Source of the DNA: a virus
Virus record (IMG/VR): IMGVR_UViG_3300046171_000138
Strand: one strand, 5' to 3'
DNA length: 64,000 bases
Shown here: in pieces, positions 1 through 64,000 of the stretch
Layout: every line of letters begins with the position of its first letter
Position numbering within the stretch: the first letter of the stretch is position 1
Program-made: the position numbers and the translations under genes
The notes under the pieces: model-generated
What the model saw: the letters and a program-made list of their open reading frames with translations, nothing else
The model's database searches: none
Told to the model about the DNA's origin: nothing

Positions 1-1
1 T

Positions 2-181
2 AACCTAAAGCTGCACGAAGTGTTCAACATGGGCAGGACATTGGATGATAGTGATTGGGACGACGACACAGCATCACAAATCTCTCAACATATTCTAGAA
101 TTGGTTGAGGATCACCAACAATCAAAGAAAACTAATTATGGAGTCCACAATGGACAGTACCAATGGAGAGCAAGTGACTGA
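2..181 (+). CDS. 3' end of hypothetical phage protein (starts before window)
   Basis: Open frame from window edge (NLKLHEVFNMGRTLDDSDW...) to TGA 179-181. Confidence 0.5.
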   Translation, partial: NLKLHEVFNMGRTLDDSDWDDDTASQISQHILELVEDHQQSKKTNYGVHNGQYQWRASD

Positions 182-407
182 AGTTATTGTACCCGAAGGT
201 GCAGAACTTATTGATGAATGCTTCTACGTCTGGGAAACTAGGTATGGACTGTATTCTACGATGACAAAGGCAGGTCGCAACATGATGACTGGTGGCACTA
301 AAGATGGTGTCTGTCTTATGACACGTTGGCATCTTAAGTGTGAGCAAGAGGGTACACTACATCTATACACTAGAGTTGTCAATAGTACCCAGGGCGTCAA
401 GTTATGA
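138..407 (+). CDS. Hypothetical cyanophage protein
   Basis: ORF MESTMDSTNGEQ...; stop overlaps next start (ATGA). Confidence 0.7.
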   Translation: MESTMDSTNGEQVTEVIVPEGAELIDECFYVWETRYGLYSTMTKAGRNMMTGGTKDGVCLMTRWHLKCEQEGTLHLYTRVVNSTQGVKL

Positions 408-1102
408 TGGAACAATTTAGTAATGATATAAGTGGTGAGACAGTAGAAATTGCTACTATACCTATCTTTGCAACGCCATTGATAGTTACTAAATTCCCAA
501 AGCATGAATCATATGAATGGAAGTCATTTGATAGGGTAGTTAGAAAACCAGAGGTATGGTTTACTCCTCTCAATACATCATTCCCTAATATTAAGGAGGA
601 TGATCCGTATATTGATAATGAGACTGCGGAGAATGTTAAGAGAGATGTGTTAGAGCATTGCAAGAAAGTCCTTGCTTGCTATAATATGCCAGCTGACATA
701 CGATACAACGGCTTCTGGTATAATGCATACTATGAAGAACATGGTCAAGAACCACACGATCATTTGTCACCTGATAACTTAAACCCATACTGGTCTGGCA
801 TATACTTTGCAAGCAATTGTTGTGAAGGACAGTTGACATTCCAGAAAACAGATCTTTCCATGCGTACACAGCAATTGTTTAAGCATAGTGATAGTAAGAT
901 CTGTGACTATTACGAAGAACTCTGGACATCATACATTCATGATGGACATATATTGTTGTTCCCACCACATCTGAAACATGCTGTAAAGGTGGGTAAGGAG
1001 AATCGTAATAAGATGAGGTTGACATTCAGTTTTAATCTTGCTATTAATAGGAGTGCGTACTTACCTGATGAATATTTTCGTGACGAGTCAACATCCGACT
1101 GA
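404..1102 (+). CDS. 2OG-Fe(II) oxygenase (TIGR02466-like)
   Basis: HxD (EPHDH), WSGIYF, distal H (FPPHLKHAV) and RLTFSFN motifs. Confidence 0.85.
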   Translation: MMEQFSNDISGETVEIATIPIFATPLIVTKFPKHESYEWKSFDRVVRKPEVWFTPLNTSFPNIKEDDPYIDNETAENVKRDVLEHCKKVLACYNMPADIRYNGFWYNAYYEEHGQEPHDHLSPDNLNPYWSGIYFASNCCEGQLTFQKTDLSMRTQQLFKHSDSKICDYYEELWTSYIHDGHILLFPPHLKHAVKVGKENRNKMRLTFSFNLAINRSAYLPDEYFRDESTSD

Positions 1103-1580
1103 ATCAGCAGAGTGTTTACCTGACAAGCACATTGTCAAGATGCCATTAGAAACATGTCAGATGCTATCTATTGTATGCTCTGACAAGTGGGGTCATGGTT
1201 ATGGCACAATACCTAAAGCAGATGGTAATCCATATGCTACTGATAAAGGTGCATTCCGTAATCATCCTTGTACTAAATGGGCTAATGAGACTGTAGAGAA
1301 CTCTAGATGGTTGCTTGCTCATGGTATAGCATTATGTGAAGAGTATTTCAATCGATATGGTAAATGCCATACTTGTTTCAAGACTCTCCTTGTTGCTGAT
1401 GAGATCATTCCTTATGTTAAATGGGATAATCATACTCCATTTGTTCGTGCAATGCCTGAAGAGTACAAGTTTGATGATAGCATAGATACACTGACAGCAT
1501 ATAAAATGTATATTGCTTCTAAACCATGGGTATCTAGCAACTACCTACGACTACCGAACCGCAAACCTGACTGGATTTAA
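1068..1580 (+). CDS. Pyrimidine-dimer DNA glycosylase / endonuclease V (DenV)-like protein
   Basis: MNIFVT...LPDKHIVKMPLETCQML and NHPCTKW motifs recalled from this phage family. Confidence 0.7.
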   Translation: MNIFVTSQHPTESAECLPDKHIVKMPLETCQMLSIVCSDKWGHGYGTIPKADGNPYATDKGAFRNHPCTKWANETVENSRWLLAHGIALCEEYFNRYGKCHTCFKTLLVADEIIPYVKWDNHTPFVRAMPEEYKFDDSIDTLTAYKMYIASKPWVSSNYLRLPNRKPDWI

Positions 1581-1723
1581 TGAAATATATTGTTCCTGTT
1601 GATGATGAAGGTGTGCTTACATTTCCTGATGAACTCATGGATAAATTAGATTGGCATCCAGGTGACACACTATTGTGGATAGATAACAAAGATGGATCAT
1701 TTACACTAAAGAAAGAAAACTAA
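1580..1723 (+). CDS. AbrB/MazE/SpoVT-like small DNA-binding protein
   Basis: 47-aa ORF absent from the track: MKYIVPVDDEGVLTFPDELMDKLDWHPGDTLLWIDNKDGSFTLKKEN; TAATG coupling at both ends. Confidence 0.75.
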   Translation: MKYIVPVDDEGVLTFPDELMDKLDWHPGDTLLWIDNKDGSFTLKKEN

Positions 1724-1944
1724 TGGCACTATCAAAATCAGTTGAAGACTCACTAGATGAAGCAGAGTCTAACCTACGTAATGCATTGTCATATGCTGCA
1801 AGACAAGAGAAACCTTTCATTTGTAATGCTATTGCAGAGATGATCAGCAAGATTGACTCAATGAAACAAATGGATAGCATCATGGATAAGCTTGATAACC
1901 GTAACTTTGGAGATAGTGGAACATGGGGACCAATCGTAGAGTAG
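1723..1944 (+). CDS. Hypothetical cyanophage protein
   Basis: ORF MALSKSVEDSLDEAESNLRNAL, coupled to upstream stop. Confidence 0.75.
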   Translation: MALSKSVEDSLDEAESNLRNALSYAARQEKPFICNAIAEMISKIDSMKQMDSIMDKLDNRNFGDSGTWGPIVE

Positions 1945-2096
1945 AGATCGAACTAGGATCAGACTTACAGGATGAGTATGAGTATTGGTTAGAAGCGAAG
2001 CGATCATTATGTACAGAACGCAGCATCAATTCATTTCTCAATTTCATATCAGTATATGGCACACACAACAACCCAAAAGACCCTGACAAAGCGTGA
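1923..2096 (+). CDS. Small hypothetical protein
   Basis: 57-aa ORF MGTNRRVEIELGSDLQDEYEYWLEAK..., read manually; fills the gap. Confidence 0.55.
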   Translation: MGTNRRVEIELGSDLQDEYEYWLEAKRSLCTERSINSFLNFISVYGTHNNPKDPDKA

Positions 2097-2259
2097 AGCA
2101 GTGTGGATCTGCAGACGCATGATCAAGGTGTGGCATAAAGAATTGCGTGGAGATGCATCAGGTAAGCAATTATACTGGTCATTTTTCCTTGACACACTAC
2201 ACAATTGTGGTAGAATATCTGATGAAGACCACGCAACATGGCAATGTCCATTCAAGTAA
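2056..2259 (+). CDS. Small hypothetical protein
   Basis: ORF track; ends ...TWQCPFK. Confidence 0.65.
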   Translation: MAHTTTQKTLTKREAVWICRRMIKVWHKELRGDASGKQLYWSFFLDTLHNCGRISDEDHATWQCPFK

Positions 2260-2426
2260 CACTGACCAAAGAAGAACTAAACATCATTTGGAGCGCACTA
2301 CAATACATGACACGCGGACAAGAGAGTGTTGTCACGACAAAGTATGGTAGTGTCTCCGAGTTGGCACAAAGAATTGACTTCTACCTGTCTACAGGAAGAC
2401 ATGGGAAAGATCTAGACCTGCTGTGA
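2238..2426 (+). CDS. Small hypothetical protein
   Basis: ORF track; tight packing. Confidence 0.6.
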   Translation: MAMSIQVTLTKEELNIIWSALQYMTRGQESVVTTKYGSVSELAQRIDFYLSTGRHGKDLDLL

Positions 2427-2480
2427 CAGTATACAAACCGCCACACATCAGCTCGCCACGCACTCGTTGCGCTCTACAAT
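2423..2480 (+). promoter_or_regulatory. Dyad-associated sigma70-like promoter
   Basis: GTGACAG-TATACAAA-CCGCCAC (2423-2444); TCGCCA; -10 TACAAT 2475-2480. Confidence 0.7.
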
Positions 2481-2506
2481 ATGCAAGTACACAACAGGAG
2501 CACCCT

Positions 2507-2653
2507 ATGTGGGATGAGATCAACGACATGGAAGGCGAAATCTTCGATCGTTTAGACGTTGATGATGATCTTCCCTCCATTCTGTCGCTCACTGATGAAG
2601 ACATTAATCAGTTGATTGACGAGCACGAAGCAAACACTGACGACAACAACTGA
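2507..2653 (+). CDS. Small acidic hypothetical protein
   Basis: MWDEINDMEGEIFD...; AGGAG upstream. Confidence 0.7.
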   Translation: MWDEINDMEGEIFDRLDVDDDLPSILSLTDEDINQLIDEHEANTDDNN

Positions 2654-2655
2654 TC

Positions 2656-2817
2656 ATGCAAAAGTACGAACTCACCATTCAATCTAACAGTGGAAAATTT
2701 CTTCAACGACACATCGTTTCTCGACAAACTGCACAAACTGTCTGCGATTTCGTCAAATACAACGGATACCAAAACTACGCCGATGTTAAACTCATCGTCG
2801 CAGAATGCTGCTATTGA
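2656..2817 (+). CDS. Small hypothetical protein
   Basis: 53-aa ORF MQKYELTIQSNSGKF..., read manually. Confidence 0.55.
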   Translation: MQKYELTIQSNSGKFLQRHIVSRQTAQTVCDFVKYNGYQNYADVKLIVAECCY

Positions 2818-2908
2818 TGAACCTGATGTATTTGCCATGGCATTAGAATCTCGTGCAGCATATTATGAAGTGACAGTGGATTATTACATTGAAGAGTTTC
2901 TTCTGTAG
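2783..2908 (+). CDS. Small hypothetical protein
   Basis: MLNSSSQ...MALESRAAYYEVTVDYYIEEFLL. Confidence 0.55.
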   Translation: MLNSSSQNAAIDEPDVFAMALESRAAYYEVTVDYYIEEFLL

Positions 2909-2944
2909 TATACATATCAATGAATAATTCACAAGTATTCATCC

Positions 2945-3088
2945 ATGACTGATATCGAACAATCCATGGTAGATGAGATGAAATCACTCATCAAAGATCA
3001 CGCAGACACGATCAACGATCAAGCTGCTTACATCGAAGAACTGCAACAACAAATGTCCGACATGCACGATAGATTCTATGACTGCTGA
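2945..3088 (+). CDS. Small coiled-coil hypothetical protein
   Basis: 47-aa ORF MTDIEQSMVDEMKSLIKDH..., read manually. Confidence 0.6.
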   Translation: MTDIEQSMVDEMKSLIKDHADTINDQAAYIEELQQQMSDMHDRFYDC

Positions 3089-3347
3089 TGTTATTCATGA
3101 CCTTGATTCACACCTAGACAGTGGTCATGTGTGGAGACTTGAACTCGAACAAGAGTGGCAAGATGATCAAGCAGAACCACCTAATGGTGTGTATACTGTC
3201 TGCAACTCACGTCATCGCACCAAATCAGAGAGTCTAGCAATGTATATTGCTCACACACTATATCCTGACATTTCATTCATCACGATGACAGATCAACCAT
3301 GTACGAGAGACAACTATGTATCCAGTAGGGACAGAAGTAGAGTATGA
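3078..3347 (+). CDS. Hypothetical cyanophage protein
   Basis: ORF track (SGHVWRLELE...AMYIAHTLYPD). Confidence 0.7.
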   Translation: MTADVIHDLDSHLDSGHVWRLELEQEWQDDQAEPPNGVYTVCNSRHRTKSESLAMYIAHTLYPDISFITMTDQPCTRDNYVSSRDRSRV

Positions 3348-3508
3348 TGGATACTATGGTGTTGTGACCTTCAACTATGAAGATAAACAATGCACCATAT
3401 GCATCAAAGTCTGTACCTGATGACATCCCTAGATCAGTCTGTCTCGTAGTAACGAAACAAAACTTTCACAAAATTCACCTCATCAACGGAAACCGAAGCG
3501 ATTCTTGA
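3316..3508 (+). pseudogene. Small hypothetical gene split by an apparent +1 frameshift
   Basis: MYPVGTEVEYDGYYGVVTF...CTICIK (stop 3418-3420) continues in the +1 frame as VPDDIPRSVCLVVTKQNFHKIHL (stop 3506-3508). Confidence 0.5.
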
Positions 3509-3512
3509 CATC

Positions 3513-3659
3513 ATGGAACAATACAACTTTGAAATGGGTAACTACGAAGGCGACTGGACAGATGATCCAGCAGTTCGGGAGTCTATCTTGCGTGATGCAG
3601 CCGAGCAGGTGCTGTGGGACAGTATCGAAACTGTACCACCAGAACTGGACGAGTTCTGA
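3513..3659 (+). CDS. Small acidic hypothetical protein
   Basis: 48-aa ORF MEQYNFEMGNYEGDWTDDP..., read manually. Confidence 0.6.
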   Translation: MEQYNFEMGNYEGDWTDDPAVRESILRDAAEQVLWDSIETVPPELDEF

Positions 3660-3673
3660 CCACAGACTATACT
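3616..3673 (+). promoter_or_regulatory. Dyad-associated sigma70-like promoter
   Basis: GGGACAG-TATCGAAA-CTGTACC (3616-3637); -10 TATACT 3668-3673. Confidence 0.7.
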
Positions 3674-3695
3674 GATGCTATCAACACCAGAACAA

Positions 3696-3941
3696 ATGCT
3701 GATTGACACCCAACTGCTCTCCGTCATCGAGTCCCTCCAGGATGCCCTGCAAGTGGGTGAGAATGCTACTAACCTAGATTCCCCTGTAGACTCTGATGGA
3801 GACGCTCTGAAGGACTGTCTAGACGACTCTCCTGCTCCTTCGTATGCATATGCATATGGTTGGACTGCTGCTAGCATCAAATCTGCGTTGTTTTCACTCG
3901 AAACTATTCGTACACAACTTATCAACGCGAAAACAATGTGA
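3696..3941 (+). CDS. Hypothetical protein
   Basis: ORF; start placed downstream of the -10 box. Confidence 0.65.
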   Translation: MLIDTQLLSVIESLQDALQVGENATNLDSPVDSDGDALKDCLDDSPAPSYAYAYGWTAASIKSALFSLETIRTQLINAKTM

Positions 3942-4285
3942 ACAATCATCATTTAGACAGACACCTAACACAAGATCAGATAAACAGTGCCGCTCACGAG
4001 CAGGTTGATAATTTCTTTGAAAGTAATGATAAGTTTATCTTGCCTGAAGATCCCCTGTTTAAATATGATCCTGTATACCTCCCTCATCGTAAGTGTCAAT
4101 GTTGTGATCATGATAAGTTCTTCCTAGAATATCATTACAAACGTTGGGATACAGGAAAGAAGAGATTGTCTCACTTTGGTCTGCTACGTTGTGATAAATG
4201 TGGTTCAGCTATTACATGGGTGAACGGAGACCTACGTGATGCACTTATCGAAAGAAACAACATTAACATAGCAGAGATAGACTAA
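3938..4285 (+). CDS. Hypothetical protein with two CxxC pairs (possible Zn-ribbon)
   Basis: CQCCDH and CDKCG motifs. Confidence 0.6.
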   Translation: MNNHHLDRHLTQDQINSAAHEQVDNFFESNDKFILPEDPLFKYDPVYLPHRKCQCCDHDKFFLEYHYKRWDTGKKRLSHFGLLRCDKCGSAITWVNGDLRDALIERNNINIAEID

Positions 4286-4500
4286 TGAAACTCGATAGTA
4301 AAGCGAGAGTTGTAGGCAGTGTTGGAGTCATCACTGCCTATTTTATTATCTTGCATGTGAATGTAATCACTGGTGTGGTGTTAAATTGTATTGCTGATGT
4401 GATCAGCATTCCATACTTCATCAGGACAAAATCATGGGACGTGGTGATCATGGTAGTGTTCTTGCTCATGATCAGCATGTCCAAGCTGACCACCTCTTGA
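4285..4500 (+). CDS. Small membrane protein
   Basis: About three hydrophobic segments in 71 aa. Confidence 0.7.
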   Translation: MKLDSKARVVGSVGVITAYFIILHVNVITGVVLNCIADVISIPYFIRTKSWDVVIMVVFLLMISMSKLTTS

Positions 4501-4543
4501 AGTGTCCACTATTGTGGCACAGCACCCCATAACCGTGTATATT
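4487..4543 (+). promoter_or_regulatory. Dyad-associated sigma70-like promoter
   Basis: TGACCAC-CTCTTGAA-GTGTCCA (4487-4508); -10 TATATT 4538-4543. Confidence 0.7.
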
Positions 4544-4567
4544 AAGAGAGTCAACGCAATGCACCCC

Positions 4568-4810
4568 ATGACAGTCCAAGTCGTCAAGCACTCTCACTAC
4601 AAGATCGAGATCGACACCAAGGATCTCTCGTTTCCAATCGTGTATTTCCGTAAAGAAGGCAAGTGTAAGACTGCCAAGGGCATGGAGCGTCAGCACGAAC
4701 GCATCGTGAGCGAGGTTATCGAGGACTGGCGTCAGTTTGACAGTCAGATCAAGCGTTTCACTGTCTCCCGTGTGCCAGCAGACGAAGTGCCCACCAACTT
4801 GTCGAAATAG
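4568..4810 (+). CDS. Hypothetical cyanophage protein
   Basis: MTVQVVKHSHYKIEIDT...; start downstream of promoter. Confidence 0.7.
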   Translation: MTVQVVKHSHYKIEIDTKDLSFPIVYFRKEGKCKTAKGMERQHERIVSEVIEDWRQFDSQIKRFTVSRVPADEVPTNLSK

Positions 4811-4830
4811 GGCACCAGATGCCCTATACT
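4772..4830 (+). promoter_or_regulatory. Dyad-associated sigma70-like promoter
   Basis: GTGCCAG-CAGACGAA-GTGCCCA (4772-4793); -10 TATACT 4825-4830. Confidence 0.7.
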
Positions 4831-4856
4831 TAATTCATCAGCAACCAACCCACACC

Positions 4857-5108
4857 ATGCAACTCACAAACAACGTCTGCACTGTTGACTTCTTTCCCGA
4901 GGCATTCATTGCTGAAGGTGACAACGTGATCGTCAAGCGTTTCCAGAAGCGTGTTACATTCAACAATGGCACTAAATCTTACAGCACTGTGACTATGTTG
5001 ACAGCACAGAATGAGTGGGAGACACGTATCGCTAACGGTGCTACAGTTAATGGATACAACATGTCACAAATGCCACGCTCCGAGTATGCTCCAATGGCAG
5101 TAGGTTGA
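4857..5108 (+). CDS. Hypothetical cyanophage protein
   Basis: MQLTNNVCTVDFFPEAFIAE... Confidence 0.7.
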   Translation: MQLTNNVCTVDFFPEAFIAEGDNVIVKRFQKRVTFNNGTKSYSTVTMLTAQNEWETRIANGATVNGYNMSQMPRSEYAPMAVG

Positions 5109-5173
5109 TCCGAGGGTTTATATAATTGTGTCTCCAGCCGCGAGACCTTCCCTCATTCTTTTCTTTCTTCATC

Positions 5174-5347
5174 ATGCTTTTCGATCTCCCAGTTTACAAG
5201 AAACAACTTCCACAAGTATGGTTGGAGGATGGTAAGTTTATCATCGAATCTGACTCGTTTCGTTATGTGATTGAAGATGACTTAAAACTATTGTTTAAGT
5301 TGTGCCGTCGTTTTAAGTCTGATGCTATCACTCAAACTTATGAGTAA
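5174..5347 (+). CDS. Small hypothetical protein
   Basis: MLFDLPVYKKQLPQVWLEDGKF... Confidence 0.65.
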   Translation: MLFDLPVYKKQLPQVWLEDGKFIIESDSFRYVIEDDLKLLFKLCRRFKSDAITQTYE

Positions 5348-5480
5348 GTCAAACTTCATTCAATACTCACTCGCATTTGTTGTCACGATCTTTGCAATGT
5401 CATCTTATTTGATGTTCCTTGCTCATCGTGACACACAGATGATGAACTACTACAACTCAACCATTCAGAAAACAAAATGA
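5340..5480 (+). CDS. Small single-TM protein
   Basis: 46-aa ORF MSKSNFIQYSLAFVVTIFAMSSYLMFLAHRD..., read manually. Confidence 0.6.
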   Translation: MSKSNFIQYSLAFVVTIFAMSSYLMFLAHRDTQMMNYYNSTIQKTK

Positions 5481-5572
5481 CAGTGAACGTACAACAGTGG
5501 GCAGCATATCTTCACTGGTTAGATGACTGTGAGTCAGGCTATGAGATGTTGTTAGTGTTAGATGCTGTATGA
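5477..5572 (+). CDS. Very small hypothetical protein
   Basis: 31-aa ORF with ATGA overlaps at both ends. Confidence 0.45.
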   Translation: MTVNVQQWAAYLHWLDDCESGYEMLLVLDAV

Positions 5573-5865
5573 CATTACCAACTGATTTCCCATACACAGC
5601 ACCAAAGCATTATTATTATGAATGTGAAGATTTCAAATCTAATGTGGTTGCTATATGGCTTTGTAACACTCAAAGTTATTCTTATAGCACTGATAGTCCT
5701 ATTCGTACCATCTGGGGATTCGTCAAGTTCAAGCGAACAAAGAGAAGCACTACGCACACTTACCATGCCCCCATCAACTCAAATAAGGTAGGTAAAGAGG
5801 TGTCGTTAAATAACACCACGGCATGGAGTGCAATGCCATTACTCAAATCATATGTAAGCACATGA
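5569..5865 (+). CDS. Conserved cyanophage hypothetical protein
   Basis: DFPYTAP...IRTIWGF...YHAPINSNKVGKEV motif recalled from cyanomyophage early genes. Confidence 0.75.
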   Translation: MTLPTDFPYTAPKHYYYECEDFKSNVVAIWLCNTQSYSYSTDSPIRTIWGFVKFKRTKRSTTHTYHAPINSNKVGKEVSLNNTTAWSAMPLLKSYVST

Positions 5866-6245
5866 ATGTAGAAGACGATCCAAATACTTATCGTACTCCT
5901 GGACTCTATGATGATCCTACAGTACATCAGCAATCACCACTCGAAAGACTGATCCTATCATTGTTTGAGAAGTTGAAGTGGGAACTTGATGATGACATTG
6001 AGATCACAATTTCAGGTAGTCAGACATCAGGTATTGATCAACCTGAAGGATACAATAAGAAATGGTCAACACCTCTTGGTGAGGTAAAGTATAATCATGA
6101 TGCATTCATTGTGATTAAGAACCGTGATCGTAGTCCTTTTGTACCATCAGTCGCACCACTACCATCACAACAGGGTGATAATCCTGAAATGATTCAACCA
6201 ACTGAAACCAATGACACTGACTTACAGCAAGGAACAACTGATTGA
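5862..6245 (+). CDS. Hypothetical protein
   Basis: ORF from ATG 5862, coupled to upstream stop. Confidence 0.65.
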   Translation: MNVEDDPNTYRTPGLYDDPTVHQQSPLERLILSLFEKLKWELDDDIEITISGSQTSGIDQPEGYNKKWSTPLGEVKYNHDAFIVIKNRDRSPFVPSVAPLPSQQGDNPEMIQPTETNDTDLQQGTTD

Positions 6246-6417
6246 TGCACTCGTGCATGAGTGGGACTATCTTTGTCATGATGATTACGATCCTGATGAT
6301 GACACACCAGAGGAGTATCGTCTGAAGTTAGAGTTACTCACTGTGGAAGAATTGGTAGAAGAAACATCAACTGGTGAAGGTTACACACTGGATGAGTTCA
6401 TGGACAATCATGGGTGA
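6211..6417 (+). CDS. Small acidic hypothetical protein
   Basis: MTLTYSKEQLIDALVHEWDYLCHDD... Confidence 0.7.
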   Translation: MTLTYSKEQLIDALVHEWDYLCHDDYDPDDDTPEEYRLKLELLTVEELVEETSTGEGYTLDEFMDNHG

Positions 6418-6470
6418 CAGTTCAAGAACTGGTCAGAACGCTTGACAGTGACCCCATAGGGCTGTATATT
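6414..6470 (+). promoter_or_regulatory. Dyad-associated sigma70-like promoter
   Basis: GTGACAG-TTCAAGAA-CTGGTCA (6414-6435); TTGACA 6442-6447, 17 bp, TATATT 6465-6470. Confidence 0.85.
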
Positions 6471-6494
6471 AAGAGAGTCAAAGGAACACATCCA

Positions 6495-6668
6495 ATGCTC
6501 GTCTCCGAATACTACATGATCAGTGCTGTCACTCCTGAAGATGGTGAGGTAAGTTATGAGACGATTGATCAGCAGTTGGCACGTAGCATACATTCTGAAT
6601 TGCTCGGTCGTCAACTGAATCAGGACGGTACGCATAGTGTCACAGTCCGTGTGCCAACACGCTCCTGA
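6495..6668 (+). CDS. Small hypothetical protein
   Basis: MLVSEYYMISAVTPEDGEV... Confidence 0.65.
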   Translation: MLVSEYYMISAVTPEDGEVSYETIDQQLARSIHSELLGRQLNQDGTHSVTVRVPTRS

Positions 6669-6679
6669 TCCATTATACT
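6622..6679 (+). promoter_or_regulatory. Dyad-associated sigma70-like promoter
   Basis: AGGACGG-TACGCATA-GTGTCAC (6622-6643); GTGCCA, 17 bp, TATACT 6674-6679. Confidence 0.7.
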
Positions 6680-6700
6680 AAACACATCAGCAAGGCATTC

Positions 6701-7159
6701 ATGACCACCACACCAATGAACAAAGAGTTTTCTGACTATTGTGCTCAACGTGACGCACAGAATAGTATTCAACTCAACATCACCAAGTATTGCTTTGAGT
6801 TATGTAATGCACTCTTGACAAACTATATCAATGAATCGATTCGTCGTCATGAGTTCTTGATGCCATCATCTGATAAGCAAGAGTATCATGCTGCATGTAT
6901 TGCAGATTTACAAGATGGTAATTGTGGTTATGAGTTTACTGTTGACACTGGTCGTAAGTATCACAAGATCATGATGCATACTGGTGGTACTAAATCAGTA
7001 CATGCATTTGTTGATCGTAAGACTGGTGAAGTATACAAACCAGCAAGTATCAAAGCACCTGCCAAGGGAGTACGATTCAATATGCTCATTCTTTCACAAC
7101 GTAATTGGTTGTTAGAGAATGCTGATTGGGCTGGTGGTTATCTGTACCGCAGGGGTTGA
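6701..7159 (+). CDS. Conserved cyanophage early protein of unknown function
   Basis: KYHKI...SVHAFVDRKTGEVYKPAS.KAPAKGVR...WAGGYLY motif. Confidence 0.8.
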   Translation: MTTTPMNKEFSDYCAQRDAQNSIQLNITKYCFELCNALLTNYINESIRRHEFLMPSSDKQEYHAACIADLQDGNCGYEFTVDTGRKYHKIMMHTGGTKSVHAFVDRKTGEVYKPASIKAPAKGVRFNMLILSQRNWLLENADWAGGYLYRRG

Positions 7160-7184
7160 CATTCAACTCAATACATAGTATACT
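7156..7184 (+). promoter_or_regulatory. Near-consensus sigma70 promoter
   Basis: TTGACA 7156-7161, 17 bp, TATACT 7179-7184. Confidence 0.85.
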
Positions 7185-7199
7185 CACTTCAGTTCACTC

Positions 7200-7427
7200 A
7201 TGACCACGATGGAATCCGATTTCATGTATGTTGTCGTTAATGGCGAAGCAATCATGTTAGAGAACGGCACCACAACTACTTACCTAGTTGATGATGACGG
7301 TACAATTGACTGGGATAGTCACGATACTCTTGATTGGGAGGATATGCTACCTGAAGAGTATAAACTGTACAAGGCAGCATATGATTTCCTTGCTACGTAC
7401 AACAACACTTACATGTATACCAAATGA
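7200..7427 (+). CDS. Small acidic hypothetical protein
   Basis: ORF track. Confidence 0.65.
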   Translation: MTTMESDFMYVVVNGEAIMLENGTTTTYLVDDDGTIDWDSHDTLDWEDMLPEEYKLYKAAYDFLATYNNTYMYTK

Positions 7428-7651
7428 ATCTCGTCACTGAACACGTTCTAGAACTGCTAGAACCCATCACCGAAGAACTGAAGGTCAAACCAAGACTTGA
7501 TATCTCTGACAGGGAATATCAACTGTTCTGGCGTTATCATGGTCACTATCCTGCCGAGTTTGCTGCTGCTCTGATGAAAGCATTACCTGAAGGTTATACT
7601 TTCGTTGAGTATGATCACTTGAATAACAAACTCACTACCACTCATGAATAA
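7424..7651 (+). CDS. Small hypothetical protein
   Basis: ORF track; ATGA overlap. Confidence 0.65.
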   Translation: MNLVTEHVLELLEPITEELKVKPRLDISDREYQLFWRYHGHYPAEFAAALMKALPEGYTFVEYDHLNNKLTTTHE

Positions 7652-7922
7652 AGCACTCCAAGAACAACTCTCCAGACAAATGGATATGATCATGGAGAAT
7701 CGACTACGACGATTCAAGTTTCTCATACGTAAAGATCGTATGGAAGATGCTTTCTCTATTGCTGATGAGTTCTATGAGTGGATGCATCCTGATCACCAAG
7801 ATGATGATGACCTGATTGTGTATTACAATGAAGAAGAACTCGAAGCCCTCTACTACCAAAAGAAAGTCCAAAGCCTCTCCGAAGATCTTGAAGATTACGG
7901 ATCGGCGGAAGAACATTACTGA
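7644..7922 (+). CDS. Hypothetical cyanophage protein
   Basis: ORF track. Confidence 0.65.
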   Translation: MNKALQEQLSRQMDMIMENRLRRFKFLIRKDRMEDAFSIADEFYEWMHPDHQDDDDLIVYYNEEELEALYYQKKVQSLSEDLEDYGSAEEHY

Positions 7923-8157
7923 TTGGCCACCACATTCTAAACACTTCCCCTATAGACTTGAATGGATCTATCATAATGATAAGATCATCGCTATGTTTGA
8001 GTGTGAACATCATCTTAACAAACACCTGATAAGATACAAACTCAACAAACGTAACTCCAGGGTAGACATCTTCCCTGATCATACACATACATTTAAATCT
8101 AACTACAAGAAACCTAAACGTCAACTCTTCTCCACCCTTGAGGATTTCTTCCAATGA
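7828..8157 (+). CDS. Hypothetical cyanophage protein with basic N-terminus overlapping the upstream gene
   Basis: FPYRLEW...FECEHHLNKHLIRYKL; start uncertain. Confidence 0.6.
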   Translation: MKKNSKPSTTKRKSKASPKILKITDRRKNITDWPPHSKHFPYRLEWIYHNDKIIAMFECEHHLNKHLIRYKLNKRNSRVDIFPDHTHTFKSNYKKPKRQLFSTLEDFFQ

Positions 8158-8288
8158 AACTTAAAACAACAACAAAACAATTTATCAACTCCAAAGGTGA
8201 TAAGTGGGAATGGGAAGAGACAGAAGAACTCATTAAAGCAATTCAGAAACTCGAACAGTATGCACCTGATTATGGTGTAGGCAAATGA
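8154..8288 (+). CDS. Small hypothetical protein
   Basis: 44-aa ORF MKLKTTTKQFINSKGDKWEWEE..., read manually; ATGA overlaps. Confidence 0.6.
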   Translation: MKLKTTTKQFINSKGDKWEWEETEELIKAIQKLEQYAPDYGVGK

Positions 8289-8503
8289 ATTATGATGGAC
8301 CATTGTATGCACCATGGCACAAAGTATTACAAGGAAGAACTACAATGAAGTTTAATCTCGAAGAACTTAAGTATCTTCAGTCTATACTAGATCAATCATC
8401 ATCCTATGCAAAGGCAAGAGGTGAACAGGTAGATCATCCATCAGTATCACATCAACATATCATTCAGAAGATTCAATACCAAATACATAAACTCTCCTCA
8501 TGA
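8285..8503 (+). CDS. Small hypothetical protein
   Basis: MNYDGPLYAPWHKV...; ATGA overlaps. Confidence 0.6.
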   Translation: MNYDGPLYAPWHKVLQGRTTMKFNLEELKYLQSILDQSSSYAKARGEQVDHPSVSHQHIIQKIQYQIHKLSS

Positions 8504-8889
8504 GAGATCATAAGGCAGAGTATGCGAGGCTTTCACCTGAAGCAAAGGCAAGGAAGATAGCGAGGAACTTACTACCTGAAGTGATACAACGAAAAAAAGA
8601 ATGGTCTCTCCAAAGACTATCCACAAGAAGAGAACGAGAAGCATACAATTACAATGCTATTGTCTCTTTCCTTGAACAACGTGACAATCATGAAGGATGT
8701 ATAGGATGTGGAACAAAAGAACGATTAGAATTCGATCATATCAACCCAGAAGATAAAGAATTCGATCCTCGTCCTAGAATGGGTGCTAAAACTATGTCAG
8801 AGAGACAATGGAATGAAATTGCAAAGTGTCAACTCCTATGTTATGATTGCCATAGAGAGAAAACTGGAGATCAATTTCGTAAGCAATGA
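8500..8889 (+). CDS. HNH endonuclease (5-methylcytosine-restriction/homing-type fold)
   Basis: CIGC...LEFDHINP...CQLLCYDCHREKT: CxxC + DH + LCxxCH signature. Confidence 0.85.
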   Translation: MRDHKAEYARLSPEAKARKIARNLLPEVIQRKKEWSLQRLSTRREREAYNYNAIVSFLEQRDNHEGCIGCGTKERLEFDHINPEDKEFDPRPRMGAKTMSERQWNEIAKCQLLCYDCHREKTGDQFRKQ

Positions 8890-9116
8890 ACTATAGACAT
8901 AAAGCACCAACCAAATACTATGTTGTTGAGTATGAACACACATACTATAACCATACACATAGTACAAGGACAAAGGCAGTCTATTTTACACTTGAATCAG
9001 CACAAGAAGCATCACTTAAGATGATGAAGAGAGGACAACACATACATTCAGTACATGAAGAGAAACTGTTATCTAAACCTGATATACTCTCAATACACCG
9101 TACAGGCACTCCGTAG
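8886..9116 (+). CDS. Small hypothetical protein
   Basis: ORF track; ATGA overlap. Confidence 0.6.
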   Translation: MNYRHKAPTKYYVVEYEHTYYNHTHSTRTKAVYFTLESAQEASLKMMKRGQHIHSVHEEKLLSKPDILSIHRTGTP

Positions 9117-9160
9117 TAGCCACCAGGTATCTCAACGACACAATTTGATGATTTCTTAAC

Positions 9161-9185
9161 AACCTGTGGAAAAACCTGTGGAAAA
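9161..9185. repeat. Tandem 12-bp direct repeat AACCTGTGGAAA, each copy containing a DnaA-box-like TGTGGAAAA
   Basis: 9161-9172 and 9173-9184; reverse complement TTTTCCACA fits TTWTNCACA. Confidence 0.75.
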
Positions 9186-9266
9186 CTAAATGTATTAAAA
9201 AACATAGGTAATGTGCGGAGTTATTGTTGGTTTAGCGCCCCAGCACTCGAAAGTCAAGGAGCTTGT

Positions 9267-9325
9267 GTGACAGCCTGCGAAGTGACCCCGAGACCCTTGA
9301 CAAATTGGCGTTTCTGGGTTATTAT
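9267..9325 (+). promoter_or_regulatory. Dyad-associated sigma70-like promoter
   Basis: GTGACAG-CCTGCGAA-GTGACCC (9267-9288); TTGACA 9297-9302, 17 bp, TATTAT 9320-9325. Confidence 0.85.
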
Positions 9326-9342
9326 AGAAACATGGAAAAGGC

Positions 9343-9366
9343 AAAAAGTCAGTTTTTTGACTTTTT
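9343..9366. repeat. Perfect 9-bp inverted repeat (hairpin)
   Basis: AAAAAGTCA-GTTTTT-TGACTTTTT. Confidence 0.7.
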
Positions 9367-9390
9367 CAGAAAACTCAATTAATTAAAAAA

Positions 9391-9620
9391 ATGAATTTAA
9401 AGATTTTGAATCTTCTGCTATCTTTAGTTTAACTACCAATGAAGATAGTCTTGTTATTGTGTTCAAATCATCTGAAAAAGAGTATAATTACACTATAAAT
9501 GATACAAAATGGGTAGAATCACTCACTAATTGTATTAATAACAAAGAAAGTGTTGGTAAATTTGTATCAACTAGTCTAAAACATAAGAATATCCTAGAAA
9601 ACAAGGATAATTCTAAATAA
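9391..9620 (+). pseudogene. KTSC-like protein gene whose ATG is one base out of frame (-1 shift needed)
   Basis: Frame 9387-9620 encodes ..FKDFESSAIFSL...KEYNY...ESVGKFV.. with no start codon near its 5' end; ATG at 9391 lies in the adjacent frame. Confidence 0.6.
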
Positions 9621-9653
9621 TTACTCTATAATTGCTATTACTGACTAATAACA

Positions 9654-9824
9654 ATGAAAAACAATCGTAAGTACAATCCAGATAGTAATCACAAAGAACT
9701 TCAGATTGAAGATGATTATGAACACTTTGGATATGATGTTAAGAATGCCAAGAGATTCAAGAGCAGAGCGAAACGATCTGCCAAGTTCAGAAACTACGAT
9801 GAATATCGACTGAATTGTCAATAG
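9654..9824 (+). CDS. Small basic hypothetical protein
   Basis: 56-aa ORF MKNNRKYNPDSNHKELQIEDDYEHFGYDVKNAKR..., read manually. Confidence 0.65.
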   Translation: MKNNRKYNPDSNHKELQIEDDYEHFGYDVKNAKRFKSRAKRSAKFRNYDEYRLNCQ

Positions 9825-9828
9825 GTAG

Positions 9829-9885
9829 TGGACACTAGTTGAAGTGTCTACTATCACTTGCAATTTGATGTGGATCATGTAGTGT
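9829..9885 (+). promoter_or_regulatory. Dyad-associated sigma70-like promoter
   Basis: TGGACAC-TAGTTGAA-GTGTCTA (9829-9850) within a longer inverted repeat; TTGCAA 9858-9863; TAGTGT 9880-9885. Confidence 0.7.
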
Positions 9886-9908
9886 ATACACAGTTGAAAC
9901 ATTTTCAC

Positions 9909-10082
9909 ATGAGAGTCATCACTACCCCATCAACACGTAGGGGTTACATAGTGACCAAACATCGCACACAGGATGTAGATCAACGTACACTTGTGGATAA
10001 CTATGGGGCAGCTATGATTGTTGCCCATAACATAAGTGAAATCGAGGGTTGCCGTGTGACGGTTGACAAGGTGGCACGGTAG
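9909..10082 (+). CDS. Small hypothetical protein
   Basis: MRVITTPSTRRGYIV...; start downstream of promoter. Confidence 0.6.
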   Translation: MRVITTPSTRRGYIVTKHRTQDVDQRTLVDNYGAAMIVAHNISEIEGCRVTVDKVAR

Positions 10083-10114
10083 GGGTTGCAATCTCCTTCC
10101 CGTTCCTGTATTGT
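10056..10114 (+). promoter_or_regulatory. Dyad-associated sigma70-like promoter
   Basis: GTGACGG-TTGACAAG-GTGGCAC (10056-10077); TTGCAA 10086-10091, 17 bp, TATTGT 10109-10114. Confidence 0.8.
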
Positions 10115-10143
10115 ATTAACAAGTCAAACAACCGACACCAAAC

Positions 10144-10470
10144 ATGCGTAAGATCGAAACCCAGATGAACGCTGCCATCACAGCGAACGCCAACTGGTCT
10201 AAAGCAAACACATCCGTTAGCACCACCGATGGTGTGTCTGAAGTGCGTCTTCATGGTAACTTGATCGCAAAAGTTGGTGATGATTTTGTCACTGTATTTG
10301 ATGGAGGTTGGCAGTCTAACACCACCAAATCTCGTCTCAACGCTATCATCAACGAGTTCTGCAATGCATTCACTGATGGTGTATTTCAGAAGGACTTTCA
10401 GTGGTTCGTTCGTGACAACAAAGTCGTGAATGATTTCGTCAACGGTTACACATTCAGTGAGTTTGCATAG
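10144..10470 (+). CDS. Conserved marine phage hypothetical protein
   Basis: MRKIETQMNAAI...VRLHGNLIA...GGWQSNTTKSRLNA motif. Confidence 0.8.
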   Translation: MRKIETQMNAAITANANWSKANTSVSTTDGVSEVRLHGNLIAKVGDDFVTVFDGGWQSNTTKSRLNAIINEFCNAFTDGVFQKDFQWFVRDNKVVNDFVNGYTFSEFA

Positions 10471-10473
10471 GTG

Positions 10474-10497
10474 AGAGGGGTATATCCCCTCTTTTTT
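10474..10497 (+). terminator. Rho-independent terminator
   Basis: AGAGGGG-TATAT-CCCCTCT followed by a T-run. Confidence 0.8.
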
Positions 10498-10537
10498 ATT
10501 GTCTCCACTATGTAACACTAACTGATTCAGCCGCCCG

Positions 10538-10595
10538 TGGACGATCGACCTAGTGGCACACAGTCTCTCGCATTGCCTCTCACAGCCCCTATAAT
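10538..10595 (+). promoter_or_regulatory. Dyad-associated sigma70-like promoter
   Basis: TGGACGA-TCGACCTA-GTGGCAC (10538-10559); -10 TATAAT 10590-10595. Confidence 0.75.
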
Positions 10596-10601
10596 AAGGA
10601 C

Positions 10602-10799
10602 ATGAACGAAACGACCTACGAAATCTCTTGCCCCACCTTGGGTGAGACCGAGACCACGACCGACCTGGATCGTGCGATGGACATTTGCTACAGCATGCAT
10701 GATGAGTCAAACTCCTATGCATACATCCGAGATTCATTCGGTGATATCGTCGGAGAGTATGGCGACGTAATGGAAGCAGTTGCACTGGGGTTAGTTTGA
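10602..10799 (+). CDS. Small hypothetical protein
   Basis: ORF track; starts at the expected transcription start (near-leaderless). Confidence 0.7.
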   Translation: MNETTYEISCPTLGETETTTDLDRAMDICYSMHDESNSYAYIRDSFGDIVGEYGDVMEAVALGLV

Positions 10800-10972
10800 T
10801 GGAAAGGACAGGATTTTTCATGCATAGCGAGAACCCCTCGCCACTGATGCAGAAGGTCATGGAGAACATCCAACGCCAGCATCAGCAGGAGATGGAGTAT
10901 AGGCAGGCAGTCAGGGCAGGACGCATCCAACCAGACCAGTTCACGAGCTGGAACATTAGCGACAGACATTGA
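10799..10972 (+). CDS. Small hypothetical protein
   Basis: 57-aa ORF MERTGFFMHSENPSPLMQKVM..., TGATG coupling. Confidence 0.6.
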   Translation: MERTGFFMHSENPSPLMQKVMENIQRQHQQEMEYRQAVRAGRIQPDQFTSWNISDRH

Positions 10973-10990
10973 TCGCTGACCGACTAGGAT
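10933..10990 (+). promoter_or_regulatory. Dyad-associated sigma70-like promoter
   Basis: AGACCAG-TTCACGAG-CTGGAAC (10933-10954); -10 TAGGAT 10985-10990. Confidence 0.6.
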
Positions 10991-11013
10991 ACACACAAGA
11001 AACAAAACAAACA

Positions 11014-11259
11014 ATGGATCAACCAACCTACGCCGTCCAACCTGCAGCATGGGGCAACTTCGATGGATGGGGTTGCGACTATAGCCCCACGATCGAGGAT
11101 GCATACAAAGCATGCAAGATCTGGCGTGAGATGGGTGAGTCTGGCGACATGATGATCTTTCGTATCCTACCAGGTGGCAACCCCATCCGATGGGTGAGAG
11201 TCTACGCTGACGAATCAATCGAGAGTGTGACAACCCAAGAGCTGGCACTGCTTAAGTAG
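11014..11259 (+). CDS. Small hypothetical protein
   Basis: MDQPTYAVQPAAWGNFDGWG... Confidence 0.7.
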   Translation: MDQPTYAVQPAAWGNFDGWGCDYSPTIEDAYKACKIWREMGESGDMMIFRILPGGNPIRWVRVYADESIESVTTQELALLK

Positions 11260-11284
11260 GCAACGCCACCACATCGACTAGAAT
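11227..11284 (+). promoter_or_regulatory. Dyad-associated sigma70-like promoter
   Basis: GTGACAA-CCCAAGAG-CTGGCAC (11227-11248); -10 TAGAAT 11279-11284. Confidence 0.7.
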
Positions 11285-11311
11285 TCAAAAGTAAACAACA
11301 AAGGACACAGC

Positions 11312-11533
11312 ATGAACGGTTGGGCAACTTACGAAACTTGGAACGCTGCACTGTGGATCGGCAACGATGAGACGATCTACCGCCACGCCAAACTGAATAA
11401 GAACCTCGGCTACCGCAAGTGGGCAAAGCGTTTCATTGATGAATTCGGTGAGTACATCACAGGCGACGGGGTTGCCTGGTTGCATGACGACATCGACCAA
11501 GATGAGATGGATGCCATGCTCGCAGAACTGTAA
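11312..11533 (+). CDS. Conserved phage hypothetical protein (NGWxxYETW family)
   Basis: MNGWATYETWNAALWIGNDE motif. Confidence 0.8.
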   Translation: MNGWATYETWNAALWIGNDETIYRHAKLNKNLGYRKWAKRFIDEFGEYITGDGVAWLHDDIDQDEMDAMLAEL

Positions 11534-11550
11534 GGGGTCGCCCCCTTCCA

Positions 11551-11559
11551 TGCTACAAT
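11551..11559 (+). promoter_or_regulatory. Extended -10 promoter element
   Basis: TGCTACAAT, 24 bp before the nuclease-like ORF. Confidence 0.55.
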
Positions 11560-11582
11560 ACACAAGAACACAACCCCACACC

Positions 11583-12152
11583 ATGAACGCCACCGCTTTT
11601 AATCTCGACAACGCCGTTCGGATCTATGAGGAGACGATCGCTCCTCTTCATGCTCGCTACCTGTCAGAAGACAACGCAGGCGGCAAGATGAGAGCATCGA
11701 TGGGCGACCTCTATGAGGACGTGGCACAGGCAGTGATCTATGCAGTCGATCCCTCCATCGTGTGTAAGCACAACGATTATATCATGATCGAGAGCAGGGG
11801 AGGCAAGAGCTACAAGAAAACACAGGTGGACATCCATGCATACAAGGATGGAGAACTGATCTTTATTGTAGAGGGCAAGACCTATCTAGACTCCTCCATG
11901 CTGGACCGTGCCTGCAGTGAGTTCGACAAGATCCGCCGTGTCTACCCTGGCATCCCTGCCGCTGTGTTCACAGGACAGGACGCCACCGACCCAGACTCTG
12001 CCGCTTGGTTTGCTGATGAGACAGATCATCAGGTATTTGTCGTCAACCAAACCAAGCAACGCAGGAGCACAGCGCCGATCTTTGAGACTGCCGACCCGCT
12101 GGACATGATGGCACTACAGGCATTTGCCCGATGGGTTGACTCCTGCCTGTGA
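11583..12152 (+). CDS. PD-(D/E)XK (restriction-endonuclease-like) nuclease
   Basis: GDLYE helix, QVDIH strand and IVEGKTYLD (E-x-K) motif in the expected order. Confidence 0.65.
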   Translation: MNATAFNLDNAVRIYEETIAPLHARYLSEDNAGGKMRASMGDLYEDVAQAVIYAVDPSIVCKHNDYIMIESRGGKSYKKTQVDIHAYKDGELIFIVEGKTYLDSSMLDRACSEFDKIRRVYPGIPAAVFTGQDATDPDSAAWFADETDHQVFVVNQTKQRRSTAPIFETADPLDMMALQAFARWVDSCL

Positions 12153-12163
12153 TCTGGTAGACT
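12136..12163 (+). promoter_or_regulatory. Sigma70-like promoter
   Basis: TTGACT 12136-12141, 16 bp, TAGACT 12158-12163. Confidence 0.6.
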
Positions 12164-12186
12164 ATCCAAAGAACACAACCCACAGC

Positions 12187-12384
12187 ATGATGATTTCACT
12201 AGACACCAGAGAGCACAGCAGCGCCACCGACAAAATCCAACTATTCCCCCTGTCCCGTATAGTTTTCATCCATTGGTCCTCGGGTCACTACTCCATGCAC
12301 CGTGCCCGCCTTCGTGATATGTTATTACTTTTGGACCAACGAATTGGATTCGGTGAGTGGTGCAATCGTTACGCTCTTAACTAA
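12187..12384 (+). CDS. Small hypothetical protein, possibly KTSC-like
   Basis: SSATDKI...VFIHWSSGHYS...FGEWCN pattern. Confidence 0.55.
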   Translation: MMISLDTREHSSATDKIQLFPLSRIVFIHWSSGHYSMHRARLRDMLLLLDQRIGFGEWCNRYALN

Positions 12385-12389
12385 CATTA

Positions 12390-12427
12390 ATCTGGGCACG
12401 TTAGCGTTGCATCGGTAAGTCCCAGAT
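12390..12427. repeat. Imperfect hairpin at end of early block
   Basis: ATCTGGG (12390-12396) pairs with CCCAGAT (12421-12427), plus inner AC/GT and TTA/TAA pairs. Confidence 0.6.
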
Positions 12428-12445
12428 CAACACTATGTAACACCA

Positions 12446-12471
12446 GGGGGCAGTAAAACGCCCCCTTTATT
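12446..12471 (+). terminator. Probable Rho-independent terminator closing the early block
   Basis: GGGGGC-AGTAAAAC-GCCCCC followed by TTTATT. Confidence 0.65.
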
Positions 12472-12558
12472 GTATACCCCCGAATGCCGAGCGGGACTCC
12501 TACCACTACTCTAACCTACAAAGTGTTACCCAAGCAAGATAAATATTCCAAGGAAATA

Positions 12559-12587
12559 AAAAAATTTCCCCAGAAAAAATTTCCCCA
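12559..12587. repeat. Direct repeat AAAAAATTTCCCCA x2 (period 15)
   Basis: 12559-12572 and 12574-12587. Confidence 0.8.
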
Positions 12588-12600
12588 AAATAGTTGAATC

Positions 12601-12807
12601 ATGAAAGACTACGATCGCTTTATTAATAAGCAAGCAGAAGTATTGAATGAGTTCGATGATTTCTGCGAACAATTCGAGAAACGTGCTGCCGAGAACTTTA
12701 AGAACCCAAACAAACAAGATGAAAGATTTGAACTCCTCCGAGAAATCAGCGAACCTGGAAGAGGTGCTATCGATAGCATTCCAGGAGATACGGGAACTGA
12801 AAGCTGA
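12601..12807 (+). CDS. Conserved cyanophage hypothetical protein
   Basis: QAEVLNEFDDFCEQFEKRA motif. Confidence 0.7.
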   Translation: MKDYDRFINKQAEVLNEFDDFCEQFEKRAAENFKNPNKQDERFELLREISEPGRGAIDSIPGDTGTES

Positions 12808-12922
12808 AGTCGAGCGTCTAAAGTCTCCAAGTCTCATGTATAGACGCCCTGGTGCTGTCGCACATGAGAAGATAACAGATTACTTGGATGATGTAGATAA
12901 ACGACTAAAGAAATTAGAATAA
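12719..12922 (+). CDS. Conserved cyanophage coiled-coil hypothetical protein
   Basis: IRELKAEVERLKSPSLMYRRPG...DYLD motif. Confidence 0.7.
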   Translation: MKDLNSSEKSANLEEVLSIAFQEIRELKAEVERLKSPSLMYRRPGAVAHEKITDYLDDVDKRLKKLE

Positions 12923-13753
12923 TGGCAATTCTCATACCTGCAGGAACATCATTTACTTTAGGATCTGGACCTGGGTGGAGGATGTTGCCGCCTCCGAGTA
13001 ACTTTGTGATACCTGGAATGTTTCGAGATGGTATAAATCTGAATATCTATGAGAACGTGGGGGTAGTGAATGTCACTGCTCAAGCAAACTTGGTATGTCC
13101 TGGAGGAACACCTGGTCCCTCACAGCCGAGTCCCGAGTTAATCACAGGTATCAGTATTGGTATCATGCCACCTGGTTGTATTGTACTAGCGGGTGGTGTA
13201 CCGACTATACCAGAGATGTTAGTAGGCACTGATGCTGTGACATTCGGGAGTATCAGTGTAGCACCTGGAGTCACCACATTAGTATTGCCAATCCCACTCA
13301 TTGGTAATTACACGGAGAAGTGGATGTATGATATGCAGGCAGGTTTTGGAGAAAGTTACAAAGGTAGTACAAGTACCACGTACCAGGGACAATATGAGGG
13401 GTGTCACATTTCAGGGAGGACTTGGAGTGCAGAAAACCTTTAAGCGTGATGAGAAGTTAAAGAGAATCAGTGGATCGGGAAGGCTCTCTGCATATCAGGC
13501 AACACCTGAAGGTAGGGAGTTTGTTGGACCTTTTGTACATGATATAGCACAGAGGGGTAGTAACTATGTACATGCTTATAAACCGTCTCTGATCAAAACT
13601 CTGCGTTTTCATTATGAGATTACAGTTACGAGTACATGTCCACCATACATCTGGAAGTTCCCAGCATTTATCGATGTAGATAACAACTGGCAAAATCACA
13701 CGAAGCGTACTAAATATCGTTTAAGTAAGCAAACCGAAGCAAGAGAAGGATAA
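12922..13753 (+). CDS. Probable baseplate-associated structural protein, split into two overlapping ORFs (12922-13443 and 13301-13753)
   Basis: Directly upstream of the PAAR gene; overlapping +1-frame ORFs; N- and C-halves resemble one recalled cyanophage protein. Confidence 0.55.
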
Positions 13754-14052
13754 TGCCAGCAGGAAGTGGAATCAGTCGAATGAAGGATTTGGAGAGTGGT
13801 CATCAGTGTTGGCCACCTGTACCTGTAATTACTGGTTCATTGAATGTTTTTGTGAATAAGATTGCAGCAGTAAGAGTTGGTGATGTAACTGCAGTTCATG
13901 TATGTGGAAATAAACCACCACATACTGATAAGTGTGTGAAGGGGTCTAAAAGAGTCCGAATCAACAAGATGGATACTATGCGTATAGGTGATCTGTTATC
14001 CTATGGTGCAGTGATGACAGAAGGGTCTCATACGGTATTGGCAGGATTGTAG
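13753..14052 (+). CDS. gp5.4: PAAR-repeat spike-tip protein (T4 gp5.4 homologue)
   Basis: RMKDLESGH.CWPP...GSLNVFVN...VRVGD...H.C...PH...GS..V.IN...RIGD; adjacent to the baseplate wedge genes. Confidence 0.9.
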   Translation: MPAGSGISRMKDLESGHQCWPPVPVITGSLNVFVNKIAAVRVGDVTAVHVCGNKPPHTDKCVKGSKRVRINKMDTMRIGDLLSYGAVMTEGSHTVLAGL

Positions 14053-14057
14053 ATCTG

Positions 14058-14066
14058 TGGTATAAT
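14058..14066 (+). promoter_or_regulatory. Extended -10 sigma70-like promoter
   Basis: TGGTATAAT upstream of ORF 14090. Confidence 0.55.
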
Positions 14067-14089
14067 ACTAGAAGTTCATCATTAGAATA

Positions 14090-14236
14090 ATGGCAAAGTT
14101 TAATCGAGCGTTGACGGGTAATTCGTTCATTGAACCAATTCCCAAGAAGAGTCGTCAAGGCAATGGTAAGAACACCAAGTATGCAGCAACAAGTCGAAAC
14201 AGTGCGAAGAAGCGTTATCGTGGACAGGGTAAGTGA
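14090..14236 (+). CDS. Small highly basic conserved cyanophage protein
   Basis: 48-aa ORF ...PKKSRQGNGKNTKYAATSRNSAKKRYRGQGK, read manually. Confidence 0.75.
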   Translation: MAKFNRALTGNSFIEPIPKKSRQGNGKNTKYAATSRNSAKKRYRGQGK

Positions 14237-14886
14237 ATTTAATTTGCAATCTTCCTGCAGAGAAGGTGTGGGTTCGTAAGGAATACTTACGAGATCATCA
14301 AGACGGGCATGGGGAGTTTGTAGAGGGCGTCTGGGTATGTGCTAAAAGCATACCTGGGCGTGCTTTTTACTTTGAGACATACTTGCCTACATATGGAGCA
14401 ATGTATGACAAGCTACCTATCAGTGCATTTGTAAGATCACCTAAAACACCAGATGTTGATATGAGTCTGGAGAATCTACAATTTTGGAATTGTATGGATT
14501 ATGGGGTAGCATGTATGAACAAGGGATTTGTATCATCAATGGACTGTGAAGTCTTTACAAGAGACCATGGATTGATGAAAGGTCAATACTTGTTTACATT
14601 AGATAACTATCATGCAAACATCGATGTTATAGATAATAATGTAAGTGAGGTGCCACAAGAGCACAAGTCGCATAATTGTATCGCTCTAAACAACGGTCAG
14701 TATGCACTATATCCTAATAATAGAATGCGCTTGTATGACCTCTCTATAACCCCCCAGGACCCTCAATTCCCTGACTTTAAGGTATCCACTATAGAATACC
14801 AAGTAGAGGCAGGAATTGACTGGGGACGCCTAGGAGACACTGACGATTATTTCTGGCAAACACCAAAGGAGAAAGAAAATGGGTAA
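14233..14886 (+). CDS. Conserved T4-like marine phage hypothetical protein
   Basis: VRKEYLRDHQDGHGEF...SIPGRAFYFE...YDKLPISAF...QPNN-like YPNNRM motif; GTG start. Confidence 0.8.
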   Translation: MNLICNLPAEKVWVRKEYLRDHQDGHGEFVEGVWVCAKSIPGRAFYFETYLPTYGAMYDKLPISAFVRSPKTPDVDMSLENLQFWNCMDYGVACMNKGFVSSMDCEVFTRDHGLMKGQYLFTLDNYHANIDVIDNNVSEVPQEHKSHNCIALNNGQYALYPNNRMRLYDLSITPQDPQFPDFKVSTIEYQVEAGIDWGRLGDTDDYFWQTPKEKENG

Positions 14887-15007
14887 TTCACCAACTGATA
14901 AGAGTAAAGATTTTATCAAATCAGGAATGACTCTTATCACTCAAATAGAGTCTGATAGGATCTTAAAAAAGATCAAGACAGAAGATAAGAAAAAGGACCA
15001 TAAATAA
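14879..15007 (+). CDS. Small hypothetical protein
   Basis: 42-aa ORF MGNSPTDKSKDFIKSGMTLIT..., read manually. Confidence 0.55.
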   Translation: MGNSPTDKSKDFIKSGMTLITQIESDRILKKIKTEDKKKDHK

Positions 15008-15025
15008 ACAATAAATCGTGTTATT

Positions 15026-15421
15026 GTGCCCAATCAACAGTCTTTTAAAGATTTAAAGGTTACTATGAAGCCTCATCCAATTACGGGTGACTTACTAGTA
15101 ACTAAAGACGATGCATCTGTTAAGCAGTCAGTTGTTAATCTTATATTGACTACTCCTGGAGAAAGATTCTTCGACGATGAGTTGGGTTGTGGTATTTCTG
15201 AATTACTATTTGAACCACTTGATTTTGGTACAGCGGGTTTGATTGAAGACCAAATCAGAACCACTTTGAGGAAATACGAGTCTAGGGTCACATTGACAGA
15301 TTTGGCAGTTGACCCAAACTTTGATGATAATGCCTTTGACGTTGCTATTGAGTTTATAATTCGTGGTCGTCAAGACGAACCACCTCAAAACGTCAACTTC
15401 CTCTTACAGAGAACCCGATGA
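15026..15421 (+). CDS. gp25: Baseplate wedge subunit gp25 (GPW/gp25 family)
   Basis: SVKQSVVNLILTTPGERFF...GCGISELLFEP...YESRV motif; precedes gp6. Confidence 0.92.
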   Translation: MPNQQSFKDLKVTMKPHPITGDLLVTKDDASVKQSVVNLILTTPGERFFDDELGCGISELLFEPLDFGTAGLIEDQIRTTLRKYESRVTLTDLAVDPNFDDNAFDVAIEFIIRGRQDEPPQNVNFLLQRTR

Positions 15422-17220
15422 AGTACATTCAAGTAAATAATTTAGATTTTGCAGATATCAAGACTGCGCTCAAAGATTACTTAAGAGCGCAGACTGATTT
15501 TGTCGATTTTGATTTTGAAGGGTCTGCCTGGAGTAATTTGCTAGATGTACTAGCATATAATACGTATTACACCGCGTTCAACACGAACATGGTGGCTAAT
15601 GAGTTGTTTTTGGAGTCAGCAACACTCCGTGATAACGTTGTATCTCTTGCGAAACAATTAGGATATAAACCAAAGTCTATTGTTTCTCCGCAAGCAACAG
15701 TTAATTTTCAAGTAAATTTTACAGGAACATACCCAAGTGTCATTACCTTGAAGAAAGGCACGGGATTTGTTACTACATTTGATGATCAGTTATATCGTTT
15801 TGTCGTAATTGATGATTACAAAGCGGGGGTTGTTAACGGTCAAGCAATTTTTGAGAACGTTGTACTCCAAGAAGGTACTCTCATTGAAGAGACTTATACC
15901 AAGTCTACGGTATTAAAAAATCAAAAGTTCATTCTAAAGAACAGTGGTGCGGACACAAGCACACTGCGTGTCAAGGTATTCCCCATCGAGGGAGCATCAG
16001 AGTTTGCATACTACAATCAGATCAACAATATCATTGATATTGGAGCATCTGACAAGATCTATTACGTAGATGAAAACGCTGATGAGCAATATCAACTCTT
16101 TTTTGGTGATGGTGTAGTTGGATCTGCGCTAGAGAATGATAACTTTGTTGAGGTATCATACTTAATTTCTGGTGGTGCTGCAGCAAATGGCGCTAGTGTA
16201 TTTACATTTAGTGGTGTTCTACAGGATAATAACGGTACTGCATACCCACTTACGGTAACTAACATTACAACAGTTTCTGCAGCTGATGGTGGAGCGGGAA
16301 TTGAAAGTATTGATAAGATTAAGTTCAATGCTCCTAAACTATATGCCACACAGAACAGAGCAGTTACTGCAATGGACTATGGTGCTATTGTAAGAGAAAT
16401 TTATCCTGCAGTATCTGACATCATTACATATGGTGGTGAAGAGGAGAGATACCCTGAATTTGGTAAAGTCAAGATTGTCATCAAACCAGATAGTGGTGCT
16501 ACACTTTCTAGTGTGACTAAAAAGCAAATTATTGCTAGATTGAAAGACTATGCTGTAGCATCAGTCACTCCAGAAATCAAGGATCCATCAATCTTGTATC
16601 TAGAACTAGACAGTAGAGTCAGTTTCAATACACGTATTACAAATCAATTCCCTACTGATGTTAAAACTAAAGTCACTAATTCAGTAGAAGAGTATACTAA
16701 ACTATCTGATACCGAGAAATTTAACGGCAAATTTAGATATAGTAAGTATGTTGGAGTAATTGACAACGCTGATCGTTCAGTTACTTCCAACACTACGACA
16801 GTAATGATGAGGAAGGATTTCTATCCACAAATCAATACTACTACTTACTACGAACTTTGTTTCCAGAACCCATTTAAGTTGTCATGTCCTGAAGATGGAC
16901 CTGTTGTTATGTCAACAGGATTCAAGGTCACTGCTTATCCCAATGTTGTCGTTTATTTTGAAGACAGGGATGGTAAAATCGTCCTATATAGATTGGATCC
17001 TGGTACAGGTGAAAAGATTGTCCTGAACGACAATATTGGCGATGTTGATTATGAGGAAGGCGAAATCAAATTATATGATGTAACCATCTTACAGGGAACC
17101 TTCTTTGACAACAGAATCTCGGTTCGAGTGATCCCACGTAACAATGACATCAGTGCATCTAGACACATGTATCTAGATTTAGATGTTGCAAATAGCAAGT
17201 TCGCGGTATATCCAGAGTAA
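15418..17220 (+). CDS. gp6: Baseplate wedge subunit gp6
   Basis: LDFADIK...DFDFEGS...LLDVLAYNTYY...SATLRDNVVSLAKQLGY; QNRAVTAMDY. Confidence 0.95.
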   Translation: MKYIQVNNLDFADIKTALKDYLRAQTDFVDFDFEGSAWSNLLDVLAYNTYYTAFNTNMVANELFLESATLRDNVVSLAKQLGYKPKSIVSPQATVNFQVNFTGTYPSVITLKKGTGFVTTFDDQLYRFVVIDDYKAGVVNGQAIFENVVLQEGTLIEETYTKSTVLKNQKFILKNSGADTSTLRVKVFPIEGASEFAYYNQINNIIDIGASDKIYYVDENADEQYQLFFGDGVVGSALENDNFVEVSYLISGGAAANGASVFTFSGVLQDNNGTAYPLTVTNITTVSAADGGAGIESIDKIKFNAPKLYATQNRAVTAMDYGAIVREIYPAVSDIITYGGEEERYPEFGKVKIVIKPDSGATLSSVTKKQIIARLKDYAVASVTPEIKDPSILYLELDSRVSFNTRITNQFPTDVKTKVTNSVEEYTKLSDTEKFNGKFRYSKYVGVIDNADRSVTSNTTTVMMRKDFYPQINTTTYYELCFQNPFKLSCPEDGPVVMSTGFKVTAYPNVVVYFEDRDGKIVLYRLDPGTGEKIVLNDNIGDVDYEEGEIKLYDVTILQGTFFDNRISVRVIPRNNDISASRHMYLDLDVANSKFAVYPE

Positions 17221-17223
17221 TAG

Positions 17224-20200
17224 ATGAGTACACAGATTTCGGCTCTAATTGAAGACCAACTTCCTGGGTTTATTGTTTCTGAATACGAAAACTTTTCGAG
17301 TATTTTAGAAGCATACTATCGACAACAGGAATCGGTCGGTCAACCTCTTGATATCATCAGCAACATTACGAAATATCGTGATGTTGATTTTTATGAGAAG
17401 AATTTACTGAAAGAATCTACTACAGTTGCTTTGACTGTAAATGCATCCTCCACGACTTTGGTAGTCGCTGATGCTAGTTCATTTCCAGAGAAGAACGGAT
17501 ATATTAGAGTTGGAACAGAAATCTGTTTCTACAAAGAGAGAACAGATACAGAATTTTTAGATGTCTCTAGAGGAGTGAGTGGTACAACCATTCTCGGAGA
17601 CCTACACAATGAGTCCACATTTGTGTCTACATCAGCAGTAGACCACTATGTTGGTGAAGATGTACATAACTTAAGTCATCTGTTCTTGTATGCCTTTGTA
17701 AGGGCATTTGAGCGAGAGTACCTAGTTAACTTCCCAGAAGCATACTTGAAGGATGATGTAGACAAGAGACTCCTAATCAAGAACATTGGAGACTTCTACA
17801 AAACTAAAGGTGGCAACAAATCTATCAGATTCATCTTCAATACTATTGTATCAAAGAGATCTGATGATATTCCAACTACATACTTTCCAAAAGATAGCAC
17901 AGTAAAGGTATCGGAATCTGATTGGTCTGCTGTATTTGCAGTACAAGCAATCGTTTTGAGTGGTGATGCCAATAAATTGATTGGTAAGACTATTATCCAG
18001 CAAGAGGATAAGAATTCTATTGGATCTTCATATGCATCTGCTAATGTAGAGAATATAATCCAAATTGGTAAAGTAGGAGACTATGGTCTTTATAATTTAA
18101 TTATCGACCCTGTTTCTGTAAATGGCAATTTTAACATCCCCCAAAAGACAGTGCTGGACAGGGTTTTGGGGACCTCTCTTACAACTAACGATACAATCAC
18201 TGTAGACTCTACTTTAGGTTGGAGCTCCCAAGAAGGGTTTGTGCAGATCAATGGTGAGATCATTGAGTACGAAGGAAAAACAGCACGACAGTTTGTTATC
18301 AAAGAACGTGGAACTGTCACGAGAATTCACAATGTCGGTGACATTGTAACTAGTTACTCTAATGTAAGAAGTGACGATGTTAGTTTGCTTCTATATGGTA
18401 TTCTAACAAAACTTTCTCCAGATGTAGTATATCCTTACTCACAAACAGGAGATAAGATTCAGATTTCTAAACCTGGATTTGAAACTAGAAATACCATCAT
18501 TTATGACGAATCATCTAGATCTGTAAGGTGGAAAGTAAATACCACAGGTGCTTATGCTTCGGTTCCTCTTAATCCTGGTGTAGGTCTCCCACTTCAAAAA
18601 TATTTGGCTGATGTCAGTGCTGTCTATCAAGACGGTCAGTATTACTATATTGCTACTTCCTCATATCCATCTACACCTATTCTTACTGGTCAAGATCAAC
18701 CTAACTTGGTTGATGGAAATCAACTCAAGCTTATTCCCAAAACTACTAGTACGACCACTGAAGTCTATAAAACCCCATTTAGAGACATCGGTGTATTTGT
18801 AGACGGTAGTATTGCTTTTGGATATAAAAGCGAGGATCAGATTGCATATGGCAACATCCAATCTTACACATTGACCTCCAGAGGTTCTGGATACACAAAA
18901 CCTCCTTTTGTTCTTATTAATGGTGAAGAGCAACTAGCTTTGTCAACTTTAGTCGGTGATACTGTAAACTCTGTATTTACTCGTCTCGATAAGAATTATA
19001 CAGCAGATCCTCTAGTAGAAATTGTTAGTGGACGAAATGGTGTAGCAGAAGCTATTGTAACTTCTGGAGAAATTACTAGTATTCGTCTAATTAATGCTGG
19101 AGAATATTATTCAGCACCCCCAGTTGTTGTTATTACCGATTTGGCAGGAAAAGGTAGATTTGCAGAATTTAGAGCGACTGTTGATACCAAAGGTAAGATT
19201 ACTGGATTTGAACAAGTTGATGGTGGTAAATTCTATACTCAAGAGAATGTACGAGTACAAATTGTAGAAGAGGCAAGAAACAATCCTGCAGCAGCAACTG
19301 CCACGATTTACAGGTGGGTAAAAGACCGATATTTTAATAATTCTAATTTCATTGATGATAACGGTGGTCTTGCAATAAAAGACCTCATAGAAAATGAATT
19401 TTACTATGGTGTGGTTGCAAACCCCAAACGTCTTCGTTTTAGACTAGGGGACAATTTAACACCAACTCAATTCCAAGAGACTCCTACTTTAACACACTCG
19501 CCCATCCTAGGTTATGCCTATGATGGCAATCCGATTTACGGTCCTTACGGTTACAGCAACCCACTATCTGATCAATCTTCTATTGCAAGGATGAATAGTG
19601 GATATCAGCTTAAATCCAGTCGAACTGATGGTCCAGTAGACGCTCCATATGACATGGGAACGTTTGTAGATGACTATGAATGGATTGCTACTGTTGATAC
19701 TGGTAAGACTCGTCTTGATGTTAATAATGGTAGATTCTGTGTAACACCAGAATATCCACAAGGTACATATGCATACTTTGTGACTATTGATGCTACTAAT
19801 ACTCCTGCGTACCCTTATATCCTTGGAGAGAACTTCTATTCTCTACCAGTTAGGTCTAACTACGAAAGTAAAGTAACTCAAAGATCTATTCCCATCACAT
19901 CTGAACGTTTATTCATTCCAGGAACGTTGAAGAATGGTTCTGAAGAAATTGCGTATATTGATACTGTAAGTAAAGGATTTGTTAATACAGTAGATATTGA
20001 AGATTCTCAACCTACGTTCCAAATTGGATCAAGAATATATGTAGATGACAGTGGCACTGGTGGATCTGGTGCTGCTGGTATTGTTGCATCTACATTTGGT
20101 AAGACTGTCTCTGGTATTGAGTCTAAAGAGACCAAAGCAGCTCTATTGACATCTCTTTCTAGCTTCTTTGCATTTGAGGGTGATATTATCACTCAAGAAA

Positions 20201-23200
20201 CTACAGGTGCAACTGGTGAAGTTATTAGAGACATTTCAGAAGAAAATGAAATTGGTGTCAGAAATATCACTGGATCTTTCGAGTCTGGATATGAAATCAA
20301 TTCTTCTACTCAAGTAATCAATTTACTACTATCTCAAAACAGTTCTTACACTTTAGGAGAAACTCTTGCTTTAGTTCTATTTGAGGATCCAACAACAGAG
20401 ATTGCTACTGGAGAAATCCTAAATCAAACTATTGACCAAAATTCAGTTCGTCTGAAGGTTACGAGTGGTGATTTTGCTGATTATCTCAATTATAATGAAG
20501 GTGAAGTAATTCTTAAAAGTTCTGACCTAGGTAATACTGCAGGAACAGAGATTGTAATTATCAATCAATTGAGTAGAGATATTAATATTACTGATGTTGA
20601 TGAGTCTATTGCTATTCTAGAAACAACTGAAAATCATGACTTTGGTACTGGAGATATTATTAATATCACAGTAGATCCTGATCCTGCTACTACAGAGACA
20701 ACTTATTATGTAACGAAGAAAAAGTTTCAAGAGATCACTTTACTTCCAAATGAATATAGTGCAAAGGTTGATGATACTGGTGTTGGTGAGTCTACTGTAC
20801 TTGGTTTAGGTAAAGATTACATTTCTGGGGAGTATACTGATGTCCCTCTTGTATTTGCTAATTCTGCTTTGTCGAGATCTGACGTAGTAGCAGCAAAGGC
20901 ATCTGTAAGTGTAGATACTGCTAATTTTGATAATAGCGGTAATATTGGTAATATTACCATCACTAGTGCTGGTGCAAATTATAAAGCAGACGATATCTTA
21001 ACAATTGATCCATCTGCTATTGCTAAAGTAGATGCAGCTGATTCAGACATCTCTCCGATTCTATCGATGGTGTATTTGAATCAAACAGAAGTTGATTCTT
21101 ATGCACAGAAAAGATTCTTCGTTGCTGAAGCAGATTATCCAACTGTTGTAACAGCACTGGGCACTCCTGGCGGATTCTTCCAAAATGATTCTGGTGGCAC
21201 TAATCTCATCTATATTTCTAAAGATGATGCAAATTTTTCCATCACTTACTTTGTTGCTGATACTGAAGGTGAAGATTTAACTACTTCAGATACTATTAGT
21301 GGTGTTGCAATTACTAGTGTTGACATATACAGCCCTCCAGGTAGTCTTAAACCCCAATACAGATTTGAAGATGATCAAGGTGAGCGAAACCCAGATTATG
21401 AAATACGAGTAGGATCTACTCTTACTTTACAACCAATGCCTGGTCATGCAGTGCATGTTGTATCTGACATTGAGTTGGGACTCAAAGATGATGGTCGTGC
21501 TCAATTTACTGTCGATTATACAGTTGCTGCTGGTGTTACTAACAGTGGATCTGTAACAGATCCTATTGTCTTTGTACCTACAGTTCCTGGTGTATATCAA
21601 TATGTCTGTGTAACTCATCCAGAAGCTCGTGGAACTATCACAGTGTATCCTGCACCAAGTGCTGCTGGTCCACTAATTAACGTTGATGCTGTTGGTTTTG
21701 GTGTTGATAGAACAGACGTAAACGTTACTAATACTTTTGCAGCATCAGTTGACGATCTTGTATCTATTGGTAACGAAATTATTAAAATTACTGCTGTAGA
21801 TACAGATAATAAAAATATTTCGGTAGCAAGAGCTCAAGAAGGAACTATTAAAGTTAACCATTCTAATGATAAAGAATTAGTATCTTATTTGCCGAATTAC
21901 CGATTTGCAGAGGGTACAAGAATTGGAACTGGCGTCAATGCACCAGTAGTTGTTTCTTACAATAAGGAAACTAAAAAACTAATTGTCAACTGGGATTACA
22001 ATGCAACTAGTCCTGTTGCTTTGACTACAGTATCTTCAATTGTTGATACCAGTAGTCCACAAAAAATCGTTACTGTCGGTTCAGTAGGTGATGTTGTTGA
22101 TAAGCTTCTATTCTCTACAGATAACACAAGTTTCCTCACTAATCCTATTGTAGATATTCAAAAGTATTATTTCTACAAGTTTGATGTAAGTCATCCTTCG
22201 ATGTTGAACTCTTACCTTGATATTTCAACCAGTCCAAACTTCAATGTCTTTACTGAAGAAAAAGAAGTTGGTTTGAATGAACCTGGTAATGCTGGTGCGT
22301 TTGTGAGAATTAGACTTGGATATGGCGCAAACATTGGAGAACAAACAAGAAAAGATGTTAACTTCACAAGTTACTACTATTTCTTGACTTCTTCCACAAC
22401 TGATACTGAAGGATCTTATCTTCGTATTGTTGATGACCCTCTATCGGGTAGAAAAGAAGTTGCATATACCACAGACAAAAAAGTTGTCTACAAACTTTCT
22501 GATGTTCCTCAATATGATGGAACTGGAGAGATTAGATATACAGGTAGGTCAGTTGGTAAGATTCATTCTATCAAATTAGACAATCTTGGATCTGAATATG
22601 ATAAGTTGCCAATTATTAAAGGTGTAGTCCCTGCAGATGGATACAAAGCAGTCGTTACTGCTATTAGGGATATAGCCACTAATAACATTATTTCAATTGA
22701 TATTGTTACTCCAGGTCAAGGATATTCCAAACCAGAAGTTGTTGTTGCTTCTGGTCTAGGAAGTGGTCTTAAAGCAATTGCTGATGTAAAGGATGGTATC
22801 ATCACTCAAGTTAGAATTACTGATCCTGGTAATTATACCACCACACCAGAACTAGAAATTATTGAAACAGACAATAAGATGTTTTTTGTGTCTGATAATA
22901 TTGGTCGTCCACAAAACGTTAATTTTGTAAGAAATGGATCTGGATTCCATAGTGATAGTACGATTAGATCAAATTACTATTCACCTAATGTTTTTATTCT
23001 TGATAGCTTTGATTTAGATGCATTTAGACCTGGCGAAACTATTGAACAGAAAGTAAATGGTATTATTGTTGCTCAAGGCATAGTTGCTCAAAATGGATGG
23101 AGAGTAGGATCTAATATTCTACGTTTGGAAGATATTGTCGGTGTTTTTAAAGAGGGACAGACTATCATTGGAAAGAGTAGAAAGAAAACTGCTCGTATCA

Positions 23201-26200
23201 AGACAATCAGTAGATCTTCGTTTATTCCTAACATTGTTACTAGAGAAAAAACAATTGGTAGATTTACTTCCGACAGAGGAAAGGTAAGTTCTAGCAATCA
23301 AAGAATCCATGATTCTAATTTCTATCAAGATTATTCCTATGTTGTTAGATCTAGGACACCAATCAACCAGTGGCGTGATGTAATTAAGGATACCACACAT
23401 CCAGCTGGATTTAAGATGTTTGGTGAAGTCTATTTGGAATCTGAAGGTGTATCTAATATGCCTTCTAGTCAAAAAGCATTTAAGTCCACCATGTATTTGT
23501 GTGGTCCTCCTCTTGCAGTTTCTTCTTTGTCTACAAAGAGAACTATCCAGCAACAGGTAATTAAAGTAAAAGACTCTAGAGTTGTTAGAGGCGAAGGATC
23601 AGTTTCTGTATCCGATTTTGACGAAACTCTTACCAGAGTAAGAGAACTTAAGTTGTCTCCTGCTTTTGACGGTAGATATGACCCACAGACTGGTCTGAAA
23701 ATTGGCAACAAACAGTTTACCATTACTGATGCTGCAACTGGCACTGCATACACACCATATAATGAGCAAGAAATTTTAATGACCATTGATGGCATTGCAC
23801 AAAGACCAGGATATTCTTTTAAAGTAGTAGGTAATCAACTTTCCTTCTTTGAACCACCACTTGGTCCAAGAGTTACCGAAGATCAGCTTGTTCCCCCACA
23901 GAATGCATATATTAGAGCATTTAAGTTCAGAGAAGATACAGATAATGCACGTTATCTAAAGCGTTTAAAAAATATTGCAGATTCTTTCGATGGCAGAACT
24001 AGAATCTTTGATTTGAACTGGGAAGATGGTAGTGTTGTAAAAACACAGGTCAACGAAGACTTGTTTGTATATCTTGATGGAGTATTGCAGCAAGGTTCTT
24101 ATGAGATCAGAAGATTTTCGAGTGCAAACAAAACAGATCGTATCGCTTTTGTCAAAGCACCCAAAAACTACAAAGATCTTTATGATGCAGATGCTTTTCC
24201 ACAAGAACTGCAGAACGAAACATATTTTTATGGATTTGGTGTAGGTCTATACGAAAGACTTGGTATCGACAAGAGAATAGTTCCTTATACTCAAAACAAT
24301 CAATACCTAATCTATGACTCAAACAATAATGTAAAAACTATTGACAATCCATTATATGCATATGTTTATGTGGATGGCGTTCTCCAAAAGCAAGATCTGT
24401 CATACAAGATCAATGGAGCTTCAATTACTTTTATGCAACCATTGGAATATTCGGAACAGGCAGATGGATCTTATACTTGTGCAAGAGTAGATATTATCCG
24501 TTTGTATGGTAAGAACTATCAATCTACTCTTAATATCTTTAATTATGAACAGGATGCTTTCTATAACAGAGCAACTGTAACTTTTGATGGCGTAGGTACA
24601 TATGATACCATGTCTTCTTGGTATGTTTTAAATACTAGTGATAGAACTAGTGTTGTTCAAGGAGATAGAGTTTGGGGTGAACTTATCAGTATCCAAAAGG
24701 GCACTGGAAATCAATGGATTGCTGTATTAAAATCACAAAATATTGATTTTGTTGCTGGATCTGATGTCACTTTTGATAGATTTGATGGAGATCCTTTGAC
24801 AATTAGTTTTACAGACTTCTCAATTGCATATACAACAAATGTTGCTGGAGAACGTATTCTCAATCGTGTAGAAGCTAACTATATTCCTTTCTTGCCTACT
24901 AATGATTCTTTTGATAGTTATGACTATCGTGGTGAGATTCTGAAAGAGCATCCAACTCTCCGTAGAGGAGATAAGATCATGATTGACGGTGAAAGTGAAT
25001 ATCGTAATATTATTAGTTCTCCACTTTTTGCCAAAACAACTGATTATCGTAAAGGCGGTAATGCTTCTGCTAACTTCTTTGCTAAAGTTGCTTCTTCTGA
25101 TTATAACGGAGATGTTCTTGGTGAAGGTCTGTCAGTTACAACAACCATTGATACTGGTAAGGTAACCTCTTTGAATTGGAATAGGAGGGAACTAACATAT
25201 TTCTTCCAAAATAGTATTCTTATCAATCCTACTGCCTATAACTATAATACCCCACCAGTATTAAACTTCATTCCTACGAATGGTGAGGGTGGCGGTGCTA
25301 GAGCACAAGTTTTGGTATATGGTGGTCAAATTATTGACATCATTTTAGTAGATGGTGGTTCTGGATATACTGCTCCTCCAAGAGTTGTTATTTCTAGAGG
25401 ATATAATATTCTTCGTGAAAATAACCATCCAGAATTTTCTTTAATTAGAACTATTTTTGGAGGTCAAGGTGAAGGGTTGAATGCAACTATTCAAACTACA
25501 TCATCTGTTATTGATCTATATCGACGTAACTTGCTTGAGCATGTTGCTATTATACAATCTCCTAATCCTCTTGGAACCGCGAGATTGATTGGTAGGAGAA
25601 TGGATTTAGTTACTCCTGAAATTGGAATGGGAATCCCATCCGAGCAGGATATTATTAAACGTATTCAATGTGTTGTAGCAACACAATCACCTGCTGCTAT
25701 TGAGCAACCAACTTTTATTAGAGTGTTCCTTGAAGTAGAGGATATTGGATTTGCATCATTCCGAGCAGATAAGACCAGATATTTTAATTCTGGTGTTATT
25801 GCCTTGGATGAAAATCCAGTTACTTATCCACAATTCTACTCACAAGGTAAATTGGGAGGTACTGTAGCTTCCTTTATTGATTACTTGTACATAGATGTTG
25901 GTTATGCAAATGTATCAGGTATTACTCTTGAGCAACTTGAATTGACATATACACAATTCAAGGGTATCAGCGAAGGTGTTGATACTTGGATGGATAATAT
26001 GGCATTGAATAATACATCACTAACAACTGATGGAACTCTATTCAATCCTGGAATTCCATCTATCCAAGAGCTGATGTCTTATCTAGATGCACCGTTGACT
26101 GCATCTTCTATTGTAATCTATATTCCAGATACCACTAATTTCCCTGATAGTGGTAAATTACTTGTCGGTAAAGAACTTGTAACCTACACATCTAAATTAT

Positions 26201-26304
26201 CTGATCGTCTTATTGGTGTTACAAGAGGTGTTGACAACACAACAGCAGCAGCACATACTGCTGGTCAGTTCATCAGAACTATCGGTCTAGAGACAACTCT
26301 CTAA
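17224..26304 (+). CDS. gp7: Baseplate wedge initiator gp7-like giant protein (3026 aa)
   Basis: Lies between gp6 and gp8; LIKNIGDFYKTKG, HSPILGYAYDGNPIYGP and DSNFYQDYSYVVRS...HPAGFKMFGEV motifs. Confidence 0.85.
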   Translation: MSTQISALIEDQLPGFIVSEYENFSSILEAYYRQQESVGQPLDIISNITKYRDVDFYEKNLLKESTTVALTVNASSTTLVVADASSFPEKNGYIRVGTEICFYKERTDTEFLDVSRGVSGTTILGDLHNESTFVSTSAVDHYVGEDVHNLSHLFLYAFVRAFEREYLVNFPEAYLKDDVDKRLLIKNIGDFYKTKGGNKSIRFIFNTIVSKRSDDIPTTYFPKDSTVKVSESDWSAVFAVQAIVLSGDANKLIGKTIIQQEDKNSIGSSYASANVENIIQIGKVGDYGLYNLIIDPVSVNGNFNIPQKTVLDRVLGTSLTTNDTITVDSTLGWSSQEGFVQINGEIIEYEGKTARQFVIKERGTVTRIHNVGDIVTSYSNVRSDDVSLLLYGILTKLSPDVVYPYSQTGDKIQISKPGFETRNTIIYDESSRSVRWKVNTTGAYASVPLNPGVGLPLQKYLADVSAVYQDGQYYYIATSSYPSTPILTGQDQPNLVDGNQLKLIPKTTSTTTEVYKTPFRDIGVFVDGSIAFGYKSEDQIAYGNIQSYTLTSRGSGYTKPPFVLINGEEQLALSTLVGDTVNSVFTRLDKNYTADPLVEIVSGRNGVAEAIVTSGEITSIRLINAGEYYSAPPVVVITDLAGKGRFAEFRATVDTKGKITGFEQVDGGKFYTQENVRVQIVEEARNNPAAATATIYRWVKDRYFNNSNFIDDNGGLAIKDLIENEFYYGVVANPKRLRFRLGDNLTPTQFQETPTLTHSPILGYAYDGNPIYGPYGYSNPLSDQSSIARMNSGYQLKSSRTDGPVDAPYDMGTFVDDYEWIATVDTGKTRLDVNNGRFCVTPEYPQGTYAYFVTIDATNTPAYPYILGENFYSLPVRSNYESKVTQRSIPITSERLFIPGTLKNGSEEIAYIDTVSKGFVNTVDIEDSQPTFQIGSRIYVDDSGTGGSGAAGIVASTFGKTVSGIESKETKAALLTSLSSFFAFEGDIITQETTGATGEVIRDISEENEIGVRNITGSFESGYEINSSTQVINLLLSQNSSYTLGETLALVLFEDPTTEIATGEILNQTIDQNSVRLKVTSGDFADYLNYNEGEVILKSSDLGNTAGTEIVIINQLSRDINITDVDESIAILETTENHDFGTGDIINITVDPDPATTETTYYVTKKKFQEITLLPNEYSAKVDDTGVGESTVLGLGKDYISGEYTDVPLVFANSALSRSDVVAAKASVSVDTANFDNSGNIGNITITSAGANYKADDILTIDPSAIAKVDAADSDISPILSMVYLNQTEVDSYAQKRFFVAEADYPTVVTALGTPGGFFQNDSGGTNLIYISKDDANFSITYFVADTEGEDLTTSDTISGVAITSVDIYSPPGSLKPQYRFEDDQGERNPDYEIRVGSTLTLQPMPGHAVHVVSDIELGLKDDGRAQFTVDYTVAAGVTNSGSVTDPIVFVPTVPGVYQYVCVTHPEARGTITVYPAPSAAGPLINVDAVGFGVDRTDVNVTNTFAASVDDLVSIGNEIIKITAVDTDNKNISVARAQEGTIKVNHSNDKELVSYLPNYRFAEGTRIGTGVNAPVVVSYNKETKKLIVNWDYNATSPVALTTVSSIVDTSSPQKIVTVGSVGDVVDKLLFSTDNTSFLTNPIVDIQKYYFYKFDVSHPSMLNSYLDISTSPNFNVFTEEKEVGLNEPGNAGAFVRIRLGYGANIGEQTRKDVNFTSYYYFLTSSTTDTEGSYLRIVDDPLSGRKEVAYTTDKKVVYKLSDVPQYDGTGEIRYTGRSVGKIHSIKLDNLGSEYDKLPIIKGVVPADGYKAVVTAIRDIATNNIISIDIVTPGQGYSKPEVVVASGLGSGLKAIADVKDGIITQVRITDPGNYTTTPELEIIETDNKMFFVSDNIGRPQNVNFVRNGSGFHSDSTIRSNYYSPNVFILDSFDLDAFRPGETIEQKVNGIIVAQGIVAQNGWRVGSNILRLEDIVGVFKEGQTIIGKSRKKTARIKTISRSSFIPNIVTREKTIGRFTSDRGKVSSSNQRIHDSNFYQDYSYVVRSRTPINQWRDVIKDTTHPAGFKMFGEVYLESEGVSNMPSSQKAFKSTMYLCGPPLAVSSLSTKRTIQQQVIKVKDSRVVRGEGSVSVSDFDETLTRVRELKLSPAFDGRYDPQTGLKIGNKQFTITDAATGTAYTPYNEQEILMTIDGIAQRPGYSFKVVGNQLSFFEPPLGPRVTEDQLVPPQNAYIRAFKFREDTDNARYLKRLKNIADSFDGRTRIFDLNWEDGSVVKTQVNEDLFVYLDGVLQQGSYEIRRFSSANKTDRIAFVKAPKNYKDLYDADAFPQELQNETYFYGFGVGLYERLGIDKRIVPYTQNNQYLIYDSNNNVKTIDNPLYAYVYVDGVLQKQDLSYKINGASITFMQPLEYSEQADGSYTCARVDIIRLYGKNYQSTLNIFNYEQDAFYNRATVTFDGVGTYDTMSSWYVLNTSDRTSVVQGDRVWGELISIQKGTGNQWIAVLKSQNIDFVAGSDVTFDRFDGDPLTISFTDFSIAYTTNVAGERILNRVEANYIPFLPTNDSFDSYDYRGEILKEHPTLRRGDKIMIDGESEYRNIISSPLFAKTTDYRKGGNASANFFAKVASSDYNGDVLGEGLSVTTTIDTGKVTSLNWNRRELTYFFQNSILINPTAYNYNTPPVLNFIPTNGEGGGARAQVLVYGGQIIDIILVDGGSGYTAPPRVVISRGYNILRENNHPEFSLIRTIFGGQGEGLNATIQTTSSVIDLYRRNLLEHVAIIQSPNPLGTARLIGRRMDLVTPEIGMGIPSEQDIIKRIQCVVATQSPAAIEQPTFIRVFLEVEDIGFASFRADKTRYFNSGVIALDENPVTYPQFYSQGKLGGTVASFIDYLYIDVGYANVSGITLEQLELTYTQFKGISEGVDTWMDNMALNNTSLTTDGTLFNPGIPSIQELMSYLDAPLTASSIVIYIPDTTNFPDSGKLLVGKELVTYTSKLSDRLIGVTRGVDNTTAAAHTAGQFIRTIGLETTL

Positions 26305-26312
26305 AAACACCG

Positions 26313-26326
26313 TATAAATATAAATA
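26313..26326 (+). promoter_or_regulatory. T4-type late promoter, two overlapping TATAAATA copies
   Basis: TATAAATATAAATA upstream of gp8. Confidence 0.8.
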
Positions 26327-26359
26327 ACACAGAAATCCAACCCGTATCTCTTAATTTCA

Positions 26360-28225
26360 ATGGCTGCTATTATCTCGGAAAAGTTTAGAATTTTTAATGC
26401 AAAGCAGTTCCTAGAGTCTCTTACTGAAGGCGCTAGTGATACTGGTGCCGACCGAAGTCGTATGTACTTCTTTGTCGGCCGACCCCAAGCATGGGATTCA
26501 TATCTAGAAGTTTACGCAACAGATGGCGGATCTTTTACCGCTGGTAATCAGGTATATGTAGGTGCCGCACTAGGTTCTGCTACATTCAAAGGGACTATCG
26601 CAAAGGTTTGTCCTAATAGTCTACTAATTCAATCAGTTGGTCCTCTTCCAACTGCTGCTCCTGCTTTGGGGTCAGCACTAAAAGAGTCTGATGGTTCGGC
26701 AGATACGGGTGTTACCGCAACCACAGGTGTCTACAGATATTCTACAGAGAACGTTCCTCCTGTACCCCTTGACAACCAAACCGAGAAATTTAGCGTTTAC
26801 GACGATATTATTGCAGCAAAAAGAATTACTTCTTCTTATGCAAGATCTGTTGTAAGAAGATACAACTGGGATACAGCAAACAATCCCAAGTTTGATATGT
26901 GGAAACCAAATTATTCAGCTACCCCAGCTGGTGGTGGACAGATTGGTGTTTCTACTGCTACGGGTGCAACTGGCATTGGTTCTTCAAAGTTCTATGTAAT
27001 GAATCAGAACTATGAAGTATTCAAGTGCCTTTATAATGGTGAAAGCATCGCTAACCCAACTGGTGTTAACGTAGTTCATGAACCAAAGACCAACCCTTCA
27101 GCAGGTCTAGGTACATATGCTGCTGGAATCTTTACTGCTCCTGATGCTTCTTACATCTGGAAGTACATGTATACCATGCCTACCGATGATGTACTAGCAT
27201 TCCTTTCTTCTGACTTCATGCCTATTGCTGCAGCAGGAGAAACATCTAGAGTTGCAACTGAAACTGCTGCTGTTGCTGGTTCTATTAACGTCGCTCTTAT
27301 CAAAGATGCTGGCACAGGTCTTACCAACGGTACTTTCTATGCTCCTATCATGGGAGACGGTTCTGGTGGTGTTGTCAAACTAACAGTTGCTGCTGGCGCT
27401 ATTTCTGCTGCAGAACTTGAAGTAGCAGGATCTGGTTACACTTATGCATCTGTTCCAGTTGTAACTGGTGTTCCTTCTGGAGTTTCTGGAAGCACTGAAG
27501 CAATTGGTCTCTTTACTGATACAGCATTGACCGTATCTCAAGCAGTTGCAGGAACGTCATCTGCAGCACTAGAGGTCATTCTTCCTCCTCAAGGTGGTCA
27601 CGGATCCGACTTTGAAACTGAACTTAATACAAAGCGTGTCATGACGAATATTCGTCTCACCTTTGTTGAGAATGCTGGTGACTTCCCTGTAGATAACGAC
27701 TTCCGTCGTATCGGTATTATCAAGGATCCTCTTGAGTACGGTACAACTACCTTCGCTACAGCAGATACTCTTTCTGGTCTAAAGTCAGTTAAATTGACTG
27801 GAGCAACTGGAAACTTTACTCCAGATGAGATGATCTCCCAGACCGTTGCTGGTGGTACTGCAATGGGCACTGTAGTCTCTTGGACCCTAGATGCTGGATC
27901 TCCAACTCCAACACCAGGAACCCCTGGTAGCGGCGTTCTGAAGTATATCCAGAGTCCAGAGTATCATACAGATGGTAACGGAATCGTAAGAGACTTCGCA
28001 TCTGATGCTGCAAATGCAATCACTGGTGCTGCTTCTGCTTCACAAGGAACAGTTGAAGTTGCCTTGGCAGATGGAACTCAATTGGTGGGTGCTATCTTTA
28101 CTGATGGTCTTGCATCTCCAGAGATTGAAAACAACTCGGGAGACCTCATATACATAGAGAACAGAAGACTAATCACTAGAGCAGCTGACCAAATTGAGGA
28201 TATCAAGTTAGTCATCGAATTCTGA
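26360..28225 (+). CDS. gp8: Baseplate wedge subunit gp8
   Basis: MAAIISEKFRIFNAKQF, YxWKYMY and GDLIYIENRRLITRAADQIEDIKLVIEF termini. Confidence 0.93.
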   Translation: MAAIISEKFRIFNAKQFLESLTEGASDTGADRSRMYFFVGRPQAWDSYLEVYATDGGSFTAGNQVYVGAALGSATFKGTIAKVCPNSLLIQSVGPLPTAAPALGSALKESDGSADTGVTATTGVYRYSTENVPPVPLDNQTEKFSVYDDIIAAKRITSSYARSVVRRYNWDTANNPKFDMWKPNYSATPAGGGQIGVSTATGATGIGSSKFYVMNQNYEVFKCLYNGESIANPTGVNVVHEPKTNPSAGLGTYAAGIFTAPDASYIWKYMYTMPTDDVLAFLSSDFMPIAAAGETSRVATETAAVAGSINVALIKDAGTGLTNGTFYAPIMGDGSGGVVKLTVAAGAISAAELEVAGSGYTYASVPVVTGVPSGVSGSTEAIGLFTDTALTVSQAVAGTSSAALEVILPPQGGHGSDFETELNTKRVMTNIRLTFVENAGDFPVDNDFRRIGIIKDPLEYGTTTFATADTLSGLKSVKLTGATGNFTPDEMISQTVAGGTAMGTVVSWTLDAGSPTPTPGTPGSGVLKYIQSPEYHTDGNGIVRDFASDAANAITGAASASQGTVEVALADGTQLVGAIFTDGLASPEIENNSGDLIYIENRRLITRAADQIEDIKLVIEF

Positions 28226-28258
28226 TTATAAACGAAAACAAGACGGTAGTTTAATACA

Positions 28259-31200
28259 ATGCCACAGAAGACTAATCTTAAAGCCGCACCATATTTTGAC
28301 GACTACGATTCTGGGAACGACTTCTATAAGGTATTATTCAGACCTTCCTATCCTGTTCAAGGGAGGGAGCTGAATACTACCCAGTCGATCCTACAGAATC
28401 AGATTGAAAGTTATGGTAAATATGCTTTCAAACAGGGCGACCTAGTTGTCCCTGGTGAAGTTGGTCTGAATAAAAAACTTGACTTTGTAAAACTATCGTC
28501 TGTTTCTGAAGTTGCTGTAAGTGTAGATGACGAAATCATTTACCAAAAATATGATATCAATAATCTAATTGGTCAAAAGATCAATGGATTATCTTCTGGT
28601 GTTGTTGCTCTTGTACAATCTATTGTAAGTGCAACCGATAATAATGCCGACACTCTTTACGTAAAATATTTAAATGCTGGTGATGGAGGAAACGAAGAAA
28701 GGTTCCGTCAAGGAGAAACGCTCGAAGTTGTGGATGGCATTAACAGCCCTCTTCTCGTTGTTGGCACTGACGGCAGTGTTCTACCTACTAGCGTTGCGGT
28801 AACCGACCCAGACACACAAGTTACTACATTTGTAGAAAGTGGTGCCATGGGATTTGCTTCTGCTGTACAAGTAGAAGAAGGTGTATATTTTGTTAATGGA
28901 TATTTTGTAAGAAATTCTGCCGATTTAATTGTTGTTGATGGTTATAGTGACAATCCTTCTGTAAAAGTTGGTTTTAAGGTTACTGAAACTCTAGTAACTC
29001 CAGAAGAAGATCCCACACTATATGATAATGCATTTGGATCTTCCAACTATGCTGCTCCTGGAGCACATCGTCTAAAAATTAGTTTAAGTCTAGTACGATA
29101 TTCTTTTGAAGAAACTACAGACAAGAATTTTATTCAACTTCTTTCTATTAAGAATGGAGTTATCCAAAAGCAGGTAAGACAAGCTGCATATAATACACTT
29201 GAGAATACTCTTGCTAGAAGAACTTATGACGAGTCTGGTGACTATGTTGTAGATTCTTTTGACTTTGACATCAGAGAGTTTTATCAAAGACCAGGTAATC
29301 GCGGTGTATATGCACCAGGTGTCAATGGACTTATTGGTCCTAACGGATTGAGTGCTTCTGAAGCAGCGAATACGATGGTTGCTACTATCGGACCTGGTAA
29401 AGCATATGTCCGTGGTTTTGAGATTGTCAATAAAGAAACAAAGTATATTGACGTTGATAAAGCGAGAGATACGCTTTCTAGAGACAATGTAACAATCAAG
29501 TCGAACGGTCTCGCATCGTTTACTATTACCAATGTATTCAACACTCTTCCTCTTAATGCCGAAGGTGCTGATCTAACTGCATATCCAACTATCTTCCTAA
29601 ACTCCACATATAATGATGGAGTCAATGGTAGCAATGATCTAGAGTCTTCTACTGACTACATCCAAACTATCGAAAGAAGAGGTCTTGGATATGGAAAAGA
29701 TGATGCTATCAAGACTATCTACTTGCAAGCAGCAATTGATCTAGGTCTTATTGATGAGTCAAGTATTGAACCAAATACTCCTTCTAATAAAGCAGATATC
29801 AAAACTCTCTACTTTGTTTCTTCTAGAACTTCTGCTAATGGTGTAGCGTCTACCGAATCCGTAAAAGTTCTTTCTTTTGCAAAAGTAACCAGACCAGAAG
29901 TTGGAGATGTTAACGCACAGTATTTGCAATTAACTGTTCTTGGTAGAAAAGATTTTCTAGATAATCTCTTCCTTGAGTATGATGATAATGTATCCACAAA
30001 AAGAAGATTCCTTTATAAGTCTTTAGCAGAAGTTCAGCAAGAGATTAATGATGTAGGTTACATTGTTGACTATAGCAATACTATTGTACCTTTGGTTGGT
30101 ATAGCAAAACCAAAAGATGTCAGCCTAGTTGGCAGACCTGATGGATTTAATGCAGATACCGATATTGTTATTTCTCGCGGTAAACTTGCTGATGGAACAG
30201 CAATTTACAATGGTAAATTTAATCTATCCTATTTCAATCCAGTATTCTTTACTCGTTTGCTTGTAGATTCTACTATTAGCAACGGATTTGCACCTGGTAA
30301 ATATATCACAGGTTCTACCAGCGGTGCCTATGGGGTTGTAGAAGGCAATACAAATGGATTCTTGTCTCTTGGTAAGAGTCTTTACGTTAAGACTTTGTAC
30401 GGGACCTTCTTGCCTGGTGAGACAATTACAAGTGAAGAGGGAGATCTCCTACGTATTGCAGGTGAAAATACTATTTCTCACTTTGTTGTTTCTAGACAAG
30501 GGACTGGATATACTGCTGGATCCAGAGTTTCTGTCAATGGCACTCGCTTCGAGCTTAAAGATGTCAATGTAGGCATCAATGGTGGAACACTTTATAAGAT
30601 CGAAATTTTAAATAGAGATGTTTTGCAGACAGAATATTCTGCACCTCCAACTATTGACATTGAAGGAACTAGTACGATTGTTGCTAATGTTATTCCTGTT
30701 CTATTCAAGAACACTGTTCTGACTTATACAGCACAGAATGTTAAGTCTCTATATTCAGAGTTTGGATCTTCCAGTAAGTTCTCTGCTGATATCGAAACTC
30801 AAGATACAGAATTCTCCGAAACAAAAGCTGTAACCCAATACACATTTAGTGGAACTAAAGGTTACAAATATATTGAGTGTAATGGATTTGGTGCAGATGC
30901 ATCACTCATGCTCGTCCAAGGTGACGTTATTCAATTTAATGATGATACTGGTAGACTAAACAAATTTATTGTAGATCTAGTAACTATTCCAAAAGGAACT
31001 GATAAGTCCAGAATTTATTTCAACAGTGCCCTGCCTGATACAGTAACATCAGTAGCTGTTGTTAGATTGCGTCCTATTATTACAAATGGAACCACATCTA
31101 CACTTCTGTTCCCAACTGGTAGTAAAGAAGTTGGTAGTCTTGTCAAGTCCACAGAAGACACCAAGATTAGTTATTACATCAGAAGAGATTTTGTAACTAC

Positions 31201-34200
31201 TGGTAGTGACAATGGTGGCAACATTACATTTGCTGCTCAATTAGATTTTGGTACACAGAGATTTGTTCCTTTCACAGAAAAAGATTTCCTAATCACTGTT
31301 CTAGACAAGGGTGGTTCTGATCTAGTTGAAACTGGTGATGTTGTTTATGTGTCTCCAGATTTTGTCAGCATCCTTAATACTACTGACGCTACATCTGGTC
31401 TATCTTCTGGTAGTATCACACTTACCTTCCCTGGTAACTATTTTGGTAATAATGTAACTAACTTCCCCAAACTGAAGTTGACTGCTACCATTGAAGTTTC
31501 TAAAGGTAGACCCAAGCTCAAGACAGCAATTAAAAACAAGAGAGTTGTCATCACCTCTGCTGGCGATCAGGTATTGCCTCTACGTGGTCTTGATTACGAT
31601 AGTGACAGCAGTGAAGTTCTATCTTACTCCGATGTATTTAAAGTAAGATACATTTACGAAGGGTCTACATCTGCTCCTCCAACAGTTGACGTTAATGGTA
31701 ATCTGGTTGTTGGTACTGATCTAACTGATAGATTTACTTTTGATGATGGACAGAGAGATACATTCTATGATGTATCTAGAATTGTACTAAAACCTGGTTT
31801 TACTCCACCTACAGGACAAGTAGTTGTAGCATTTGATTACTTCGAGCATTCTCAAGGTGACTTCTATACAGTTGACTCATATATTCATGAGGCAGGTGTT
31901 GTAGCAGATGAGATCCCTGATTTCAACTCTGCCGTCCATGGTAACTTGAGTTTGAAGAACGTCATTGACTTCAGACCGAAGGTAGACTCTACTGCTATTA
32001 TCACTGGTTTCCAAGATACTTCATTACTCTCACAAGCAGAATACATCAACTTTATTGGTGCAGGTGGTTCTGTATCCAGTACACCATCTTCTGCTAGATC
32101 TCTACCATATACTATTTCCTTTACTGAATCACAGTATCTGGATAGAATTGATGGTGTATTCCTGAACAAGAAAGGTGAGTTTATTATCAAGCAAGGTAAT
32201 TCTTCACTTAACCCAAGCAAGCCAGAAATCATTGAGGATGGTATTCCTCTCTACTATATCTTTATTCCTGCATTCACCAAGTCGAGCAAAGATGTAAGAA
32301 TCACTTCTGTTGATAATCGTCGTTTTACGATGCGTGACATCGGCAAACTAGAGAAGCGTATTGAGCGTCTTGAGTATTACACCACGTTGAGCATTCTTGA
32401 GCAACAAGCTCTCAACATGCAAGTTAAAGATACTCTAGGTATTGATAAGACCAAGAGTGGATTCCTAGTTGATAACTACGAGACTCATGCTGTAGGTAAT
32501 GTCAAATCTATTGATTATCTGTGTTCTATCGATGCACAACAATCTGTATTGAGACCACAGTCCAAAGAGGATAATTTTGCACTAAAGGAAGTTAACACAA
32601 GATCCGACCAAAGAAGAATTGCTGGGTATACTAATTCTAATGGTGTTATAACACTACCGTTCTCTAATGTTTCATATGCAAATAATGATTTTGCTACAAA
32701 AACTTTAAATCCAAACCCATTTGTTGTCCTACAATATGTGGGTGATGCTGCTGTTCATCCTAATGTTGATCAGTGGTACAATGACACTGTGGCACCTTTA
32801 GTTACAGATAACAATACCAATTTGTTCTCTGTATTCCTTGGTAAGCAAGATGTTCGTGTTGCATTCTCAAGTATCTATAATTCGTTTATTATTAACTGGG
32901 TTGGTGTAGATAAGTCATTCTACAACCTGAAGAGTTTTGCTGAAAATAATACTAGAACTGCAGAGGCAACTGTGCAGAGTGCGACTACATCAACTTCTTC
33001 TAATATCAGTCCACAAAATAATGAGATTGCGAAGGGTGTAGGATACAAAACTATTAATGGTACTAATGTAGCAAATGCTCTTAAGTTCTTTGCTAGATCT
33101 ATCCCAATCAAATTTATCATTAGAAGAATGAAGCCAAAGACACAATTGAGTGTCTTTATGGAGAAGAGAGACATTGGACGATGGGTTAATCCAGACTCTA
33201 GATTTACAGGTATTGCAGGAAACTCTCTAACGGTATTCAGTGGCAATATTACTACCGATGAGTATGGTAATGCTAGTGGAATTATTCTAGTCCCATCAGG
33301 ATATGCTCCAAAGGAAAACACTTCTTGGACAGGTGATGTCAATACAGTGATTATGGATGACACTTCAGAAGAATTGTATTTCTCTACAGGTGCAAAAACA
33401 ATTAGATTTACTTCTAGTTCTAGTGACTCTGATATCACTACTGTGGATTCTTTCGCAGAAGTTAAGTTCTATGCTACAGGTCTTCTACCCGAAGCACCTG
33501 TGTCCATCATCTCTACAGCACCTGCTATTTTCAAGGCAAACGAGGGCGTTCAAACTATTGATAGCAATACAGAGAATAGTGCAAGACCAAATCCAATGGC
33601 ACAGACTTTCACTGTGGAAAACTTTGAAGGTGGTATGTTTACAACTGGTGTTGATCTATTCTTCAATAAGAAGAGTTCAACTATTCCTTTGAGAGTCTAC
33701 GTCACTAATGTAGAGAGTGGCAAACCTGGCAAGTATATTCTACCTGGAACTCAAACCACTCTATATCCTGATACTTTTATCAAGGTATATTCTTCTGGAA
33801 ACATCACTATTAAAAAGGACGAGTCAATAACTGGTAGACAGAGCCTTGCGTCTGGTCCTATTGCTAAAATTTTGGATAGAAATAACTTTGAAGTTGTTCC
33901 TTCTTCTAATGGAGACATCTTCCTCACTAATGAGCAAGTATATACATTTGTATTGAGTAATCACAATGGCAGTTCTTTTATTGCTAATGAAGATCTGACT
34001 TTAAATTCTGTAACCACATACAACAATGCAAACAATGCCACTATTGGATTGAAGATCGCAAAAGACTCTGGTCGTGTATCTAAACTCAATATTACCAATC
34101 TTGGATCTGGATACGAAAGTGCAACTATTACTATAGAGAGTCCTCAACTACCTGGTGGTAGTAATGCTACTGGATCTGTTAAAGTCTCTGGCGGTCAAAT

Positions 34201-36370
34201 CTTCTTTAGCGAAGTTGCGCTAGCAGGTAGAGGATATACTGAAGCACCATCTATTGTTATTAGAGGAACTGGTGCTGGAAACAACGGTGCTGTGATTGAA
34301 TCAGAAATTGAACTTGATGAACCAGCAGTCAGAATGGGTATTGCCATTGATGAAGCAGGATCAATTCAATCTACAACTCCTACTAGATTCAACTTCGAGT
34401 ATCCAGTATACCTACAAAACAATTCTGAATATGCACTCAACATCGAGTGTGACAGTATTGAATATGAACTATGGGCATCTAGACTAGGTGATACTGACAT
34501 CTCTTCTGGTATCGTTGTTAATGCACAACCGTTACTTGGTTCTGTATTCAAATCACAAAATGTAGATAACTGGACTGAAGATCTGTTTGAGGATATTAAG
34601 TTTACTCTATACAGAGCAGAATTTGATAACTCTAGATCTGGAGAAATTCTAATTAAAAACGAAGATCCTGGATACACAAAGCTAGAAAACAATCCAATGG
34701 AGACATATGCGCTTGCAAATAGCACAGCAACATCTAGTCTTTTCAAAAATAACAGTTCTGTTATTAAGGTATACCATAGAGATCATGGGTTTGAAACTGG
34801 CGGAGACTCCAAAGTATTCTTCAGAGGTCTAGAAGATTTTGCTGGATATGATTCCAACACAGTAGAATCATCGTTGTTCCAGGTATCTAATGTTGGTATT
34901 GATACTTATAACATCTATGGTCCTACTAGAGCAGCAGACACTGGATTCTTTGGTGGTTCAACTGTACTAGCATCGTACAATAGAAAGTACGAGAAACTCT
35001 ATGCACAGATTCCATATCTACAAGTTTCTGGTACAAAGATCGACAGCATGGTAAGAACTACTAATATTGTTCCTGTTGATAGTAATACTACTAATTTTAC
35101 TTCTTATTCTATCTCTGACTTTGAAACTACTTTCTTGAACGAAGAGCAGTATTTCTTGAATCAAAAGGTTGTTGCTTCTACCATCAATGAAAGCTTGAAT
35201 AATCTAGACACTTCTCTAGCATACAAACTTAAGTTGTCTTCAGAGCAATCTTATCTATCACCTGTCATTGATTTGAGATCTGCTTCTGTTAAAACAATCA
35301 CTAACAGAATTGAGAGTGCGGTTGGTAGTGAAGACAGATATGGAAAGAGATATCAACAGATTCAACTCTTCCCTGTCTATAAGTTTACTGTTAGTGGCAA
35401 TGAAGACTCTGGTACTGAAGTTCCTATTGTTATCAATCAAAATGTTACTGGTGTAACATCAGGAGCACAATCAGAAGTTCTTCGTGTCATTGGTAGTGAT
35501 GTATACGTAAAGATTAAGAACTCGGTAAACTTTGATATTGGCGAGCAATTGTTCTTTAGCACACAGTCTGCTGCTGGTGGAGATCTAGAAGGCATTACGG
35601 TTACTATTTCTAATGACGGTATCTTTGACCAGAATCCTAATTTTGTTGCTGGAACTACAGTAACTGCATTCAATCCTGCACAAAGAGTAGATAAGTATGA
35701 GAACAAGATCAGCGGTAAGGTAGTTGTTTGGGATAGCAAGACCAAAACTCTGACTCTTGAAAATGATAAGAATCCCATTAATAACAATTACACCAGTGAG
35801 ATTACACTGGGTAGTGATTATGCAAGAAATAGCACCACAAGTGAGCAACTTGCTGATGTATTCAGAGTAGGAGATCTTATTGACTTTGAGGGAGCTTCGT
35901 TTGAAACTTCCAAGTATGCAGAGATTAGATCTATGACATACACAGTAGGTGTTGATTATGTTAATGAATCTGGATCTGTAAATACTTCTGGTGTTGCCAA
36001 GTATGTTACTAGAGAAATTGTTCTAAACGCTCCTGCTTCTGGAATCAATGTTAATCTCACGGTTAATGTAAGTGATGTCAGCAACTTGCAAGTTCTATAT
36101 AAAGTTAAACCTGAAGCATCCCAACAAAAGTTTGATGACCTTAACTGGGAATACTTCAATAATAACGGTGCTTCCGATGATGATGTTATTGCAACAGCAG
36201 AAAATAGCATCTCGGGTCAGTTTGAATCCCAGTCTTCATATCAAGAATTGAAGTTCAGTAAAGAAGACTTACCTGACTTCTCTTCCTTTGCAATTAAAAT
36301 TGTTATGAAATCTGATAATCCTGCATATGTCCCTAAAATCCAAGACATGAGAGCAGTTGCATCCTTCTAA
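28259..36370 (+). CDS. VrlC/DUF4815-type giant virion structural protein (2703 aa)
   Basis: PYFDDY...FYKVLFRP...QGRELNTTQSILQNQIE N-terminus; LARRTYDESGDY; NPMAQTF. Confidence 0.85.
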   Translation: MPQKTNLKAAPYFDDYDSGNDFYKVLFRPSYPVQGRELNTTQSILQNQIESYGKYAFKQGDLVVPGEVGLNKKLDFVKLSSVSEVAVSVDDEIIYQKYDINNLIGQKINGLSSGVVALVQSIVSATDNNADTLYVKYLNAGDGGNEERFRQGETLEVVDGINSPLLVVGTDGSVLPTSVAVTDPDTQVTTFVESGAMGFASAVQVEEGVYFVNGYFVRNSADLIVVDGYSDNPSVKVGFKVTETLVTPEEDPTLYDNAFGSSNYAAPGAHRLKISLSLVRYSFEETTDKNFIQLLSIKNGVIQKQVRQAAYNTLENTLARRTYDESGDYVVDSFDFDIREFYQRPGNRGVYAPGVNGLIGPNGLSASEAANTMVATIGPGKAYVRGFEIVNKETKYIDVDKARDTLSRDNVTIKSNGLASFTITNVFNTLPLNAEGADLTAYPTIFLNSTYNDGVNGSNDLESSTDYIQTIERRGLGYGKDDAIKTIYLQAAIDLGLIDESSIEPNTPSNKADIKTLYFVSSRTSANGVASTESVKVLSFAKVTRPEVGDVNAQYLQLTVLGRKDFLDNLFLEYDDNVSTKRRFLYKSLAEVQQEINDVGYIVDYSNTIVPLVGIAKPKDVSLVGRPDGFNADTDIVISRGKLADGTAIYNGKFNLSYFNPVFFTRLLVDSTISNGFAPGKYITGSTSGAYGVVEGNTNGFLSLGKSLYVKTLYGTFLPGETITSEEGDLLRIAGENTISHFVVSRQGTGYTAGSRVSVNGTRFELKDVNVGINGGTLYKIEILNRDVLQTEYSAPPTIDIEGTSTIVANVIPVLFKNTVLTYTAQNVKSLYSEFGSSSKFSADIETQDTEFSETKAVTQYTFSGTKGYKYIECNGFGADASLMLVQGDVIQFNDDTGRLNKFIVDLVTIPKGTDKSRIYFNSALPDTVTSVAVVRLRPIITNGTTSTLLFPTGSKEVGSLVKSTEDTKISYYIRRDFVTTGSDNGGNITFAAQLDFGTQRFVPFTEKDFLITVLDKGGSDLVETGDVVYVSPDFVSILNTTDATSGLSSGSITLTFPGNYFGNNVTNFPKLKLTATIEVSKGRPKLKTAIKNKRVVITSAGDQVLPLRGLDYDSDSSEVLSYSDVFKVRYIYEGSTSAPPTVDVNGNLVVGTDLTDRFTFDDGQRDTFYDVSRIVLKPGFTPPTGQVVVAFDYFEHSQGDFYTVDSYIHEAGVVADEIPDFNSAVHGNLSLKNVIDFRPKVDSTAIITGFQDTSLLSQAEYINFIGAGGSVSSTPSSARSLPYTISFTESQYLDRIDGVFLNKKGEFIIKQGNSSLNPSKPEIIEDGIPLYYIFIPAFTKSSKDVRITSVDNRRFTMRDIGKLEKRIERLEYYTTLSILEQQALNMQVKDTLGIDKTKSGFLVDNYETHAVGNVKSIDYLCSIDAQQSVLRPQSKEDNFALKEVNTRSDQRRIAGYTNSNGVITLPFSNVSYANNDFATKTLNPNPFVVLQYVGDAAVHPNVDQWYNDTVAPLVTDNNTNLFSVFLGKQDVRVAFSSIYNSFIINWVGVDKSFYNLKSFAENNTRTAEATVQSATTSTSSNISPQNNEIAKGVGYKTINGTNVANALKFFARSIPIKFIIRRMKPKTQLSVFMEKRDIGRWVNPDSRFTGIAGNSLTVFSGNITTDEYGNASGIILVPSGYAPKENTSWTGDVNTVIMDDTSEELYFSTGAKTIRFTSSSSDSDITTVDSFAEVKFYATGLLPEAPVSIISTAPAIFKANEGVQTIDSNTENSARPNPMAQTFTVENFEGGMFTTGVDLFFNKKSSTIPLRVYVTNVESGKPGKYILPGTQTTLYPDTFIKVYSSGNITIKKDESITGRQSLASGPIAKILDRNNFEVVPSSNGDIFLTNEQVYTFVLSNHNGSSFIANEDLTLNSVTTYNNANNATIGLKIAKDSGRVSKLNITNLGSGYESATITIESPQLPGGSNATGSVKVSGGQIFFSEVALAGRGYTEAPSIVIRGTGAGNNGAVIESEIELDEPAVRMGIAIDEAGSIQSTTPTRFNFEYPVYLQNNSEYALNIECDSIEYELWASRLGDTDISSGIVVNAQPLLGSVFKSQNVDNWTEDLFEDIKFTLYRAEFDNSRSGEILIKNEDPGYTKLENNPMETYALANSTATSSLFKNNSSVIKVYHRDHGFETGGDSKVFFRGLEDFAGYDSNTVESSLFQVSNVGIDTYNIYGPTRAADTGFFGGSTVLASYNRKYEKLYAQIPYLQVSGTKIDSMVRTTNIVPVDSNTTNFTSYSISDFETTFLNEEQYFLNQKVVASTINESLNNLDTSLAYKLKLSSEQSYLSPVIDLRSASVKTITNRIESAVGSEDRYGKRYQQIQLFPVYKFTVSGNEDSGTEVPIVINQNVTGVTSGAQSEVLRVIGSDVYVKIKNSVNFDIGEQLFFSTQSAAGGDLEGITVTISNDGIFDQNPNFVAGTTVTAFNPAQRVDKYENKISGKVVVWDSKTKTLTLENDKNPINNNYTSEITLGSDYARNSTTSEQLADVFRVGDLIDFEGASFETSKYAEIRSMTYTVGVDYVNESGSVNTSGVAKYVTREIVLNAPASGINVNLTVNVSDVSNLQVLYKVKPEASQQKFDDLNWEYFNNNGASDDDVIATAENSISGQFESQSSYQELKFSKEDLPDFSSFAIKIVMKSDNPAYVPKIQDMRAVASF

Positions 36371-36371
36371 T

Positions 36372-36557
36372 ATGAAATATGTAAAAGTCGAAGGACAAGA
36401 AGGATTTGTGCGAGATATGGAAACTGGTGCAATTATTTGCACCAACAAACCTCGTAAATCATTTTCCAATGAATTTAAGAATGTAGTAAGCGAAATAAAT
36501 ACTTTGAAGGAAGAAATGTCCGAAATCAAGTCCCTCCTTAAGCAGCTAATCAAATGA
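36372..36557 (+). CDS. Small conserved coiled-coil protein
   Basis: MKYVKVEGQEGFVRDMETGAII...LKEEMSEIKSLL. Confidence 0.75.
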   Translation: MKYVKVEGQEGFVRDMETGAIICTNKPRKSFSNEFKNVVSEINTLKEEMSEIKSLLKQLIK

Positions 36558-39106
36558 CACTACGTAACGTACCAAAGTCTTACACTCTTGAGCAGCAACG
36601 CTTGGAGATTAACGAAATTGCTGTAGATTTGGATACCGCTGTCGATGGTGCAAAAACATTTGGTGGGAGTAAAACATTCTCTAGTGATGTAACATTCCAA
36701 GGCACCGTAGACTTTGACGACATTGCAACATTCAATAGCAGTCCTACCTTTTCTGATAATGTAGCAGCGAACTTTGGTGATGATGCTGATCTAAAAATTT
36801 ATTATGATGGTTCGGTAGGTGTCCTAACATCGTTCATTGATTCTGATGCTTTGCAGATCAGATCAAAGACTGATACTAGTGAACTGTATGTCACAGCTCT
36901 CAAAGATGGTCCTGTCGAACTTTACTATGACGGTGCTAAAAAAATTGCAACTAGTCTTACAGGTGCGACAGTTTTAGGAGATCTTGAAGTTAATGACGAG
37001 TTACATTCTGCATCTGGAACTTTTATTCTAAAAACGGCAGATCAGATAACTCCTGGTCAGATGGTTACCGAAGCTGTTTTTGGTGGATCAATGTATGTAC
37101 CATACGGTTTCAGTACATATCCTATTGGCGACTTCCCTGGTGGTAGTATCAACGAGACATCTACTAATGCTGGATTTAGTGTAAGCAACGGTGGACAGAT
37201 TTATATTGCTAACATTAGTGGAAGTTCTCTCTGGAAGGGTAGACAAGTAGGAACTGCTGGAATCACATCAGAAATCGATGCTCCTGGTAATGCCACGTTT
37301 GCAGGAACCTTGAATCTTGGACCAACTGGTAATACATCTATCACAAGCAATTCTGATGGTGCTGGTGGATATCATACAATGCTTGCAAATAGTAGCACTG
37401 GTGATCTTTACTTAAGAGGTACAGAACTATACATTCAAGACACTGCCAATGCTAATGAAGCATGGATTCATTGCTTACCAAATGCTGGTGTTAAGCTTAA
37501 TTATGCTGGTGCTACGAAGTTTGAAACCACTTCTAGTGGTGTAGAGGTTGGTGGCAACGTAGACCTAACTGATTCTACAGTAGATCTTTACTCTCAAACA
37601 ACAAACACAGGATCGAAAACTTTCCAACTGTTTTCTGATATTGGTGGAACGAAGGTTGAAAAAGTATCTTTACAAGCTAACGGCGATGCCACTTTTGTTG
37701 GAACTGTTGATGCAGCAGCATTTACCATTGGTGGTTCTCCATTCACTGCAGGTAGTATCGCAACCACATCCTCTACTGGTGTTGTACAACCAGATGGCAC
37801 AACCATCGCTGTTGACAGCAATGGTGTTATCAGCGTAGCTGGTGGTGGCGACCCATTCACTGCTAATGGATTCAAGTTTGGCGTCAATGAAGGATCTGGT
37901 CCAACAGCAACACAAGGTGAGATCAGACAGATTAGTGGTAAACCACATTTCTATGATGGAAGTAACTGGCAAGAGTTTATTCTTGGTAGCACTCAAACAG
38001 CTACTATCCCAGCAGAAACTGATTGGGATAAGGTTCTATTAAGATCCACTTTCGATAGTGATTTTAACGACGTAAAGTTTGGTGACACTGGCACTGCTCA
38101 AATTTATGGCGGTATAGCTGCCTCAACCCTTGTAGGAACCCCCGCCAATTATGGAGCGAAAGTTCTAAAAACAGTTGGTAATGGTGTTAGGTATGACGAC
38201 AGAAGTGACTATGATTTCACTAACACATTTACATTAGAGTTTTGGATTAATATAGATTCCGCACCAAACGCTTCTCTGACTGGGGTAAATGATAAGTATG
38301 TTATTGTATCAAAATCTGCTGGCACTCTTGCTGGAAGTAATAATAAAACTGCAGGAGCGACAGGTGGTGGATGGCAACTATATTATGCGTATGTTGGTGT
38401 TAACATAGGATGGAGACTTGACATACATGATACAGCTACTAATACAACTAATACCATAGGTTTTCAAACCGATAGTAGCACGGTTTTTGCTAGCAAATTT
38501 GTACAAAGTTGGAATCATATTGCTTTAGTAAAAGAATCTGATGGACAACTTCATTTTTATGTAAATGGTCTAGAAGATATCACTTGGACAAAGGGAACCT
38601 CCTATAGTGGCACCAATATGTCCAATACTTCCGAACCAATTTTATTTGGAGGAAGTCAAGTATCTACTAACACTGCTGGTATTGTTGATGCATATATTGA
38701 CGATATTCGTTTTACAAAAGATGCTAGATATACATCACTTCAAACTAGTAACACGCAATCTTTCACACCACCAGCAGCAGCACATCCTGTCAGTGGCACT
38801 ACGACAACTTATACACCACCTGCAACTAGCAAGGCTGGTGAGATTACGCTAGGTGCAACTCCTACGTGGACTGGAACAGCAGGAGCAACGGTATCACGAC
38901 AGTCTGCTGGCAACTATGAGCTGAACTTTACAAGTCCATTTACTAATGCCACTGACTACTATGTTATTGCTAATGTCATGGATATTAATGGAACAACGAA
39001 TTTAGAAATAACGAGATCTGCTGACAAGATAGCTTTTAGTGTCCTAGCGGGGGGAAGTGCCACTGATAGTGGATCGATCGCTGTCCAAGTTATTGCACAC
39101 TCATAA
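36554..39106 (+). CDS. Tail-fibre-like protein with a LamG/concanavalin-A-like domain
   Basis: Fibre-type repeats (VELYYDGAKK, VKLNYAGATKFETTSSG); FTLEFW...WNHIALVK...YVNG...IDDIRFT at about 38.2-38.7 kb. Confidence 0.75.
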   Translation: MTLRNVPKSYTLEQQRLEINEIAVDLDTAVDGAKTFGGSKTFSSDVTFQGTVDFDDIATFNSSPTFSDNVAANFGDDADLKIYYDGSVGVLTSFIDSDALQIRSKTDTSELYVTALKDGPVELYYDGAKKIATSLTGATVLGDLEVNDELHSASGTFILKTADQITPGQMVTEAVFGGSMYVPYGFSTYPIGDFPGGSINETSTNAGFSVSNGGQIYIANISGSSLWKGRQVGTAGITSEIDAPGNATFAGTLNLGPTGNTSITSNSDGAGGYHTMLANSSTGDLYLRGTELYIQDTANANEAWIHCLPNAGVKLNYAGATKFETTSSGVEVGGNVDLTDSTVDLYSQTTNTGSKTFQLFSDIGGTKVEKVSLQANGDATFVGTVDAAAFTIGGSPFTAGSIATTSSTGVVQPDGTTIAVDSNGVISVAGGGDPFTANGFKFGVNEGSGPTATQGEIRQISGKPHFYDGSNWQEFILGSTQTATIPAETDWDKVLLRSTFDSDFNDVKFGDTGTAQIYGGIAASTLVGTPANYGAKVLKTVGNGVRYDDRSDYDFTNTFTLEFWINIDSAPNASLTGVNDKYVIVSKSAGTLAGSNNKTAGATGGGWQLYYAYVGVNIGWRLDIHDTATNTTNTIGFQTDSSTVFASKFVQSWNHIALVKESDGQLHFYVNGLEDITWTKGTSYSGTNMSNTSEPILFGGSQVSTNTAGIVDAYIDDIRFTKDARYTSLQTSNTQSFTPPAAAHPVSGTTTTYTPPATSKAGEITLGATPTWTGTAGATVSRQSAGNYELNFTSPFTNATDYYVIANVMDINGTTNLEITRSADKIAFSVLAGGSATDSGSIAVQVIAHS

Positions 39107-39135
39107 ATACTAAAATAGAGGAATAGTCTGGTATC

Positions 39136-40560
39136 ATGCCATTAAGAAACGTACCAATTACATATACCCTTGATCAACAGAGGCAAGAGATTAACTCCCT
39201 TGCTTCTGATGTTAATAATATTGATGTCAGCTTTGATGAAAAGGTAGATGATAGAGTCGCTGCCCTATTACAAGGTGGCGTGGGAACAGCGGTTACTTAT
39301 GATGATGCTAATGGATCCCTAACAATTGATCTAGCATTCAATGAGTTTTCCACAAGTTCTGTTCTGGAAGGTACTAACCTTTACTATACAGATGCCAGAG
39401 CAAATACTGCTATTGACACGAGAGTAAATCAAAATTTTGTTAACAACCTGAACATCACTAATCTTGGTCCTCAAGATTCTATTACTCTTTCTCTAGGCGA
39501 GACTACTAAAACATTAACTCCTCTTAACTATAATAATACATCATGGGATGCTGCATATAGTTGGGGTGATCATGGTGCTGCAGGATATCTGACTGCTTAT
39601 ACAGAAACTTCTACTTTAGATAATGTACTATCCAGAGGTGCTTCATCTTCACAAACGGCATCTTTTGGTATAGTAAAATCCGATACATTTACATCACAAA
39701 CAGGGTCAACAAACCTGTCTCTGACTGGAAATAATATTATTGCTACAGCAGATTTAAGAGTTGGTACTATTGATACTTCTCTATCTAATGACTATGGTGT
39801 CAGAGTAAATGCTGATGGTGAAGTTATTATCAACCATGCGCCATCAAATGGTGGTCTAACTCTTAAATCTGGTGGTAACTCTACATTCACTGTTGATAAT
39901 TTAGGAAGATTGAATGGTGTTGTTAAGTTTGTAACGTCTGACGGAAGTGCAGGTCAATCTCTACAAACTGATGGTTCTGGACAATTGGTTTGGGGCGAAG
40001 GTGGTGGAGCAAATGTCGAAGTAAGTGACAGTCCACCGTCTGGAGCCACCAGTGGAGATATGTGGTGGGAGAGTGATTCAGGTCGCTTGAAAGTCTACTA
40101 TGATAATGGAGCTAATCCTGCAGCATGGGTTGATGCATCTCCCCCACTCAAGATTAGTGCTCCCAATTCTGCTTTTGCAAACAACACGGGAAGTCTATCT
40201 GCAGACTCCCCTTCGGATCCTATCTTTGAAGATACTAACGGTGTCTTTAATGTAACTATTCAAGTTAGTACATTCACTAAAAATAGAATTAGTGTTCTAT
40301 TAGGATCTGTAACAGGATCTAATAATACTAATGGCACTGTTATTCTACAAAGAGTTGTAGGAGCAACTACTACTGATATTTGTACAGTTAAGTGTCCTGA
40401 TCCATCTGTAACTGGTATCATTCCAATTGCATTTGACTTCATCGATTTGCATGGACTGAATACTGGAGATAATGTCACTTATCAATTATCTCTAACACTG
40501 AATGTTTCTGGTACTAGAACTGTATCAGAAACAAGTCAGTTATTTGTTACTGAAATTTGA
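39136..40560 (+). CDS. Tail-fibre-like structural protein
   Basis: N-terminus paralogous to the previous gene; EGTNLYYT, DGSAGQSLQTDGSG and GDMWWESDSGRLKVYY modules. Confidence 0.7.
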   Translation: MPLRNVPITYTLDQQRQEINSLASDVNNIDVSFDEKVDDRVAALLQGGVGTAVTYDDANGSLTIDLAFNEFSTSSVLEGTNLYYTDARANTAIDTRVNQNFVNNLNITNLGPQDSITLSLGETTKTLTPLNYNNTSWDAAYSWGDHGAAGYLTAYTETSTLDNVLSRGASSSQTASFGIVKSDTFTSQTGSTNLSLTGNNIIATADLRVGTIDTSLSNDYGVRVNADGEVIINHAPSNGGLTLKSGGNSTFTVDNLGRLNGVVKFVTSDGSAGQSLQTDGSGQLVWGEGGGANVEVSDSPPSGATSGDMWWESDSGRLKVYYDNGANPAAWVDASPPLKISAPNSAFANNTGSLSADSPSDPIFEDTNGVFNVTIQVSTFTKNRISVLLGSVTGSNNTNGTVILQRVVGATTTDICTVKCPDPSVTGIIPIAFDFIDLHGLNTGDNVTYQLSLTLNVSGTRTVSETSQLFVTEI

Positions 40561-40591
40561 AATAAATAACTAAACGGAGAGATCTTAAGCA

Positions 40592-41236
40592 ATGGCAATC
40601 TTATTCCCAGATACCGCTGGACAACCCACAGACGGTTCATTCACACATACCGATGGTGGGTTAACCTGGATCTGGAATGGAACCAGCTGGAGATCCAGTG
40701 GCGGAACCCTGGATACATTCCAATTACCCACAGCAAGTACCACAGTATTGGGTGGTGTTAAGGTAGATGGTTCTACAGTTAACATTGATGCTAATGGTGT
40801 CATCACTGCCTCTGGTGGCGGTGGAGGTGGCGGCGGTGGAGGTACTAGTCTAGGAAGTAGACAAACTTTTAATGCTTCTACTAGTGGTTCTCATTCCGAT
40901 GGCACATCAGAAAATATTACTATTACTGCATACAAAGGATATGCATTATATAAAGTTGAAGTATCTCAACCAGCATGGGTAACTTTGTATGTTAGTTCTG
41001 CTACTAGAACTTCTGATGCTAGTAGAGTAATCACACAAGATCCTGCTCCTGGCAGTGGAGTAATTGCAGAAGTAATTACACAATCATCTGCTGAAACTGT
41101 ATTGTTTACTCCAGCATTGATTGGATATAACGATGACGCTACTCCAAGTACAAACGTATACTTGAAAGTTGTAAATAAAAGTGGATCTACACAAGGTATC
41201 GACGTAGAGCTAACGGTAACACAACTAGAGGCATAA
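40592..41236 (+). CDS. Fibre-associated structural protein
   Basis: WIWNGTSW, LPTASTTVLGGVKVDG and poly-Gly linker. Confidence 0.65.
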   Translation: MAILFPDTAGQPTDGSFTHTDGGLTWIWNGTSWRSSGGTLDTFQLPTASTTVLGGVKVDGSTVNIDANGVITASGGGGGGGGGGTSLGSRQTFNASTSGSHSDGTSENITITAYKGYALYKVEVSQPAWVTLYVSSATRTSDASRVITQDPAPGSGVIAEVITQSSAETVLFTPALIGYNDDATPSTNVYLKVVNKSGSTQGIDVELTVTQLEA

Positions 41237-41237
41237 A

Positions 41238-43838
41238 ATGGCGAAGGTATTATTGGATGTAATTCTTGCAGAAGGAACTGACAAGCAAGGATTCGTAGAT
41301 AGTTTTAATGCCGAGACCGAAGCGGATTGGTGGAATATGCTGGGCAGTATGCCCAAGCTAATCGTCATGAATGTTGAAGAGGATTATGTAGAAACATTCC
41401 GTTCACATTCTGATGTCATCCAAGCAACAGAAATTCCAGAAGATTTTGAGGCTTCCACTGCTCCATCAGTAGAGGAGATGACGAAGTGGTATACATCTAG
41501 TACAAGTTCTTCTTATAGATCTCCTACTGGCAATGGGGAAGACAACGCTCCTGTACAATTTCTTTATGACAGTAATCAAATCGTACCATTAGACAGTGGT
41601 CTATCTGTTTTTAGTGTAGGAAGAGATGATGATAGTTTCTCCACTGAAGGGGCATACACATATAAGTCTAGATGGACTGGAAAGCATGTTGATATCGTCA
41701 CTCTAGAATCTGGTAGTGGTGGAAATTGGGCAAGTAATGCAGGTACACATGACCTCCATCCAGATTTCCAAAAATTATCTTCTGAAGATGACTCTCATGC
41801 AAGAGTAGATCCATATTGGTATCAGTGTCAAGCACACTCAAATATGAAGAATACCATCACAGTAAATGCTGCTGATGGGACTAGAAATACATATACTTTT
41901 ACTGTAAGTTTTGGTGGAAGTGGAATTTATACTTTAGTTGGTAGTGATAGAAATGGTTCTATCAATGGAAGCAATCCACCCATTACTGTCCAGGAAGGAG
42001 ATATTTTAATCTTTAATGTAACTGCTTCTGGTCATCCATTTATGATTAGAGATGCTGACGGTGGCAGCAACATCACCGATGGTAGCGTAGATAACGCAGG
42101 TACTGATAATGGTACTGTTACTTGGACGACTAGAACATCATCTAGATTCATTCCAATGGATTGGCCTGATCTAGAAGCAGATGCTAATAACCAAGTTACA
42201 ACCAACGATGGTGGTAACAGTGGATTAACAAATCATGGTATAGGTGTATTAAGTGCTGCTGGCGGAACCATTTGTGGATTTGCAAAGAAAGCAAATCTCT
42301 ATGCAATGTATTTGGTAACTGGTGATAGTCCTACAGAATGTATTCAATCTGTTATTGATTGGCATAATGCAAAACCAAATAATCCAGAGACAGGTGTTCC
42401 TAATCCAACTATTCTAATTGCAGAATATCAATACCTACGTGATAGAAGACATGGAATTCCTATCGACAGTGTATCCCAAATTAATAAAGCAGATGGAACA
42501 ACGGTAAGTAGACCAGGTGGCGCAACTTCTACAAACAGTCCTTATTGGTATCAGTGTCAATATCATGCAAACATGAAAAACACTATCACTATTGGTACTA
42601 GTGATGGAACTTCAAATAACTACAGCATTAGTGTATCTTTTGGTGGAAGTGGACTGTATGCCATGACAGGTAGTGATAGAAATGGAACGGTTAGCGGAAA
42701 TAATCCTGCTATCACTATTAAAGACGGAGACACTATTACTTTCAATGTCAATGCAGAGGGTCATCCATTCTTAATTAGAGATGCTGATGGTGGCAATAAT
42801 ATCAATGATGGTAGTGTAACTGGTCAGGGTTCTGAATTATCTAATGTTGTGTTTACTACATCTACAGGTGGATGGGGATCAGATTTTTCTGAATTTGTAA
42901 AAGAAAACATTATACCCTTCAAAGTATATAATCCAACATCTACAGATTATTCTTGGATGGTTGTAATGCCATCACAATTTGATTACGGTTCTTTAAAGAC
43001 TGCATTAGACAGTGCTTGGAGTAATGGCATTGTTTGTATTAATGCAGCTGGCAATAACGGCGGAACTTTTAACAAAGAGAATAGTCAAACTAGTACAAGT
43101 ATAGATATTGATGCTGGTCCAAATTACTCTGTTATCAACATTTCTTATGGTAGTGCTAACTCGGAAAGCACGTCTAGTACAACCACATGGTATCCATTTA
43201 AATCATATGGTCCACATGGTGTAGAGAGTAATATTGATGTTGCTGCTGGTTATAACTCACAAGACTATCCTGGTTTGGATGGATATTCAAACAGAGGACC
43301 AGGAATTGATATTGTAGGTCTTGGTGCTAACACATGGACTTCGTATCCTAGTACCACATATGGATCCTATAAGTGGGGAATGTTCTCGGGTACAAGTTGT
43401 GCTACACCAACAGTAGTCGGTAAAGCAGCATGTATTATGGAAGAATACTTCTGGTATAACGATGCGTGGCCAACACCAGATCAAACTAAATCAATACTAT
43501 TATCAAAAGCATCAAATAAATGTAGAGGTATAGCATCGGGTGGTGTTGGATTTAGTTGGTCGAATGTACCTAGTGCAGGCGGTGCATCTTTGTCAAATGA
43601 GATCTCTTTCGGTAACTGTAGTATTTCTAGTGGCAATAATGGTAATGGTGGATTTAAGTATACTGAATTAACAGGCACTACACATCTACGAGCATACTTC
43701 GATCCACAAGATGAGGACAGTCATCCATTTGCACACAGAATCAAACACCATAGCAAAAGACCAGTTGCAGGTGGGATGTATCCCAGAGTAAATAGTGTTG
43801 TAGGTCGTCATCGTATGGACCTACCTGATATGACATAA
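41238..43838 (+). CDS. Subtilisin-like (S8) protease with two cupredoxin-like inserts
   Basis: HG (42234), AAGN, PGIDIVGLG and FSGTSCATP (Ser 43395) subtilase motifs. Confidence 0.85.
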   Translation: MAKVLLDVILAEGTDKQGFVDSFNAETEADWWNMLGSMPKLIVMNVEEDYVETFRSHSDVIQATEIPEDFEASTAPSVEEMTKWYTSSTSSSYRSPTGNGEDNAPVQFLYDSNQIVPLDSGLSVFSVGRDDDSFSTEGAYTYKSRWTGKHVDIVTLESGSGGNWASNAGTHDLHPDFQKLSSEDDSHARVDPYWYQCQAHSNMKNTITVNAADGTRNTYTFTVSFGGSGIYTLVGSDRNGSINGSNPPITVQEGDILIFNVTASGHPFMIRDADGGSNITDGSVDNAGTDNGTVTWTTRTSSRFIPMDWPDLEADANNQVTTNDGGNSGLTNHGIGVLSAAGGTICGFAKKANLYAMYLVTGDSPTECIQSVIDWHNAKPNNPETGVPNPTILIAEYQYLRDRRHGIPIDSVSQINKADGTTVSRPGGATSTNSPYWYQCQYHANMKNTITIGTSDGTSNNYSISVSFGGSGLYAMTGSDRNGTVSGNNPAITIKDGDTITFNVNAEGHPFLIRDADGGNNINDGSVTGQGSELSNVVFTTSTGGWGSDFSEFVKENIIPFKVYNPTSTDYSWMVVMPSQFDYGSLKTALDSAWSNGIVCINAAGNNGGTFNKENSQTSTSIDIDAGPNYSVINISYGSANSESTSSTTTWYPFKSYGPHGVESNIDVAAGYNSQDYPGLDGYSNRGPGIDIVGLGANTWTSYPSTTYGSYKWGMFSGTSCATPTVVGKAACIMEEYFWYNDAWPTPDQTKSILLSKASNKCRGIASGGVGFSWSNVPSAGGASLSNEISFGNCSISSGNNGNGGFKYTELTGTTHLRAYFDPQDEDSHPFAHRIKHHSKRPVAGGMYPRVNSVVGRHRMDLPDMT
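41811..42860 (+). repeat. Duplicated 321-bp module (41811-42131 and 42540-42860) inside the protease gene
   Basis: PYWYQCQxHxNMKNTIT...GSDRNG..SG.NP.IT...GD...FNV.A.GHPF.IRDADGG in both copies. Confidence 0.9.
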
Positions 43839-43861
43839 ATAAAAATACTTGTTATATTTTG

Positions 43862-44050
43862 ATGGATAATACACAATTGCGAGCTGAATTTGAAAAACAG
43901 TTTGCTGATTACGATCTTAAAATTAGGCGAGGTGAGGAAGAACTTGTCAAGTTGCGTGAATATCGCACTAAACTAGAAGGCGGGTTGGAAGCACTTAACA
44001 TACTAGAAAAGGGTACAGATGGCAGCGATACCAGTCAACATACTGATTGA
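43862..44050 (+). CDS. Small coiled-coil protein
   Basis: ORF; upstream CATAAATA late-promoter-like element. Confidence 0.7.
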   Translation: MDNTQLRAEFEKQFADYDLKIRRGEEELVKLREYRTKLEGGLEALNILEKGTDGSDTSQHTD

Positions 44051-44351
44051 TAAAGGAGCAGACTTTGCAGTCACCTTTTTCATCACTAATAAAGATGGAA
44101 CCCCGCTAAACATGTCAGGGTATACTGGTTCTGCTGTGATGAAGAAAAGTTATTCTGCATCAACTTCAGTTCCATTTACTTTAGATTTTGTCAATAGAAC
44201 TACAGGAGAAATTGCTCTTACATTAACAGATACTGAAACTCTAGCATTGGATCGTAGAAGATATGTCTATGACATTATTCTCACTGATCCTAATGATTAC
44301 AAAACTAGAGTGATTATGGGCAATGCAGAAGTCAGTCCTGGAGTTTCCTGA
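44019..44351 (+). CDS. Small virion structural protein (BppU-N-like)
   Basis: VNILIDKGADF...PLNMSGYT...GEIALTL...RYVYDI...RVIMGNAEVSPGV. Confidence 0.75.
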   Translation: MAAIPVNILIDKGADFAVTFFITNKDGTPLNMSGYTGSAVMKKSYSASTSVPFTLDFVNRTTGEIALTLTDTETLALDRRRYVYDIILTDPNDYKTRVIMGNAEVSPGVS

Positions 44352-45070
44352 TGGCACAGTATAACGTCAGGGTTGGCAACAATGCATATCGTGTTGGTAA
44401 GCAATTACCAGCGCAGCATAAGCTTGACGTAAACTACCAGATTCCGTCGAAGTCAGTACAGAATTCTAATCTTCTGATTGAATCACTGGCATCCCAATTT
44501 GATGGAACACAGGATACATTCAATCTAATCGTCAATGGAGAAGCATATACTCCATTGAACGAAGAACAGATAATGATTTCTGTAGGTGATGTTGTTTTAT
44601 CACCTGGAGTTGATTACATTGTTTCAAACGATCAGATTGTTTTCAGTACACCACCAACTGCAGGTGTACAGTTCTTTGGAGTGGCATATGCTACTACAGC
44701 AGATCTAACCAGAACACTTAATTATGTCATAGACAGTGGTTCCTTTCCTATGGGGAATGGTCCTAAAGGAACCATGACAGTTGACGTTACTGGAATCATT
44801 GAGTCCTGGACTATCCTTGCTGATAGCGAAGGAAACATTGAAGTTGATATTGAAAAATGTAGTTTTTCTGACTTCCCCAATTTTCAATCTATTTGCGGTA
44901 CTGAACGTCCTACATTAGGAATCATAAATAATAGCACGGCTAGAAAAAATAAAGATGACAGCCTGTCTACCTGGAACACTACCGTGAATGCAGGAGATAT
45001 TTTTCAATTCAAAGTGAATTATTCGATCAACATCTCACGATGCATGGTCTCATTGAAATTGAAACTATAA
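44351..45070 (+). CDS. Virion structural protein
   Basis: FDGTQDTFNL...PGVDY module plus IDSG...G.KG..TVDVTGIIESWTI domain. Confidence 0.75.
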   Translation: MAQYNVRVGNNAYRVGKQLPAQHKLDVNYQIPSKSVQNSNLLIESLASQFDGTQDTFNLIVNGEAYTPLNEEQIMISVGDVVLSPGVDYIVSNDQIVFSTPPTAGVQFFGVAYATTADLTRTLNYVIDSGSFPMGNGPKGTMTVDVTGIIESWTILADSEGNIEVDIEKCSFSDFPNFQSICGTERPTLGIINNSTARKNKDDSLSTWNTTVNAGDIFQFKVNYSINISRCMVSLKLKL

Positions 45071-45089
45071 ATAGTATACGATATAAATA
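45066..45089 (+). promoter_or_regulatory. Two T4-type late promoters
   Basis: TATAAATA at 45066-45073 and 45082-45089. Confidence 0.75.
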
Positions 45090-45123
45090 ACAATAAATCG
45101 AGAGATAAACACGGAGAGTTTAC

Positions 45124-46548
45124 ATGGCACTGCTAGTAACCGACAACGGTGAAATTGATTCTCTACGTAATCTACTGAATTACAATCAGGAGATTCCTAG
45201 AAACTTAATTCTGAAGTTGTTCACGACAAATACATATCCAGCTGAAAGCGACACGCCTTCACAAACAAGATATTACGAGCCCTACACCAACAACAATACG
45301 TTGGGATATGGTTCTGGACCCACCACAGGGTATCATCAAGTTGAAAATAATAGAACTGATCAGGATTATTCTAACCAGTATGGAATTCTGCTGAACGGAA
45401 CTCGTTGGACAATCGAGACTCTACAAGCTGCTGCAGTTGCTGCTGTCGCTGGCGCTGGTACTCAAGACGAGTACACAGTCACCGTTGCTTCAAATACTGG
45501 CATTAAAAAAGGCGACTACGTAACTGGCGGCGACGTTGGTACTGGTGCATATGTCGTTGATATCGACGGTCTAACTCTCCTCTTGAGTGTCAAAAATACT
45601 GGCACGTTTACTGGACAAAACCTAGACTTCGGTGCTGGCAGAACGACTGCTTCTTATCCAGAGCAAACCTTCACGTTTGATGGTGCTGCTGGTGATGTTT
45701 ATGGTTACATGCTTGTTCGTGCTAACAACATGCCTACCACCATTCACGGTGTTCTCGATGCAGGTACTGCAGCCGCTGGAACAACTATCAGTAAGACTGG
45801 TATCCGTGGTACTATCGGCAATGACTATTTCGTTCTTGCTGCTGTTTCTAACACCACTACCATCACTGGTACTTCTGGCGAGTTCTCCGTAACCGTTGGT
45901 TCTACTGCAGGTCTTGCAGTTGGACAGAGAATCACTGGTACTGGCATTGCTACTGGTACAAGAATTGCTGGTATCGCAGGAACCACTGTTTATCTAGACA
46001 AGGCACTCACTGGTGCTGCTTCTGGTAACGGTGTATTCCAAGCAGAAGTCGGTGAAGATCTAACTGTCGGCATGGCAGTCTCCCAGACTGGTACTGCTGG
46101 TGTTATTGGTGGTGCTCCTAATGGCATCGACGCTGGAACTATCATTACTGGTATTGATCACCAGGTATATGTTGATGGTTCTTTGACAGATGGAACAGTC
46201 ACTGTTTATCTGAACAACGCACTGATTGATAACATTCAGCCGTCTAACAGCAATGACGAAGTTGAATTTGACTTCAGTAAGGTAACTGCAACTGGTCACG
46301 GTCTCGTCAAAGGCGATGCCGTCTACATTGACCAGGGTACTGGTAACAGCACTACAACTGCTAGCACCTACACCGTATTCGATGTAATTGATGCTAACAC
46401 CTTTACCACAACCAAGGCACTAAACGGCACTGGTTCACTAACTCTTTACAGCGCAATCTTCTTCGCTGAAAGATTCACGAATGGTCCATACGCGATTCAA
46501 AATGCTGGTGACCAAATCAAAGTCACCCTGAACGTCAGCCTCGACTGA
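45124..46548 (+). CDS. Virion/tail structural protein with internal beta-rich repeats
   Basis: TASYPEQTFTF...VYGY and FAERFTNGPY..QNAGDQIKVT; repeats of the form VTV.ST.GL.VG..VTG.G. Confidence 0.75.
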   Translation: MALLVTDNGEIDSLRNLLNYNQEIPRNLILKLFTTNTYPAESDTPSQTRYYEPYTNNNTLGYGSGPTTGYHQVENNRTDQDYSNQYGILLNGTRWTIETLQAAAVAAVAGAGTQDEYTVTVASNTGIKKGDYVTGGDVGTGAYVVDIDGLTLLLSVKNTGTFTGQNLDFGAGRTTASYPEQTFTFDGAAGDVYGYMLVRANNMPTTIHGVLDAGTAAAGTTISKTGIRGTIGNDYFVLAAVSNTTTITGTSGEFSVTVGSTAGLAVGQRITGTGIATGTRIAGIAGTTVYLDKALTGAASGNGVFQAEVGEDLTVGMAVSQTGTAGVIGGAPNGIDAGTIITGIDHQVYVDGSLTDGTVTVYLNNALIDNIQPSNSNDEVEFDFSKVTATGHGLVKGDAVYIDQGTGNSTTTASTYTVFDVIDANTFTTTKALNGTGSLTLYSAIFFAERFTNGPYAIQNAGDQIKVTLNVSLD

Positions 46549-46573
46549 TATACTCAAATTGAGTTCTACATTA

Positions 46574-46611
46574 TGGGGGGATTGCTTCACTGGCGGTCCC
46601 CCTATTTTTTT
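46574..46611 (+). terminator. Rho-independent terminator
   Basis: GGGGGA...TCCCCC stem followed by T7. Confidence 0.75.
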
Positions 46612-46627
46612 AACTTGGCTGTAGTTT

Positions 46628-49600
46628 ATGGTATTCTCCTACGCTGGTACTGGAAGAATGCCCCAGTTTGTTGCTTATGAAGCACTGGGGGTAATTTCTT
46701 ACAGCTATACAGCGTCGGTACTAAACGAGTTTATTAAATTAGATTTTGGTTCAATAGGTCTAGCATACTGGGTAATTGCAGACCATGCAAACAAAGTCAT
46801 TCAAGACTATAAAGATGATCAAATAATCAACCTGACAGAAGACGGCGGAGTCGTCAGTCAATTTGATTATGGTAGCATTTTAGAAGTAGAGGCAGTAGCA
46901 CAAGACGATTGGGGTCTTATTACCGATACTTCAAACATCGAGACGATGGGAAGAACACACTTCCATTCTCTCACTACATGGTCTGTTATCAAAACCTGGA
47001 TTGGTTCTGGTACGGTCTTCGAGTTCGGTGGATCCAGATACAGACTGGATGCTCCATACATCGTTTCTGGAACACTGCGCGTTGATGGCAACGCCAACAC
47101 TCATTATGTACCTGCGATTGCTACGGAGGGACTACTACCCCTTCGTAGTGACACTAAAATTGCGTATGCTCCTAACTGGAATGTATTCGGCACCTTATTC
47201 AGCGGTAGCTTTGCTGGAGAGGCTGTCACCAAGGTATTCCCAGAGGATCCTGATTATACGATCAAACAAGGTTCACTTACCACGCTAACTGCTGCGGATC
47301 TGTCTAGCGGTTATGGAGCGGTATATGATGGATCTAGATACACATCCAGTAGTGGAGCTGGCACTAGTCCTACTAATGGATTTGCTGTAGGTCCACACGT
47401 CAGATTCGGTACAGCTTTCGATCCTGGAAGTTCTAGTAGCACATCCAGAAAAGTTGAATATGATCTAGACCTCACTGGTATTGAGGAGATCACCTTTAGA
47501 CTCGTTATGGGTAGCGGCACTAATGGTGGCGAGACTCCAGAGAATAATGAACACCTATGGATGAGATACCTAGATACAGGTCTCTCCAATGCTGATGCAT
47601 CTAGAAAATTACTAGACCATACAGAAACTACTTACACGACTCCTGGCGATAAGACAGTTACTGTCCCAGTAGAGGCAAGAAGACCTAATCAAACGATTAG
47701 AATTTACCAGTTATCATGGACTGGTACATATGAATTTGATCACTATGGATTTATATCGCTATCGTATGGCAGCGAAGTTGTTGTCGGTGGAGATGGTGAT
47801 CAACGCAATAATCTATTCAATGTTGGTGGAGATGCTGGTATCAGCTTCAGACCTAACTGGGTTGGTTCTGGCGTCCTGTTCAACTTCAGCACTACTACAT
47901 TCTCACAGACATATGATTATGTCGGTGAAGGAACTCTATTTGGCATCTCTTCTACAGAAGAAAAAGTTGTCTGGGATTACAACAATTCCAGCATTGATTA
48001 CTTTACATACGAGAACTTTGGGTCGGTTGCCGAAGCACCGATCAATTCTATTACGATCCAATCGATTGCTAATGAGACAATCGAAAGTCGTGCAAACGAA
48101 AGGATTATTGATCTAATTGTTCCTGGGTCTAGTGTTGGTGCATTCCTAGACTTCGGTACTATTCTCACTGACGGTGTACAGACTCCTTCTACTGTCGGAC
48201 TTGACTGGGGTGAGATTCTTACTAATCAGACAGATTATCCATTCGGTCTGTTCCCGATCAATGGTACTGCCAAGCAAGTATTCACTCCCAACTTTATTGG
48301 TTCGGGTGTCCTGTTCTCGTTTGGAGAAGGTATTGGTAGAACCAAACCAAGATGGATTGCCTATGTTCAGATTGGAATCTCTGGTGTTGCGAAGACAAAC
48401 TTCAGTCTTCTTCACAAGGGTTCGGGTAATCTATTCAGCTTCAACAACGGCGAAGATCGCAGAGCATATGTATACAGCGGTTCAGGTGCCCTCTATGCGT
48501 TCTCTGGTGCTTCCGAATCGGTCGGTGCCGACTATCCCGACTCCACGGCGTTGCTACCTATTGCAGGCGCTGCTGGCGTTGCCTTTGCTCCTAACTGGAT
48601 TACAGAAGGTACAGTCAAGACAGAAGGTACAGCAGTCGAGAGACAGACTGATCACTATCAAGGTTCTGGAACTCTATTCAACTTCGAGACTGCTGACGAG
48701 GCAGTTGCATATCACTATAGCAGTACATCTAATGCGATATTCAACTATCGCAATTATGGATCGGTCGCTGATACACCGATCAATTCTATTACGATCCAGT
48801 CTATTGCTAATGATACTATTGAGAGTCGTAAAGACGAAAGAATTATTGATCTAATTGTTGCTGGATCTAGTGTCGGTCAGTTCCTAGATTCTGGTTTCAT
48901 TCTTCTCGGTGGCGAGGATGCTCCAGAAACTGTCAGAGAAGATTATGGTTCTATCATGGAATCTATCTCCCGCTATGCGATGGGAGACTTCTTGTTTGAG
49001 GGCGAAGCAGATCTTGCTAGAACACGCACTCATATCGGAACTGGTAATCTATTTGCATTCGTTGAAGGTCGTGGTAGAACTAAACCAAGATGGATTGCCA
49101 ATGTCCTAATTGAAGTTAGTGGTAAAGGTGATACACCTAGAGCAAGAAGTTTTGTTGGAGAAGGCGTACTATTCAACCTCAACAATGCAGAAGATAGGAG
49201 AGCATATGCATACAGCGGTTCAGGTGCCCTCTATGCCATCTCTGGTGCTTCTGAATCGGTTGGTGCGGACTATCCCGACTCTACAGCGTTGCTGCCTATT
49301 ACAGGCGCTGCTAGAGTCAGCTTCACGCCTAACTGGATTTCCGAGGGTGTTGCAACTCTCACTGGTGCATCAGTCGAGAGACAGACTGATCACTATCAAG
49401 GTTCTGGAACTCTATTCAACTTTGAGACTGCTGACGAGGCAGTTGCATATCATTACAGTAGTACATCCAATGATATCTTTGAGTATCGCAACTACGGATC
49501 TGTTGCCGACACTCCAATTGAATCTATTACGATTCAATCTATTGCTAATGAAACCATTGAGAGTCGCAAGGACGACAGAATTATTGATCTAGTAGAAAGT

Positions 49601-52600
49601 GGTTCTACTTCTGGATCTTATCTGAATTACGGATTCATTCTTCTCGATGGTGAAGATGCTCCCGAGACTATTAGAGAAGATTATGGTTCCATCATGGAAT
49701 CTATCTCCCGTTATGCAATGGGAGACTTCCTGGTTCAGGGTGAAGCAGCAACAGTCAGAACACGTACTCATATTGGTTCTGGTGACATCAAGATTAATGT
49801 CGCCACTATCGTCAGCGTTCCACCCAAGTGGACTTCTGATATATTCGTCGATGTTACTGGCGAGGTTGTAGATAGCGTCACCAAGACATTCACTGGTTCT
49901 GGTGATCTATTCAACTTCGTATCCGCTGATGAGAGACGCGCCTTTGGATATCAATCCACTGGAACTCTATATGCAGTTAACGGTGCTGCTGAAGTCTTTG
50001 GTGCTAACCCACCAGATATTACAACAAATCTACAAGTCAGTGGATCTGCAGCTGTTGCATTCGTTCCTAACTGGAATGGATCTGGTGACGTATCCATCTT
50101 CGGTCAACTGGTCGAACGTGCAGCAGTCAATCCTCCTGCTCGTGGAAATCTGTTCGGATTCTCCAACGCTGACGATAGAAGAACATACAGCTATAACCAA
50201 TCTTCTACCGATCTCTACGTTGATGTAGATTACGGATTTGTTGCTTCGCCTGTCATTGATTCTTGGGTCATTGCTAACCATGCATCCAAAGTCATTGAAG
50301 ACTACAAGGATGACAAACTCTTTGATCTGGTCGAGAGTGGTGGTGGAGACTTCATTGATTATGGATTCATCGAGACTGCCAATCTCGCTGGTCTTCCTGG
50401 TGCAAACAATCTTCCAGATGCAACAGAAGATTATGGCACAATCATCGATCCTCAATACGAGAGATCGATCTACCCAATGGGTCATCTGTTCAAGTTCTCT
50501 GGACTTTCAGGTGGAGTCAAGGTTGTCATCAATCTGCGTCATATCGCAGTTCTTACCAAACCAACCCTCAAATTTAGTGGCGAAGCTTCAATACGACTTC
50601 CCAACGTCCACAGTGGAAGTGGCGTTCTATTCAGCACTGGTGGAGCAGCAGAATCTGCAACATTCAGCGAAATCAAGGACGGTCTATTCGAGTTTGTTGG
50701 ATTCGCTGCAACCAGTTATACCCCCAATTTCAATGGTGGTGGCACCATCAGATTGGATGGTCGAGCATCTTCTGCAGTTGCATTCGCAGGATTCCAAGAG
50801 AACACTATTGTTCTACGTGGTATTGCTGGTCAGAAATACTTACCATCCTACGCTGGATCTGGATTTATCTCTACGTTGTCAGGAGCTGCAGAAGCAGTTA
50901 CTGCAAGTCCAGATGATCTATTCGGTCTGTTTGACTTTGTTGGAACAGCAGCAGAGAAAGCAACAGCAGCATACGTTGGTTCTGGTTCACTGTTTGCACT
51001 ATCTGGTGCAGTCGAAGCAGTTACTGCTGCAGAAGAGAAGAGGAATCTTATCAAGGTCAGCGGCAACGCTGCCGAGAGATTCATTCCGAACTTCAATGGT
51101 TCTGGTTCACTCTCTGTTCTTATTGGTGCTGCAGAATCCAGAACAGCAAGTCCAGATCCATTCTTTACTCTGTTCGACTTCACTGGTCGTGGATCAGTCA
51201 GAGCAACGATTGCAGAATCTGGATTTGCTCTTCTTTCTGTATCTGGAACAACCGAACCAGAGATCCTTACATTTGCAGAGCAACCATTTGGTACTGCTAC
51301 GATCTTCGGTCAGGGTGGAGAAAGATTTGTTCCCAGTTATGTTGGTTTTGGTCGAATCGCAGCACTGTCTGGTGCAGCAGAATCCCTTACTGTCAATCCT
51401 CTGGAGAGACAACTTCTGTTCTCCATGGGAGGAGTTGCAGGAGAAAGATTTGCTGCAGCACCTCAAGTCAAAGGAACAGAGATCAAGCTTCAGGGCGAGA
51501 TTGCTACTCCTCTACGTACATTTGCAGAACAACCATTCGGGGTTGTTCCTGTCAGTGGTATTGCAGACGAAAGATTTGTCGATGTATATGGTGGATTCGG
51601 TACTCTGTTCTCTGGAGGATTCACTTCAGAATCCATCACATTCAAGATTCCTCCAGTCAGAGAAGGAGACATTCTCTTCCGTGGATCTGCAGTCGAAGCG
51701 ATTGGATTCAATCCTCCAGATATTACAACACATATTATTCTCTCTGGAGAAGGTGTTGTTCCTCTGCGTACATTTGCAGAACAACCAACAGTTCGCATCG
51801 CTACTCGTGGCACAGCAGTCGAAAGACAAACCGATGCATATCTCGGAACTGGTGCCATCTTCTCCAACGGATTCACTTCCGAGTCTGTTACCAAGAGACT
51901 TCCAGAGTTCACCGCTCATCTCAATGTTACTGGTCTTGCAGAAGAGAAAGCAACATTCAGAGAGATCTTCTTTGGTTCCCTCTTCAAGTTCAGAGGATCT
52001 GCAGGTCGCGCACTCCTCACCTTTGCAGAGCAACCACAGACTCTATCCAAGATTAGTGGTGTTGCTGCTACCACAAGAGCAAGAGACTTTATTGGCGATG
52101 GCAACATTGCAACTCTGTCTGGTGCTGCAGAAGCAGCTACCTTCAATCCTCTGGAAAAAGATCTGCTCTTCGATGTTACTGGCATCGCTGCAGAAAGAAG
52201 AACCAATACGTTTGTTGGTACTGGTCAGATCAAAATCTACCCAGAAGCAGCAGATATCAGGTTTACCCCGAACTGGAATGTCGAAGGTGTCATTCCTGTC
52301 AGTGGTACTGCGGTCGAGCGTGTCGCAAGAGACGAGGTTGTACGTGTCCTCATCGGTACATTCTCTGGTGCTGCCGAAGCTGTCACGTTCAATCCACTGG
52401 AGAAAGATGCACTCTTCTCCTTCACTGGTCGTGCAACTATTGCTTCTGCAGTATCGGAAGTCAAGAGAGTCGAACTTGCTGTATTTGCAGAACCAGTCAA
52501 GGTTCACGTTGTTGCTGTTCCACCTCCTGGCGAAGGAACTGCAACCATCAGCGGCGTTGGCGTCGAAAGATCTGCAAGAGACTACATCGGTCAGATCCAC

Positions 52601-53587
52601 ATTGGTACATTCTCTGGTGCAGCAGAATCTATTACTGTCAATCCTCTGGAGAGACAACTTCTATTCTCTGCAACTGGTATTGCAACCTTACGTTCTACTC
52701 GTGCTTACGTTGGAACTGGTTCCCTCTTTGCACTCAACGGTGCAGCAGAATCCAGAGCAGTCGCACCACCAGCAGAGGGTCTATACGAGATCAATGGCGA
52801 AGCAAACATTGTCATCACCCTCTCTCATGTTGGCGAAGGCAACCTATTCAGTTTCGTTACAAGCGAAGAGAAAGTTGCATACGACTATACTGGAGAACAA
52901 GTTCTCTTCACTGTTTCTGGAGAGGCAGTCGAAAGAATTGCCAATGCAGAAACTTTCTTTGGTTCTATCTTCTCGTTCTCTGGAGCAGCAGAAAGAGTTG
53001 CTTATGTACCAAGTCTGCTTGCAGATGTCAACATTGCTGGTCGTGCAGCAACTCCAAGATCCAGAGTATTTACTGGATCTGGAGATCTATATGCATTCGA
53101 CAGTGCAGCAGAATCCAGAACAATTACTTACGAGAACGTCGCAATCTTCGACTTCCTCGGTCAAGTCAAACCTGCTATCACCAAGGCATATGTTGGCGAA
53201 ACAGAAATCAAAACTTCTGGCGCAGCAAAGATTGCATTCGTCAGAGCACCTTACCCTGGTCTGGCAGAAGTTCAACTCTCTGGTATCGCAGACGAGAGAA
53301 CAACTGCCAACCCACCAGAAGAAGGCACAGAAATTACAACCGATGGCGAAGCGAAAGTTCTTCGTTCTTTCGGATACGAAGGATCAGGTCAAATCAAAGT
53401 CAATGTCGATACCATCATCGGCATTTCTCTACGTATCTTTGGTACTGGATCCATCAATGTCAGAGTACATTCCAGATACTTCCCGCTACTCCAGCACAGA
53501 GCAGACGTTCATATCCTTATCGCTGGCAGCGCAGCAACTGTCAAGATTGATGTTGCGCCAGCTCGTACATACGGATGGATTATTTAA
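46628..53587 (+). CDS. Giant repeat-rich structural protein (2319 aa)
   Basis: Many G(S/T)G.LF...G.A.E repeats and DYG/DWG repeats; located in the late module. Confidence 0.8.
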   Translation: MVFSYAGTGRMPQFVAYEALGVISYSYTASVLNEFIKLDFGSIGLAYWVIADHANKVIQDYKDDQIINLTEDGGVVSQFDYGSILEVEAVAQDDWGLITDTSNIETMGRTHFHSLTTWSVIKTWIGSGTVFEFGGSRYRLDAPYIVSGTLRVDGNANTHYVPAIATEGLLPLRSDTKIAYAPNWNVFGTLFSGSFAGEAVTKVFPEDPDYTIKQGSLTTLTAADLSSGYGAVYDGSRYTSSSGAGTSPTNGFAVGPHVRFGTAFDPGSSSSTSRKVEYDLDLTGIEEITFRLVMGSGTNGGETPENNEHLWMRYLDTGLSNADASRKLLDHTETTYTTPGDKTVTVPVEARRPNQTIRIYQLSWTGTYEFDHYGFISLSYGSEVVVGGDGDQRNNLFNVGGDAGISFRPNWVGSGVLFNFSTTTFSQTYDYVGEGTLFGISSTEEKVVWDYNNSSIDYFTYENFGSVAEAPINSITIQSIANETIESRANERIIDLIVPGSSVGAFLDFGTILTDGVQTPSTVGLDWGEILTNQTDYPFGLFPINGTAKQVFTPNFIGSGVLFSFGEGIGRTKPRWIAYVQIGISGVAKTNFSLLHKGSGNLFSFNNGEDRRAYVYSGSGALYAFSGASESVGADYPDSTALLPIAGAAGVAFAPNWITEGTVKTEGTAVERQTDHYQGSGTLFNFETADEAVAYHYSSTSNAIFNYRNYGSVADTPINSITIQSIANDTIESRKDERIIDLIVAGSSVGQFLDSGFILLGGEDAPETVREDYGSIMESISRYAMGDFLFEGEADLARTRTHIGTGNLFAFVEGRGRTKPRWIANVLIEVSGKGDTPRARSFVGEGVLFNLNNAEDRRAYAYSGSGALYAISGASESVGADYPDSTALLPITGAARVSFTPNWISEGVATLTGASVERQTDHYQGSGTLFNFETADEAVAYHYSSTSNDIFEYRNYGSVADTPIESITIQSIANETIESRKDDRIIDLVESGSTSGSYLNYGFILLDGEDAPETIREDYGSIMESISRYAMGDFLVQGEAATVRTRTHIGSGDIKINVATIVSVPPKWTSDIFVDVTGEVVDSVTKTFTGSGDLFNFVSADERRAFGYQSTGTLYAVNGAAEVFGANPPDITTNLQVSGSAAVAFVPNWNGSGDVSIFGQLVERAAVNPPARGNLFGFSNADDRRTYSYNQSSTDLYVDVDYGFVASPVIDSWVIANHASKVIEDYKDDKLFDLVESGGGDFIDYGFIETANLAGLPGANNLPDATEDYGTIIDPQYERSIYPMGHLFKFSGLSGGVKVVINLRHIAVLTKPTLKFSGEASIRLPNVHSGSGVLFSTGGAAESATFSEIKDGLFEFVGFAATSYTPNFNGGGTIRLDGRASSAVAFAGFQENTIVLRGIAGQKYLPSYAGSGFISTLSGAAEAVTASPDDLFGLFDFVGTAAEKATAAYVGSGSLFALSGAVEAVTAAEEKRNLIKVSGNAAERFIPNFNGSGSLSVLIGAAESRTASPDPFFTLFDFTGRGSVRATIAESGFALLSVSGTTEPEILTFAEQPFGTATIFGQGGERFVPSYVGFGRIAALSGAAESLTVNPLERQLLFSMGGVAGERFAAAPQVKGTEIKLQGEIATPLRTFAEQPFGVVPVSGIADERFVDVYGGFGTLFSGGFTSESITFKIPPVREGDILFRGSAVEAIGFNPPDITTHIILSGEGVVPLRTFAEQPTVRIATRGTAVERQTDAYLGTGAIFSNGFTSESVTKRLPEFTAHLNVTGLAEEKATFREIFFGSLFKFRGSAGRALLTFAEQPQTLSKISGVAATTRARDFIGDGNIATLSGAAEAATFNPLEKDLLFDVTGIAAERRTNTFVGTGQIKIYPEAADIRFTPNWNVEGVIPVSGTAVERVARDEVVRVLIGTFSGAAEAVTFNPLEKDALFSFTGRATIASAVSEVKRVELAVFAEPVKVHVVAVPPPGEGTATISGVGVERSARDYIGQIHIGTFSGAAESITVNPLERQLLFSATGIATLRSTRAYVGTGSLFALNGAAESRAVAPPAEGLYEINGEANIVITLSHVGEGNLFSFVTSEEKVAYDYTGEQVLFTVSGEAVERIANAETFFGSIFSFSGAAERVAYVPSLLADVNIAGRAATPRSRVFTGSGDLYAFDSAAESRTITYENVAIFDFLGQVKPAITKAYVGETEIKTSGAAKIAFVRAPYPGLAEVQLSGIADERTTANPPEEGTEITTDGEAKVLRSFGYEGSGQIKVNVDTIIGISLRIFGTGSINVRVHSRYFPLLQHRADVHILIAGSAATVKIDVAPARTYGWII
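48452..49927 (+). repeat. Near-tandem 738-bp (246-codon) intragenic duplication
   Basis: GAAGAT..AGAGCATATG.ATACAGCGGTTCAGGTGCCCTCTATGC at 48452 and 49190; long identical runs with mostly synonymous differences. Confidence 0.9.
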
Positions 53588-53590
53588 TGA

Positions 53591-53598
53591 TATAAATA
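53591..53598 (+). promoter_or_regulatory. T4-type late promoter
   Basis: TATAAATA. Confidence 0.75.
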
Positions 53599-53623
53599 AC
53601 CTCGGTATCCTAAATTAATTTTA

Positions 53624-54082
53624 ATGACTACCCAGGTACAATTTAGGCGTGGTACTACTGCCGAACATGCTCATTTTGCGGGAGCGCAAGGTGAGTTAAC
53701 AATTGATACTGATAAAAATATGGCGGTTGTCCATGATGGGACAACTAATGGTGGATTTGATGTTTTTCGTGCAAGGTGGGAGTATTTAAACACAAGTGTT
53801 ACACTCGGAACAAGTCTTCGATATCTCGTAGACACATCAGGAGGACCACTAACTCTAACCTTGCCTCTATATAACAATCAATTGGTTCCTAAATCAGGGG
53901 ACACGTTGGAGTTCATTGATATTAATTTTTCATGGGATACAAATAATGTAACAATCGTCGATCCAATTGGCAGACAATTCCAAAATACATTTGGAGTTGT
54001 TTCCAGTCCTTTAGTATTTGACTTGAAAGGAGCGAGAGTGCAACTAATTTGGGACGGTAACTACTGGAGAGTAATTGTATGA
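53624..54082 (+). CDS. Fibre protein with Mtd-N/hyaluronidase-type N-terminal domain
   Basis: QVQFRRGTTAEH...GELTIDTD...VHDG.T.GG followed by the DTSGGPLTLTLP module. Confidence 0.8.
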   Translation: MTTQVQFRRGTTAEHAHFAGAQGELTIDTDKNMAVVHDGTTNGGFDVFRARWEYLNTSVTLGTSLRYLVDTSGGPLTLTLPLYNNQLVPKSGDTLEFIDINFSWDTNNVTIVDPIGRQFQNTFGVVSSPLVFDLKGARVQLIWDGNYWRVIV

Positions 54083-54471
54083 CAATGTTTATTAGCGACA
54101 GCTATCAACAACAAGGTGGTGGGGGAACATCTGTATCTTCCAATAATTACACCCTAGGCAACGACTTTAGTATCCATGCTTTACGTAGGGATGCTGATGG
54201 AATGCTACGTTACACTAAAATTAGAAGTATTGATGACGAGACAGGTGATTTCTTTCGTTTAGATGGAAGTTCCTATCTTGATATTGCAACTGGTGCGTAT
54301 GACTACGTAGAAGAAACTACAGAAGAGAAGTCATATTCAAATAATCCGCAAGATAAATACCAACAGTATAGATTTGATAGTCGTAAGATTAGCTATTTTG
54401 TTGATGATGACGGATACTTTGTAATTCGTTTCAATGAAAATTATGATTATTCCACCGAAGGACCCAAATAA
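54079..54471 (+). CDS. Hypothetical virion-associated protein
   Basis: ORF; ATGA overlap; YQQYRFDSRKISYFVDDDGYFVIR. Confidence 0.7.
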   Translation: MTMFISDSYQQQGGGGTSVSSNNYTLGNDFSIHALRRDADGMLRYTKIRSIDDETGDFFRLDGSSYLDIATGAYDYVEETTEEKSYSNNPQDKYQQYRFDSRKISYFVDDDGYFVIRFNENYDYSTEGPK

Positions 54472-54486
54472 TAAGGCAGCATAAAC

Positions 54487-57400
54487 ATGGCAGATTTCAG
54501 ATTAGGCAGACTTAAGTTTAATTGGAGGGGCGACTGGACAGTCGCAACTGCATACGTTATCGATGATATCGTAAAGTTTGGCGCAAACACCTATGTTTGT
54601 GTTTCCAACCATACGTCGGTATCAAACGAAGCGCAGTGGTATTCGGGCGATGGCGCTAGATGGCAAGTCCATACCGAAGGCATTTACAATCGTGGAGATT
54701 GGGCAGATGCAACCTTCTACAAATTAAACGATATCGTAAAGTACGGTAACGATCAATACCGTGTAACCGTTGCCCACACCTCTAGCGGTACATTCGCTTC
54801 AGCAAATTTCATTTCTTATGTCAATGGACTTAAGTTTGAAGATTCCTGGGACACTAATACCGAGTATCAATCTGGTGACATTGTAACCTTTGGTGGTTAC
54901 TCTTATGTTGCCCTTTCTACTTCTACAGGTGCTGCACCAAACAACCTTGGCGCTAGTTGGGAAATTCTAACAACTGGTTTTAAAGTTGTAGGTACATGGA
55001 GCAATAGCACAGCATACAAACCTGGTGACGTTGTACTACTTGGTGGTAACTCATACGTTGCTAAAACAACTAATACCAACTCTACACCATCAGCTGCTTC
55101 TGCTGATTGGGACTTCGTTGTTGGTGGTTTCACCTGGAGAGGTGTTTGGAGTTCGACAGAAACATATCAGCCTGGTGATGCAATCTCCAGAGCGTCTAAC
55201 TCTTACATCTGTGTTGCCGAGTCTACTAACAATACCCCAGAGACAGACGTTAATGGAGACTATTGGAACTCCCTGACTCAAGGAGCTCAATCCAACGTCT
55301 TGACAGATGCTGGTGATGTTCTTTATATTTCGGGTTCTGGTGCTGCCAGACTACCTATTGGAGCCAGCGGTCAAGTTCTGACAGTTGATTCTAACGGTTA
55401 TCCTGCTTGGGAAAAAAGTAATGCAACCGATCCTGTTTACTATGTTACTGTCAATGGCAGTGATCTAAACAGTGGCGAGAATATTACCAAGTCATTTGGT
55501 TCACTACGTTACGCTCTAGATAACGTTACTGGTCCTGCAACTATTTACGTTAAGGCAGGTACGTATAACGAAACTCTACCAATGTTCGTTCCCGAGAATA
55601 TCTCGATCATTGGTGATAACATGAGAACTACTGTTATCAAACCAAACGTTGGTGCAAATTCTTCTACACAGAAACTGACACTAGCTACAGTTCCTGATGC
55701 TGCTTTAAGAGTTATTGGCGAAACATGCACCAACGGTGCTGGCGATAAGACTGCACAAATCATCGATGTTAAAGATGGTGGTGGTACTATTGATATCATG
55801 CCTATTACTGGTGGTGACTGGACAGTTTCAGATACTTTCGAGGCTGGCACTAATGATGTTGTAATCAATCAGGTTGCACCAATCCTTAATCAGAACTCAA
55901 CGTTGTTCTACCTGTCTAACAGATCCATGCTTAAGGATTTGGTTATGGACGGTATGGCAGGATTTGTTCCTTCAGCATCTGATCCAAAAGATCTTAACAC
56001 CGCAACGATTGAGGGTGTATTTGTAAGACTCAACCCTAACTCCCCAATTACCAAGTCTCCTTACGTTTCGCAGTGTTCTGCGTTCTCCCAGACTGGTGTT
56101 GGTGCTATCGTTGATGGTAGTGTTCATAACAAGTATGACGGAACTGGAACTCCTTCTAACAAGTCAATCGTTTTTGACTCCTGGACTAACATCCACGAGA
56201 ACGGTGGTGTAGGTTTCTGGATTACAAATAACGGCGCTGCTGAAATTGTATCCTGTTTCACATACTACTGTCACGTTTCTTACTGCTCCACTAGAGGTGG
56301 TAGAATCAGATCTCTTGCAGGTAACTCTTCCTGGGGTACTTATGCTATTGTATCTTCTGGTTTCAACGAAAATGAAACTACCCTCGACGGATTTGTCGAT
56401 GGTCTAGAACTGAACTATGATCTGACCACACTTTCTGCTGGTACATCTTTTGAGAAAGATGAGCAGATGGTCGGTGGTACGTCTGGTGCTGTTGGTGAAG
56501 TTACTAGCTTCCAACCTTCTGCAGATAAGATTCTATTCCGTCCTCTCAAGGGAACATTCGTTCAGAACGAAGTTGTTACTGGTCAAACATCAGGAGCAAC
56601 GGCAACTCTGGTCAACAACTCCGATGCACAGAAAGGACAAAACGGATTTACCTTTGTTCTTGGCGGCATGACTGCTGCTCCAGATCCAGGTGGTTCGATT
56701 GAATATGTAACTGGTCCTGGTGGTGCTGGTGCTGATCAATTCACATATGTTGTTGCAAACTCTTCTTATAACGCACCATCTGGTCGTGGCGAACTAACAG
56801 TAACTAGAGCACTTCTAGGTTCTGCTGCTGCAACTCATGACGGTTTGAGCACGATTACTAGATATCAAACTGGTACTGCAACATCTCTATCTGCACCTAT
56901 TAGTAGTGCAGCAGATGTAACTATTCAAGTTTCTTCTATTACTGGTATTAACACTGGTGGTTATATCATTATCGGAAACGAAATGATGGAAGTTGTTGCT
57001 TTCCCAACTGCAACATCAGTTACTGTTGTTAGAGGAGTAGAAGGAACTTCTGCTTCCACACATACATCTGGTATAACTGTTAGAGCACTTCAAATTAAGG
57101 TTCCTTCCCAAACTACAACTGCTAGAGACCTCACTGCTAGTGATACAATCATCTTGGTTGAGACTGCAACTGGTACTCTATCAGCTGATTACATCAAGAT
57201 TGATAATGAGTTTATGCAAGTTGCTACATCTGCAACAATTACAACTGGTACTGTTACCATTGTTCTTGCAGAAACAAAACCAACACCATCTTACGATCGT
57301 CAACTAACTAGAGTTAGATATCTTTATTCACAAGTTAGACTAACTGGTCATGACTTCCTAGATATCGGTACTGGTAATAAGACACAAACTAACTGGCCTG

Positions 57401-57756
57401 GTCTGCCACTTTCGGCACCTGCACCTGGCAACGAAGTTACTGAAGATTTCCCAGGTCGTGTATTCTACGTTTCAACTGACCAAGATGGTAACTTTACCGT
57501 TGGTCGTTACTTTAAGGTTAACCAGTCAACTGGTAGCACAACCTTGAATGCATCTTCCTTCGATCTTTCTGGTCTATCATCCTTGAGACTCGGTTCTATC
57601 GGTGCTCAAATTGGTGAATCAATTGATGAATTCTCCAGCGACGTTACACTGTCCGCTAATAGCAACGCTAAAGTTCCTACACAGAAGGCAGTTAAGACTT
57701 ACGTTGATACTAAAACGAAGACGAAAGGCTTCACTTTCTGGGCGGGAGCAATGTGA
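54487..57756 (+). CDS. Tail fibre/spike with carbohydrate-binding-type repeats and a probable beta-helix domain
   Basis: MADFRLGRLKFNWRGDW; about six W...T.Y..GD.V..G..Y repeats; VYYVTVNGSD...GEN...KSF...I.VKAG.Y.E and SPYVSQCS. Confidence 0.8.
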   Translation: MADFRLGRLKFNWRGDWTVATAYVIDDIVKFGANTYVCVSNHTSVSNEAQWYSGDGARWQVHTEGIYNRGDWADATFYKLNDIVKYGNDQYRVTVAHTSSGTFASANFISYVNGLKFEDSWDTNTEYQSGDIVTFGGYSYVALSTSTGAAPNNLGASWEILTTGFKVVGTWSNSTAYKPGDVVLLGGNSYVAKTTNTNSTPSAASADWDFVVGGFTWRGVWSSTETYQPGDAISRASNSYICVAESTNNTPETDVNGDYWNSLTQGAQSNVLTDAGDVLYISGSGAARLPIGASGQVLTVDSNGYPAWEKSNATDPVYYVTVNGSDLNSGENITKSFGSLRYALDNVTGPATIYVKAGTYNETLPMFVPENISIIGDNMRTTVIKPNVGANSSTQKLTLATVPDAALRVIGETCTNGAGDKTAQIIDVKDGGGTIDIMPITGGDWTVSDTFEAGTNDVVINQVAPILNQNSTLFYLSNRSMLKDLVMDGMAGFVPSASDPKDLNTATIEGVFVRLNPNSPITKSPYVSQCSAFSQTGVGAIVDGSVHNKYDGTGTPSNKSIVFDSWTNIHENGGVGFWITNNGAAEIVSCFTYYCHVSYCSTRGGRIRSLAGNSSWGTYAIVSSGFNENETTLDGFVDGLELNYDLTTLSAGTSFEKDEQMVGGTSGAVGEVTSFQPSADKILFRPLKGTFVQNEVVTGQTSGATATLVNNSDAQKGQNGFTFVLGGMTAAPDPGGSIEYVTGPGGAGADQFTYVVANSSYNAPSGRGELTVTRALLGSAAATHDGLSTITRYQTGTATSLSAPISSAADVTIQVSSITGINTGGYIIIGNEMMEVVAFPTATSVTVVRGVEGTSASTHTSGITVRALQIKVPSQTTTARDLTASDTIILVETATGTLSADYIKIDNEFMQVATSATITTGTVTIVLAETKPTPSYDRQLTRVRYLYSQVRLTGHDFLDIGTGNKTQTNWPGLPLSAPAPGNEVTEDFPGRVFYVSTDQDGNFTVGRYFKVNQSTGSTTLNASSFDLSGLSSLRLGSIGAQIGESIDEFSSDVTLSANSNAKVPTQKAVKTYVDTKTKTKGFTFWAGAM

Positions 57757-57765
57757 TCCCCACTT

Positions 57766-57773
57766 TATAAATA
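57766..57773 (+). promoter_or_regulatory. T4-type late promoter
   Basis: TATAAATA. Confidence 0.75.
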
Positions 57774-57818
57774 TTACAGATAAACTACGACATTCGGAAC
57801 ATTTAAGGAGTAATCAAC

Positions 57819-58139
57819 ATGGCTTCTGGCATCCTGGGGACACAAGCTTCCCTTTCAGCTAACACACTAACCACAGTTTACACAGTCCCTGCATCAACTG
57901 TTGCATACGTAAACTTCAACATCGTCAACACCAACGCTACAGCAGTTAGCGTTCGTGTTGCTATTTCTGCTACTGGAACTCCAACTGGTGCAGAATACAT
58001 TGAGTATAATGCAGAAATTGCAGGATACGGAATTCTGGAGAGAACTGGTATTGCGTTGCAATCAACCAAAAACCTCGTGGTACTTTCTGATACCGCGAAC
58101 GTCAGCGTCTCGGCGTATGGCGTAGAAGAAGAGGCTTGA
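57819..58139 (+). CDS. Small virion structural protein
   Basis: MASGILG...TTVYTVP...VCN-like FNIVN...VRVAI...LERTGI..G.EE pattern. Confidence 0.75.
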   Translation: MASGILGTQASLSANTLTTVYTVPASTVAYVNFNIVNTNATAVSVRVAISATGTPTGAEYIEYNAEIAGYGILERTGIALQSTKNLVVLSDTANVSVSAYGVEEEA

Positions 58140-58167
58140 TAAATAATCCAAAGGAGTTATAAAAACA

Positions 58168-58494
58168 ATGGGACGCAACCTATCACAAGTTATCTCACAA
58201 AGATACACAGTAGCAATTACAGCAGATCACGATATTCTTTCAGGAGAAATTCTTCTGATTGATACTGTCGCTGGCACAGAACTTACACTCACTCTTCCTG
58301 CTAATCCATCTGCAGGTGATCGTGTCAATCTAATTGACGCCGCTGGTCAGTGTGGAACCACTAAAGCGGTTATTGCTAGAAACGGTAATAAAATTGCCAA
58401 CCTGGCAGAAGACCTAGATTTTGATATTAAGAATGCATCACTTGAACTAATCTACACTGGATCTTCTTACGGTTGGTCGATCCTTTCTAACTAA
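58168..58494 (+). CDS. Small fibre-associated protein
   Basis: DT...LTLTLPANPSAGDRV..IDAAG...IARNGNKI...L.Y...GW module, shared with the C-terminus of 53624-54082. Confidence 0.75.
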   Translation: MGRNLSQVISQRYTVAITADHDILSGEILLIDTVAGTELTLTLPANPSAGDRVNLIDAAGQCGTTKAVIARNGNKIANLAEDLDFDIKNASLELIYTGSSYGWSILSN

Positions 58495-58517
58495 TACTAA
58501 TAGGGAGGTATTGACAG

Positions 58518-59459
58518 ATGTCTAGTTTAAGAGATCTACTGGATGTTGCCACAACAGATGGCATTCCAGTAGCAACGTATTACGGTCCACAAAACGCTCA
58601 CCAGATCTGGTGGCGTGGAGGACATTGCTGGTACTACGAGAGTAGTCACAATTACCATTGGGCAGAAAACCGCTGGTGTGTTCCATCATGCTGCGTCTGT
58701 AAAGTACAGTTTGAAGTTTGGGGCGGCGGCGGAGGCGGCGGCGGTTCATGCTGCTGTATGTCTGGTGTCAATGGTTATTCTGGTCAATACAATAAATTTA
58801 CTGTTTGTGCAGCTGCACAAGGTGTGAACCAATTGGATCAATGCTGCTACGTGATGTGTGCTGGTACTATTACTTGCAGACACCCAGGTAACGGCGGTTT
58901 TGATGGATGCAAATCATTTGTTGTCGGTCCTGGTCTTGATAACTTCTGCGCTTGCGGTGGTTGTCACGGTTATTCTTGCTGCTTCGGTGGCGGTTCCTCT
59001 AGATGGGGTTGTCGCTTCAGAATGAACTGGCAGACAGGTCAGCCACATTGCAGATGGCAGTGTGATAAGTCTGGTGGAGAATACAGCGAATCACGTACCA
59101 ATCGTGATGCTGCTTGCGAACTTGGTCGTGAGTATTGGGGTCAAGTTGGTTCTTACAACCAGATGGACTGCCAAGAGTGTGGTAACTGGTGTATGATGAA
59201 ACACTCCTCACCATTTGCTCCTTACCAAGATGGTAAGTTTGGTACATTCAACCACCAAAGACACCATTCAATGGCTACTTGTGGTAGAACTGAAACGCAG
59301 TGGATTACAGGTAATAATGGAGGCATCTCTGGAGATTGCCACAGAAGCGGTCCTCCTGGTCACGGTGGATTCTCCTCCGACACATTCGGTGGCGGTTGCT
59401 GCTGCTCTTCTGAAGGCGCTGCAGGTCTAGTTAAAGTCACATGGTATTGCAAGGTATAA
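58518..59459 (+). CDS. Cys/Gly-rich protein, paralogue 1
   Basis: 32 Cys in 313 aa (manual count); FEVWGGGGGGGGSCCC, NFCACGG, GGGCCC. Confidence 0.8.
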   Translation: MSSLRDLLDVATTDGIPVATYYGPQNAHQIWWRGGHCWYYESSHNYHWAENRWCVPSCCVCKVQFEVWGGGGGGGGSCCCMSGVNGYSGQYNKFTVCAAAQGVNQLDQCCYVMCAGTITCRHPGNGGFDGCKSFVVGPGLDNFCACGGCHGYSCCFGGGSSRWGCRFRMNWQTGQPHCRWQCDKSGGEYSESRTNRDAACELGREYWGQVGSYNQMDCQECGNWCMMKHSSPFAPYQDGKFGTFNHQRHHSMATCGRTETQWITGNNGGISGDCHRSGPPGHGGFSSDTFGGGCCCSSEGAAGLVKVTWYCKV

Positions 59460-59463
59460 ACTA

Positions 59464-60418
59464 ATGGCAAATTTACGAGGTCTCCTGGGAAAGGAATTCG
59501 ATTCTACTGTTCTAGAAACTGCTGGGCAATACGGTAGTTACGAAAAAATTAGAGATGGTAAGGTGTATAACTTCGCACCTTACTGTCAACTTAAGTTGCG
59601 ATAGTAGTTATCGTGGTTATTGCCAAGAGTATTGGTGTATGCCATGTGGTACTACACAAGCTACTTTCGAGATTTGGGGTGGTGGCGGATCTGGTGGTGG
59701 CGCTTGCTGTTGCCAACAGGGTATGCCTGGTGGATCTGGTTCTTATTCCAGAAAAACTATCACCAGTGCAGATGGTTATGGTGACATGGGTGGTTGGTGT
59801 TTCTCACTTAAGGTTGCAGAACCCACTTGCTGCTCACAGTGTTGTGTTGGTATTCAAGGTTGCAAAACATATATCTGTGGTAAGAACAGTTCTGCACAGA
59901 GTGCCATTGGTAGTAACTTCTGTGCAGACGGTGGACTACCTGGCAAGACTTGCTGTTATGCATACTGGGACACTCAATTCAGATGTCTAGATAGAGTTTA
60001 TTGGACAGGTTGTGGTGGATACGATCCTGCTACTGATGGTCCTAACGCCTATGGCGGTGATGAGAACATTAAGGGACATCCAGGATTCTTCCGAATCTAT
60101 AATACATCTAGCAACTGCTGGGCGAAGATGGGAATGGCTTACCCACCCCGTCTAATTGACAAAGAAGGTGGACACTTGATTTCCAGCGTTAGAGGAAATG
60201 CTTGTATCAATGATCGTACCTTCTGTCAAGGAACCACTCCATGGGCATTCAATGCTAATTGTAATCCTACTCTACCTGGTGTAGGTGGTCCTTCATCAAC
60301 ATCTTGTGGTGGTAGTTGCTGTTACGGTCATAGAGGATCTGGTGGATATATTAAGATTACATATTGCTCCTGCTGGATGGGTGTGAATCGTGACTGTGCA
60401 TACCACTTCTGTAACTAA
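59464..60418 (+). CDS. Cys/Gly-rich protein, paralogue 2, with an apparent +1 frameshift near 59587
   Basis: MANLRGLLG... (stop 59602-59604) continues in the +1 frame NLSCDSSYRGYC...FEIWGGGGSGGGACCC. Confidence 0.7.
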
Positions 60419-60451
60419 TATCTAAATAGCATATAACAAGGAAAAGTACCG

Positions 60452-61354
60452 ATGCCTAACTCAAATTTACGCGATCTGCTCGGGATTGTAACAACTGATT
60501 CAATCAAAGGTTTAGCATCTGCCGATGCTACGACTAAACTACCCGCATATCCTAGTCAGGGATATAGAACAATGTACATCACTGCACAGTGTGGTGCTAC
60601 TTGTGATGATTGGACGAGTAACTATAGTTACTACGACTATCCCGATTGGAAAGTTCCTGCTAATACTACCCAAATCATTTTTGAGATTTGGGGTGCTGGC
60701 GGTGGCGGCGGTGATGGTTGTTGCTGTACTCGTGGTGTACCTGGTTCTTCTGGTGCTTATGCATATAAGATGCTATCTGGTTCTGATGTAGTTCCTGGTT
60801 GTGCTTATGCTATGGACATTGGTCAGGGTGGTAGATCAAGGCAGGGTCCTGCTTGTGGTCAACAAGGTAGCAAAACTTCTGTTATTGGATACGGTCTATC
60901 CAACTTCTGTGCTGATGGTGGATATGGTGGTTGCTCTTGCTGCTACATGTGTTGCTGTACTTGGGGTACGCTATGCAATGTGTGCTGTAACGGTCCTTGC
61001 GCTTTGTATTACGGCGCTAGCGGCGGTGCATATGGCAATCCAGGTGCTGGTACGATGTGGTGTGAAAATAATCACTGCTGGAACAAGCAACACATTCCTT
61101 ATCCAGGCGGTCTAGTTAATGGTAAAGGTGGTTGGTTGCCTGGTACACAATGCGAAAACACTGGTTGTGGATATTGTCTCAATCACTGGGCAGTTGCTCA
61201 ACTTGGTTGGGGTGGATCACATAGTGATCACAACTATGTTCCTGGCACTGGCGGTCCTTCTGCATGGGTTTGTGGTGGCGGTTGCTGCCGTGGTCAACAT
61301 GGAAACCCTGGTATGATCCGCATTTCATACAAGCAATCCGAACGCGGATATTGA
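60452..61354 (+). CDS. Cys/Gly-rich protein, paralogue 3
   Basis: 26 Cys in 300 aa (manual count); FEIWGAGGGGGDGCCC, NFCADGG, GGGCC. Confidence 0.8.
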   Translation: MPNSNLRDLLGIVTTDSIKGLASADATTKLPAYPSQGYRTMYITAQCGATCDDWTSNYSYYDYPDWKVPANTTQIIFEIWGAGGGGGDGCCCTRGVPGSSGAYAYKMLSGSDVVPGCAYAMDIGQGGRSRQGPACGQQGSKTSVIGYGLSNFCADGGYGGCSCCYMCCCTWGTLCNVCCNGPCALYYGASGGAYGNPGAGTMWCENNHCWNKQHIPYPGGLVNGKGGWLPGTQCENTGCGYCLNHWAVAQLGWGGSHSDHNYVPGTGGPSAWVCGGGCCRGQHGNPGMIRISYKQSERGY

Positions 61355-61364
61355 TTCCATAGTT

Positions 61365-61372
61365 TATAAATA
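61365..61372 (+). promoter_or_regulatory. T4-type late promoter
   Basis: TATAAATA. Confidence 0.75.
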
Positions 61373-61415
61373 ATACAGCAAAGAAAACCCAAGGATTAAA
61401 CAAGAGATTACTATC

Positions 61416-62174
61416 ATGGCGAATATTTCAAAACCAGTAACTTACAACTTGCCTGACGAGTATACCAAGCAAACTAGTGATCTTGGTCTTACGGCAGAAT
61501 TTACCTACAAAGGTCCAGAGTATCTCTGGGTTTTTGTAGACGGCGAAACAGGTGCTCTTCTACCATCTCAATCGTTCATTGCTACTATCAACCCAACTAG
61601 GGATGAAGAGCAAGCTCGTGTACGTGCAGGTCTAGACGAAAAGGCAGTTCTTCTTCGTCCTAATACAAACGGAACAGATCTTCTACTAGCATCTATTCTA
61701 CTCGGACAAGATACTGGCAAAGCAACTGGTTATCCACAGAAAGAATACAAATTCCCTGCTGGTCATGCAAGAGCGGGTGAAACGTATTACGAGCGTCCCG
61801 ATCCCCAGCAACCAAACCATACTTACGCAGTAGACGAGATCATGTATGATCTTGCAAATGATTCCTGGGTTACTCCTTTCCCTTGGTTCAAGCCTTGGAT
61901 GACCGAAGAATTCCATAAGGAAGCAAGAGACTCTGCTCTCGAAGGCAATAGGGTCTTCTATGCAGAGATCAAAGGTAATATGACTGCTGATCAGATTGCA
62001 GCAGCAGACGCATGGATCGCTGCAATGGAAAATCTTTACACAGATTTTGCTGGTGTTGAACCATTCATGATTCCATTCCCTGAAAACCCATTGGGAGAAT
62101 TGGTTGAAGACTACGACTATAACGTAGATCCTGACAACCGTTTGGATGACACAAAAACTGACGGTGCTGTCTGA
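61416..62174 (+). CDS. Hypothetical acidic protein (possible fibre chaperone)
   Basis: 252-aa ORF after the Cys-rich trio; function inferred from position only. Confidence 0.65.
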   Translation: MANISKPVTYNLPDEYTKQTSDLGLTAEFTYKGPEYLWVFVDGETGALLPSQSFIATINPTRDEEQARVRAGLDEKAVLLRPNTNGTDLLLASILLGQDTGKATGYPQKEYKFPAGHARAGETYYERPDPQQPNHTYAVDEIMYDLANDSWVTPFPWFKPWMTEEFHKEARDSALEGNRVFYAEIKGNMTADQIAAADAWIAAMENLYTDFAGVEPFMIPFPENPLGELVEDYDYNVDPDNRLDDTKTDGAV

Positions 62175-62181
62175 TTAGTTT

Positions 62182-62192
62182 TGTGGTATAAT
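62182..62192 (+). promoter_or_regulatory. Extended -10 sigma70-like promoter abutting a terminator
   Basis: TGTGGTATAAT. Confidence 0.6.
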
Positions 62193-62194
62193 GA

Positions 62195-62219
62195 GAGGGT
62201 CTTCGGACCCTCTTTTTTT
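62195..62219 (+). terminator. Rho-independent terminator with C(UUCG)G loop
   Basis: GAGGGTC-TTCG-GACCCTC followed by T7; T4-type tetraloop. Confidence 0.9.
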
Positions 62220-62789
62220 ATGCTTAAATATCCTGATCTACGTGATCACATATTCGTACACAAACTCATCCCAGATAATCTATGCGATAAACTAATTACA
62301 AGACTCGATAAAAGACCATGGAAAGATCATAAATGGTATGACGCTGGTCTTAAACAAGATATAGAAGAAGCAGATTTTCAAACTTTGAAAGATGATACTG
62401 CTTCTGGAAAAATATATCCTTTGATTCAAGATCTTTGTATCGCATACCACGACAAGTATCATCAACCAGAAAATACAAATTCAGATTTATTCTGGTCTGT
62501 AGCTTCTAATATCAAGTTCAACAAATATACTGAAGGGGATAGCATCAAACCACATCACGATCATATTCATGATATGTTTCAAGGTGATCTACGTGGTATT
62601 CCAGTCACTAGTATTATTGGAGTTCTAAATGATGATTACCAAGGCGGTGAATTACTTTTTTGGAATGATCATAAAGTAGAATTAAAGAAAGGTGAGGTAG
62701 TTGCATTCCCATCAGTATTTTTATATCCCCATCAGGTTACTACAGTAACCAAAGGAACAAGATACTCTTGGGTTGCATGGTGCGTTTAA
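62220..62789 (+). CDS. Prolyl-4-hydroxylase-like 2OG-Fe(II) oxygenase
   Basis: KYTEGD..KPHHDH (HxD), LNDDYQGGEL.F, FPSVFLYPHQV and RYS.V.W. Confidence 0.88.
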   Translation: MLKYPDLRDHIFVHKLIPDNLCDKLITRLDKRPWKDHKWYDAGLKQDIEEADFQTLKDDTASGKIYPLIQDLCIAYHDKYHQPENTNSDLFWSVASNIKFNKYTEGDSIKPHHDHIHDMFQGDLRGIPVTSIIGVLNDDYQGGELLFWNDHKVELKKGEVVAFPSVFLYPHQVTTVTKGTRYSWVAWCV

Positions 62790-62841
62790 CCCCCCTGAAG
62801 ACCTCACCTAAATAAAGTATATAAATCATTAGCAACTGATT

Positions 62842-63990
62842 ATGAGACCTAAATCATTTTTTGTCAATGGTGGTGCTGGACGTGTGCTTTGTTCAATACC
62901 TGCATTTGAGAAATATCAAGAGGAACATCCCGACGAGGATTTCCTAATTATCTGTGAAGGAGGTACAGACTTCTTCAAAGGTCATCCGACACTTTACGGT
63001 AAAGTGTATGACCACTGGCACAAAAATATCTTTCGAGATAAACTTATTCATACAGATGTTAAAACACCTGAACCATATAGGGTGTGGGAATACTACAATC
63101 AAAAATGTAATCTATCCCAAGCATTTGATATTGAGATCAATGGGAAAGGTGTAAGAGAACTACCCAAACCAACTATCAAACTTTCTAAAGAAGAACAAGT
63201 AAATGGAAAGTTTGTTGTTGCAGAAGTAAGACAAAAGACAAACAAGAAAAAGACAGTTGTTTTTCAACCTTTTGGTAGAGGAGTTCAAACTGTTGGAAAT
63301 ATCATTACCGATTCTTCTGGAAGAAGTTTTGAGTTTAAGAATGTTATTTCTATCATGAAACGTTTGCAGAAAAAGTATTCTGTAATCCTGATGTCAGAGT
63401 TTGGATTTGATTTTGAAAAAGAAGGATTGAGAGATACTGTTTCTTTTCCTGCTGGAAATCAAGTTCCTTTGCGAGGATGGGCTGGCATTATTAAAGAAGC
63501 AGATCTATTCCTAGGATGTGATTCCGTTGGTCAACACATTGCATATTCAGTAGGAACACCTGTGGTTTCTGTTATGGGATCTACTTTTGGTGTCAATGTT
63601 TCATATCCAGACCACGAGAAAGTAGATGTTCTTGATATGGGCGAAGGATTGAGATTGTATGATCCTATTCGTGTCTGTCCTGATGAAGAATCTGCAAGAG
63701 TAAATGATGGCATCATGATGATGAATGATAAAGTCGAAGAAGTTATCATGAAGTCTGTTGACAAACTGATGAACAGGTATTACACCAAACCAGAAATGGA
63801 GATTGTTCTCCCAGAATCTTATGGTGGTCCTCAAGAAGGATGTCCAACTTGTCCACCAGAAGCACCGCTATCAGCGCCAAAGCAGCAAGGATTGGGTCCA
63901 ATTGAATTGGAAGCTGCATCGAATGGAGTAAAGATCCCCTCACTAGAACCTAGTAAGAAAGGATTTTCTCAAACTGTAAAAGTAAATTGA
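62842..63990 (+). CDS. Glycosyltransferase, GT9 (heptosyltransferase)-like
   Basis: NGGAGRVLCSIPA N-terminus and DLFLGCDSVGQHIAYSVGTPVVSVMGST C-terminal GT9 signature. Confidence 0.75.
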   Translation: MRPKSFFVNGGAGRVLCSIPAFEKYQEEHPDEDFLIICEGGTDFFKGHPTLYGKVYDHWHKNIFRDKLIHTDVKTPEPYRVWEYYNQKCNLSQAFDIEINGKGVRELPKPTIKLSKEEQVNGKFVVAEVRQKTNKKKTVVFQPFGRGVQTVGNIITDSSGRSFEFKNVISIMKRLQKKYSVILMSEFGFDFEKEGLRDTVSFPAGNQVPLRGWAGIIKEADLFLGCDSVGQHIAYSVGTPVVSVMGSTFGVNVSYPDHEKVDVLDMGEGLRLYDPIRVCPDEESARVNDGIMMMNDKVEEVIMKSVDKLMNRYYTKPEMEIVLPESYGGPQEGCPTCPPEAPLSAPKQQGLGPIELEAASNGVKIPSLEPSKKGFSQTVKVN

Positions 63991-64000
63991 GGTTATAATG

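Follow-up and report, generated by a model that had tools for sequence, protein, structure and literature searches.

A conserved dyad upstream of small-gene promoters of T4-like cyanophages shares its half-site and its distance to the -10 box with host yfr2 promoters

The T4-like cyanophages do not have the MotA/AsiA switch of T4, and what drives their first genes has been an open question since an early-gene element was reported in 2016. That element, reportedly described by Doron and colleagues in Syn9 and P-TIM40 as a novel regulatory element of early genes, is said to lie upstream of a host-type -10 box and to recur, abundantly and in conserved form, across the T4-like cyanophages; its binding factor was reportedly not named. 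The absence of motA and asiA from marine T4-like cyanophages is documented (PMC5780444). In PeSL cassettes (PMC2839356, PMC4122927), repeated composite elements head small ORFs in hyperplastic regions; their dyads, described as stem-loops or terminators with lineage-specific stems, are located directly upstream of early sigma-70-type promoters and are associated with cassette shuffling. In the cyanobacterial hosts Prochlorococcus and marine Synechococcus, CGRE1 is the site of the GntR regulator PlmA (PMM1637 in Prochlorococcus MED4) upstream of the Yfr2 sRNA genes; its binding by PMM1637 was found in pull-down and band-shift assays, and its authors linked the site to Yfr2 induction (PMC6191309).

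The window (the whole stretch of viral DNA that was analysed, 64 kb) contains twelve promoters of the kind considered here, in a block of small ORFs upstream of gp25. The original prediction described twelve 22-bp dyads, each starting 51–53 bp before a TAnnnT hexamer; all twelve sequences were found at the coordinates given and all twelve offsets were exact, with no second TAnnnT at offsets 46–57. A position matrix was trained on the 12 sites, whose leave-one-out scores were 10.8–21.6 bits, compared with a maximum of about 11.6 bits elsewhere (2×64 kb). At the main cut-off of at least 12 bits, 13 plus-strand matches were obtained, all within bases 1–15,400 (the 15-kb small-gene region), whereas first-order Markov simulations of the same bases average 0.5 matches and never exceed 3. 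The 48 kb of late and structural genes, where matches would have spoken against the prediction, contained none at this cut-off. TAnnnT occurs at 1.9% of positions, and 12 of 14 matches carry one at 51–53 bp (binomial P ~6e-14). The recurrence of the dyad and its offset is not due to chance. The prediction had conceded that its count was not blind; a blind scan returned the same 12 sites and one orphan (13386–13407, strand unassigned), which scores 16.2 bits on one strand and 16.9 bits on the other, neither of them with a TAnnnT where the offset would place it. The proposal that these promoters form a class of their own, belonging to the small-gene (early-type) region, is borne out.

With the window matrix, 6–12 such promoters were found per genome, at an unchanged offset, in S-CAM1, S-CAM3, S-CAM4, S-RIM44, Syn9 and P-SSM3 (about 40 kb scanned per genome, or all 177 kb for Syn9). 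Among 89 matches in five other cyanophage genomes, TAnnnT was found at offsets of 51, 52 and 53 bp in 24, 30 and 13 cases respectively, and the offsets in P-SSM3 likewise peak at 51–53; the peak is sharp in six genomes in all and in P-SSM3, and the predicted spacing is kept in the window and its relatives alike. A single control, Melnitz-2, a Kyanoviridae relative with a non-cyanobacterial host, lacks such promoters throughout the 40 kb scanned. In Syn9 the element precedes, at the same offset, the small genes gp61, gp68, gp73, gp75, gp78, gp90 and others. The window shares with the class of Doron and colleagues a T4-like cyanophage genome, small early genes and an element upstream of the -10 box; from the reported description of that class and from the Syn9 scan, we take the two elements to be most probably the same. 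The promoter type is very probably already known, with the window as one more instance of the motif, and the earlier suspicion that cyanophage transcriptome work might already have noted it is very probably correct.

The matrix correlates with its own reverse complement (r = 0.88), and the central 8 bp, previously read as a directional spacer, belong to the palindrome (T T n n n n A A, with the promoter side the better conserved of the two). The -35 hexamers are weak overall, as had been claimed. Like the CRP, NtcA and T4 MotA sites, the dyad resembles a site for an activator or a dimer that keeps a set spacing from a promoter whose -35 element is poor; however, it matches neither NtcA (GTA-N8-TAC) nor CRP (TGTGA-N6-TCACA), as predicted, its conserved bases being spaced otherwise in a 68-site matrix, and it differs from the MotA box, which replaces the -35 element and requires AsiA.

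The setting closely resembles that of PeSL cassettes, with repeated early sigma-70-type promoters heading small ORFs in a hyperplastic region of a T4-like phage and a dyad just upstream of each (PMC4122927); moreover, compared with S-CAM1, S-CAM3 and S-CAM4, two window cassettes have exchanged places without any displacement of the promoter sequence. The dyad could accordingly be read as the stem-loop of a PeSL-type element, a terminator hairpin combined with an early promoter that ends upstream transcripts and serves as a recombination point for cassette shuffling, but this reading is highly improbable. Here it is the sequence that is conserved, and not the pairing: at each of the 11 symmetric position pairs the number of Watson-Crick matches is what shuffling predicts (z -1.3 to +1.6), and the imperfect arms pair at 2–6 of 7 positions, with no site reaching 7/7. 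Folding is weak, with 6 of the 12 sites weaker than -2 kcal/mol (mean -3.1 kcal/mol for sites and -2.1 kcal/mol for shuffles), and no T run follows the dyad. The dyads are thus not terminator stem-loops immediately upstream of a promoter; nine of the twelve lie inside an upstream open frame or across its end, and genuine terminators (GC stem and T run) stand apart from them. The distance to the -10 box is constant within 1 bp although the intervening DNA varies, which points to a polymerase-linked role. With a conserved sequence, no compensatory changes and a constant spacing from the -10 box, the dyad behaves like the site of a putative two-fold symmetric DNA-binding protein, rather than an RNA hairpin. 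Recombination at the dyad repeats may occur as a by-product.

Like the phage dyad, CGRE1 is a palindrome of 21–22 bp upstream of a promoter, and the 9-bp phage half-site GTGMCAGTT is identical to the CGRE1 half-site. Of 41 regions preceding Cyano-1/Yfr2-type RNAs of Cyanobiaceae, 26 score at least 9 bits with a half-site matrix built from phage sites only, and 14 of these 26 contain the exact half-site. The distance from the end of the half-site to the -10 box is 43–44 nt in 16 of 24 host promoters, compared with 42–44 nt in phages. The 9-bp consensus match by itself carries only about 9 bits; it is the shared 43-nt distance that makes the correspondence convincing.

The agreement in distance with CGRE1 promoters holds for one half-site only. 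The half-site nearer the promoter in the host and the one farther from it in the phage share their orientation and both stand 43±1 nt from the -10 box, but the second half-site is upstream of this one in the host and downstream of it in the phage. The two arrangements are therefore inside-out versions of each other: GTGMCAGTT, 4 nt and an inverted copy in the phage, with the half-sites facing outwards, and an inverted copy, 1–2 nt and GTGMCAGTT in the host. The symmetry axis falls at about -65 in CGRE1 promoters, where the proximal edge of the site is ~55–57 nt before the start (PMC6191309), and at about -53.5 in the phage. Host promoters show a degenerate box at the position of the second phage half-site (-0.7 bits with the phage matrix, compared with -13.8 for shuffles). 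None of the phage dyads is a CGRE1-type inverted repeat (21–22 bp, 1–2 nt centre), and the phage sequences examined contain no host-type site with three or fewer mismatches. Five host genomes show no enrichment of the phage-type arrangement and thus offer no precedent for its binding; among the phage and host sequences scanned, the inside-out form occurs only in phages. Full CGRE1 sites number 1–2 per host genome, all at yfr2 genes (PMC6778093), in contrast to 6–12 elements per phage stretch.

The analysis shows the motif with its geometry, how widely it occurs among cyanophages and that it matches yfr2 promoters of the host; that a protein binds the dyads and activates transcription there is what we infer. 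The best explanation overall, which we consider probable, is that these are early-class promoters of T4-like cyanophages with a protein-read dyad, at which a host factor aids the polymerase. The twelve promoters would combine a good -10 box and a weak -35 element with a 22-bp symmetric site at about -64 to -43, assuming a start 7 nt after the -10 box. A protein bearing two identical DNA-binding domains, one for each 9-bp half-site GTGMCAGTT, would recognise this site by its sequence, and the bound protein would help the host RNA polymerase and main sigma factor to start where a good -35 element is missing. Against this explanation, classical class I activators do not usually have their sites centred near -53.5. 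The protein would most likely be host-encoded and present before infection, with PlmA, the single GntR-family regulator of marine picocyanobacteria, as the foremost candidate.

The original prediction had left the factor without a name; the binder is still putative, but the half-site and the -10 distance now point to the host protein PlmA (PMC6191309). PlmA is the leading candidate because the phage promoters copy both the half-site and its distance to the -10 box from yfr2/CGRE1, although we consider the assignment somewhat less probable than not. Each of five Synechococcus genomes contains exactly one GntR gene (a frame of 334–356 aa). Early genes of generalist cyanophages are expressed even when the host is resistant (PMC6708340), in agreement with a conserved host factor. 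Against PlmA, a rigid dimer could not bind both CGRE1 and the inside-out phage dyad. The yfr5 promoter, which has one good half-site only, was not shifted, and so the half-site alone is insufficient in vitro (PMC6191309). Among the papers searched, none links cyanophages with CGRE1 or PlmA. It is possible that the infection programme of T4-like cyanophages opens with the recruitment of host PlmA, the early promoters being rebuilt yfr2 promoters in which the same half-site would be kept 43 nt from the -10 box and the second half-site shifted to the promoter side.

The same promoter class and site could instead be served by a different binder, either a phage protein (virion-delivered or made first) or another host factor, with a preferred half-site that would resemble CGRE1 by chance or mimic it by imitation. 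The restriction of the inside-out arrangement to phages would agree with such a binder, and a DNA-binding protein could be among the small phage ORFs, most of which have no known family; T4, which injects transcription modifiers, offers a precedent. However, a six-frame search of five complete phage genomes found no GntR domain, and none of the helix-turn-helix families was found in ten window and Syn9 proteins scanned. Without a shared partner it would be difficult to account for a half-site placed exactly as far from the -10 box as in the host, and the element is absent from the one control relative with a non-cyanobacterial host. We regard this alternative as unlikely.

Distinctly unlikely is a role of the dyad as an operator that shuts early genes off, with a host or early phage repressor at -64 to -43 masking upstream contacts of the polymerase and replacing the T4 AsiA/Mod route that cyanophages lack. 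A weak -35 element could be offset by just those upstream contacts that the bound protein would mask, and some host yfr2 promoters have a full CGRE1 over the -35 region (19–21 nt gap to the RNA motif), a repressor-like position. However, a repressor acting by steric hindrance would be badly placed at a site whose end is 6–8 bp upstream of the -35, very poor -35 hexamers call for help rather than hindrance, and CGRE1 was tied by its authors to induction of Yfr2 (PMC6191309).

The correspondence with host yfr2 promoters replaces an unknown factor with one named, purifiable candidate. PlmA is tied to the PII-PipX nitrogen and energy signalling network (PMC5083789), and Yfr2 is induced by high light and nitrogen stress (PMC6191309), so that with PlmA as the factor early phage transcription would vary in strength with the nutrient and light state of the host. 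The onset of infection in the ocean's most abundant phototrophs would then be wired to host nitrogen and light status, and the cassettes would be ready-made, host-range-wide early promoters for cyanophage genetics.

The twelve window promoters are all on the plus strand, and their downstream genes may serve host takeover. Dyad 2423–2444 (21.9 bits), which overlaps the stop codon of the upstream ORF, has its -10 box at 2475–2480 (offset 52), a predicted start at ~2487 and an ORF ATG at 2507. Dyad 3616–3637 (18.8 bits) lies within an upstream open frame, with the -10 box at 3668–3673 (offset 52) and a predicted start at ~3680. Dyad 4487–4508 (16.0 bits, and 17.8 bits on the other strand) contains the upstream stop codon and is followed by the -10 box at 4538–4543 (offset 51), a predicted start at 4550 and an ATG at 4559; an additional GGCACAG box starts 22 nt before this -10 box. 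Dyad 4772–4793 (24.3 bits), again within an upstream open frame, precedes the -10 box 4825–4830 (offset 53), a predicted start at 4837 and an ATG at 4857. The promoter of dyad 6414–6435 (21.2 bits), a near-perfect palindrome, has a consensus -35 hexamer, a -10 box at 6465–6470 (offset 51), a predicted start at 6477 and an ATG at 6495. Dyad 6622–6643 (20.6 bits; -10 box 6674–6679, offset 52; predicted start 6686) heads ORF 6701–7159 (DUF7717). Dyad 9267–9288 (23.5 bits; -10 box 9320–9325, offset 53; predicted start 9332) also has a consensus -35 hexamer; the sole downstream frame is 16 codons from the predicted start, followed by a hairpin and T run. Dyad 9829–9850 (17.3 bits) has its -10 box at 9880–9885 (offset 51) and a predicted start at 9892. 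Dyad 10056–10077 (24.4 bits; -10 box 10109–10114, offset 53; predicted start 10121) heads ORF 10144–10470 of the Kyano_Gp96 family, whose orthologue, Syn9 gp90, also has the dyad. A canonical terminator at 10473–10493 is separate from dyad 10538–10559 (19.2 bits; -10 box 10590–10595, offset 52; predicted start 10602), the mRNA of which is probably leaderless, since ATG 10602 coincides with the predicted start. The last two dyads, 10933–10954 (19.2 bits; -10 box 10985–10990, offset 52; predicted start 10997; ATG 11014) and 11227–11248 (22.0 bits; -10 box 11279–11284, offset 52; predicted start 11291; ATG 11312), each lie within an upstream open frame.

The window derives from a T4-like cyanomyovirus (Kyanoviridae), and its nearest public relatives are S-CAM1, S-CAM4, S-CAM3 and S-RIM44, with ~80–87% identity in patches. 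Bases 1–15,400 contain ~40 small plus-strand ORFs, and the dyad promoters sit in this small-gene block; gp25, gp6 and giant baseplate and fibre genes are found from 15,026 onward. Pfam matches in the block include a 2OG-Fe(II) oxygenase (404–1102), DUF7717 (6701–7159), an HNH endonuclease (8500–8889) and Kyano_Gp96 (10144–10470). No DNA-binding Pfam family was detected in nine window ORFs, nor in Syn9 gp230 ("transcriptional regulator"), and an Rfam search of bases 1–16,000 with E-values up to 0.1 returned no RNA families. The closest related fragment (43 kb, late region) contained nothing bearing on the dyads.

The dyad observation is real and strongly non-random. All 12 of the 22-mers listed in the original prediction (starts 2423–11227) were found at their claimed coordinates, and each claimed offset to the TAnnnT −10 hexamer is exact. 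With a position matrix built from these dyads, leave-one-out scores are 10.8–21.6 bits, and the top score outside the dyads, on either strand, is ~11.6 bits. The matrix scan that had been proposed, run on the window at a threshold of 12 bits, produced 13 plus-strand matches, all in the small-gene block, compared with a mean of 0.5 in Markov simulations of that block; the late genes (48.6 kb) contain none. TAnnnT occurs at 1.9% of positions, and 12 of 14 matches have one at offsets 51–53 (P ~6e-14).

The dyad is a sequence-specific site rather than a hairpin. Watson–Crick combinations at the 11 symmetric position pairs are at the level of column shuffles (z −1.3 to +1.6), and arm pairing ranges from 2 to 6 of 7, with 7/7 never reached. 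Folding of the 22-mers averages −3.1 kcal/mol, versus −2.1 kcal/mol for shuffles, and half of the window dyads (6/12) fold weaker than −2 kcal/mol. Nine of the 12 lie inside the upstream open frame or across its end, and canonical intrinsic terminators, consisting of a GC-rich stem and a T run, are located separately from the dyads (10473–10493, 12445–12466 and 14327–14361). The lack of covariation, the weak folding, the location in open frames and the separate ordinary terminators led to rejection of a hairpin or terminator reading, and likewise largely exclude, as a structure, a hairpin of the type found in promoter-early stem-loop cassettes (PeSLs) of T4-like phages (PMC4122927), whose setting is alike but whose stem-loop differs from the window element, where pairing is not conserved. 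The palindrome, its fixed distance to the −10 box and the conservation of sequence rather than pairing support the proposal that the dyad would be bound by a protein with two-fold symmetry that defines a promoter class.

A PeSL-type reading does draw some support from gene order. The genes of promoters 4487 and 4772, named by dyad start (window 4487–5108), are reversed in order in S-CAM1 (L001, 15587–16943), S-CAM4 (L002, 12716–14279) and S-CAM3 (L003, 13763–16994), and the promoter with the same spacer sequence remains first, now heading the other gene. This swap resembles an exchange of cassettes at the promoters, of the kind proposed for PeSLs, and suggests recombination at the dyad repeats.

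The sequence-specific site recurs in related phages, where a matrix scan had also been proposed. The window matrix identified 9–12 sites with TAnnnT at the expected offset in the homologous regions of each of S-CAM1, S-CAM4, S-CAM3 and S-RIM44, and 12 such sites in the whole Syn9 genome, among them dyad promoters at Syn9 positions 44775, 47205, 48559, 49079, 51001, 52997, 127493, 148743 and 162054. Among the 89 matches from these five phages, TAnnnT offsets cluster at 51 (24), 52 (30) and 53 (13), with other offsets at background. Prochlorococcus phage P-SSM3 has six dyad promoters in the same region; 40 kb of Melnitz-2, a relative with a methylotroph host, yielded none. The element is kept at orthologous genes across genera, although the DNA between the dyad and the −10 box varies.

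The anatomy of the dyad promoter was derived from 68 promoter-linked sites. Palindromy spans all 22 bp (r = 0.88 between the frequency matrix and its own reverse complement), and the site consists of two outward-facing copies of the half-site GTGMCAGTT around a 4-nt centre. The "directional spacer" described originally corresponds to the inner portions of these half-sites. Conservation is somewhat higher in the promoter-side half than in the other half (9.4 vs 7.4 bits). A conserved C-A 6–7 nt after the −10 box is the likely start; numbered from this predicted start, the dyad spans roughly −64 to −43, with its centre at about −53.5, in agreement with the predicted centre near −53. The −35 region, already noted as poor in several promoters, is weak overall: across the 68 sites its first three bases are T in 27, T in 31 and G in 23. 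In the mechanism that we favor, a pre-existing host factor would activate these promoters with weak −35 regions; the rival to activation is that the dyad serves as an operator for early-gene shut-off.

The dyad promoter class is already known. Doron et al. 2016 reportedly found early-gene transcription in Syn9 and P-TIM40 to be under the control of "a novel regulatory element", of a kind reported to be abundant among T4-like cyanophages. Because the window element stands before the small genes of Syn9, we take it almost certainly to be this early element; a literature search found no accessible text describing the motif. Marine T4-like cyanophages are without motA, asiA and T4-type middle promoters (PMC5780444).

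The half-site is also present in host promoters. CGRE1 is a 21–22-nt palindrome in the yfr2 promoters of Prochlorococcus and marine Synechococcus and is bound by the GntR regulator PMM1637, of the PlmA subfamily (PMC6191309). Marine Synechococcus genomes were reached via psbA, Yfr2-type RNAs were located with Rfam Cyano-1, and the upstream regions were then examined. All Cyano-1 matches have a motif of the GTGAGGAG type, which is complementary to the Yfr1 UCCU core (PMC6778093). A CGRE1 order with GTTG first and CAAC last was rejected, being no more frequent than the reversed control across five host genomes; the true order, obtained from the sequences upstream of the Cyano-1 matches, is an inverted half-site, 1–2 nt, and then GTGMCAGTT. 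Host-type sites with at most two mismatches number 1–2 per genome, each adjoining a Cyano-1 locus, which is consistent with PMC6778093. Of 41 host upstream regions, 26 score at least 9 bits with a half-site matrix made from phage sites only, and 14 of these 26 contain the exact half-site. For 16 of 24 host promoters, 43–44 nt separate the −10 box from the end of the promoter-side half-site; the corresponding distance is 42–44 nt for the distal phage half-site, which has the same orientation. At the position of the second phage half-site, the hosts have a related but weaker box (phage matrix −0.7 bits vs −13.8 ± 6.9 for shuffles).

The yfr2-type promoters (host loci L104–L115 and L145–L173) form three classes: those with a full CGRE1 placed ~43 nt before the −10 box, those in which it lies over the −35 region, and those with one half-site and, after it, a conserved TAGCGCC-like box. 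In the L168 promoter, two half-sites form a direct repeat, 11 bp apart. Since host promoters with a single half-site and one with a direct repeat occur, the half-site appears to be a module.

Several results weaken the link to the host regulator. The half-site arrangement of the phages is inside-out relative to CGRE1. The phage-type arrangement is not enriched in the five host genomes at two mismatches (7 forward vs 40 reversed-control matches), and the host-type arrangement is absent from the phages searched. A promoter with one good half-site gave no shift (PMC6191309). In favor of the link, no GntR domain was detected in any frame of five complete phage genomes, and five host genomes each contain exactly one, in a frame of 334–356 aa. 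PlmA is our leading candidate for the dyad-binding factor, tentatively and at somewhat less than an even chance, the rival being a different binder, encoded by either phage or host. No paper that ties cyanophages to CGRE1 or to PlmA turned up in a literature search.

A GGCACAG box (within window 4514–4528) is also present in promoter 4487 and in its orthologues; it begins 22 nt before the −10 box, where a full CGRE1 lies over the −35 region in some Synechococcus yfr2 promoters (L107, L108). It was rejected as a general second, host-type spacer element, being found in only 7 of 68 promoters, from two orthologous families.

Four sigma-70-type promoters close to consensus, with good −35 and −10 boxes, are located at 658–685, 2189–2216, 7156–7184 and 14038–14066, and the matrix scan found no dyad upstream of them; they may correspond to the "host-like" class reportedly ascribed to middle genes by Doron et al. 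Two dyad-like sites lack a −10 box at the offset where one is expected: the thirteenth match (13386–13407), inside a small ORF, and 53523–53544, toward the end of a giant structural gene. They could be relics or chance matches, or have another role.

An ATG starts 7 nt after the −10 box in 14 of the 68 dyad promoters, with cases in the window and in L001–L004; because it coincides with the predicted start, these early mRNAs may be leaderless. The window cases are the gene at 10602 (10590–10604) and a 16-codon frame at 9333 (9320–9335). Downstream of promoter 9267 (window 9326–9400) there is only this 16-codon frame, then a short hairpin with a T run, followed by ~250 bp of AT-rich non-coding DNA; the region has no Rfam match. 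S-CAM1 keeps the frame, with a synonymous change, and it may encode a micro-protein or specify a short RNA.
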